Source: Trypethelium eluteriae
Lineage: Eukaryota
DNA: 40,228 nucleotides
Direction of reading: 5' to 3'
Assembly (NCBI GenBank): GCA_051942245.1
Contig: JAVECL010000019.1
Span: 62,001-102,228, forward strand
Shown here: positions 1 through 40,228 of the stretch, in pieces
Position numbering within the stretch: the first letter of the stretch is position 1
Layout of the letters: each line of letters starts with the position of its first letter
Made by a program: the position numbers and the translations under genes
The notes under the pieces: generated by a model
What the model was told of the DNA's origin: nothing
Database searches by the model: none
Seen by the model: the letters and a program-made list of their open reading frames with translations, nothing else

Positions 1-2
1 GC

Positions 3-674
3 CTCTTCATCGATTATCGGCACTTCGACGATGCGGGGATCGAGCCTCGCTTCGAATTCGGATTCGGGCTCAGCTATACAAGCTTTCAGTATCAAAACTT
101 GCAGATTTTGGCCTTATCTAACAATAAAACGACACTTGCCATGCCAACAACAACTGTCAATCCATCCATATGCCCAAGTCAGAGTCTCAATCCGTCAGAC
201 TACACCTTTCCAGCCACTATTAGCTCGATAACAGACTATATTTATCCTTACATTGAAGCCAATACCAGTATTTATACACCGCAAGCCACACCTACGCCGA
301 CGATCAACGCTGTCGCGGCTGGTGCACAGGGAGGTGATCCAGCCCTCTGGGATGTTCTTTATCGGGTACAGTTGCAATTAAATAACACTGGGTCAAAAGC
401 CGGACAAGAAGTTTCCCAGTTGTATCTCGAACTCGGGAACGATACGCCACCTCGTCAACTCCGCGGCTTCAATAAGACGATGGTACAGCCAGGGGAAGCG
501 CAAACGGTCACCTTTGATTTGCGCAGAAGGGACGTGAGCATCTGGGACATAGTCTCGCAGAGCTGGGTTGAGGTGACGAGTCTGGGAACAGACATTGGCG
601 TTTTAGTAGGCGCAAGCTCTAGGAACCTACCGCTGAGAGGCGTCATACCGGCTCAAGGGGCACCGTACGTGTAG
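3..674 (+). CDS. GH3 beta-glucosidase, C-terminal part (5'-truncated by the window), including the FnIII-like domain
   Basis: Frame 3 is open from the window edge: LFIDYRHFDDAGIEPRFEFGFGLSYTSF...GGDPALWDVLY...NTGSKAGQEVSQLY...PPRQLRGFNK...FDLRRRDVSIWD...VGASSRNLPL. These are hallmark fungal GH3 C-terminal motifs. Stop TAG at 672-674. Confidence 0.95.
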   Translation, partial: LFIDYRHFDDAGIEPRFEFGFGLSYTSFQYQNLQILALSNNKTTLAMPTTTVNPSICPSQSLNPSDYTFPATISSITDYIYPYIEANTSIYTPQATPTPTINAVAAGAQGGDPALWDVLYRVQLQLNNTGSKAGQEVSQLYLELGNDTPPRQLRGFNKTMVQPGEAQTVTFDLRRRDVSIWDIVSQSWVEVTSLGTDIGVLVGASSRNLPLRGVIPAQGAPYV

Positions 675-1092
675 AGGCAAGTAATGGTACGACCTATTCG
701 TCAGACATCTAGTCCACGCCTACCTTGTCCGGGAGAGGGAGGCTAGTCGAGCGCGTTGAGTGGATTCGGCACTATCGCAGGGTTTGCTATGTGGTGAATT
801 TCTAATGGACAGTTAGAAACGGACCGGAATAGTAGAGATCGATCTCCTTTCGATCTGTGAGGCTAGCCATTGTAGCGCAGGTCTTATAGGCCCAAGTAAA
901 GATCGTGGAAAGACTTCTCGACACATTGCGGCCTGCTGTAGGGCTGGCCTCTCGTAGTGAGAACAGTAATTTTTGTATTCGTTAGCCTCGATATCTACGA
1001 GCTATACAACAAATTATCAGTGTCATATTCCTGCAGCACATTAAGCTCTTTGAATCTGTCCAGATCCGTGAATTTTCACGATACACTATCCA

Positions 1093-1766
1093 TCATGGCA
1101 GTGCACACGTCCAATCTTGGGTGGCCGGCAGATTTTCCGAGAATGGAATATTTGAGCTTTCCCTGAACTCTGCAATCTGCCGTTCCCCACCGAGATCCTC
1201 TACAACCACAAACACAGCATCGGTAAACCAAAGGTCAGTCCCAAGCAGTGTCGTACCCCCTTCCCATCCAGTCGCGTACACAAATCCTCCTTTATCTCCA
1301 CAAGAATTCGGTACGCCGACAGTAGTAAGGAAGCCGTGATCGAATTCTTTGAAGCTGGCGCCAATACTAGCATTGAAGCTCTTGTAAAGGGTCTTGAATC
1401 CGTCGAAGTCGAAGCGTGACTGGTTGAATGAGGCGAGGAGGGTTTTAGAGAACACGGCATCGTAGGCAACATCCCAGGCTCCGTTTGCTGGATAGGGAAA
1501 GAACTCTGATTACAGTTCATTAGTAATGTTTCATATTTGTGAGTATGGTACACCAACTATTGACCTGGCATTCGAGCCAGTTGCCGAGCTCTACAGATGC
1601 ATTCGCAGCAGTGGCCGTGCATGGGTCTTGTTGACGAGGAAGGATCGGCGAGGACGCGCTGGCGAAGGAACAGAGAGTGGCTATGACTGCTGCAATGATG
1701 AACGTCAACAATGAGGGCTCGTAATGCTTCAGGGACGGGCTTACCGGTTAAATAGAGGACACGCAT
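1093..1766 (-). CDS. Small secreted protein (~188 aa, 3 exons), possible NTF2/SnoaL-like fold
   Basis: Exons 1766-1745, 1689-1558 and 1505-1093. Introns are GTAAGC...GCAG (1744-1690) and GTTGGT...TACTAAT...CAG (1557-1506). They join in frame (567 nt) to give MRVLYLTAVIATLCSFASASSPILPRQQDPC...WLECQVNKFFPYP...ERQIAEFRESSN...WTCALP*. Signal peptide followed by a PRQ propeptide-like motif. Confidence 0.8.
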
Positions 1767-4047
1767 TTTGAATTGGAACGAAGGTTGGGCCTCGTGCTGG
1801 TGATGGAGGCAGTGAAGAGAGGTAAGGCGTAACTGATGACTCGCACAGAATATTGTCTAGGGGAATCCAAGAAGATTCACTCAAGAGAGAGAACACTCAA
1901 ACGAATCGTATGCACACTGGTAGTGTGTATATATTGACATGACGTGCATGGGCCATTCAGTCATGGCAATCCGGGTCGGTGTGGCACTTCGCGGCGGTCG
2001 CTCCTGCCAGCAGGGCCTCTTGTCACCGTCGGAGATGCTGGAATTGTCCATTGCGTGTGTGCATGCATGCCTCGACCACCTGCGGCGCGTTATGGCGAGG
2101 GGCACTCAGGTGTTTTGGTGAGTGACGAACGAGGACTAGAGTGGATGAGGAAAACGGTCAACGGAGTCGGCTCCAGATTCAGCGCCAAGTATCCAGAGCG
2201 GCTGAAGACCCTTCCACGTTTGCCACGCTGCTTCCTCAATGCAGTCCGCTCACAGGCAGGCCGATTTATTGCTGAAGATTTTTTCATGAGTGTCTCGGAC
2301 GAAAAGACCTGCTTGGATTTTGTCGAGTGTTCGGCGAGATAGTCATGGTAACGATGCCCTTAAATACCTTATGGCTTGTTTGTAGGCACCAGTTCATCAT
2401 CATGGAGCATGATCAAAGTACAGAAAGGCTGCCTTCCCACTCGGCACAGCATTCGAGCAGGTGGCTTCTGATAATGTAGGATACCGATTTCGGCATAAAG
2501 CTCTGCTGAGGCACTTTCCATAGACTGCGTATCGATATCCAAGCTTTCTGAGAGGATTTCCACGATCCTTTCCGCGATTGAGCAAGGAGTTTGGCGTGAG
2601 ATGCGGCGCGAACCAACGACATCATACTTAGCCCCGCAATCAGCAGATATTCAAAATTTAATCAGCGCTTAGTCTACTCCAGTGGTGCCAGTGCTCTCGT
2701 CACTGCGATGACGCCATGTCTATCCGTTCGGTCCTGTCCATGTTGTGGCCCCTTTTCCCAATTCACATCGGCTCCATTCAGGGACCTGTACTCTACTTCG
2801 CTTGTACGTTTTATGCGCGGCCGGGGTAAGGAAGGAGGGACTTCGATTTTCATTGCCACGATAACTTGTGATCCTAGTCTCAGTTTCTATTTGGGTATCC
2901 AGCCCCGGGGGAGATCCATCAACAAATTACAACGGTCCCGAACCAAGTCACATATTGCGTCTCATAGAGGTCATGATCAGTCTTTTAGCTATTGATTGTT
3001 CGTAGACTATGAAGCGACGCTACTTTGAGCAAAGGTTAGAGCTAGTAAGAACCGCAGGAGATGATCCGAAAAGGAGTGTTGAAGAGAACAGAGGCAGTTG
3101 AACACGAAGCCACTCGATGGTTTTCAGGTCAATGCATATTAGTATACATCAGTTGGCTCATAGTATTGCATTCTTGCCTAACAGACCTTTCGTGTTTTGA
3201 GAGAGCAAAGAATGTCAATGCGAGTCAACGCGAGTCAAGCAGTGCGAGGTATTAGGCTGCAAGGCATCCTCAAAACATGGCAGGATTCTTCTCCAACAGA
3301 AAAGAGTCAGCATGTCTCGAACGCTCTTGCCGAACGCTTCACGCCAAGCCAAGAACCGGTGCACCAGGGGATACACTAGAAATCGTCGGCAGGGCATACA
3401 AGACCTCAAATGGCTATCTCTGGTTTGAACATTTCACCGTCTATAGGGGCACTCCTAGGTTGTACAGAATTGGAATGAAATATTAGGGAGATCTTCGATC
3501 TTACGGCTACTGAGAGGTTTTCCAACTCTACAACAGGTTTTACTGCGAGACCTCCCAAACTTATACCTCTAGGTCTCAAAACTTCGGTTAAACCAATACT
3601 CTAGTACCGACATTCTTTGTTTGAGCAGCGTCGCTCGAAGTAAGGCATTTCTAGGAGTGGAGGCAGAAGGATGAAGTTAAGCCACATTCCCCACGCTAGA
3701 GCACAAGCCCCTCGATGGTTGGAAGAAGACACGGAAGACTAACAGAAACGTGCGACGATCCAAGCCTCGTTCTTCTTATCACGAGGCCGATCGCATCGCA
3801 CCGCCTTCCGTAAATGACTATTTTCATTATGCTTTTTTAAGTCAGCCTTGCCGTTCAATAGGATAGCCTGAGCTCAGCCCCGTCATTCGCTCACTACAAA
3901 GAAATTTAAATGGGTAATCGCGACACATCACAGACTTAAAAACAACGTCCTCAACTTTCATAAAGGTTAATATAACAGCACCATTTCTCCACTTTCACAA
4001 TCGCTACCTCTACCCTCATACTTCGGACTTCACTTTAATACATTGCA

Positions 4048-5787
4048 ATGTCGGGAAAACAACCCGTCTCAGCGGAGCCATCGCTCGCCCGCACACTGGT
4101 TCCTAAGGAAGACTTAAATTCAGCGGACGACGATTCTGATGCATTTGATGGCACCGATGACTGGACCATTCCCGATCGTGTAGCCAAGCAGGATTATTTT
4201 GTATTCATCGACCATCGGCAGATCCATTCACTTCTTGATGCATTCTTACGACTGGATCATAATATGCAGGGCGGCAAGATTGGACACCTCATCTCCCGCA
4301 AAAGGTCGCATGCCTGGGGAGGAAGGGAGATAAATGTGGGACAGCTAGGTATACTCTCATATAAAGGACGGCCCATTGTGGTGACAAAGCCTGGCAACTA
4401 CTGGAACTGGAGCTGGACGCATTCTTGGTTAGGGCCCAATCTTGACCTGACGGCTGTGAATGAGGTCAACGGTCTCACATTTGCACAAGTCGGCCAGTCG
4501 GAAGCTATGGTTTGTCTCGATCCTCAGAATCAAGTCTTCATCGTGCGCAATGGAGGATTTGCAGCGTATGGCTCGAATGGTACCTACAAAGTCGTCGAGA
4601 TCGTGGACACCCTCAATCTGGGAGAAGAGTACGCAATCAGAGAATCGGACACCGACAATGACGGAACAACTCGTGTTCTGGGCTACAAGAAGGAAATCAG
4701 GCACAGAGTATCTGTCGGTAGTAATCAGAAACACGTCACCATTGCTACCTTCTTCAATGTTCCAGCACAGAATACCGTCGTCATACAGAATGCTGGTCAC
4801 CTGAAGGCCTTCGGCGCTGGACAACACGTCATTACCAACCCCCGATGTACGTTCCGCGGCTTCTTCACATTTGGAGAGCGCCAAAAAGCGTTCCGCACCC
4901 AGCCCGCCTACACGCTCGAAGGCGTTCCCGTAGTCCTGCACGTCAATCTCCGCTACCGCGTGGTCAACGCCATCGAACTCACGAAATCCTACGAATCCGC
5001 CTTCCAAGCGCTGAAGAACCCCGCGCAATCCGCCGTCAACGCCGTCGTCTCGCGCCTCTCGTACCAGCAATTCATGCGGGCGAAGAACATCGGCGGCGAC
5101 ATCCCAGACGTCGAGCACATGAGCTGGCTCGAAGCGTTCAAGTCGGAATGCCTGCGGTCGCTGGCAGAGCACGCGCTGGAATACGGGGTGCAGGTGCTGG
5201 CATTCGACGTGCTGGACCGACGCCTCGAGGGCAAGCTCGGCGACGACCTCGAAGACCAGGCGGAGTCGGTGCTCAAGAACCAGATGCAGGCGACGCAGAT
5301 CTCGCTGCAGAACAAGATCAAGACGGAGACGGAGCGCGGCAGGCTCGAGGTCGCGAATGTGCGCGCGCAGCAGGTCGAGGTCGATGCCAATGCCGATTAC
5401 TTCCGGACGTCCAAGGAGGCAGATGCGAAGTATTATCAGCAGCTCAAGGAGGCGGATGCGGAGGCGGAGAAGTTGAGGAGGATTGCGCAGGCGCAGGCGG
5501 ATTCGAATAAGATTGAGACGGAGCAGAAGGTGCGCGCTACGGAGCAGCTGGCGGAGGCGGAGCAGAAGCGGATTATGCTTGAGGGCCAGGGATATGCGTC
5601 GGTGACGTCGCCGCATGGGCAGCGGATGCAGCTCGAGAAGGTGGAGAAAGAGAAGTTTGGGAGTCTGCCGGAGAAAGCGACCGTCTTTGTTGGTCAAGGG
5701 CAAGGCGATGCGGGAGTGACGGACGGGTACAAGTTTGCTCAAGGGATGTCGATGGGAGGCGTAGCTGCAAGAGAAAGCCGATCATAG
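4048..5787 (+). CDS. SPFH/band-7 (flotillin/vacuolin-like) protein with C-terminal coiled coil, 579 aa, intronless
   Basis: ATG in a good context (GCAATGTCG) with strong codon bias. SPFH core: AYTLEGVPVVLHVNLRYRVVNA...AQSAVNAVVSRLSY...EYGVQVLAFDVLDR. It is followed by an Ala/Glu-rich coiled coil (EADAEAEKLRRIAQAQADS...AEAEQKRIMLEGQGYA). Confidence 0.85.
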   Translation: MSGKQPVSAEPSLARTLVPKEDLNSADDDSDAFDGTDDWTIPDRVAKQDYFVFIDHRQIHSLLDAFLRLDHNMQGGKIGHLISRKRSHAWGGREINVGQLGILSYKGRPIVVTKPGNYWNWSWTHSWLGPNLDLTAVNEVNGLTFAQVGQSEAMVCLDPQNQVFIVRNGGFAAYGSNGTYKVVEIVDTLNLGEEYAIRESDTDNDGTTRVLGYKKEIRHRVSVGSNQKHVTIATFFNVPAQNTVVIQNAGHLKAFGAGQHVITNPRCTFRGFFTFGERQKAFRTQPAYTLEGVPVVLHVNLRYRVVNAIELTKSYESAFQALKNPAQSAVNAVVSRLSYQQFMRAKNIGGDIPDVEHMSWLEAFKSECLRSLAEHALEYGVQVLAFDVLDRRLEGKLGDDLEDQAESVLKNQMQATQISLQNKIKTETERGRLEVANVRAQQVEVDANADYFRTSKEADAKYYQQLKEADAEAEKLRRIAQAQADSNKIETEQKVRATEQLAEAEQKRIMLEGQGYASVTSPHGQRMQLEKVEKEKFGSLPEKATVFVGQGQGDAGVTDGYKFAQGMSMGGVAARESRS

Positions 5788-5987
5788 CTTTCGTCTGGTG
5801 AGGGTATCGTTGCCGTGTTGGAGTTAGTAACTTACTTTCTGCAGGGCTTGTTTGATAGCACAGGATCCTCATGTACCAAGTATTAGCAAATTTTATTTTA
5901 TTCCCATCGCCTTCGTAAGAGCAGATTGAAAGATGACAGAGCCAAAGTGAGCTGCAAGGTACAAAATGTGAAGAATCTAATAGTATA

Positions 5988-8294
5988 TTACAGATCCACA
6001 AATTCGCCCGGGATCGCCTCCTTATTCCTCCAACTCTCGAGGTACTTAAGAACCTTCTTCGACATCGTCTCCGTGTCATACCCAAAGTGCTTATAAATGT
6101 ACTTTCCCGGAAGACTGTGACCAAACGTCTTCATGCAAATGCCAGCATCCGCATACCTCTCCCAACTCGTGGGCGCGTACGGCTCGATCACAACCGCCGG
6201 AACGCCCTCATGCCTTCTCAGCACATTGCGGCGGTACTCACGTGGCTGGGCCTCGAAGAGACGCTGACAAGGGAAGCTGACAACGCGAGCTCGAATGCCG
6301 TAATCGTCAGACAGATACGAAGCAACGTTCAGAGCAAGAGAGAGCTCCGCGCCCACGCCAATGAGCGTGACCTGCGGATCCGACACGTCGCGGACGATGT
6401 ACGCGCCCTTGCCCACTTTGGAACGGCGGGTGACGCCCGTCTGAGGGACGGCATGTCGGCTTGTGGAGATGATCGATGGTGTTCCCTTCGCTTTGATGGC
6501 CTCGATCCAGGCGCCGGCGACTTCCTCGCTGTCGGCTGGCCGGATGTACAGCATGTTGGGCATGGCTCGGAATAAGGCGGCGAGTTCGATCGGTTGGTGT
6601 GTCGGACCGTCTTCTCCTGCGCCGATGCTGTCGTGCGTGGCAACGTGGATGACCTGGAGATGCTGTAGGGCGCCCATCCGCACACCTGGCGCGGCGTATA
6701 TGTAGAACATGAAGAATGAACTGGTGACAGGGAGGATTGTCCGTGGGGCGTACGCAGCGAGGCCGTTGGAAATGGATGCCATCACGTGCTCACGGATACC
6801 GTAATGGATATATCGTCCCGTGTAATCGCCATCCGGTCCCGAAGTCGTCTTCAGAGAAGGCGGCTGGAAATCTATTTTTGACGGATATCCCATGTTGACC
6901 GACGGACTCAGATCTGCAGTACCCACCATAAATGATTTGATCTTATCGATGATGGGACCAAATACAAGATTGTTGGATTTGCGAGTTGGTGTGGGTGAAT
7001 CTGGAAAGCTCTGTGGAATTAATTCTTCAAAGTTCTCCGGAATTTGGCCCTCGATCCTCGCTTTGAAATCTGTTGCCACATTTGGATGTTTACTAGAGAA
7101 CTCATCCAGCACATGGTTCCACTCTTGCACCCACCTGTCACCCCGCGTAGGGATATCTTGGTAGAATTGTTTGACTTTTTCTGGAATGACGAAATGCTTT
7201 TCTTGGTCCCAACCGTACGCTTTCTTCATGTCTGCAACACTTTTCGTACCAAATGGGACACCGTGCGCGACTGCTTGGCCAGCCACCGCACTCCCTACGC
7301 CAATGATAGTTCGAACGTTAATGAATAAGGGCCTCTCCCGTGACGGATCTTTTCCCTTTGCTAGCGCCGCAACAATGGCCTCGACATCGTTGACACCATC
7401 TTCAATATCGACCACATCCCAGCCGCAGGCCCGCATCTTAGCGTTGACGTCCTCAGTATTGGTCATGTCGACACTGCCATCACATGTCACCTGGTTATTG
7501 TCATAGATAACAGTCAGGTTATTCAGCCTTAGGTGTCCTGCGTAGGAAAATGCTTCGCAACCGACCCCTTCTTGGAGGCACGCATCGCCTACCATGCACC
7601 AGGTGTGATTGGAGACCACCTCATACCCCGGCCGATTGTAGGTTGCCGCAAGGTGCTTTGTCGCCATTGCGAGGCCGACAGCATTTGCAATTCCTTGACC
7701 AAGCGGCCCTGTTGTAAGCTCAATGCCGTCGTGTTCGATCTCTGGGTGGCCAGGGCATAGGCTGTCCGGTCGTTCTGAATGATAAGATTTGAGCTGCTCC
7801 CATGTCATTGCCTTGTATCCAGTAAGGTATAAGTTGCAGTATTGAAAAAGGCAGGCATGACCTTGAGATTTGTTAGCTTGCTGTGTTCGGTGCTGAAGCC
7901 CTTTGGGCTACTTGCTGACCATTGGAAAGCACAAATCGATCTCGGTTGAACCAAGACGGATCGTTTGGAGCATACCGCATAGCATACTTCCAAAGAGCCA
8001 CTCCGATTGCTGCCATGCCGATGGCTCCCCTGAAACTCATCTCAGCTTGGTCGTAGCAACTGTTCCGTCGACTACCAACCCTGGATGGCCCATGTTGAAC
8101 TGCTCGCAGAGATCTGCAATGAGCAATCGAAAAGACTGCAATACTAATTGGATATCTTCACGACTATACTTTGCCGGTGCCGAAGGCGTAGACTCTGCTT
8201 GTAGGAGGCCATCGACCGTAGCCTTGCCATATGACGTAGAGCCGTTCGTGGTCCCATTCGGGCTCAAGCCATTCATGCTCAAAGTTTGAGCCAT
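5988..8294 (-). CDS. Transketolase-family enzyme, dihydroxyacetone synthase (formaldehyde transketolase)-like, ~732 aa, 3 exons
   Basis: Exons 8294-8080, 8029-7920 and 7861-5988 join in frame. Motifs: LIADLCEQFNMGHPGGAIG, NRDRFVLSNGHACL, LKSYHS...CPGHPE, TTGPLGQG, ThDP motif GDACLQEG...YDNN, HYGIREH, THDSIGAGEDGPTHQP. The ADLC.QF, LKSYHS and GDACLQEG variants fit the DAS-like paralog better than housekeeping TKL1. Confidence 0.93.
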
Positions 8295-8492
8295 CGTGTA
8301 GGAAAACAATAAAAGAAATTGATGAGAGCAAGGGAAAAGTAAAGGAGAGAGAGAATTGAGACAACAGAAAAGCTTTAAGAGTTAAAGGACCGAAACTGCG
8401 GAGATTCCTACATCGTGCATTGATAAACACCGATTGACTTCGTGGTATGCTTTACAATCGTTTGGACCAGCTTGTGCTTGGTCCCTCGTCAT

Positions 8493-8575
8493 CTGGAGAC
8501 ATAGCGTCATCCGGATTACTGCGATGAGGCAAGAGTCAACTGTGCCTGGGATGGTTTTGGGGTGGGGTTGCGGGG
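8493..8575. promoter_or_regulatory. Cluster of SYGGRG (CreA/Mig1-type) motifs upstream of the DAS-like gene
   Basis: CTGGAG (~8493), GTGGGG (~8562) and GCGGGG (~8570) lie 200-280 nt upstream of the ATG at 8294. The motif is short, so these could be chance matches. Confidence 0.3.
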
Positions 8576-8966
8576 TGTGAAAATATGGCGGAAAGTTTGC
8601 CGGGCGGTTCGGCATGCTTCTTTTGCTTGTGCGGAATGCCACGGCTGAGCTTCTTCTAAGAGAAGTATCGATTGGCAGTGTCTTCAATCAGAGTACTCCG
8701 TACTCACTGTCTGCTCTGCTCCTCCAGGTGAAACGATCTGTGTCAACAATGTTCATGACTGAGTGAGGGTTCGTGCTTAGGAACATTATTTTTTCCCAAG
8801 CATATCCACTATCCAGTCAGAATGTAAGAGTCGACACTCGTGTCAGGATATTCAGGATTCCATTGAAGATGCACCCTCTATAAGCCCAGCATCCAAGGCT
8901 TTGACCATCCTGGCACGCGAGCAGCACTGTCTAATACTTTTCTATCCCAACATATGACCGCGCTTC

Positions 8967-10580
8967 TCAACCACAAACACTTTTCACCATCTCTTCTGCC
9001 TTCCATATCGCTTCTTTTGGCCCAACAATCGTAACCAAGGTCCCCAGGTATAACCCTTGCCAAAATGCCATGAGCATCACACAGCCAGTCAGACTTTTGA
9101 TGTTACCCGCGGCCTTGTGCACCGCGAATTTATTCCCATCCTTCTCCTGGCCCTTGTCACTAGGGATGAGGAACTGTCGTGCTCGATACGGGTTATGCCA
9201 AATTCTTGTTCCCGGCGCTCCAAGGTTGACGGGCGGACTCCAGTCTAACTCATCTCTCACAAAAGCCGTGATTTGCGACTTCATCTCGGAGAAGACTTGT
9301 GGCACCCGGTTCGGAGAGTACGAGATGGGCAGGAGGATGATCTGAGCCTTGAAAGGTTGCCGCTCGCTAGGGGGCTCAAGTTTTCGAGCAAACTGACGGA
9401 GCTTAGTGAGAGCGGTGAAGGCCTCGTTATTGAAGCAAAGTATGTAGTCACAATCCCGAAAGTGACGTGGTTGGACGCCGCGCCCATATTTATCACCCCG
9501 TAGAAGCTTGACCAGTTTTACGAGCTCCAAAGCCTTCGATTCCTCTCCGTAAGCGCTTTCTACACAGTCCAGAGCGCGTTGAGCTCCGACCTGTCGGCGG
9601 TCGAGAGTAAAAGGCACGGCTTTGGCTTCTGTAGCGCGTCTTGTCAGATCAGACTTGAGGAGATAGCCGGCACCTTCGATGCGTTTGGTAAAATAGTTCT
9701 GGGATCCCGTTGCAGCATGTAGACGGAGATACTCAAGATGAAATTGGGCCATGGTGGCAAGAGCGCCCTGGCGAAGATCGACGCAAAGGATCGGTGCTGT
9801 CATACGCATCTTTCTGTATCGAATCTCTTTCTTGTATGGCTCCAGCACTTTCTGGGCATCGCTTGGCGTCATTCTAGTGTCAGATTTGGCCAGATCAGCT
9901 TCGATGGTTTTCCATGATTGAGGGTCATCGCTACAGGCGGCTTGGATGACTTGGTTTTTTCCATATTTTTCTAGAATTGCTTGAAGCAGTCGATCTTTTT
10001 CGCGAGCTTCTCGATCTCTCCTACGAACGTCTTCTCTCAAGGCATTAAGAATTTTCTCTTGACGGGCAAATCCAGCTTGGACATCGGCGGCATTTTGAGC
10101 ATTGGCAGCTGGTGAATTGAGGAGTAGTTGCTTCGAGTTCAGTATCTGTAAAAATTGTCCTATCTGGGCGTTGTACTCCCTGATTCTTCTCAATTTGTCA
10201 TCAATTTTGCTGGTGTATTTCAACGGCAGCCAAACAGAATCCAACAGCCAGCCGCGATCCCATTTCTCCACCACCTTTCTGGTTTCTTTAACGTCATCCT
10301 CCAAGCGACTGAGGCAGGTCTCAAGCGGATCGTGGCTGATTGATGCTCAGTAGAGGCCTTTTCGCATGGGTGTCGCAATCTCTTACAGATTATGATCCTC
10401 AGGGTGATGGGTAAAGTATGCCTTTGTCAGCGGATCCAATTCTGTCAACATGGCAATGGAAGCACTCAACACATCCGTGGTGTCTTGCGTGAGTTGAGGT
10501 GCGTTCCGGCATTTTTCCGTTACATCTACTAAGAGAGTAATTACTGTAAAAATGTCTCCTACGCCGACACCGAAAGACAT
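8967..10580 (-). CDS. Uncharacterised multidomain protein (~520 aa, 2 exons): HeLo/SesA-like N-terminal helical domain + inactive LMW-PTP-like domain + degenerate KH domain
   Basis: Exons 10580-10387 and 10335-8967, with a 51-nt intron GTAAGA...ACTGAG...CAG, in frame. The N-terminus MSFGVGVGDIFTVITLL is typical of fungal HeLo-like/SesA domains. The middle ILCVDLRQGALATMAQ...RIEGAG...RGVQPRHFRDCDYILCF...KAQIILL resembles LMW-PTP. The C-terminus RQFLIPS...NIKSLTGC...LVTIVGPKEAIWKAEEMV resembles KH. Confidence 0.8.
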
Positions 10581-11288
10581 GTCCAGGGTGAAAGTGCGGT
10601 GTTACAGTATTCCAGAGTATTGCGAACTTTCGAAATGTAATCAGAACTCGCTCTGAGCAATATGGACAATTCGTCAAACAGAAGGTAGCCTCGATCCCCG
10701 GGGAGCGCAGTCGTTATGAGGATTCATCCACCCGGAGTTCAGCTGGCGAGGGCTCAGCCCCGCGCAGATCTCCACCTAGGCAACAGCGCAGCCACCCCAC
10801 GGGTTGGGCTGACAGTCATCAAGGTGAAAGTACAGCACAGAAACCTGCGCCTTACTGCTATCTTGAGGAGAGAGATCCAATGTCACTTTCAACTACTTCT
10901 ATAGCGTAGAACATGCCCAAGACTGTGCTACAGCTGCAGCAATAAGAGCACCTTCGCTATGCCTTGCAATCGAAGAAAACTTGAAGCCAATCTCGTGCAC
11001 CTAAGAAATTTTCTGTTACAAAAAGCAAATTGAAGCAGAAGACGGCATCATCTGCGGTAAGACATTCGTTTTATTTTCACCTAGCTAGCTTAACTAGGAC
11101 GAAAGAGATCAACTCGGCAGGCGCTCGTCATAACGCACATGCTGTTCAGGTAGATCAGGGCTGCATCTGTACGAATCCGCTACTACTTCTGCTAAGTATG
11201 ACTGCGAAGCACAAAACGCACAGCATCGTCAAGAACCGTTCTGTGAGCTAGCCGACCGCGACGTTGAGTCATATTCTGTAGGCGTCGT

Positions 11289-14200
11289 TCATGCGTCGAC
11301 AAGGACGTGTTGGAGCGACAACCGAGAATGGCAATCAGTCCAGTCGAGCGACGGGGAACTTGTGCAAGAAAATGGCTGGGGAGGTATATCAAGTTTTTCG
11401 AGCTTGCTAGCCAAGTTGCAAGCGGCCAAGGGCAGACTGTATGATCGTATACCAGGAGATGGTGGATTCGAAGGTTGCGAGTCTGATAGAGATGCTTCTG
11501 AAGATGTAAGACTTGGAACCGGCGATGGGGAGCGAGACATAGACCGACGAAACGTTGTCGTTCTCGGAACTGCCGTAGGTTCGTTCGAGGACCAGGTACC
11601 ACCACCCACCGTTATGTAATGGTTTGGTTTTGCAAGTGCTTGTTCTTCGCTAGATGGCCTCTTGGCATACCCCCCATTCCTTAATACTCTTCGTTTCGTG
11701 CGAAGACGTCGCTTATTTCCGCTCACACGTGTTAGGAGTAAGGGTGCAGACGGTGCGCTACCTGGTGGTGCAACCTCCACATGGGCATCATCCATCTTCA
11801 AGCCAATTTGTTTGAACACCTCTCGGATTGGTGTGAAAAAAATGAGTCGACCGTTGAAAGCCCACAGCAGTCCAAGAAGATGGTCGTCACTCTTGCCAAT
11901 AATCCAGGCTCCCGAGTCGCCTTGAACATCGTCTACCTCGATATCGTCCTGTCCACAAGGTATAATGCTCCATTCATGTGTCTTTGTCCCATCATGCTGC
12001 GTGGACGATATTGGAAATTGGTTGATCATGCCCTCGCGGTAGCCACTATTGCTTCCTATATAATAAACCATCTCACCTGGCTGAAACTCCCTACTCGCTT
12101 CGCATGACTCTCCAATCCCTTCCGGACTGTTAGCCTCGCGCTCAAAATGTTGGTGACTTAGTTCAATCCCCTTAGGATACCTAAATCTGTTCTTGCCGAG
12201 CCTTTCTTCATCGACTTCGAAGATGGCCCAATCCATGCGATGGAGTTTGACGTTGCCGTCATTCATTCGCGGATAGAAAGGGGTGGCGTGAGCATCTTCG
12301 GCCGAGCTCCTGACGAGTTTACCCAATTTGAAGTCTTCCTTCCTCCTGTTGAGATCTTCACGCCATCGTTCGTAGTGATTCACGAGGCTGAGCTGATCTC
12401 TGGGCACAGTTTCTGCCAAGGCTGACAAATTCACTTCTTCTTCAACCGGCGCTACCTCCGAATTTTCCATCTCCAAATTGAAAGTTCGCAGTCGTTCGTC
12501 AAAAACTTGCCCTAACTGTTTGATGTCGTATAGGGCCGGGGAGTAGACGCTATCGTCAGGAGTCTTGGGGCCAGAGCAATCTATGCATGCGTAAGCCTCG
12601 TCAATGAAATGCCCCACGGTAAGCATGAAAGGTCGTCCCCCAACTAGAATATATCCTCCCAAAGTAGCAAAGAAATGTTCACAGTGACTCGTTCCAATGG
12701 ACGCACTCATTCCTGGTCTCCTATAGTATCGTGATTGGTGAGGGACGATCACTTCGCCAGGAGCGTCGTCGGTAAATGAACCCCCAACAAGAGTCTTCAT
12801 TGTTCCATTATAGAAATAGATTGGGAGCTGGGGCCGATGATTCTCAGAGCATATATTTTTGATGCTTTTTCGAATGATGCTTCTAGTGACATCCGCTTGG
12901 GGCGCAGACTGGAACCGAATGACAGGTACAGGGTCATTATGGGCATCTTTCTGCCTTATCAGTGCTGCTGTGAAAGAATCATTGATCCCAGCACGTCGGG
13001 AGATATCAGACAGCAGGGGATCGATGAATTTCTCCCAAGTTATGACTGCCTCGCTGTCCTCAGAGCGATCAATGGAAAGGATCTCAACCCAATCGGGAGG
13101 ATTTTTCTTCCGTTGTTTCGGGCGAAATTTTCGACCAATTTTCTGGTAGATCCTAGGTCCAGTATCATCCGTTTTAGATTTAACAGAAGAGAGAAGAGAT
13201 CTCACGGGCGCGAGCAGGGGTTCCAACAGCGCTGTCGCTCTCTTTAAGTCATCAAAGGACTGAGCTCCACGTAGATGTATAGCGCCTTTCGTTCGGATGA
13301 AGACGGCAGAGACCTTAAGCTTCCTCAGCTCGCCCATTATTTTTGGCAGCTCTGTCGCTAAAATCAGCATTGTCCTCTCGTAAACCAAGAATTTACGTAC
13401 CAATATGCCCTAACAGGCTACAGATATCTCCTACTCTAATAGAGTCAATCAATGTCGTCTCAAATTGCCACATTTGTGGCTGATTAATGGGCAAAGATGT
13501 GCTCTGTCGAGCCGTGACAATGGCGTTGCGAACATCTCCCAACTCTGCAGCCTGAGAAGACATGAGTGTTGTAGAGCCTGTACTGTCGTCACAATGTGTT
13601 GGTGTGGAGGGTTCATGAAAGACTTCTTTGCGTCGCTTTGATGATGATTCTGATCCATTGTCATTAGGATGTTTCTTGTGATGAGAGAAAACGTCTCGTT
13701 CGTCGCTTGTTTCCTGTGATGGGTAAAGAGATTCTACATTGATGTTAGTGTTTACTCGCATGAATTATTTGCGGATGGTGGTTCCGGAAATGCACTGACC
13801 ATGTTTGGCTTCATCCCTTGTGAACTTCCAAGAGTCATTGGGATGGCTCGTATGCTTCTTCGAGACGTGCCTCTGTAGATCGATAGCTGAAGTAAAAAAC
13901 ACGCCACCGTTTCCCCCAAAGCCACAAGAAGGATTCTGGCATTGGAATTTCCCGTAAAACGATAAATCCGACACACAGTGAATCGACTTGAAATGCCTCT
14001 TAATCTTTTCCTCCCGCCTGAACATTTTGTGCTTGCCTTTTATCATGCATAATCCACAATGATAGCCGGTTTCGAATGGACCGTGGCATTTCTCATGCTC
14101 GTCTCGCTCTATAGAAGTGGGAAAAGTCTGCTTATTGCAATTTTTGTGACCGCATTGGTGTTGCTCAACTAGATGACGTTTTTGGTCTGATAGGCGGCGA

Positions 14201-14781
14201 AAAGTTTTGCCTTCACAGTCGAATGGACATCTCAGTACAGCAGTAGTTAGATCTTGAACATCATCTTGTCCGTCATCAGAACTAGAGGTAGAAGATCTGC
14301 GATCGAAAGCAATTGTATCGTTGTTAGGTTGTAACTCTGATGCACTCGCCGTGTAGTGGGACTCGATAGACGGATCGTTCGGACACTAGCATCATCAGAA
14401 AGTTGTAACTTCAGCTCAGATAAAAGGTTGATTCACAGTAAACTCCCGCTCAAATGGGTTGCTGCTGTGATGCAAAAAGAACGTAGAATTTCTCGAGCTC
14501 TCTTTGGAACTAAAATCAAAGGCCTCTCCCGGTCCCGGAAAGCCTCGCAATGAAGCATCTGAAGAGTTGTCTAGGAGATTGGGCAATTGAGGCGTCCAAC
14601 ACTGGTGTTGGGGATGCGAATATGTGAACTCCACTCCACAAACATGGAACCTGCTTTGGAAATCAAGCTCAGTATCTGCAGAGCCATAGTTCGGTTCGAA
14701 CAGGGATTCCTGAATATCATTGTTCATATTCATTCCAGTAAGAGTTCGCGTATAAGGCACCCAAGCATCAAAAGATCCCAT
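11289..14781 (-). CDS. C2H2 zinc-finger array fused to a trypsin/chymotrypsin-fold (Ssy5/NAL1-like) serine protease, ~1110 aa, 4 predicted exons
   Basis: Exons 14781-14437, 14385-13800, 13733-13401 and 13357-11289 (3333 nt, in frame; introns of 51, 66 and 43 nt). Fingers: CPFDC..HLVEQH, CGHKNC..HEKCH, CGLC..HFKSIH, CQNPSC..HVSKKH. Protease: RPGMSASIG..ATLGGYI..MLTVGHF (His), RMDWAIF (Asp), QGDSGAWI (Ser), LLGLLWA. The first intron has a weak donor (GTGAAT), so exon 1 is the least certain. Confidence 0.75.
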
Positions 14782-16506
14782 AGCCACAAGTCTCAATATT
14801 TGAACTGACGAATGATCTTTTGTATTAGGAGCGGACTGCGCTGGTCTTCATATCATGTAAACAGGAGATCTTGCCTCAGCAGAGAGGGTAACCCCTTCGA
14901 GTCTGGAAAGGCGAATTGGAACATGGTACAAAAACAACACGGCCCACCATCCCACCATCAACGTGAGCCGAAATCGCGCCTCGGCGGGGCGAGGACTAGA
15001 ATCTCAGAGAATGAGCCCCGAGAGTATGCGCTCCCGCTGTTATGAAACGCGTTGCCATTTCAAGTATGTAGTACAGTTGCCAATCAAAGTGGACAAGGCA
15101 GACCCACGGCGCTTCCCACGAATGATCCAGGTTCCGACAGCTCATTGCCTTAAAACGGGTTGTCGAAGTCAGGCGGGTAACGGTATCTAGGTAGGCAAGC
15201 ACTTTGTTTGGCTGCCCGACAGACAGTCGATCACACTAGCGTGCACCGTGTATCACAACCAACAATGCCCCCGGAGGGCAAAAACAATTGCGATCGGACT
15301 GCGCCCCACACTTTCCAGGCATCATCAGACCCACGACCATGGTCTTCTGCCGCCGTGAGATTCACGCGCATTGGCTCAGAGCTGTCACTTGACTGTTGCG
15401 GCGCTGCGCCCACCCGACGCAGCCACGCTGTCATTCAATGATATCTCGCGGAAACAGAGCAAAGACGGCACAGGAGCGGTCCCCAACAGCACTTGCATTG
15501 CTTGCCCCGAGTCTTACCTGCAAAACGGCATGCCTTGTTACCATCGAGTTTAAAGGTATAATTCTCTCGTCCTCAGTTCTGCCGTTTCGTTGTGCGCAGG
15601 TCATACCGTACAAGCTACACGTCAAGACAGCGGTTAGCAGAGCGCTCTCAATTTGACATCGTCAAATCGCTACCGCGGATCTTGTTCCATTGGAGGGAAA
15701 CCCAGGCGGTCCGCGTGTATGTAAGGTTGACAAAATGGCATGTCGGATGGCAAGCATTTGCTTCTTTTGCTACTTCTACTTGATCAGCGTAGAAGATCTG
15801 GGAACTAGGTATTGATTACTTGACCTTGCAGATATGATGTGCCGGAACAGTGTTCATTGAGAATCCAAGCCTCATACGTAAATGACGAGTATGACTTCCT
15901 GACCCTGGTAAGAGTCAATAGACGAGGCGCCTCTCCAGGTGAAGAAAAAGTATCCGATTTTGACACGGACCAGCACTCACCCCAAGATTATTCATTTTTA
16001 GCGGATTTAGGAGGAAATAGGTTAAAAACAAATTTAGTATATATACAATTACTATTACAGGTGATTATATTAGATCTATAGAGCAAATGGCTAAATGAAC
16101 TAATATCAAATCACCGAAGATGATGAGATAAGAGGTCTTGGGGTGGTGGTCCTCTGTATCAAAATTTCACCTGGAGAGGCGCCCGCGCTCCCGGGCGGAG
16201 AACAGTCTTCCGCTTTCCGCCCCGCGCAACCCAGAGAGCCCCAGATTAAGTTAGGTAAATTTTCACTACTTTCTTCTTACAAAGCTGATCGCTTTCGACA
16301 ATTCTGTCGTCACTCCACAACAATGTCTATTGTGAATCCTCTCACGCTCAAATCTGCATTGAAATGTCACATGACCATTCATTGATCACGAGAACTTCGC
16401 TGACATCTCTCATAATCACGTGATATGATTGCCTTCTCTCACACACCGTCACCCTGTCACTCATCCTGACACGCTCTTTATCCAGGATACTTTGGTCTCG
16501 TTAAAT

Positions 16507-17254
16507 ATGGCGCAAATGATTGATTTTTCGAGACTCGAAGACATCGATACTGGTTTGGAACCAAGTCTATACAAGTAGCGAGCAAGCTGACTTCTCCAAA
16601 CTCTGAAAATAGAAGATATGTAGAGCCAGCCTCCGAGCCCTCCATACGTATCGATCCCTCTTCTACCTCGACTCTTCTATCGCGAAGTCTTCACGAGATA
16701 TCCAGACTATACTTTCTACAGTTCACAGATCAATCAGCACTGCGGATTCGAGCGGACCATAGAATTGCGATCTGTGATCCAATGCCGTTTCACTCTTGCC
16801 AACGATCAGAAGCATTTTAATATCTTGATGACTGACTGCCTGGACAACACTTGGAAGAGGCGAGAGATGGGGACTCAGATCATTTTTATCATGGGAGAGA
16901 CTTTCCACGCCGCACGACGTTAACAGATACGTCACGGAACATGGAGATGCCTTAGACTATATCGACTTCAACGTCCAAAAACCGAAAGTTTGGCGACTAT
17001 CGAAGAACGCGGTCCATGAAAAGATACTTGGGGGTGAAATTGAACAACCTTGCACCATCTGCTTCAAAGCTATAATGTTGGGCGATGAAGTGTCACGGAC
17101 AGAGTGCAAGCAAATTTACCATCCTCCGTGTATGGCGGATTGGGCTAACCTGGAATATGCAACCGGTCCCACCTGTCCGGATTGCCAAGCTAGGATTGAG
17201 GAAAATATTGAAGCGCAATCTTTTCGTCACGCTCGAGGCTCTTTCACTCGTTAG
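16507..17254 (+). pseudogene. Decayed RING-H2 finger gene
   Basis: The frame starting at 16832 encodes QPCTICFKAIMLGDEVSRTECKQIYHPPCMADW...GPTCPDCQARI (stop at 17252-17254). This is a RING-H2 with the first His ligand replaced by Gln. The upstream frame from ATG 16507 carries TAG/TGA stops, and a frame change is needed near 16900. Confidence 0.65.
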
Positions 17255-17862
17255 AAACCATAGAGTAGAGTAGCGATCCCCCATCCCATTATCTCTCCAT
17301 CTATGAACGATTCCCTAGGACAGATCCTTCGAGCCTGGCAGCGGTCATCATGTTGTCGATTGCTTCTACGTCTTCAACAGGTCTTGAAGTCAGAGAATGC
17401 ATGGTCTTCTACTTTATAATTACTACCTTCCGGGGCTTCTGGGCACAGGATAAGCTACACGTCACTGCAAGGATCAAGGCATCAAATATCTATGATTGAT
17501 GACATAAACTGAAACCTTAGTTCTCTCTTCTTAGCACGGGATTACTTCACGTGCACTCTTGGCTAAGGTAGGGTACCTAAGTGCTGTCGTAGGCTGAGCC
17601 AACCCACTTTTTGTAGTTGGTCTTACAGACGAGACGGTGTCCTCTAATACAATCTTACAAAATGATGGAATCTCATTTTACGGTGTATTTTGACGTCGTA
17701 TTCCGCAAGCATCGCCCGACTTTGCCATGCCGAGGAGACAATCTTATAGTTCCGTAGATAATGCCGCGGGCTTATGGTTCTCGCCAATATAGTTACGCTG
17801 AAACTCCGAATCTAAAGTTCCGAGTTGAATTATATACAACCAAGAGCACGATTTTCTACAAG

Positions 17863-19761
17863 ATGGCCAAGCATGAAAACTCGTTGGTTTTTCTCCATCC
17901 GCATCTTGAATCTCGACACAAGTCTTCCCGTCCCTCCTGTCGTTCCCATCGTGGCTGTCCTTCCCGAGCCCGCTGTCTCCGACGACGACATCGTCCCCCA
18001 GCGAGTCAAGCACTCCTCCCGACGCATGTCCAGGATCCGATCTCTTCTCCTCCACCGCACGCGCCTCGACGACGAAGTCTGCAACCAGAATTACACCGGC
18101 AGCGGCACCGACGACGACCCCTACATTGTCGACTACCTACACCACGACCGCCAAGACGCCATGAATTTCTCCAAGCAGCGAAAATGGGCCATTACCATTC
18201 TCCAATCGCTGTCCATGTTCGCAGTGACCTTCGCCAGCTCCGTATACGCCAGCGGCATCGAAGGCGTGATGCAGCGCTTCGACGTGTCCGCTGAGGTAGC
18301 GACGCTGGGCTTGTCGCTCTTCGTGTTGGGCTTCGCGCTGGGACCGCTGATCTGGGCGCCGCTGTCGGAGGTGTACGGGCGCAGGTCCATCTTTGTGATC
18401 TCGTACACGGCATACACGGCGTTCAGCGTGGCGGCGGCGTGCGCGCCTAACATCACGGCGTTGCTGGTTCTTCGCTTCTTGGCGAGCGCGTTTGGGTCGT
18501 CGTCGATGACGAATGCTGGGGGCGTCATTGCAGACATGTTCAGCAATATGGAGCGCGGACTGGCGACGGGATTGTTTGCTACGGCTCCCTTTCTGGGACC
18601 TGCATTTGGTATGTGGTGGATGTTCTTCTTCCATGCTGTCATTTTTGTCATTGTTGCCCTTGTACACTTGCAGATTCTTATCTTTTTTTTTTCAGGGCCC
18701 GTTGCTGGTGGTTTTCTTGGCGAGACCCAGGGCTGGCGCTGGATTCTCGGTTTGGTTGCCATACTGGGCGGTGTGACCTGGATCGTCACGACGCTGGTCA
18801 CTCGCGAAACATACGCGCCGTTCATTCTGCGATGTCGAGCCAAAGCCCTCTCCCGGATGACAGGAAGCGTATATATGTCCCGACTCGATGCAGGACAGCC
18901 GCCCAAGACGCTTTCACAGGAGCTCTCGATCGCTTTCACGCGCCCCTTGATTCTTTTGTTCAGCGAACCCATTGTCTTGCTGACGTCGCTGTACATCTCT
19001 ATCATCTACGGCACACTGTACATGTTCTTTGCCGGGTTTCCCATCGTCTTTCAAGTTACTCGAGGCTGGAGCCAGGGCACCGCCGGACTTCCGTTTGTCG
19101 GCGTCGCCATTGGCGTCTGTCTTGCCACGCTGGCGGCCGGCGTGGACAACAAGCGCTACGTGCGCCTGTGCGCGACGGCTGAGGCAGAAGGATGCGCAGT
19201 TGAGCCAGAAGCCAGACTGGGTGCGGCTATGGCAGGCGCAATTGTCCTTCCAATTGGTCTGTTCCTGTTTGCGTGGACGACGTATCCGTCGGTGCACTGG
19301 ATCGTGCCCATTATCGGCGCCATGCTTTTCTCGTGTGGACTTGTCATGGTCTTCATCTCGCTAGTGAGCTATCTTGTCGACTCTTGTACGGTTTTGATCC
19401 TTGCTTCGTGATCCTCTGCAACAATGCACATGCTCACCTGTGTACAGATGTCGTCTATGCTGCTTCTGTGATGGCGGTTAACTCGGTGCTTCGGTCCTTG
19501 TTCGCCACCGGCTTTCCGCTGTTTACCACCCAAATGTACGAGAAACTCGGGAATCAATGGGCGAGCTCCATTCCGGCGTTCCTAGTGCTTGGATGCCTGC
19601 CTTTTCCGTTCCTGTTCCATAAGTATGGTCCGCAGATACGCTCCAAGTGCAAGTATGCTTCCGAAGCAGCAAAGGTGCTGGAGATGATGCGTCGTCGGCA
19701 CGTCGTCGTGATTGGAGGTGAGCCAAATGGGCCAGAGAAGGAGGCTGAACAGGTTGTTTAG
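17863..19761 (+). CDS. MFS multidrug transporter, DHA1 family (12 TM)
   Basis: Motifs: [48 protein letters not shown] (motif A), [43 protein letters not shown]. Introns at 18609-18695 and 19386-19447. The start is uncertain (ATG 17863 with a short intron, or ATG 17873). Confidence 0.93.
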
Positions 19762-20050
19762 TGGAAGCTGGTCCCAACCGTATTTTCTTTTTGATTCCTT
19801 ATAGATAGAGATAGAAGACCCAGGTCAACTCGGCTTGAGCTACCCGGCCATATGTTTCCCATCTTAGTGTAAAGCGAATAAGATGGTTACTATAATGGCC
19901 CAGGTTGTATTATTGCAACTGAACGACGGGAAATTTACAGGGGGAAAAGGATGAATCGATAAGCTCCGTGTGCTAATAGATTCCCATATGGTTAAAATTG
20001 CCCCAAATAATGCATGTGTCTCGGTACCGCCCGTTATTGAGAAACCCATG

Positions 20051-22639
20051 TCAATATCGACCAGTAAAATCCAGTTGCCCAATCTGCCACTCGTCCAGGA
20101 ATTCAAATCCTAGGAAATCCGCATCGAACGACGGAATATACTCACACTGCTCCAATTGGGACGAAACTACGCTGATCTGTGTGTGCGGCGAAGCGTACGC
20201 ATCCGCCATGCTGTTGTCTTGTGACTGCGACTGCGCAGGTCCTTGACCGAGAATGTTGGGCGGAACCAAGGACAAATTTTTCTTGGCAAGAATCTCCTCG
20301 AATATTGGCAGCGCTCTTTTCAGGGCGGGTATATCTTTTCCCTGGGTGAGAACAAGCATTGTCTGGCTGATGGATATCCGAGCCATGGAACGGACGAGGT
20401 CAGTCTCGGCTGGATCGAGGGCCGATTCAATGTGTAGAGCGAGCAGCGCAGTTATCGTGGTAATGCTGACAACCATTGTTAGCTCCATTGGTGCGTTCTA
20501 TGGTGCATGTCTGAAAAATGGGGAAATGGAAAGTAATGGACGGCACCTACAAAGATATGGGAAAGTCCTGAAGGGTACCACTCGTCAACACCCTCATGGC
20601 AATCGTATCCAACTCCAGAATAGCGGATCGAAGCCGCTGTTTGGCCCAATCGCTCCAATCCGCATGTTGGGACTGCTGCCAACAGCGTCGTATCAGACGA
20701 CACAAGATACACTCGAACCTGTAGCTCATGGCTTGAGCATTCAGATAGTACACGTCAGTCCCAGTATTCCCGCCCACGTGCATCTTGGCAGCGAGAGAAC
20801 TGCGCCATGCATCGAGTGGGTGCATCATTTGGCGAGGATCCTGCTGTGGCTTGCTTATCACAGTGGACAAACACTGTCCAACTGAATAGAGTTAGTCATG
20901 CTTATGATATCAGCTACAGATTGATTGAAGATAAAACGCAAAAGGAACAAGAAGAAAGAATCGAATAGCATCAACACGCACATATTTGAGCCAACTCGCA
21001 GTGGACAACAGGCAAGGCCCTTTGCTGAGGCGTGATCGCAGATAGCAAGCCGGATGATGCTCCCGAAACATCCTCCGCTTCGCAGTCATCTTCCGTCCTA
21101 AGCTTGATCGCGGAGGTATTTTCGAGTAGTCGCGAGCGTCTGGTATTGACAAAGACGTGGAAAACGTCTAAAGACTACGTAACCACAGTAAGCAAAAAGC
21201 AGGAAGAACAGAACACGGCAACAAGAAGAGCGACGTACGTAGAGAGCCCACCAGATCCTTCTGTATAACTTTAAGACTTTGCAAGGTTTGTCTTCTTGAA
21301 CACACCTGTCGGAGAGTCAGCAGGCACTAAGCACCCGCAATACATGTCACAGGTGTCATAGCCGAGGAATATGAAACGCACGTGTTACGCAGGTCAAGCT
21401 TGGTAGCAAGACGAATCGCGTTGTGGAACCAGTAGCTAAAGTCCCGGTCAGTGGGGCGGTCGAGAATGACCGTGCATAAGATGATCGATGCCTGCAGCAT
21501 CATCAACGGGTCATCTTCGGCGGCAAAGTCGTGGAGAAGCTTCGCCTTGGAGAAGAACGACTCTTGCGCGGCCGAGCGGCTGGCGAAGCCGCAGGCGGAT
21601 AGCACATCTGCTGGCGCATGGAGACTGGCTGGTGTCAATAGGACGCGGAGCAGAAATAACGAGCAGTCGCCGGATTGATAGCCGCGGATGAAATCAGCTC
21701 CGTCGATCACGGGAGCAAAAGGGTAGACGTGGTCAAAGTATGTCTTGATGAGGGTATCTCTGTTGTTTTTGTCTGTGAGTCGAAGACGAAGACTCAAAGG
21801 AGATGGAGGATGGGGATACAAGATTGTCTTACAAGTGACGGGGAGGAGGTAGATCAAAGACACCCTTCTTGACAAGATATTCATTGTCAATGTCGTCCAA
21901 TTGGGGTAGCTTGGTCCATAGACAATTCCGAGGAGTAAAACTGTCTTCCGGCCTTGGACGGTATGGGGTACTGTGTCGACTGGGTTCTGTAGTTTCTTTC
22001 ACGGCGTCGTTCAGGATATTGAGGTAGAGCAGATCTGGCTCAGTCTGACGTGGGCTTTGGAAGTCTAGGGAATTGGAAGTAGAAGGTTGTTTTGATTGAT
22101 CAGATTGATTGAGACTGTCTGACTGGCTACTGTTGGATGTAGCCGGGATGCCTGTAGTCTGGCAACGGTTAGTGGGACTTCTGAAGGATCGTCGAAGGAG
22201 CAGAAGAAAAGGCCGAGAAAGGAAGCAGCTGGGACAATGCCAATCATCTAAAACATACTCGTACATGGCTGGGAATCGGTAAATCATGTATCACTTTCCT
22301 ATGAGCCGCATCTATGTCAGCATGCACCTAATGGGCCATGAACTATGGACCATCCTATCAGTAATTAACTCACCTGGTTCTACGCTTACGAACTGGCAGT
22401 ACACAGTCCTTGGTACATTGCCTGCTGGTACAGCTGCTGCAGGGGAGACCACTCACGGCGGCATCGCACTTGACCTTGCGTACACGGCAGGGCACACATG
22501 CCTTGTTGGCTTTGTGGGCACGTTTCCCGGTTTCTCCCGCCCTCTGAGGTTCGCCATCAGAAGCAGGACTACTCATTGGAAGGGGAGGGGCGTTTGTTGT
22601 AAAAGGTTTAGGAGTCAGGGTGAGGGCGTTTTCCGACAT
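20051..22639 (-). CDS. Zn(II)2Cys6 transcription factor with fungal-specific TF (middle homology) domain, ~8 exons
   Basis: KANKACVPCRVRKVKCDAAVSGLPCSSCTSRQCTKDCVL (six Cys); LIKTYFDHVYPFAPVID; FFSKAKLLHDF; YWFHNAIRLATKLDL; LYRRIWWALY. Seven GT-AG introns can be placed that keep the frame open to the stop at 20051. The start codon is uncertain. Confidence 0.9.
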
Positions 22640-23083
22640 GTTTCGGGATTTCGGCGTTTTAAACTTCATGTCAGCTCGGAACTTTGTACGATATATTCCC
22701 GAGTTTCTTCGACAATGGAAACCAACCGATGATGCCTTCCCACATCCCAATTCAGGGTTCGGGGCACGGACTGGCTTCTCATAGACATTCGGCAGATGGT
22801 CTATTTCTATGCCACAGGGTTTTCGCAAACTTCTGTGATGGCATTTTTGGCCCTTGGTGCAAAGGAGTCGGGGATCATCCTCCAACCGCCGCCTCTCGTG
22901 GGCATATCTCAGCTGGATAGATAGGGAATTAAAGGTGCAGATAATGGGGATCGGATGGGTGAGTTCTCCTAGATAGAACTACAATATTCCGCTTCAATGT
23001 TCATTCGTTTTGTTCTCCATGATACGCCAGCTTCAGGCAATTGATGTCACGCAGTCTTCATCATTCTGACTGCAGCCCTCAGC

Positions 23084-24241
23084 TTACCTTTTAACAAGTT
23101 GCCTGTTGACAATAGCATGCCTCACAGCAGCGAGCATGTCACCAGCCCATCCAGCCCACCCTCTGGCGGCCGTGACAGCAGTGAGTAGGCCCACAAAATT
23201 CCTGCTAAATGTATCGCTCTGCTCAAAGTCGTCCACATAAGCCTCCCAGACAGCTCTTTCTTGCACGTCCTTCTTGCCTTCATCCTTTTCAGCCAGCTCC
23301 ATCTGCCCACTGCCGTCCTCTTTTGGCCGAACTTTGACCTTTGGCCCAACGACCAAGCCTCGTCCTCGAATCCGCGTATCCGACACAAGGCGCGAGGCAG
23401 CGTCGATGACGTCCTCAGGCTTGCCCATGGCACCACCTGCGAGAAGTGAGCGGGCCAGCGCGGGAACGATGGGTGTATCGATGAAGTAAGGACAGATCAT
23501 GTTGAGCCGGACGCCTAGCGCAAACGAAGTAGAGCGTAAGGAGCGGAAGAGGCCCAGGACGCCGTGTTTTGCGACGCCGTATTGTGCCTGTCCTGGTATA
23601 CCACAGAGACTAGCCATGCTCCCCACAAGTATCAAGCATCGATCCCTTGCGTCTTTCTCGGGGTCAGGATTCGGAGAGAGTGTCGCGGAGGAGCCCGGAT
23701 TCTTCGGCAAGTGGTAAAAGGCAAGATGAGCGGTGTAGAGGACGCCGAGCAGGTTTACGTCAACGATCTTGAGATTTGGCTTCCGTGGTACTTCTTCGCC
23801 CTCCGCATTCTTCTGGGTGGTGGGTATCATGAACGTGTCTGTCGTAGCAATGCCTGCATTGGCGACCACCACGTCGATACCTTTGTGTGGGCTCAACTCG
23901 ACTGCCTTCTTGAAGAGTCCGACCTGACTATCCCAGTCGGTGACATCGCAATGGATGTAGTGGATGTTCTGATTCCCAGTGGTCTTGCGCACTTCTTGAA
24001 CAAGAGCCTCGCCAGCCTGATCATTGATATCGCCAACAAAGACGTTCGCTCCAGCAGCAGCCCAATCTCGGCAGAAGCCAGCGCCAAATCCCGATGCTCC
24101 TCCAGTAACAACGATGGTCTTGGATTTTAGCCAGGACGTAGAGTAAGGAATAGTAAAGTCGACAGGAAGGGATTGGTGGATATATTCGCGTAGAGGTTGA
24201 GGCGTTGTAGAGGGCATAGCAAGCCCAGGTGCAGAAGCCAT
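23084..24241 (-). CDS. Classical short-chain dehydrogenase/reductase (15-hydroxyprostaglandin / hydroxyaverantin dehydrogenase-like clade)
   Basis: TGGASGFG, acidic GDIND (NAD-type), DVVVANAG, VNLLG, GSMAS, catalytic YGVAK, CPYFIDTPI. Single 385-aa ORF. Confidence 0.92.
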   Translation of the reverse strand: MASAPGLAMPSTTPQPLREYIHQSLPVDFTIPYSTSWLKSKTIVVTGGASGFGAGFCRDWAAAGANVFVGDINDQAGEALVQEVRKTTGNQNIHYIHCDVTDWDSQVGLFKKAVELSPHKGIDVVVANAGIATTDTFMIPTTQKNAEGEEVPRKPNLKIVDVNLLGVLYTAHLAFYHLPKNPGSSATLSPNPDPEKDARDRCLILVGSMASLCGIPGQAQYGVAKHGVLGLFRSLRSTSFALGVRLNMICPYFIDTPIVPALARSLLAGGAMGKPEDVIDAASRLVSDTRIRGRGLVVGPKVKVRPKEDGSGQMELAEKDEGKKDVQERAVWEAYVDDFEQSDTFSRNFVGLLTAVTAARGWAGWAGDMLAAVRHAIVNRQLVKR

Positions 24242-24704
24242 GGCGTCCGAGATGCTCTTCTAATCCTGCTTGATGTAGTTCGACTGGGTAGTCAGGAAAG
24301 CCTTATATCAGGTGCACGACAAGGCAGGAGAGAATTCGGTTAGGGGGGATATTCGGCGTCGAACTGATAACAGTCACAAGAGGCACGGAACGGCCGAGGT
24401 CCCATGTGCTCTGTGAATTGACTTTCCTCCATCAATCCGATAGTTAGCAGTCGCTTCCTGGCCATCGTAAGTGGCACCATTGAGAATTGCACTCAAGGTT
24501 TGACAAAGACGGGTGCACCGAGTAGCTACAAAGTGGTGGAGGAGAAATGACGCCATATGGTTCGCGCGCAAAAGAATTTCTTCCATTTCGCCGTGCTCAC
24601 CCTGAGAGAAGCCATTGAACAACAACAAAGGTTCACGATATCATGATGACTCGATAGCACTTATCTCTCTCTGCTTCACCCACATCATCTTGCTCTCAGC
24701 CGCC

Positions 24705-25778
24705 ATGTCTCAGACAGGCCTTGTTGCAATTCTTTTTCTCAAATTCTCTAGGACTGCTTCAAATGACCCAAACGTCCTCCGCGCCGACTACGCTACAATC
24801 TCTCAAGATGTCTACAAGAACATAATTAATCTACTCAGTAGCGCCCTTCCCTCTGAGCGAGCTTTCGAGTCTACGCAAAGAATCCTAAATCCCGGCCCCG
24901 AAGATGTCGCGGAAATGACCGTTGTCTTCGATCCCGATGAGTTCGGATTACCACAACACTACTCGACTGTAGAGGGAGAGAGTGAGGCATTGGAAATTGT
25001 GCGAAAGAGCGAAACTGTGAAGGGGTACCTATCGAGCCATGACCTCCAAGCCGTATTCCTACCACTGAGCACTCACACGGCACTCAAGAGAATACAACAC
25101 CACGAGGGAAAGGCGGGTCTGGCCTGTTTTGACATGGATTCTACTCTCATTGAGCAAGAGGTTATCGACTTGCTTGCTGGATCCCTAGGACCCGATGTTG
25201 AGAAACAAGTAAGTGGCATAACGGCGCGGGCCATGAGAGGGGAACTCGATTTCAAAGCCAGTCTACGGGAGCGCTGCAAATTGCTCAAGGGTGTTCAAGC
25301 AAGCATTTGGAAAGATCTTGAGCAAAGAATCACAATCGCACCAGGTGCAAGGGAACTCATCAAAGCGCTCAAGCAAAAGGGATGGAAGACGGCAGTCTTA
25401 AGTGGAGGTTTCACACCCCTTGCATTATGGCTGAAAGGTCAACTCGGTCTCGACTACGCCTATGCCAACAACCTTCTCGTCTCCGAAGATGGCAAGACTT
25501 TGACCGGAGAACTGGATCCGGAGACTTCAATCGTGGATGCGCAGGAGAAGAAGGCACTCATGTATGCTATGGCGGATGGTAACAACATTGCACGAAATTG
25601 TGTACTTGCAGTCGGCGACGGAGCGAACGATCTCCCCATGCTGAATGGTGCTGGCATTGGTATCGCCTTCAACGCGAAACCGGAGGTCAAGAAAAGAGCA
25701 CCTGCCGGGTTAGACACCTCCAGTCTCACAGATATACTCTTCGTATTAGGACCTGATGTAGATCCTCCGGCACAGTAA
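24705..25778 (+). CDS. SER2: Phosphoserine phosphatase (HAD superfamily)
   Basis: FDMDSTLIEQEVID (motif I), ITARAMRGELDFKASLRER, LSGGF, AVGDGANDLPML...GIAFNAKP. ATG in a GCCGCCATG context at 24705. Divergent from the SDR gene. Confidence 0.95.
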   Translation: MSQTGLVAILFLKFSRTASNDPNVLRADYATISQDVYKNIINLLSSALPSERAFESTQRILNPGPEDVAEMTVVFDPDEFGLPQHYSTVEGESEALEIVRKSETVKGYLSSHDLQAVFLPLSTHTALKRIQHHEGKAGLACFDMDSTLIEQEVIDLLAGSLGPDVEKQVSGITARAMRGELDFKASLRERCKLLKGVQASIWKDLEQRITIAPGARELIKALKQKGWKTAVLSGGFTPLALWLKGQLGLDYAYANNLLVSEDGKTLTGELDPETSIVDAQEKKALMYAMADGNNIARNCVLAVGDGANDLPMLNGAGIGIAFNAKPEVKKRAPAGLDTSSLTDILFVLGPDVDPPAQ

Positions 25779-26278
25779 AAAAGCTACAGCGGACAGCTTT
25801 GAGATGTCAAGATCTTTAGTCTGAGCTGACATAGCGCAGAAGACCTCGCGGACGAAGTTTAGCTGAGCTCCAGGATTTTAACATGCATGTGACAGTATGA
25901 GAAAGTCAACGCGTTGTTGTTTATCGGTATTCAAGAAGGAAGAGCCAGGTAGGAGACTCTCAACTAGTCCTCGCTGAGGATCATGTATCAAAAGCTGGAG
26001 GTAAGTAGCGTTCAGGAACCAATATTTACTTTCGCATTGTTTCGTAGGTATCATTTCTACTGCCCTACAACCTGTGGCACCGCGAACGTCTTCAAGCGTC
26101 ATAGAGCAATTCCACGCGAAATAGATACATTAGAAATGTCATTATGTCTAGACCATTCTATTATCATCCTCTGGTCTAGCCTCACCTAACCTTCTGATCA
26201 GACAAGTACATCACATGACTCCACTCTCTTAATGGAATTCTCCACCCTCGTGATGCGTGGTGAAAAGGAAATTTACAT

Positions 26279-27659
26279 TCACAAGAGACCGCCGCTCGTA
26301 GGGTCTGTGTATCCATCATAGGCCTGTGTGTAGCCTGGGAACTGACTGAACTGATCCTTATTGATACTGTTAAGCTGAGGGCAGCCCAACGAGTTCGTCG
26401 CATTGTTCAACGCGGATCCGATCTGATCTTGAGCAGCACTGATGTCAGTGAAGAGACCAGAGAGGAGATCGGGAGTCTCCTGGGTCGTGAGTTCTAGCGC
26501 ATAACAGAGCAAGTTGTTTCCTTCGGCCAGGTTCGAGGCCGAATAAACGCCGCTTGTAAGATTTGACGGATCGATGCCAACGAATGAGTTCGTTGTACCG
26601 GTGTTGCCTCCGATAGAACCGAATTCGGGGTACTTGACCAATTGAGCGACGGCGTCGAGGCTGAAGTATGGGATGGTGTAGGCATCCACGGGATGCCGGG
26701 TATACCAGTTATCTGGAATACGCTCGTGGCCGGGAGTATATGTAAAGTCGCCATCTTCTCCTGTGATTGAGTAGAAGGATTTCAAGACGTCGCCGGTTAG
26801 ACGACCCTCGGGATATTCAGCAGATTTGTTTGCCATGAAGCGATAGATGAAGGACCAAGCAGCAGGTTGGGCAGCGACGCCGCTAAATGGCGCGTTGAAG
26901 AAGTAGGGGTTATTGTCAATGCTCTCTTGGAAGCGAGTTGCGCGATAATCGGTGAGGAGGTCAAGGTCATAGTTATCGGCTGCTTTGCCGAGGTCGTATA
27001 GCGCCTGAAATTGCGATAGTTGGACAAGGTAGTCGTTGCCGTATTGGTATAGATCTCCACGGGTCGGTGAAGCATCACCCTCGTACTTGTTGTGCGAACC
27101 TGATATTCCTTGAGGCTCTCCGAGAAGGCCACCAAGCGAGACAAGAGAGGTGGGTCCACCGATGGACCAGCCTGTGAGATCACCGTCGAAGACGGATCCG
27201 TAAATGGCCAGAAAAGTTGAGAGATCGACGCCCATGCCAAAGACTGGGGGGATGTTAGCCGTAGGGAGGGTCTCGATGAGGAGAAGCGGTCGAACCTTTT
27301 CCTGTGCCTTCTATGAACTCGGAGATCGTCGCAACTCCGTTGTGCGGGAGATATCCACTGTTGTCTGGTCAGCCCTGTGTCCGTACTTCTGCTGAGAAAT
27401 CTTGAGCAGCTTACTGATTGGCCATGGCATTCAACCCAGGGCATGGTCCGCGCTGGTCGCCTTCGCCAGGAGCAACGAAGGCGTATTGACCAGTTGTGTC
27501 CACATACTGAAGGGACGGGTCAAAGGGAGGTGTGACGCCAGGAGCTTGACGCTTCACTGCCTTCCCATTGCTCTCCACATTGTTTAAATGTGCAAGAATA
27601 TCTGGGTAGGCTGTGCCGAAGCTCACCAATGCGAGACTGAGAAATAAAGGTGACTTCAT
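26279..27659 (-). CDS. Secreted heme-thiolate peroxidase / unspecific peroxygenase, long type, 3 exons
   Basis: Signal peptide and KR propeptide. DQRGPCPGLNAMANHGYLPHNG (proximal Cys, spanning intron 27414-27358), second intron 27295-27244, SHNKYEGDASPTRGD, PGHERIPDNWY, and a C-terminal Cys pair. Confidence 0.93.
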
Positions 27660-29323
27660 AGCGAACAATATGCAAAGGGGTAAGTAAAAAGAAGAGCTAA
27701 TTTACTGTGAGAACATTAGAGTGAAGGGGCGGGTAAGCTGGGAGCTGACGGGGGGAGCCGTGCTTTCTTAAATCATATATTTGAAGGACTCCAACATTGT
27801 AGGGCCAGCAACAGATCAAGCAAGATTTGGATCTATCGGCGATCGTGAGCCTCAGCGTCTTACCTTCCCAATAGCTAGACGAGATGGTCATGCGTCACAC
27901 GGTGACTTTGCCTCCGCACAGAGTTGCATATTGTATCGGACCCAATGCAAACGGCGTTGATACTAATTTCTGGGCTGGAAGATGGGTAAGTCCGGGGACG
28001 CTCAGTTCATTACCTGCCGGGAGATCGCCTCAAATGCACGAAGCCGCCGTGCAGTCATTGGCGAATTGGAATAATTATCGCCTATCTTGCTTTGTTTAAG
28101 ATGGCAGCAGCGGGTTCTTTTTCCTAACACTGCATTCAAGTGAGCGAGCGAGCGATCTACCGTTACTGTTCACAGTGCCGAGGCTGATAAAGGTATGTCC
28201 GAAGCTGTCTGAACGACGTAAAGCCCTCTTAGTTTGATACATTCAGGCTATCTTGAGAGCGAGCTCTGCTAGTTTATTCGCTTGGTCCAATGAGAAGGTA
28301 AGATATGTAAGCGAAAGAACTCAGCCGTTGAGTCTCATCCGGAAAAAGAAAGATGGGAGTCAGGGGTACAGTGACCAAATGTGGGGGAGACGGGAACCTC
28401 TCAACGTCGTGGCTAAGAACCGGTTATGAGGTTCGGAGGAATCGACTAAATCAGGACTCACTAAGTGCTCAGTCAGGAAGAACAAAGTAAGTGATCGGCA
28501 AGCCACGCAAATTCGCGTCTGAAGCGTGGGTAACAGCGAGGATATCCGCTAGATGATTTGATGAAAGAGGTCGCGGTTGTGTGCGATAAGTCAAGGATCA
28601 TTCTGGAAGTCTGAAGGAACTCTTCCAGCACGTCGCTCATACCTTGGCATTAGCTCACCTCCACTTACTGTATAGGAGATTGCTTTGCGTGGAGATAGCC
28701 AGCCATGTGGAGCACTGGGAGGATGACGAAGGATGGCACCTGGGACGGTGGACGAATGTGATTAGCGACAAGGATGCAGCCGGCTGACGGCTGATCGCCA
28801 TAACTCTAAGCTTAACTCAAATACCGTCGATCGTCCAACCACTCATAGATTTCCTTCCGCGTCATGGTGGTCCTAAAATTATTCATCCACCCCTACAGTC
28901 GGTGCTACACCACTGTTGTACAGAACCTAAGATTTTCTTATCCTCTTAGATGCCGAGGCAATCGCTTCACATGATTGCCACCTCGGCGGAGAAGCTCGCT
29001 TGACTAATTGTCTTACGAAAAAAAACTGTTTCAACGATACCAACGTGATCCCAATGAAGAAGAGTGGATGTGTGGCTGTCGACGAGAGAAGGCTTGACTT
29101 TACAATCTTCGTGATAGTGAAGCCTGATCTACAAATACACACGCCCACATGAACGGAAAATGCGACGAAACGTGCCACCGATGTCCGCACTATTAGGTAC
29201 ATCTGATAAGAAGTAAGCATACGTGCACCATCCTTGACACGGCTCCTTGCTCAATCAGGGCTTGCTCAGCCTGTCAAGTCCCAAAACCACGGCTTCGGGT
29301 ATCAATGAGATCGCACATCTGTA

Positions 29324-32106
29324 TCATCTGCTTCTATCGTACTCGCCTCGCTCAAGATCGGGCTCTTCGTCAGTGCTCTGCATGGGTAGTGCCGCGCTTG
29401 GAGAGTCGTTCCTTGTATGAGCCGCCCGCTCCTGAGCATCCTGGACATCCTCATCCACGACATGATCATCATGGTATTGGTCATGTGATTGATGAGATTG
29501 TGACGAGGATGTGCGTTGGAGAGATCTGACGACGTCTCCCTTACATATAGGACAAGTGCGCCGTCGAGTTGTCAGCCATGGTGTTCTACAAATTTCATTA
29601 GCCTGGTCACTACAAAATTACTGCAGAAAGCCTGTAAAAGGATGGGAGAGACTCACATGCAGCCTTCGTGGAACTCGTGCCCGCAAGGCAGGCTCATGAC
29701 TCGTGACACGCCGTCAACGTATTCCTCTAAGCATACTACGCATTCCCTTTGCTTGCCTCCATATTTTCTCCTCCATTCAGCCAGACCCGCATCTCGCTTT
29801 TCTTGCTGTGCATAACTACCTTCTCCTGGCTCCTCCTGATCGCCATGACTCTCCTCAGCCGCTATGGCCCTTGCCAACGTCGGTGGCGGAATCGAGCTCG
29901 CCGTCCTCGCCCTAGGTCTCGATCTTGAACTCCTGTCATTCCCATTCTGCAATAGTGGCGTGGTTGAAGTTGCAGTAACGGGGGTCGCGATAGGGCTGCC
30001 ACTGGAGGTGGTGGAACTTGGCAGTGTCTGATAAGTCCGCACAGGCAGCCTCTCTACTACCGACTTCGGTGCTCGCCATCTTCGTCGACGTATGCGGCTG
30101 CGAAGAAGTAAGAGCGCGTATACTACCGTGAGCGTAACAAGAGGAGACACAACGAGGACCAGAAGGGTATCGAAAAACGGGGAGGAAGACATAGACGTTG
30201 GCGTAAGTGTGACCCATAGACCTTCATGAGACTCCACTCCAATCGTCTTAGGTTGAGCGGAGTTCAAAACATTGGATGATGCCGGGTGCGGTCGCGTAGA
30301 TTTCGTGTTCTGAGAATTTAATGAATCGTAATGGTCAATAGTGTCCTCAACATCATGACTCCAAGCATGCCGCCAGCCTCTACTCGTTCCTTCACTGAAT
30401 TTGCCCTGCCTTGCTTCTTCGTTGGAGAACGGAAGAACGTGCGATGACTTTCTGGATGTAGCAGGATCACCAGACTGATCGTCTTGCGGTCCATACTCAC
30501 CACTGCCGGGGGTGATACTGCCCCCCTTTAACTGGTGAGACACAGTGCTGCTAGTACTGGAAACATGAGTGCCAGCTGGTCGACCCTTAGAGCTGCTGGT
30601 CGATGTGGGGAAGCCTTCCGTTTCGATGTTTGCGCCTACCAGGTCTGGGTCACGCCAATCATGGACACCGATCACGAAGCTATCGCCAGTCGAAGTCCTT
30701 TCCTGACCTGATGTAGACGTAGTAAGTGGTACTTTGGCTTTGGCTGTGCTTGCAGTCGTGTATGTTGTTTTTGATGATGTAGTAGTCAGCGTGAGCTCGG
30801 CTTCTTTCCATTCTTCAAGAACCCAATCAACCTGTCCGCTACTCGGAGGTCGTCTCGAATCTCGCCGTTGAGATTTACCTGTCCCAGATACTAGTCCCAA
30901 CCCAGATACCAGGGAGCGGATGAATCCGGCGGCCTTCTCCTCAGTTCGTGCAGACTTGACACGTTCAGAGTTGGCGGGCTTAGATGACCCTCGGATCACC
31001 GTAGACTTAGGTGCCAACGCAGTCGATGCAGACTTCGTGGTGAAAACCGGTCCTGCTTTGTCCGCTTGACCCTCACCACCGGCACTGTCCTTTTTATCAC
31101 CAGCGAACTTCTTGTTGGGCCCTGTCTTCCCAGGCAAAGTAGCGTCATCTCCAATGGGTACGCCATCGATATTACCTCCTGAGGGTATCAGTCCCGCCAG
31201 CAGATGAGCCGTCATGCGAGATGTGAAGAGAGCCGGAATGGTAATGTTAGATGTGTCACCCCGTGCGTACATTGTGACAAGAGGACCCCCACGAACGTCA
31301 TCTCCAACAATCAAAGCGGTGCCACCTCGTCGTTGCACCCATTTGACTTTTTCGAGGAATCCGCAGCCACCTCTGCTAAGCAACACTACGTTGCCATCTA
31401 TTTCTGCGCCTTCCTGCAATGACTGAATATCAGCATGAGCGCCTGGCTTCACACCCACTCTCCTATTCGGAGCATTCGGTTTTGTAATCGCAGTGTCTGA
31501 CAAAGGTTGGTGAAGATAATCATCTGTTCCGTCATCTTCGGCATTTGTGAGTGACGTATCCTCTCCCGTATCGCCATCCTCCATGGACACATCTTCAGCT
31601 CTTTTGCTCCGACGTTGAGCCTCCACAGGAGAAGCATTGTCACCAGTCTCGACCTTGCCAATCGTCTTCCTCCACGAAAATTGGCCTGATGTCTGTGAGT
31701 TGTGGCTGCTCTTCTGATCTGTTCCTGTCCATCCCGGCACATCACTGCACCCCAGCTCTCCTTCTGCTCCTGTGATGATGCCTCCGCGGCTGAGGCTGTC
31801 GTCGGAGAAGCCACTGCCAATCCAGAGTTGACCGCTCAATCCTACAGACGGTAGGCTCGGGCCGAATGCTGCAGGTCGGGCAAGGAAAAAGGTCGAGTTA
31901 TCATCGGTCAGACTTATGATGGCAGAAGGCGGAAACAAGGAGGAAGGAGTATGGAACGAGAAGAAGGAATGAATCGCGGAATCTCTTTTGGCGGCGGTCG
32001 GCCCTTCAGGTTCTGAAGCACGAAATGCGGTATAAAGGAGGATCGTAATCGCTAAAATGCAGGATGAGAGGGAGAGGACGAGACGTAAAGGACGCATAAA
32101 CGGCAT
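29324..32106 (-). CDS. PA-domain, transmembrane, RING-H2 E3 ubiquitin ligase (RNF13/RMR-like)
   Basis: Hydrophobic N-terminus; FFLARPAAFGP; PA motif VVLLSRGGCGFLEKVKWVQRRGGTALIVGD; TM FFDTLLVLVVSPLVTLTVVYALLLL; RING CVVCLEEY..LPCGHEFHEGC|ITPWL..CPIC across a GTGAGT...GCTAAT...TAG intron. Stop at 29326-29324. Confidence 0.92.
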
Positions 32107-33437
32107 CTTCGCGATCCGCAAAGCTCGAAGCCTTTTAACCAATTATTACCAAATATAGCGGCGCAACGGAATGCAAATCCAGTGATAGGGGATATCGAAG
32201 AGGCTAGGGCATGGTGAAGGTAAATCTGCCTGATTTCGAGGCGTGGCGGATCTGGGGTATAGAAAAACGCACAGCGTTGCGGGGCACGGCGTAGAGATTC
32301 AAGTGGCGAAGCGGCGAGAATATCTTTCTTTTCGTTTCAAGAGCGTGACCTCGAGGAGTCCCTTCGAGCAATGATGTAGAAGTTCTGACATCACGGGGTG
32401 AAGTATCATCCACACGAAGTCGTAGTGGCAGTGATGATATAGATGACCTTGGAGCCTCATGTGCGGGCATGCCACCCTGCGTCCGAGGCACGTGATAGAT
32501 ACTTTGTGACCAAAATCCCCGTCCTTTTTCATCTCGAAGGCAGCGACATACACTTGTCACTTGCAAACATTTACGCGACTCAATATGAACTAGGTAATCT
32601 GTTGACACCACAAGTAACACGAATTTGGTACGAAGCAATAGTGATGTATCGTCAACCAGGCTGATATCGGTGGCGATTACATCGAATGGCGCGTGTTGCC
32701 GCCCAGAAACACGCACAATCCTGACCAGACGGGGTCGTTGAGAGACAAGACTATACATGGCGGACCGTATATCTCCTCAAAACCCAAGTTCTAGTATTCA
32801 TGTTGTTTTTCTACCTAGCATTAAATATGCGGCACAAAAAACCACTGCACATCATCGATTGCGACAGCGAAGACCCCGGACGACGTCATTGTGGGGGTGT
32901 AGCATCAGCACTGACGGCAGCCACATGAGACGAAAAGCAATCAGCCACAACTTCTGCTCAGCAATCAGCATGCAGTTTCGCAGCATGAACGGCAGATCGA
33001 CGCTAGGAAGTTTCCCGACAGGAAGGAACGGCAGGCTCGCTTGCTGTCGATCTCGATATGTCTTGCCCATCTCTCCAGACACGCGTTCTGGATGGCAGCT
33101 TCGAGCTCCACCGCTGCCGTCATGATGCAAAAAAAAACCTAGCCTCTTACCCATTCCAAACCACCACTTTCTCCATCGCAAGGTGCCCCTTCCAATCAGT
33201 TTGCCATCCTGGAAGTTGGCATTCCCATCCGCCTCTTCCCATAATCTTCCTCGTCCCAAAAGCCTACTTTTGACTTGCAACCCATTTGACTTCTTTGCTT
33301 TACTACCTGTGTCCTGTGTCTTGTGTCCTGTGTTTTCCATTCTTCTTTTTCTACAATCCCTTGTTTTCTTAAGACTACCAATTACCTACCTAACTCTGCA
33401 ATCTCGGCTGGGCCACAGTACCATCAACATCTCCAAG

Positions 33438-34903
33438 ATGAACGTTGACAAGCCTACCTCTGGCATCACCCTACCCTTCACCAAGCCGAGGGCTCAAGAG
33501 CCTAGTGCCGACCGCCGGTTGAGAGGCTTCAACTGGTTGCCCAATGCCGTGCGAAACCACTTCATTGCCATGGCTGGCGAATTTGTCGGCACATTCCTTT
33601 TCCTATTTTTCGCCTTCGCCGGCACTCAAGTTGCCAATGCTGCGGTTGCTGGGGCAAGCACTGCAGGAGGGGGCCTTACCCAAGCACCAAATGCATCGGC
33701 CTTGCTTTACATCGCCCTTTCTTTCGGGATGAGCTTGGCTGTGTGTGCCTGGGTATTTTTCAGGATTAGCGGTGGATTGTTCAACCCTGCCGTATGTCTC
33801 GAACCTACTAGCCCTCGCATCAATCCAACCCCTCCTGCCTCAGCCAAAATGCTAACAACTTTGCTCCACAGGTCACATTGGGTATGGCTCTGATTGGAGC
33901 TGTTACCTGGGTTCGAGCCGGACTCGTTTTCATCTCCCAGCTGCTTGGTGCCATGTGTGCTGCCGCGGTCGTGTCAGCTCTCTTCCCTGGGCCAATGAAT
34001 GTCAAGACTACCCTCGGCGGCGGGACATCCATTGCAAGGGGCCTCTTCATTGAGATGTTTTTGACCTTCTTGCTTGTCTTTACAATCTTCATGCTTGCAG
34101 CGGAAAAGCACAAAGGAACCTTCATCGCCCCAATAGGCATTGGACTTGCACTGTTCGTTGCTGAACTCGCTGGTACGTTATGCCCATTCGAACATCTGAC
34201 AACCGATATCAACCTTGATCCTTGATCATGTCTTTTGTTCAACACTAGGCTAATGCATGTGTCCTCATTATAGGTGTGTTTTTCACTGGAGGCTCCCTCA
34301 ACCCTGCTCGTTCCTTCGGGCCTTGTGTCGCCCTCCGCTCCTTCGAAGGCTACCACTGGATATACTGGATTGGCCCGTTGCTCGGTTCCCTTCTTGCAGT
34401 TGCCTTCTACAAGTTCGTCAAAGTCCTCGAGTACGAAACTGCAAATCCCGGACAGGATATGAATGCTGCCGAAGCCGAAGCATTCAGTGACGACAAGCCG
34501 GGTGATGAAGAGGCGGGCTATGGAGGACGATCGCCCACGACTCCAGGTGCGCCAGGAAGTGCAGCAATAGCATCGAATATCAATTTATCCACACCTGAGC
34601 GAGAAGCTTTGCAGGGCTAACCTGCTTCTTTCTCTTCTTCTAGGACCTACTGCGGAACGCAACATCACAGGTACCCAACGTGGGCCGAGAGGCGGCGCAG
34701 GGAGGAATGGAAGGGTAAAAGATCGTGCGTACGACGGAGTCTCTGACGAGAACACCAATGGTAATGTTGCCCAGCCGATGACCCAGCACCCACCCGTCCA
34801 CACTCCCAAGAGTGGTACGAGACACGTGGGTAGGGCGCCTCACAGTGTGGGATCGGGAGGATACTCGCATTCTGGATTCAGGCCATCACCAGACTCTCCC
34901 TAG
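33438..34903 (+). CDS. Aquaporin (MIP family, orthodox Aqy-like type)
   Basis: GEFVGTFLFLFF, ISGGLFNPAV, LFIEMFLT, GGSLNPARSFGP, HWIYWIGPLLG. Introns at about 33792-33871 and 34173-34273, plus a probable third at 34547-34643. Stop at 34901-34903 if the third intron is spliced, or 34618-34620 if it is retained. Confidence 0.93.
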
Positions 34904-37900
34904 GGGCTTGCAGCGGAATTTGTGGGCAGTTTGTGAGCATTTCAAGCCAGCCTCCCTGATTGTCTTGATCGTCACCTCCAACATTGAATGCACCCGAAAC
35001 GTTGATACCTTAGCGTTCTGCATTGCTTATAACTCCAGGCCTTAGCCGGTATCCCACCACGTGGACGTCATCTAATAAGGCGGGCAGCAACAATACCGCA
35101 GGACGACGAGACGGACTTTCGTTATGTCGAGCGCTTGCAAGGTATTCTCTGTACCTTATGGCATACTTGTTTCCCAGATGAGTGAGCGGGCTTCGCGAGA
35201 TATCCTAGCTGCTGCGATGAATGCTTTGGTAACGCTGAGAAATGATGGAGATCATGTATGAGTAACACAATTCCCTAGAGCAGGAATACAGGGCGGCTGG
35301 ACTGCCGTGATGCCTAATTTTGAAGGCCAAAAAAGAAAAATCAAGTCCTTTGTGAGCCCCATAATACTTATCGTGAGCCAAACTCACTGCAGTACGCTCG
35401 TTCGTCACCCGAGATAATCCACGTTCAAAATTGTGATGAAGACATTCCTATTTCGTGGTAAAGTTCAAGACGGATCAAGGAAACCCAAGCAGTCATGGCT
35501 TTCGCTCGATAGTTCATGAGATAGCTTATTCAGCCTTCTATCCTGCAGTGAAAACGATTTGGAATCCGACTCTTGCGCACTTCCACGGTGCCGACGTGGT
35601 GGGACTTATGGGTGCAGCAGATTAGAAATATGTGTCGGCAGATGATTTGCTTCTCTTCTAGGGTACCCGGGCACTGGGACCTAAACGCAATACGAGAATT
35701 CTAATTTCCAAGGGCCAGTGCGCTGATAAGAAGAAGGCAAAGCAATCTGCCCTGTGGCTTATTCCTCCTTGAGCCTGGTTCACGAGCAGATTACGGTTCC
35801 GGGCCTTCCCGAGTCGTTGCAGTGCTGAATCTACAAGAGAATAACGGTAATATGTAGCAAACTTATCAGCTGAAAAATGTCAGAAATGATCTGGCACTGA
35901 ACGATGCCACCAGGTCTATTCCAAGAGATTTTTGTTTTGCTGCAGTATAGTTTGTTTTTCTGGAGGCGACGGAATCTGTTGACGCCTATTTTTATGCATC
36001 TCCTGCCTAAGAAGGCTTCGTATCTTCTTCGCGCTTACTTGTAAAAATTCTATCGGAGCATTCGGCCAGCCGGAGAATTTAGGGGTGAATTTTAAGTTTA
36101 CTCATACAGCGTTCGGGTGTAGACGTGCATGAACTGAAACACTGTATATGGCAGTCTACTGCTTGGGTGCAGTCGGGTGTGCGGAGTGGCTTCTCTCTCT
36201 CCATGGGAAGGTTTCAGAAGCCATGTGCGCAATAAAGCGGATTGAGGCTTGGCCAGCCTATCATATCACCAAGAGCGCATTCGTAGAGGACATCTCATTC
36301 TCATCTGCCGCCATGTCGTATGGCGACGGAGATATCCAGTTTGGGTATGCAGACGCGAAGCCTTTTGCATCAATCCAGCAACTCTCAAACAGACGGACTA
36401 TGATGACGGGCAGATGCAAGCGTAGAGTTGTAGCAAGCCGTACAGGGCGTTCACCAAGATCGTAGAAAAACGAATCATGATTTGGCGAAAGTTCTAGCTG
36501 CCGTCGGTGGGTAGTAGACGGTACTATTGGTACACTCCGTAGATGCGGGAGATTGCCAGGATTTGTTGGGCCTGGCTGCCTCGGTGCCTGGGCTAGAGTG
36601 GCTAAAAGCTTGTTCGACTTCGCAGTGCCATCCCGGGCAACGTTCAATGCCAAGAGCCGTTTCTGTCAATATCGGCTCGGTGAAACGGTTGATTGCAGAA
36701 AATGACGAACGGCACCTCAAGATACACATTCACCTTTTCGATGTGACCCGCAAGTATCGCATGTCTGCAAATCTGAAGCTGCGAAACGTAAACAGAGATC
36801 CGCCGGGAAGTCGATGGTCTAGAAGGTGAAAGTGGGTACCTTCCTCTTATTGGAGATAGCTCCACGTGAATCAGGGACTCGCTCCTTCGGGGTTGCAGGG
36901 ATCTCCGAGATCAGATCGCTCGGGACCGAGACCGCGGTCACTGTTGTAAAGAAGAAAGGCACCAAAGGCACCAAAGGTGCAAAGGTGCCCAGAAGCCTAA
37001 AGGCTTGTATCCAATCACTGCGAAAGTCGGCTTCCTGCCTTGTATTCTAATGACGGCTAAAATGTTGGTGCATTTGGCGGATGGATTGCCCAAGGCGGGT
37101 ACGTACTGTGGATCATGCAGGCAGTCCGGGAGGATGTGCAGGCACCCTTGAAAGGGGGAAATCTGCTGCCAGGCACATCGTCAAGCTGCAACAAATCCTG
37201 GTAGGGTTTTGTCGAGAGAAGCAAATCCACTTGTCCACTCTTCAATGATGACTCGACCATCCCATGCACCCCATGGATAGACAAGGTGGAGAAGGTCGGA
37301 CTCGCCGTCTCTGTTGAAGGCCGCGGTCCTGGATTGGATCAATAGATCGTCATGATCCTCCTACAACACAGACCCCGACCTTCAGCACCCCAGGTTCTCA
37401 TTGATCTGCGACAGCATCCTTTCGCTTGCCCCTGGCAGATCTTGTGCATTGTCGTGCAGGGGACGTTCGACCTCAATGGTTACGCAGTGGTCATGTAAGC
37501 GCTTGGGATACGATCTGTCAAAGGTCGCCCGAGCCCTCTCATGAAAATTTAATGAGCTCACCGAGCTGAACAATTTCCCCGCACCTTTCCGTGGGCTGAC
37601 CTTGTAAAAAGCAACAACTCCTTACTCTCCATTAACCGTTTTGGTCTTAGAAGCGAGTCTGCAAAGGGGCTACACGCTCGCAGAGACATCAGTCACGGCA
37701 TCTCATGCACAAGCAAGCCAGACTTCTATCCGTAGATTCAGACTTGGATGTCTATGGACAAACAAGCCGAGCTTCGTTGGAAATTCCACAATCGATTGTT
37801 GGGTTTAATGCAGAGCCGCGCATGTGCCCAACCTCCTTTGACGCGCTTGCTTGGTCTTAGACTTTTCGAATCGTTGATTCGAAGCCGGGACCGAGAAGCT

Positions 37901-38968
37901 CCCGCTACTAACGCTGAACGTCGCAAGATCATGGGCTGCCACATGGCCAGCACTCAAGGGGGCTGAGAGATGGCTCTCCCATTGGCAATCCGAGATTTCG
38001 ACATCACTGAGGATCTTACATGGAGCAGACGAGACTTGCGCCCTTCCGCGCCTGGCCTTTTGAAGCTAGATAGAGACTCTTCACCGGATAACTGCGTTCC
38101 ATGTGGCTTCTCACCAACACCACCGTCAACACCTCCTGCCCGCCCTGCCCGCGAGGCTTGGCTGACTGGGGACTAGTGACCTCAAATGCGAATTGACGGC
38201 CAGACTTGGCTTGTCTCCCAGAACGGACAGTCAGAAAGCACTCGATACGACCCCAGCTTCACCTAGTCAGCCTGAGGGTTGTCGATTATTCCCGCGCACG
38301 AGTCGACGCTGGTCTCTATTCATGGCTTGGACCCGCTGACGCCCAGGCACCACGAAGATGGTTGTCGCGCTGCTGCACGCCTTCACGGCGAACTCGTCAA
38401 TGCGGCATGTAGCTGTCCTATTCCTTCTAGTCGCTCCGACATGCCTGACGGAATGAGGAGCAGGCGTCCCCAGTCTTCCGCTGTGCCGCTACCCTGTACC
38501 TAGGGCATCTCAGGTATTACTGTGGCTGACTGCAGAACCTTGATCATTTTTCATGAGATTTTCCACTCTTTTCTATCATAATCATCCTGGTCTCTCTCTG
38601 CTTCAGAATCTGCAGCCTCCCGATCAAGGGTCGTTGACTGCATAATTCACGTGGGTTATATTATATGAATATCACGCTTCATTCCCTTGTCCACTCCATA
38701 CCAATCCTAGCCTCGTCCCACGTGAAGGCAATAGATTAAGATTTCCTATACTTGCAGGCTACCCTTTCAACAAGATCACTTCTTGATATCATGAATCTAC
38801 GTTTTAGGTGAAGGCAAAGACGACTCCTATTATTTACATTCTCATCCCGTTTTTCTGGAACTCTCGGATCTCGACCTTCGTCGTCCAGTGTAATCATCAC
38901 TTTTTATACATCGCCTTGGCGGCAACCTTCGTAATCCAAGACGGGCGACTTTGGATACGCTGCCGACC

Positions 38969-40228
38969 ATGTTCCAGTCCCCCTCATCAGTGGTTCTTTC
39001 CACTCAGTCCATCACGCCACTGCCATCAGATCTTCGAAGTGGACTTATCGTCGCATCTGTCTTCGGATTCATATCCTTTTTCACATCACTAGGCTTATTT
39101 TTACTTCTCGCATACCGGTTCATTCGATGGCGGCAGAAACACCAGCGATTCCCAAACCAGTTTCTCTTTCTTATACTCAACTTAGCTTTTGCCGACATAC
39201 AGCAATCCCTTGCGTTCTTATTGAATGTTCAATGGCTTGGAAGCAATGGCATATTCATCGGCAATAACACTTGTTTCGCCCAGGGCTGGTTCGTGAGCAC
39301 TGGAGATTTGGCTAGCGGGGTGTGGTGTCTGGCCATTGGCGTGCATACCTTTGCGGATCTGATTCTCAATTTCCGGCTGAGTGCAGGCAAATTCGTGGCA
39401 GCTGTGGCCTCTTTATGGACATTCATCTATGCCTGTGCTGTCATAGGGATTGCCATGCATCCGAAAGACTATTATGTGCGGGCAGGTGCCTGGGTAAGTC
39501 ACAACTAAGGTTCTGAGAAATTTCGAGACTGACGAAGGGCATAGTGCTGGGTCAATCAACAATATGATCATGAACGTCTCTACCTACATTATCTCTGGAT
39601 CTTCATCGCCGAATTCAGCGTGGTGATCATCTATGCTAGTAAGTTACATATTCATCTCCTCCACCCATTATCAAATCACCTTTTGCTTGTTAGAAGAGCG
39701 CCAAATAACCGTTCTCCAGCTATGTTCGTGCTCCTCCACTATCGCATCCGCACCCACGCCATCTCTACCGCCGAGTCCTCTCACGCACGCCGCGCAGCCA
39801 AATACATGGTCATCTACCCAATCGTCTACGTCTTCTGCACGCTCCCCCTCGCCTCCATGCGTATGGCCTCGATGAGCCACGACCCGCTCACCTTCACCGC
39901 CTTGACCGCCGCCGGCGCCATCATCACCTCCAACGGTTGGCTCGACGTGCTCCTGTACACCCTCACGCGCCGCGTCCTGCTCCTCTCGAACGCAGACGCC
40001 GACTCCGCGCTCGACGAGAAGCGCGGCCTCGACACCTTCGCCTTCCGCCCGGACTACGGCTGGGGCACCACCACCACCATCACCGCGCTGAAGATCAAGA
40101 AGGGCGGCAGTAGTTACCACCACACGCACCACCCGTCGAAGAGCTCGCGGAGTGGGTCCCGCGCGATGACGAGACTGGGGAGCAGGCAGGGGAGCGAGGA
40201 GGAGTTGTGGCGGCATCATCACCATCAG
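38969..40228 (+). CDS. Git3/Gpr1-like 7TM G-protein-coupled receptor (3'-truncated by the window)
   Basis: NQFLFLILNLAFADIQQ, CFAQGWFVSTGDLAS.W..AIGVHTF, YVRAGAW|CWV, RLYLHYLWIF, AKYMVIYPIVYVFCTLPLA, SNGWLDVLLYTLTRR. Two GTAAGT introns at about 39494-39544 and 39639-39719. Confidence 0.88.

What the first reader, a model, noticed from the sequence alone, without database searches (positions are those of the whole stretch)
8967..10580. Novel architecture: HeLo-like domain + pseudo-phosphatase (LMW-PTP fold) + degenerate KH domain
Seen: (i) an N-terminal MSFGVGVGDIF... helical region with a later WKTIEADL...KKEI motif. (ii) At ~9791-9240, ILCVDLRQGALATMAQ aligns without gaps to the LMW-PTP P-loop consensus VLFVCLGNICRSPMAE, but the catalytic Cys is Asp and the Arg is Leu. 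Downstream are RIEGAG, RGVQPRHFRDCDYILCF and KAQIILL, and the DPYY acid loop is missing. (iii) At ~9185-8970 is a KH-like unit (RQFLIPS...NIKSLTGC...LVTIVGPKEAIWKAEEMV) whose GxxG loop is disrupted. Established: HeLo/HELL/SesA-type N-termini act as effector domains of fungal NLR and cell-death proteins. Inferred: an NLR-independent immune or cell-death protein in which dead enzyme and RNA-binding folds serve as decoy sensors or autoinhibitory modules. I do not know this combination from the literature.
Basis: partly seen in the sequence, partly recalled or inferred. Interest (0 to 1): 0.8.

Follow-up and report, generated by a model that had tools for sequence, protein, structure and literature searches.

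The report
Fungal MLKL-like protein with dead phosphatase
A lichen-fungus gene joins a membrane-attacking "killer" helical bundle, of the kind used in fungal and animal programmed cell death, to a catalytically dead tyrosine-phosphatase fold and a degenerate RNA-binding fold, a combination found in no paper of the library searched.

Summary
Window 10580-8967 (minus strand) is a two-exon gene with a 51-nt GT..AG intron, encoding 520 aa. All three proposed folds were recovered.

(1) N-terminus: a four-helix bundle with a hydrophobic GxGxG first helix. It is profile-homologous (hhalign 98.6%, E 7e-16) to fungal proteins carrying Pfam MLKL_N/SesA.

(2) Middle: an LMW-PTP fold (VIA Z 15.1; Foldseek prob 1.00; family profile vs Acp1 E 6e-5). 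Asp replaces the catalytic Cys and Leu replaces the Arg. No acid-loop Asp is evident.

(3) C-terminus: a KH type I fold (Z 9.0, rmsd 1.9 Å; family profile vs hnRNP K KH3 E 6.5e-7) with a broken GXXG.

The protein belongs to an unnamed family of about 75 cluster representatives. All seven organisms named are lichen-forming ascomycetes. Most relatives keep D-x2-N-x2-R-S, so only the nucleophile is lost family-wide; this clade also lost the Arg.

Function is inferred, not shown. The likeliest reading is an MLKL-like executioner whose pseudo-phosphatase/KH unit is the regulatory switch. No RNA data, toxicity test or binding test was available. I rate it a new variant of a known kind, with moderately high interest.

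The parts
10387..10580 (-). Exon 1 (64 codons plus 2 bases). It encodes MSFGVGVGDIFTVITLLVDV..., the hydrophobic GxGxG first helix and helix 2 of the four-helix bundle.
   Evidence: 82% identical to P0008. The same N-terminal motif is seen in P0013, P0030, P0052 and 27 further proteins. Kyte-Doolittle mean for residues 2-20 is 1.73.
10336..10386 (-). Predicted intron: 51 nt, GTAAGA donor, CAG acceptor, phase 2.
   Evidence: Read. Splicing restores the frame and gives the same 520-aa length and junction as the P0008 model. There is no RNA evidence.
8967..10335 (-). Exon 2, including the TGA stop at 8969-8967.
   Evidence: P0001, 455 aa. Homologues reach E 4e-170.
10110..10580 (-). N-terminal four-helix bundle, residues 1-140 (the range spans the intron), of MLKL_N/SesA-like type.
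   Evidence: In the model of the orthologue the helices are 7-25, 32-58, 63-91 and 100-138. hhalign against the MLKL_N/SesA-annotated group gives prob 98.6%, E 7.2e-16, 120 columns. The ESM Atlas lead points to PigL_N/SesA clusters at 0.93. VIA gives Rx-CC Z 10.2 and MLKL Z 9.3, which is inconclusive for helical bundles.
9801..10109 (-). Helical 'brace' region, residues 141-243, with the conserved AACSDDPQSWKTIEADL...SDAQKVLEPYKKEI motifs.
   Evidence: Helices 144-189, 191-199, 203-216 and 222-240. Conservation is seen.
9240..9800 (-). LMW-PTP-fold pseudo-phosphatase domain, residues 244-430.
   Evidence: For the window's own sequence, VIA Z is 15.1 (rmsd 2.4-2.6 A, 138-143 residues aligned) against VcLMWPTP-2, Primo-1 and yeast LTP1. 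Foldseek top 21 listed rows are LMW-PTPs (rank 1 E 3.4e-6, prob 1.00). The family profile hits Acp1 at E 6e-5. Pfam LMWPc scores only 12.6 bits against a cut-off of 23.2.
9753..9782 (-). Degenerate P-loop V-D-L-R-Q-G-A-L-A-T. Asp replaces the Cys nucleophile, Gln replaces Asn, and Leu replaces Arg.
   Evidence: Across the family, Asp is present in 29 of 33 sequences, Asn in 23 of 34 and Arg in 22 of 36. Leu occurs only in this clade and in P0013.
8970..9188 (-). KH type I fold, residues 448-520, with the GXXG replaced by an insertion (SDKGQEKDGNKFAVHKAAGNIKS).
   Evidence: VIA gives N4BP1 KH Z 9.0 (rmsd 1.9 A, 64 residues) and KHNYN Z 8.9. The family profile hits hnRNP K KH3 at E 6.5e-7. Pfam KH_1 is above its cut-off in 11 of 45 homologues scanned.
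11289..13403 (-). Upstream neighbour on the same strand: an S64/Nal1-like trypsin-fold serine protease (GDSG). It is not shown to be part of the system.
   Evidence: Pfam Peptidase_S64 E 3.4e-4, below the cut-off. ESM Atlas gives 0.96-0.97 to fungal serine-protease clusters. The same adjacency in T. subeluteriae is implied by the fused model P0008.

Best explanation
The locus encodes a 520-aa cytosolic protein built like MLKL. It has three parts.

1. An N-terminal four-helix bundle of the MLKL_N/SesA/HeLo-like class. Its first helix (MSFGVGVGDIFTVITLLVDV) is hydrophobic and glycine-rich.
2. A roughly 100-residue helical brace.
3. A compact C-terminal unit made of a catalytically dead LMW-PTP fold packed against a degenerate KH fold.

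Proposed mechanism. In the resting state the pseudo-phosphatase/KH unit and the brace hold the bundle inactive. A trigger that acts on the C-terminal unit would release the bundle. That trigger could be ligand binding at the remnant P-loop, a partner protein, or proteolysis. The released bundle would then oligomerise and insert its first helix into a membrane, causing regulated cell death or membrane damage.

Shown here: the gene, its family, the three folds, the loss of the catalytic residues, and the rigid LMW-PTP+KH unit.

Inferred: autoinhibition, the trigger, membrane attack and an immune role. The architectural part I hold at about 0.9. The functional mechanism I hold at about 0.45-0.5.
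For: Gene and family. Close homologues reach E 4e-170 to 6e-102, and 47 representatives have E<=1e-3.

Exon 1 belongs to the gene. It is 82% conserved in the T. subeluteriae orthologue, joined at the same point. The same M-x-F-G-x-G-V-G-D N-terminus precedes the same C-terminal module in P0013, P0030, P0052, P0063, P0064, P0072 and P0075.

N-terminal domain.
- P0030 scores 26.4 bits on Pfam MLKL_N, E 5.4e-6, against a cut-off of 27.
- 18 of 32 hits of the N-terminal profile carry precomputed PF22215 and/or PF17107.
- hhalign of our N-terminal profile (19 sequences, P0030 left out) against that group gives prob 98.6%, E 7.2e-16 over 120 columns.
- ESM Atlas neighbours are fungal PigL_N/SesA clusters at 0.93.
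- The first helix has a hydropathy of 1.73, and GxGxG occurs in 23 of the 31 stored N-termini tested.
- HeLo/HELL activity relies on an N-terminal helix with transmembrane propensity (PMC10197012, passage seen).
- SesA, HeLo and HELL are grouped as homologues of the MLKL four-helix bundle, and some HELL domains are fused to kinase or pseudokinase domains (PMC12881547, passages seen).

C-terminal unit.
- The AF2 model of the window's own residues has pLDDT 93.1 and pTM 0.90.
- LMW-PTP fold Z 15.1 and KH fold Z 9.0.
- Foldseek top 21 listed rows are LMW-PTPs.
- In the profile search against PDB sequences, 15 LMW-PTP and 10 KH sequences have E<=1e-3.
- Catalytic residues are lost.
Against: - There is no functional datum of any kind: no RNA run, no toxicity test and no localisation.
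- Pfam does not recognise the N-terminus of the window's protein or of its orthologue directly.
- Structural matches of the helical bundle (IncA Z 12.1, Rx-CC 10.2, MLKL 9.3) lie within the range that helical bundles reach by common arrangement alone.
- Four-helix-bundle domains of this class are not always lethal.
- The family has no amyloid motif and no adjacent NLR, so the known fungal activation routes are absent.
- The wider family keeps D-x2-N-x2-R-S. The C-terminal unit may therefore have a ligand-binding or even enzymatic job of its own, rather than being a mere switch.
Confidence: 0.5

Rival explanations
1. Non-lethal adaptor. The helical N-terminus serves only as a membrane- or partner-docking or oligomerisation module. 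The pseudo-phosphatase/KH unit is a phospho-ligand or nucleic-acid reader in ordinary signalling or RNA metabolism. No cell death is involved.
For: - KH folds and LMW-PTP-like pseudoenzymes occur in RNA-handling machines. Matches include Krr1 and pre-ribosome KH domains and an LMW-PTP-like subunit of the trypanosome mt-SSU assemblosome, 6sga_FW, Z 10.8.
- Most relatives keep the N-x2-R-S of the P-loop, and a few keep a canonical GXXG.
- The neighbourhood is housekeeping: transketolase, SPFH, MFS.
Against: - The N-terminal domain is profile-homologous to MLKL_N/SesA-annotated proteins.
- It has the hydrophobic glycine-rich first helix typical of the killer class.
- The GXXG is degenerate in most members, including this one, which argues against classical nucleic-acid binding.
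Confidence: 0.25
2. Protease-activated toxin pair. The neighbouring S64/Nal1-like serine protease cleaves the protein and frees the four-helix bundle. This would resemble the fungal gasdermin/protease pairs. It is a variant of the best explanation that names the trigger.
For: - The protease gene lies about 700 bp upstream on the same strand.
- The adjacency recurs in T. subeluteriae, where an automatic model even fused the two genes (P0008).
- Proteases control fungal gasdermins (PMC12881547 and PMC10197012, passages seen).
Against: - The two genomes belong to one family (Trypetheliaceae), and the proteins are 82% identical, so shared synteny is weak evidence.
- No genomic context could be obtained for distant members: one search returned one locus, cut at the contig end.
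- No cleavage site was identified.
Confidence: 0.12
3. Atypical active enzyme. The Asp at the Cys position acts as nucleophile or metal ligand, so the module is a real hydrolase rather than a pseudoenzyme.
For: - Asp is conserved in 29 of 33 aligned sequences.
- In most relatives it sits in a D-x2-N-x2-R-S loop, which preserves every other P-loop feature.
Against: - In the window's clade the P-loop Arg is Leu and the Asn is Gln.
- No conserved Asp is evident in the loop before the last helix, where LMW-PTPs carry the DPYY general acid (inspection).
- No Asp-based LMW-PTP is known to me (recalled).
- The search listed three papers; I saw only their titles and abstract starts, and none of these suggests an Asp-based LMW-PTP.
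Confidence: 0.06
4. Gene-model artefact. Exon 1 is not part of the transcript, so the real product is only brace plus pseudo-phosphatase plus KH, or the shorter product of the public 288-aa model.
For: - No RNA evidence is available.
- The public Viridothelium virens model (P0005) starts at MTPSDAQ and uses a different 3' end.
Against: - The exon-1 peptide is conserved at 82% in another genus.
- The same motif heads the same C-terminal module in distant family members.
- The 3' end of P0005 replaces a region that is conserved in all other homologues. That region folds as KH with block-mean pLDDT 81-97.
Confidence: 0.05

Closest known systems
MLKL (animal necroptosis executioner: four-helix bundle + brace + pseudokinase)
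   Same: It has an N-terminal four-helix bundle of the same superfamily, shown by Pfam MLKL_N hits in family members and by hhalign. Helical brace segments follow. The C-terminal domain is a pseudoenzyme that has lost its catalytic residues.
   Different: The dead enzyme is an LMW-PTP fold followed by a KH fold, not a protein-kinase fold. No RIPK3-like activator is known. The first helix carries a GxGxG motif. The structural match to MLKL itself is only Z 9.3.
Fungal HeLo/HELL effectors (HET-S, HELLP) and SesA/HeLo-like N-termini of fungal NLRs
   Same: The class of N-terminal helical killer domain is the same, with a hydrophobic first helix. The host group is the same (Pezizomycotina).
   Different: There is no C-terminal amyloid (prion-forming) motif and no NACHT/NB-ARC domain in the protein. 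No NLR domain was found among the 16 large ORFs of the window that were scanned. The C-terminal partner domains are mentioned in neither review text searched: 0 occurrences of 'phosphatase' or 'KH domain' in PMC12881547 and PMC9815663.
Low-molecular-weight protein tyrosine phosphatases (human ACP1, yeast Ltp1, Drosophila Primo-1) and LMW-type ArsC
   Same: The whole fold is shared (Z 15.1, 138-143 of 153-159 residues aligned). Sequence is recognisably similar around RGVQPRHFRDCDYILCF...KAQIILL (Pfam LMWPc positions 65-98).
   Different: C-x5-R-S is replaced by D-L-R-Q-G-A-L-A. No DPYY acid loop is present. The score is below the Pfam cut-off. The domain is fused to two other domains.
KH type I domains (hnRNP K KH3; N4BP1 and KHNYN KH domains)
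   Same: It has the beta-alpha-alpha-beta-beta-alpha fold (rmsd 1.8-1.9 A over 62-64 residues). The family profile hits hnRNP K KH3 at E 6.5e-7.
   Different: The GXXG loop is replaced by a longer insertion in this clade and is degenerate in most relatives. The domain packs rigidly on the phosphatase fold (pTM 0.90).
STYX-type pseudophosphatases (recalled, not tested here)
   Same: A phosphatase fold with a substituted nucleophile is used as a binding or regulatory module.
   Different: STYX proteins belong to the dual-specificity fold and carry Cys-to-Gly or Cys-to-Ser. This protein has the LMW-PTP fold with Cys-to-Asp.

Membership tests
LMW-PTP (Pfam LMWPc, PF01451) | Four-stranded parallel alpha/beta fold of LMW-PTP/ArsC | tested here: met
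   For the window's own model, VIA Z is 15.1, rmsd 2.4-2.6 A, with 138-143 residues aligned. Foldseek prob 1.00, E 3.4e-6.
LMW-PTP (Pfam LMWPc, PF01451) | Score above Pfam's gathering cut-off | tested here: not met
   12.6 bits against a cut-off of 23.2 for P0001. The best relative, P0022, scores 18.4 bits. The family profile does reach LMW-PTP sequences at E 6e-5.
LMW-PTP (Pfam LMWPc, PF01451) | C-x5-R-(S/T) P-loop with nucleophilic Cys and phosphate-binding Arg | tested here: not met
   The window has V-D-L-R-Q-G-A-L-A-T. Across the family, Asp is present in 29 of 33 sequences, and Arg in 22 of 36 but not in this clade.
LMW-PTP (Pfam LMWPc, PF01451) | General-acid Asp in the DPYY loop before the last helix | tested here: not met
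   The loop reads LLPISYSPNRVPQ. It has no Asp, and no conserved Asp column is evident there. This was judged by sequence and model secondary structure, not by superposed coordinates.
KH type I (Pfam KH_1, PF00013) | beta-alpha-alpha-beta-beta-alpha fold | tested here: met
   Z 9.0 (N4BP1) and 8.9 (KHNYN), rmsd 1.8-1.9 A. The family profile hits hnRNP K KH3 at E 6.5e-7.
KH type I (Pfam KH_1, PF00013) | GXXG loop between helices 1 and 2 | tested here: not met
   An insertion, DKGQEKDGNKFAVHKAAGN, stands in its place. A canonical GXXG is seen only in about 3 of 49 aligned relatives (P0024, P0038, P0050).
KH type I (Pfam KH_1, PF00013) | Score above Pfam's gathering cut-off | tested here: not met
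   There is no KH_1 hit for P0001 at E<=1. 11 of 45 homologues scanned pass the 21.5-bit cut-off, up to 43.6 bits.
MLKL_N / SesA / HeLo-like four-helix-bundle superfamily (PF22215, PF17107, PF17111) | Profile-level homology to annotated members | tested here: met
   hhalign prob 98.6%, E 7.2e-16, 120 columns, against a group in which 18 of 32 proteins carry PF22215 and/or PF17107. The ESM Atlas lead gives 0.93 to PigL_N/SesA clusters.
MLKL_N / SesA / HeLo-like four-helix-bundle superfamily (PF22215, PF17107, PF17111) | Direct Pfam hit above the cut-off on this protein | tested here: not met
   There is no hit on P0002, P0001, P0008 or window:9800-10334. P0030 scores 26.4 bits against a cut-off of 27.
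MLKL_N / SesA / HeLo-like four-helix-bundle superfamily (PF22215, PF17107, PF17111) | Four-helix-bundle structure resembling MLKL or plant CC domains | tested here: inconclusive
   The orthologue's model has four helices within residues 7-138. Rx-CC Z 10.2 and MLKL 4btf Z 9.3 are below the level at which helical bundles are diagnostic.
MLKL_N / SesA / HeLo-like four-helix-bundle superfamily (PF22215, PF17107, PF17111) | N-terminal helix with transmembrane propensity | tested here: met
   The Kyte-Doolittle mean of residues 2-20 is 1.73, and a GxGxG motif is present.
MLKL_N / SesA / HeLo-like four-helix-bundle superfamily (PF22215, PF17107, PF17111) | Membrane permeabilisation or cell death on release | not testable with these tools
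   This needs expression experiments.

The most novel reading that the evidence does not exclude
A 'pseudophosphatase MLKL': a family of cell-death executioners, perhaps specific to lichen-forming fungi, that mirrors MLKL. In it, a phosphate-reading D-x2-N-x2-R-S pseudo-LMW-PTP with its fused KH fold replaces the pseudokinase as the switch. The module would sense a phosphorylated protein, a nucleotide or a nucleic-acid end, for example from a mycovirus, a lichenicolous parasite or the photobiont. Sensing would release the four-helix bundle. The window's clade, which has also lost the Arg, would be a derived version with a changed trigger.
Probability: 0.2. Interest if true: 0.85.

Novelty: new variant of a known kind. 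Interest (0 to 1): 0.66.

Why it matters
MLKL is the standard example of a pseudoenzyme controlling a membrane-killing four-helix bundle. In fungi the same bundle is known on NLRs, on amyloid-controlled effectors and on kinase or pseudokinase fusions.

A conserved family in which a dead tyrosine-phosphatase fold plus a degenerate KH fold takes the regulator's place would be an independent evolutionary solution to the same control problem. It would also be a natural LMW-PTP-fold pseudophosphatase with a conserved Cys-to-Asp change. I found no description of such a family in the library searched.

It also gives a testable handle on regulated cell death in lichen-forming fungi, where such pathways are, to my knowledge, little studied.

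The public gene model for the close relative (288 aa) hides both the killer domain and the KH domain. Annotation-based surveys would therefore miss this architecture.

Tried and rejected
- RNA evidence for the splice: no RNA holder was listed. One DNA run held 0.31 of the sampled words.
- Whole genome of the window: not held, so paralogues could not be counted.
The organisms of most family members therefore remain unknown.
- Complex prediction of the four-helix bundle (residues 1-140) against residues 141-520 of the orthologue: no verdict. The score was 0.23 against a mark of 0.34, the controls were not run, and the alignments were not used. This says nothing either way about autoinhibition.
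- The search for related loci with A2 failed for lack of a conserved stretch. With A1 it gave one metagenome locus (L001, 22% identity) with the match at the contig edge, so no upstream exon or neighbours could be read.
- Single-sequence searches were uninformative. P0001 against PDB sequences gave only a chance hit at E 1.4. Pfam on P0001 gave LMWPc at E 0.17 and a phage family at E 0.1.
- Pfam at E<=10 on 15 N-terminus-bearing relatives gave scattered weak hits, with nothing recurrent except MLKL_N and SesA in P0030.
- The neighbouring protease had no hit among PDB sequences.
- Earlier notes of this scan: none by place, by sequence or by words.
- I considered that the fused 1460-aa P0008 model means protease and effector are one gene. 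I rejected this for the window, because an in-frame TAA lies 24 nt upstream of the ATG at 10580.
- I did not fold the N-terminal domain alone, so its structural comparison rests on the whole-protein model.
Full report
**The gene.** On the minus strand, an ATG at 10580 opens a 64-codon exon. An in-frame TAA lies 24 nt upstream of it. The exon (MSFGVGVGDIFTVITLLVDV...HPEDHN) runs into a GTAAGA donor at 10386. A CAG acceptor ends a 51-nt intron at 10336. Exon 2 then continues in frame for 455 codons to the TGA at 8969-8967.

Instead I used the orthologous part of a stored protein, P0008 residues 941-1460 from Trypethelium subeluteriae. Its model has the same junction and the same 520-aa length, and it is 82% identical to the window's product over exon 1 and over exon 2.

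The closest named relative is a 288-aa hypothetical protein of Viridothelium virens (P0005), 96% identical over the shared part. That public model starts inside the brace region and leaves the frame before the KH region. Its alternative tail matches another frame of the window (ORF 8878-9063). The unspliced reading, by contrast, is conserved in all other homologues.

**The family.** Single-sequence searches gave 5 close relatives and 47 cluster representatives at E<=1e-3, of which 16 are at E<=1e-10. A profile of N-termini added 28 more proteins. Of the 27 N-terminal relatives among these (P0053-P0079), 4 are full-length and match a profile of the C-terminal module at E 4e-83 to 2e-90. The other 23 stop shortly after VVDSYNEG, where many members evidently carry an intron inside the P-loop.

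Where a source names the organism, all seven organisms are lichen-forming ascomycetes:
- Viridothelium and Trypethelium (Dothideomycetes);
- Chaenotheca (Coniocybomycetes);
- Peltula (Lichinomycetes);
- Caloplaca, a Lecanoromycetidae sp. and Imshaugia (Lecanoromycetes).

These names come; only four of the lineages were looked up, and the lichen-forming habit is recalled, not from a call.

**Middle domain.** Pfam alone is weak: LMWPc scores 12.6 bits against a cut-off of 23.2. A profile of the family fares better. It hits mouse Acp1 at E 6e-5, and 15 LMW-PTP sequences at E<=1e-3.

The AF2 model of the orthologue has pLDDT 85.4. The model of the window's own residues 8970-9821 has pLDDT 93.1 and pTM 0.90. 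Both give LMW-PTPs as top matches:
- Foldseek prob 1.00, E 3.4e-6 for the window's own model;
- VIA Z 15.1-15.5, rmsd 2.3-2.6 A, with 138-143 residues aligned.

Across the family, the Cys position is Asp in 29 of 33 aligned sequences. The Asn position is Asn in 23 of 34. The Arg position is Arg in 22 of 36, and the next residue is Ser in 26 of 36. Leu at the Arg position is confined to the window's clade and P0013. No Asp is evident in the loop that carries the DPYY general acid.

So the module is a pseudo-phosphatase here. In most relatives it looks like a P-loop that lost only its nucleophile.

**C-terminal domain.** Pfam KH_1 passes its cut-off in 11 of 45 homologues scanned, up to 43.6 bits, but not in the window's protein. 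The family profile hits hnRNP K KH3 at E 6.5e-7. The models match the N4BP1, KHNYN, FBP and Nova KH domains at Z 8-9.8 and rmsd 1.6-2.1 A. The GXXG loop is canonical in about 3 of 49 aligned sequences. In this clade an insertion replaces it. The high pTM of 0.90 suggests that the phosphatase fold and the KH fold form one rigid unit.

**N-terminal domain.** Pfam sees nothing in the window's protein. One full-length family member, P0030, shares the MxFGxGVGD start and scores 26.4 bits on MLKL_N against a cut-off of 27, plus a weak SesA hit. In the N-terminal profile search, 18 of 32 hits carry precomputed PF22215 and/or PF17107.

A profile of our type of N-terminus (19 sequences, P0030 excluded) aligns to that group with hhalign probability 98.6%, E 7.2e-16, over 120 columns. 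ESM Atlas features place the first 200 residues next to fungal clusters with PigL_N (PF17111) or SesA on 11-21% of members, score 0.93.

The model has four helices within residues 7-138, followed by brace helices to residue 240. Structural matches (IncA 12.1, Rx-CC 10.2, Sw-5b 9.3, MLKL 9.3) are compatible with this class but not diagnostic for a helical bundle.

The first helix is hydrophobic (Kyte-Doolittle 1.73) and carries GxGxG, as do 23 of the 31 stored N-termini tested. Reviews state that HeLo/HELL activity depends on an N-terminal helix with transmembrane propensity. They also state that HeLo, HELL, SesA and Goodbye are grouped with the MLKL four-helix bundle, and that some HELL domains are fused to kinase or pseudokinase domains (PMC10197012 and PMC12881547, passages seen).

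**Mechanism.** The anatomy parallels MLKL: killer bundle, brace, pseudoenzyme. I therefore favour a regulated executioner in which the pseudo-phosphatase/KH unit is the receiver of the activating signal. The retained N-x2-R-S in most relatives suggests that the ancestral signal was a phosphate-bearing ligand. The window's clade has moved further from that state.

None of this was tested. The intramolecular docking job gave no verdict, and no RNA run is listed. Rival readings are listed with their odds: a non-lethal adaptor, a protease-activated pair with the neighbouring S64/Nal1-like protease, an atypical active enzyme, and a gene-model artefact.

**Context and novelty.** Sixteen large ORFs of the window were scanned. 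Thirteen had Pfam hits, all ordinary (transketolase, SPFH, MFS, SDR, HAD and others), and none was an NLR domain.

Six full-text searches found no paper describing this combination. Two texts on fungal NLR effectors and fungal cell death contain neither 'phosphatase' nor 'KH domain'. Their supplements were not examined. These searches cover only the held library.

I rate the finding a new variant of a known kind, namely four-helix-bundle effectors with a regulatory C-terminus.

Noticed in passing
window 11289-13403 (-): The upstream neighbour on the same strand is a 704-aa ORF with GDSG. It gives a weak Peptidase_S64 hit (E 3.4e-4), and its ESM Atlas neighbours are fungal serine-protease and Nal1-like clusters. 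An automatic model in Trypethelium subeluteriae (P0008, 1460 aa) fuses this protease with the effector, so the adjacency is shared by the two genera.
   Followed up: partly
window 8878-9150 (-) versus P0005: The public 288-aa Viridothelium virens model starts at MTPSDAQ and splices into another frame before the KH region. It therefore lacks both the four-helix bundle and the KH fold. The unspliced reading is the conserved one.
   Followed up: partly
P0053-P0079 and P0017, P0021, P0036, P0040, P0044 (stored proteins): Many family members carry an insertion or end exactly inside the P-loop, after V-D-x-x-N-x-G. This fits a conserved intron at that point being read through by gene callers. 23 of 27 N-terminal relatives stop there. 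The window's clade has no interruption at this site.
   Followed up: partly
family-wide: Every family member that a source names comes from a lichen-forming ascomycete. There are seven such organisms in four classes. Most members are unnamed, so this may reflect sampling.
   Followed up: partly
window 9183-9185 (-), P0001 R384: The Arg at the start of the KH fold, the first R of RARQ (RTRQ in most relatives), is the only invariant column in the 50-sequence alignment. Nearly invariant (at least 90%) are E201, R204, E270, G286, F292, C300, F301, W365, P368 and G438. Their roles were not examined. The Arg may contact the former active site.
   Followed up: no
L001 4-768: A 3.4-kb metagenome contig encodes a distant relative of the C-terminal module (22% identity) at its very edge. 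Nothing upstream is available.
   Followed up: no
window 5988-7907 (-), 4039-5787 (+), 17816-19411 (+), 29653-32142 (-): The surroundings are ordinary fungal genes: transketolase, an SPFH/Band 7 protein, an MFS transporter and a PA-RING protein. The ORFs scanned show no NACHT/NB-ARC, HET or amyloid-motif gene.
   Followed up: partly

Follow-up and report, generated by a model that had tools for sequence, protein, structure and literature searches.

Two known routes of signalling in fungi end in an Ssy5-type protease that cuts a C2H2 transcription factor, namely the SPS route of yeasts, which is concerned with amino acids, and the Slt route of Aspergillus, which is concerned with cations and alkaline pH. 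Elsewhere, bacterial LexA and lambda CI (peptidase S24) and animal MYRF (peptidase S74) unite a DNA-binding domain with a peptidase domain that cleaves its own chain, and this cleavage alters gene regulation. Ssy5, from Saccharomyces cerevisiae's SPS sensor for amino acids, resembles the protein described here in being intracellular and in having a chymotrypsin fold with a His/Asp/Ser triad and an extended N-terminal part, but is without zinc fingers; it cuts itself and then activates the C2H2 factors Stp1 and Stp2 by cleavage (PMC12958826). Ssy5 peptidases figure as 'single domain proteins' in a survey of serine proteases that covers over 600 fungal proteomes (PMC5567314). SltB of Aspergillus nidulans, which works with the C2H2 factor SltA, is a pseudokinase joined to an Ssy5-like chymotrypsin-type protease (PMC4985261); autoproteolysis separates its N-terminal domain from the C-terminal protease, and SltB also cleaves the three-finger SltA (PMC4985261, PMC4557415). 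Large N-terminal non-catalytic regions control the protease in both SltB and Ssy5 (PMC4985261, PMC12958826). A more distant parallel is the plant protein NAL1 (rice NARROW LEAF 1), a nuclear/cytosolic protease with an ATP-binding domain (ABD, 89-172) and a protease domain (184-458), whose substrates are transcription regulators and which, in the text consulted, cuts other proteins within its hexameric cage and is not said to process itself (PMC12012508). A full-text literature search found no description of a C2H2 finger-protease fusion. Here, an Ssy5-type protease and C2H2 fingers are fused in one protein.

The window analysed is a stretch of 40,228 nucleotides from Trypethelium eluteriae (contig JAVECL010000019.1, positions 62,001 to 102,228). 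On its minus strand, from 14781 to 11289, four exons and three GT-AG introns (51, 66 and 49 nt) yield one 1108-aa frame, the spliced coding sequence being 3327 nt long with a single stop at its very end (11291-11289). Its features, in window coordinates, are listed below.

14437..14781, minus strand: exon 1, aa 1-115; acidic, Ser-rich, predicted disordered N-terminus
14781-14779, minus strand: start codon, the first ATG in frame; alternative ATG at 14733-14731
14386..14436, minus strand: intron 1, 51 nt, GTGAAT...CTGAT...TAG, ending in CTAG
13800..14385, minus strand: exon 2, the finger exon, aa 116-311, ending in a split codon
13852..14229, minus strand: four C2H2 zinc fingers, aa 168-191, 193-216, 225-251 and 264-293, from pattern and translation
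13734..13799, minus strand: intron 2, 66 nt, GTCAGT...CACTAAC...TAG
13401..13733, minus strand: exon 3, aa 311-422; disordered linker and first half of a small alpha/beta domain
13624..13680, minus strand: bipartite-NLS-like motif KK-x11-KRRK, aa 329-347, containing SKRRKE (13641-13624)
13352..13400, minus strand: intron 3, 49 nt, GTACGT...GCTGAT...CAG, phase 1; alternative in-frame acceptor at 13358
11289..13351, minus strand: exon 4, aa 422-1108 and stop; remainder of the small alpha/beta domain, then the basic loop, the NAL1-ABD-like domain, the protease and the tail
13101..13175, minus strand: loop of basic, disordered sequence, aa 481-505, with a net charge of +8 and containing RKFRPKQRKK; pLDDT <50 at exon-4 residues 60-79
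12750..13061, minus strand: alpha/beta domain, aa ~519-622, superposing as a predicted model on the NAL1 ATP-binding domain, the VIA-align match running over model 97-537 and NAL1 chain 89-457
11763..12722, minus strand: chymotrypsin-fold serine protease domain, aa ~632-951; block-mean AF2 pLDDT mostly >90
12611-12609, 12233-12231 and 11915-11913, minus strand: catalytic triad H669 (TVGH), D795 (MDWA) and S901 (GDSG), from translation
11292..11732, minus strand: disordered Ser/Pro-rich tail, aa 962-1108, pLDDT <50, 18% Ser and 11% Pro
11714-11688 and 11531-11508, minus strand: tail motifs KRRLRTKRR and SPSPVPSL, from translation

The original prediction that four open reading frame fragments join through GT-AG introns is upheld by comparison with the 1098-aa Viridothelium virens model P0002, with which the spliced protein is collinear and shares 892 identical residues. 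The alignment is gap-free at junctions 1 and 3 and sequence is kept across all three junctions, ...EFT|CPND... here corresponding to ...EFT-CPND... in P0002 at the first and ...AKH|ESL... pairing with ...ANH-ESL... at the second. Retention of intron 1 introduces an in-frame stop; another in-frame stop (14850-14848) lies upstream of the start of exon 1, and the start of P0002 corresponds to the second ATG (14733). Intron 3 had been placed at 13400-13358. Acceptor 13358 is in frame (1110 aa) but aligns to P0002 less well (24 gap columns, score 4745) than does 13352 (22 gap columns, score 4757) and was not the top junction in an unbiased scan, so that 13352 is the more likely acceptor. A phase-1 intron recurs at this alignment position in loci L001, L002, L005 and L008 by the scan and in L010 by eye, the automatic scan having produced a different, lower-scoring intron in L010 and a doubtful one in L003 (GTTTTA donor, phase 2).

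An important consideration is whether a gene for a small zinc-finger protein and a separate, neighbouring protease gene have been wrongly joined, or whether the fusion is some other gene-model artefact. The public annotation of the gene contains only P0001, an 807-aa model starting 'MRVNTNINV...', and the unspliced finger frame stops at 13767-13765, both of which would be expected of separate genes. However, the P0001 start codon falls within intron 2, which is canonical and whose CACTAAC branch site is perfect, and it is immediately adjacent to the stop that ends the finger frame, so that there is no intergenic space. Two other annotated genomes have fused models (P0002 and P0006), sequence is conserved across all three junctions, and order and strand are the same in the 19 long models and in 8 of 11 DNA loci, with a partial ninth, that are considered below. 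The two-gene reading is thus very improbable and is rejected. The sister-species model of the gene is itself merged with an adjoining gene, and most database entries of the family appear to be fragments consisting of exon 4 only; truncated, merged and fragmentary models of this kind hide the finger-protease architecture.

The family is a large one. Homologues of exon 4 (E = 0 to 1e-33) occur in genera that include Trypethelium, Viridothelium, Bathelium, Zopfia, Kalmusia and Icmadophila, and the number of cluster representatives was 194 at E <= 1e-30, rising to 1099 at E <= 1e-3. The finger module is present in 23 of 160 homologous protein models, including all 19 of those in which 250 or more residues precede the protease module, and no N-terminal domain other than the finger module was found in these 19. 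At the DNA level the module lies upstream on the same strand in 8 of 11 metagenome loci (E <= 1.5e-11), although three of the eight score identically and the number of distinct loci is six; the contig of L004, a partial ninth case, opens with the last part of finger 4 and the linker motif, and L006 and L011 are truncated. In a protease tree of 137 sequences, read visually and without support values, every major branch has finger-bearing forms. Against universal fusion, the N-terminal extension is shorter than 30 residues in 128 of the 160 database models, a group into which a spurious first domain has wrongly put four long forms. Many of the short models look like exon-4-only calls, since the public model of the present gene is likewise truncated, but genuine finger-less paralogues may be present among them. 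Four models with extensions of 147-204 residues gave no finger match. A word-based search with the finger exon retrieved only P0002, and one with the long-form alignment retrieved only P0002, P0001 and P0160. The fusion of C2H2 fingers and a trypsin-like protease, proposed at the outset, is not a gene-model accident and is conserved in both proteins and DNA.

The N-terminal half looks like a transcription factor, with an acidic disordered region followed by four C2H2 fingers and an NLS-like motif. Residues 1-160 have a net charge of -17, and pLDDT is <50 in the region of P0002 equivalent to exon 1. The patterns of all four predicted fingers are confirmed: the ligand pattern C-x2-5-C ... H-x3-5-H occurs four times at aa 168-293, the complete set of zinc ligands is aligned in 7 (finger 1), 17 (finger 2), 19 (finger 3) and 13 (finger 4) of 20 long homologues, and homologue alignment A4 has invariant C/H columns. 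In the predicted model of P0002 the region has a block-mean pLDDT of 72-90 and contains four helices, each after short strands. The only Pfam match of the fingers is Zap1_zf1 (E 4.3e-4, 20.4 bits, below the cutoff of 27.2); no zf-C2H2-type Pfam match was above threshold in the window protein, and the homologues gave sub-threshold matches to zf-C2H2 and zf-H2C2_2. The fingers of KLF10 match weakly (E 0.031), and an atlas look-up with the module gave generic leads only, to mixed fungal C2H2 clusters (0.93, 148 shared features). The bipartite-NLS-like pattern, through which nuclear import may occur, is found at the post-finger position in 8 of the 20 long homologues and anywhere in 9, compared with 0.27 sequences expected by shuffling, and also in metagenome loci L004 and L010. 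The two halves of the protein are joined by a linker of about 100 residues that is disordered in the predicted model (P0002 279-391, pLDDT <50), after which 392-463 is ordered and 464-498 again falls below 50, both low-confidence segments being flanked by well-ordered modules.

These fingers bear on the reading that the protein is a cytosolic signalling protease whose finger module is a regulatory or partner-binding prodomain and whose substrate is a separate transcription factor. The module would then bind protein or RNA, or would act as inhibitor or scaffold, in place of the SltB pseudokinase or the Ssy5 prodomain, and the control exerted by the N-terminal regions of those two proteases provides a precedent. 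The fingers are also atypical, with sub-threshold Pfam matches only, long loops in fingers 3 and 4, and frequent loss of finger 1. However, in the alignment finger 2 of distant homologues looks like a DNA-binding finger of the classical kind and has a TGEKP-like linker, fingers 2 and 3 retain their zinc ligands in 17-19 of 20 sequences, an NLS-like motif is conserved after the fingers and the module is basic (net charge +10). A prodomain function is unlikely.

The C-terminal half begins with what had been called a prodomain-like region. An ordered part ahead of the protease does exist, and structure comparison refines it to a small alpha/beta domain and a NAL1-ABD-like domain, between which the basic loop (aa 481-505) is a candidate cleavage site or second NLS. 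In the AF2 model of exon 4, 402 residues have a pLDDT of at least 90, and the protease has a helical insertion between His and Asp. The complete triad that had been recognised (H247, D373 and S479 in exon-4 numbering) is invariant in 106 aligned sequences; the domain is catalytically intact by this measure and is a putative active serine endoprotease. A substrate preference based on the acidic residues before GDSG (VDDVQGDSG) was considered and dropped, as these positions vary among relatives. No signal peptide or membrane span was detected by hydropathy (19-residue Kyte-Doolittle maximum 1.22; N-terminal 10-residue maximum 0.22), in line with the earlier expectation, and a secreted protease was rejected on hydropathy only. 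The Ser/Pro-rich composition of the tail and the three basic stretches (SKRRKE, RKFRPKQRKK and KRRLRTKRR) were likewise as foreseen. Within the tail, the Pro and Leu residues of SPSPVPSL are invariant in 18 sequences, and the Pro is retained by 90% or more of a set of 61.

Both proteases of this fold named at the outset, NAL1 and Ssy5, were recovered, the former as the nearest by fold and the latter through a weak Pfam match. The exon-4 reading frame matches Peptidase_S64 (PF08192, Ssy5) at 19.7 bits (E 3.4e-4), below the cutoff of 23.6, and only over residues 441-533, corresponding to profile positions 585-680 of 692. Among 61 members of the family, 33 match the profile at E <= 0.01, the best of them at 2.2e-9, and on this profile evidence the family is related to Peptidase S64, the window protein itself lying below the membership score. 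An atlas look-up with the protease gave generic leads only (Ascomycota hypothetical clusters; S64 15%). SltB, which the original prediction did not mention, is the most telling functional precedent. It too is an intracellular protein of the Pezizomycotina with a C-terminal chymotrypsin-like protease and a large non-protease N-terminal part, but that part is a pseudokinase, whereas here it is a four-finger C2H2 module, the finger protein being in cis and not a separate gene; neither the window protein nor any of 27 long relatives gave a kinase-like Pfam match. SltB residues H1033, D1036, G1140 and S1142, as named in PMC4985261, are spaced as are H792, D795, G899 and S901 here, with His at D-3, Gly at S-2 and 106 residues from Asp to Ser, a comparison of published numbers only and not of aligned sequences.

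It may well be the case, although we hold this reading tentatively, that the protein is a proteolysis-gated transcription regulator, a single intracellular polypeptide of 1108 aa whose finger half is freed. A protease of the Ssy5, SltB or NAL1 kind would cut a disordered basic segment, in cis or between copies, with two candidates for the site, one in the linker (around aa 296-393) and one in the basic loop. The cut would release the finger module and its NLS from the protease half to act on genes in the nucleus, and one polypeptide would thus do the job of SltB and SltA in Aspergillus or of Ssy5 and Stp1/Stp2 in yeast. The geometry differs, in that cleavage of SltA and Stp1 takes away an inhibitory N-terminal segment and the fingers stay behind at the C-terminal end, whereas the fingers here are N-terminal. 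Two further observations count against self-cleavage. No linker or tail segment in the AF2 models of exon 4 and P0002 has raised confidence suggesting docking in the active site, and NAL1, the nearest fold, is a protease that acts on other proteins. Moreover, the whole protein might enter the nucleus uncut, because NLS-like basic stretches are also present on the protease side (aa 495-504 and 968-976).

The likeness to NAL1 (PDB 8PMG, 7Y77 and others) is the best structural match (Z 22.4, rmsd 4.7, 307 residues aligned, 13% identity) and spans both the ATP-binding and the protease domains in the same order. VIA-align of the predicted model against 10 NAL1 entries gave Z 20-22.4 with 298-314 residues aligned (model 96-537, chain 88-459), and Foldseek gave E 6.8e-11. 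NAL1 differs in being a plant protein without zinc fingers and without a match to the present protein at the sequence level. A profile of 10 family members gave 0 matches at E <= 0.1 against PDB sequences, and the window protein has no Pfam Nal1_C match, although three of 61 relatives match it weakly (best 3.5e-4). The best superposition of the core is with the bacterial S1E proteases Streptomyces griseus protease B and alpha-lytic protease (Z 16-17.7, rmsd 2.5-2.9; 174-187 residues aligned at 16-22% identity, model 210-529 against the whole mature enzyme). These are secreted and have pro-regions of their own, whereas the present protein has the His-Asp helical insertion, extra N-terminal domains and no signal peptide. 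The protease domain of FAM111A, a trypsin-like protease said to clear DNA-bound proteins, was also among the fold matches (Z 12.4).

Such matches, together with the NLS-like stretches on both sides of the protease, are consistent with a protease that remains uncut and is tethered to DNA or chromatin, the fingers bringing it to genomic sites or to DNA generally. Its targets would be chromatin-bound transcription factors or co-repressors, as are FZP and TPR2 for NAL1, or it might clear DNA-bound proteins in the manner of FAM111A. A family-wide conserved fusion is what would be expected if fingers and protease must act together, and the substrates of NAL1 are themselves transcription regulators (PMC12012508). 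However, a disordered linker of about 100 residues and an acidic N-terminus resembling an activation domain would be needless for simple tethering, and both fungal relatives of known function, Ssy5 and SltB, self-cleave according to the accounts cited above. Tethering is possible but rather doubtful.

Should the protein instead be the proteolysis-gated regulator proposed above, a bolder and distinctly uncertain extension is that the Pezizomycotina have a large, ancestral family, with this protein as founding example, whose members unite a C2H2 factor and the Ssy5/SltB-type protease that activates it in a single chain. It would be a eukaryotic counterpart, from the PA clan, of LexA or MYRF, and would free its DNA-binding half by cleaving itself on a signal, perhaps sensed by way of the conserved SPSPVPSL tail, which is phosphorylatable. 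The parallel would be one of design, as the DNA-binding folds, peptidase folds and catalytic types of LexA/lambda CI and MYRF are all different from those of the present protein and self-cleavage is here only presumed. Were this the case, the family would be a 'Rosetta stone' linking the split pairs SltB-SltA and Ssy5-Stp1/2, and would suggest that fungal protease-gated C2H2 signalling descends from, or repeatedly yields, such fusions. Self-cleavage would in any event make the protein a compact, self-contained signal-to-gene switch, would add to the two known Ssy5-like pathways a third one found in filamentous and lichen-forming fungi, and would provide a handle on the origin of protease-transcription-factor pairs.

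Direct reading of the minus strand gave four stop-free fragments, separated by three short stretches with canonical fungal intron signals:

14436-14386, minus strand, intron 1, GTGAAT...CTGAT...TAG, 51 nt
13799-13734, minus strand, intron 2, GTCAGT...CACTAAC...TAG, 66 nt
13400-13352, minus strand, intron 3, GTACGT...GCTGAT...CAG, 49 nt

The computed splice runs from the frame's first ATG at 14781 to the stop at 11291-11289 and yields a CDS of 3327 nt, whose 1108-aa product is free of internal stops. The original prediction that the four fragments join through GT-AG introns into one continuous frame is upheld, the product being collinear with P0002, a 1098-aa Viridothelium virens homologue model, with 892 identical residues and no gaps other than a 16-residue start-codon difference and one 6-residue repeat. 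The acceptor first proposed for intron 3, 13358, does keep the frame, but it adds two residues absent from homologues and scores lower than 13352, the site chosen by an unbiased scan in which all GT..AG pairs were scored against the family profile, and 13352 is preferred. Each of the three introns holds an in-frame stop, and retention of intron 2 or 3 would give a protease-less, finger-only protein ending in ...TIRK-stop or ...GHIGT-stop; judged from the gene sequence, intron retention is a possible second route to a free finger protein.

Exon 4 was folded with a 106-sequence alignment (mean pLDDT 78.6, 402 residues at or above 90) and P0002, at full length, with 18 long-form relatives, and the two predicted models concur on the following layout (window protein numbering):

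aa 1 to ~160, disordered N-terminal region rich in Ser, net charge -17
aa 168-293, four C2H2 fingers, net charge about +10, block-mean pLDDT 72-90 in the P0002 equivalent
aa ~296-393, disordered linker holding KK-x11-KRRK
aa ~394-480, small alpha/beta domain, within which intron 3 falls
aa 481-505, disordered basic loop containing RKFRPKQRKK
aa ~519-622, alpha/beta domain (predicted model)
aa ~632-951, domain of chymotrypsin fold carrying H669, D795 and S901, a helical segment being inserted between His and Asp
aa 962-1108, disordered Ser/Pro-rich tail with KRRLRTKRR and a conserved SPSPVPSL motif

Translation placed every motif where it had been predicted, and hydropathy revealed neither a signal peptide, in keeping with the earlier claim, nor a membrane span in the window protein. 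The motif SPSPVPSL(T)SS (11508-11531, minus strand, aa 1029-1036) stands amid an otherwise disordered and poorly conserved tail and is retained family-wide, its Pro and Leu being invariant in 18 sequences and Pro being present in at least 90% of 61. In sequence it resembles a motif for docking or for phosphorylation of the proline-directed or CK1 type, and it is possibly regulatory, by analogy with the phosphodegron of the Ssy5 prodomain.

An important consideration is whether the fusion is real or an accident of annotation. P0001, a database protein 100% identical to the window and recorded as a Trypethelium eluteriae hypothetical protein, which identifies the window as fungal, is an 807-aa model (13762-11289, minus strand) whose start ATG lies inside intron 2, and it misses exons 1-2 and with them all four fingers. 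P0160, a 1460-aa Trypethelium subeluteriae model, is likewise without fingers and is joined to sequence of the downstream neighbour. Since neither public model carries fingers, the linkage was checked independently in three ways: from protein models, from DNA loci, and from intron position and a tree. When 1.84 billion representatives were searched with a profile, 1099 relatives scored E <= 1e-3, of which 444 reached 1e-10 and 194 reached 1e-30. An HMM of the finger module, derived from the long forms and applied to 160 homologous proteins, matched 23, among them all 19 that extend 250 residues or more N-terminally of the protease module; three more models (P0004, P0005 and P0126) begin within the fingers, and four with extensions of 147-204 residues gave no match to this HMM. 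Among the long models Pfam revealed no N-terminal domain other than fingers. The remaining models start no earlier than the protease module, many of them exactly at the start of exon 4, a pattern expected of intron-blind gene calls.

Scanning of metagenome contigs found 11 loci carrying a protease relative, and a six-frame HMM search located the fingers upstream of the protease, and on its strand, in eight (L001, L002, L003, L005, L007, L008, L009 and L010; E 3e-45 to 1.5e-11), which represent six distinct loci, as L007-L009 have identical statistics. In L004 the last part of finger 4 and the linker motif KR-x10-KRxK stand at the contig edge, L006 and L011 are truncated within the protease, and among the 11 loci none that has sufficient upstream sequence was without fingers. 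A phase-1 intron occurs at the alignment position of window intron 3 in L001, L002, L005 and L008 by scan and in L010 by eye, the scan being doubtful for L003, as was the script's own pick for L010. Visual reading of a FastTree of 137 protease modules put finger-bearing tips in all major branches, often as sisters to 'short' forms. On this combination of protein models, DNA loci, intron position and tree the fusion is genuine and was probably present in the family's ancestor. The predicted placing of fingers and protease in one gene thus holds, in the same order in all long models and in the eight loci; the fused architecture of the window gene is held with high confidence, and an artefact made from two genes, as the finger-less public models might suggest, is very improbable. 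Bathelium mastoideum has two paralogues (P0004 and P0005), both modelled from inside the fingers, and two different family members (L002 and L003) come from records sharing a sample prefix. The family can therefore be multi-copy, whereas a survey covering over 600 fungal proteomes describes S64 as single-copy per genome and calls Ssy5 peptidases single-domain (PMC5567314).

The ORFs adjoining the finger-protease gene belong to unrelated families, and others in the window were assigned by Pfam:

4039-5787, plus strand, SPFH/Band 7 ORF
5988-7907, minus strand, transketolase ORF
16832-17254, plus strand, small RING-finger ORF (zf-RING_2), some 2 kb upstream of the fused gene
17816-19411, plus strand, MFS transporter ORF
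21327-21998, minus strand, ORF with fungal-specific transcription factor domain (Fungal_trans; Pfam)
26279-27310, minus strand, Peroxidase_2 ORF (Pfam)
29653-32142, minus strand, 829-aa RING-finger ORF (PA, zf-RING_11, zf-RING_2; Pfam)
39545-40228, plus strand, G-protein-coupled glucose-receptor-like ORF (GPR_Gpa2_C; Pfam)

No functional tie to the finger-protease gene was seen for the transketolase, SPFH/Band 7, MFS or small RING-finger ORFs. Immediately downstream, the neighbour (8970-10601, minus strand) is represented by a 459-aa ORF at 8967-10346 in which Pfam found no family; it is 78% identical to P0160 residues 934-1460, so P0160 appears to be the protease gene merged with this neighbour.

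The ligand patterns of all four fingers are present in the window protein, and among 20 long homologues the full set of ligands is aligned in 7 for finger 1, 17 for finger 2, 19 for finger 3 and 13 for finger 4, by which alignment counts fingers 2-4 are the conserved core. Profile matches of the module were all sub-threshold: Zap1_zf1 reached 20.4 bits (cutoff 27.2) with the window fingers, zf-C2H2 and zf-H2C2_2 matched the homologues' finger regions, and KLF10 gave E 0.031. Finger 2 of distant homologues is of the classical type with a TGEKP-like linker, and a regulatory, non-DNA-binding role for the fingers is considered unlikely.

The triad H669/D795/S901 is invariant in 106 sequences. The window protease falls short of Pfam Peptidase_S64 (19.7 bits, cutoff 23.6), a profile matched by 33 of 61 relatives at E <= 0.01 (best 2.2e-9), and no sequence-level match of the family profile to PDB chains was found. 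In fold, the predicted model comes closest to ten entries for rice NAL1 (Z 20-22.4, rmsd 4.7-5.0 over ~300 aligned residues), superposed over model 96-537 and chain 88-459, and next to the S1E proteases of bacteria (Z 16-17.7, rmsd 2.5-2.9, model 210-529). NAL1 is described as having an ATP-binding domain at residues 89-172 and its protease at 184-458 (PMC12012508); what had been taken for a prodomain-like region is therefore, by superposition of the predicted model, the probable counterpart of the ATP-binding domain.

A closer functional parallel may lie in Aspergillus. Two papers describe SltB as an N-terminal pseudokinase with a C-terminal chymotrypsin-like, weakly Ssy5-like protease, in which Ser-1142 is essential, autoproteolysis parts the two halves, and the three-finger C2H2 factor SltA is cleaved (PMC4985261, PMC4557415). 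As published numbers go, the spacings of SltB H1033, D1036, G1140 and S1142 equal those of window H792, D795, G899 and S901, a hint that the two protease domains are closely related. In the finger-protease family the catalytic His precedes Asp by 126 residues because of the long helical insertion; counting back from D1036 in the published numbering, the SltB catalytic His would be expected near 910-940. The candidates named in those papers are H925 and H939 (2015 paper) and H1008 and H1033 (2016 model) (PMC4985261, PMC4557415), and on numbering H1033 would be the counterpart of the conserved non-catalytic His of the window H-x-M-D-W motif. According to PMC12958826, Ssy5 cleaves itself at A381/A382 and goes on to cut Stp1/Stp2 after phosphorylation and degradation of its prodomain.

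Full-text literature searches found no description of a C2H2 and S64/NAL1-like protease fusion, and two fused models are already public as uncharacterised 'C2H2-type domain-containing' proteins. Self-cleaving transcription regulators such as LexA and MYRF are known, so the fused finger-protease is not categorically new.

The main rival to self-cleavage is a protein that stays uncut and whose protease, tethered to DNA or chromatin, acts on other regulators in the manner of NAL1. NAL1 acts on proteins other than itself, NLS-like motifs occur on both sides of the protease as well, neither linker nor tail is docked in the predicted models of exon 4 and P0002, and the fingers lie at the opposite position to those of SltA and Stp1, all of which count against self-cleavage; even so, the tethered protease is somewhat unlikely. 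A proteolysis-gated regulator is favoured, tentatively and at a little under even chances, because the N-terminal half is transcription factor-like (acidic region, fingers, NLS-like motif), two basic segments predicted to be disordered lie between well-folded modules, and the intact protease is, by analogy, of a self-cleaving type that cuts C2H2 factors. In such a regulator cleavage would separate the finger module from the protease and set it free.
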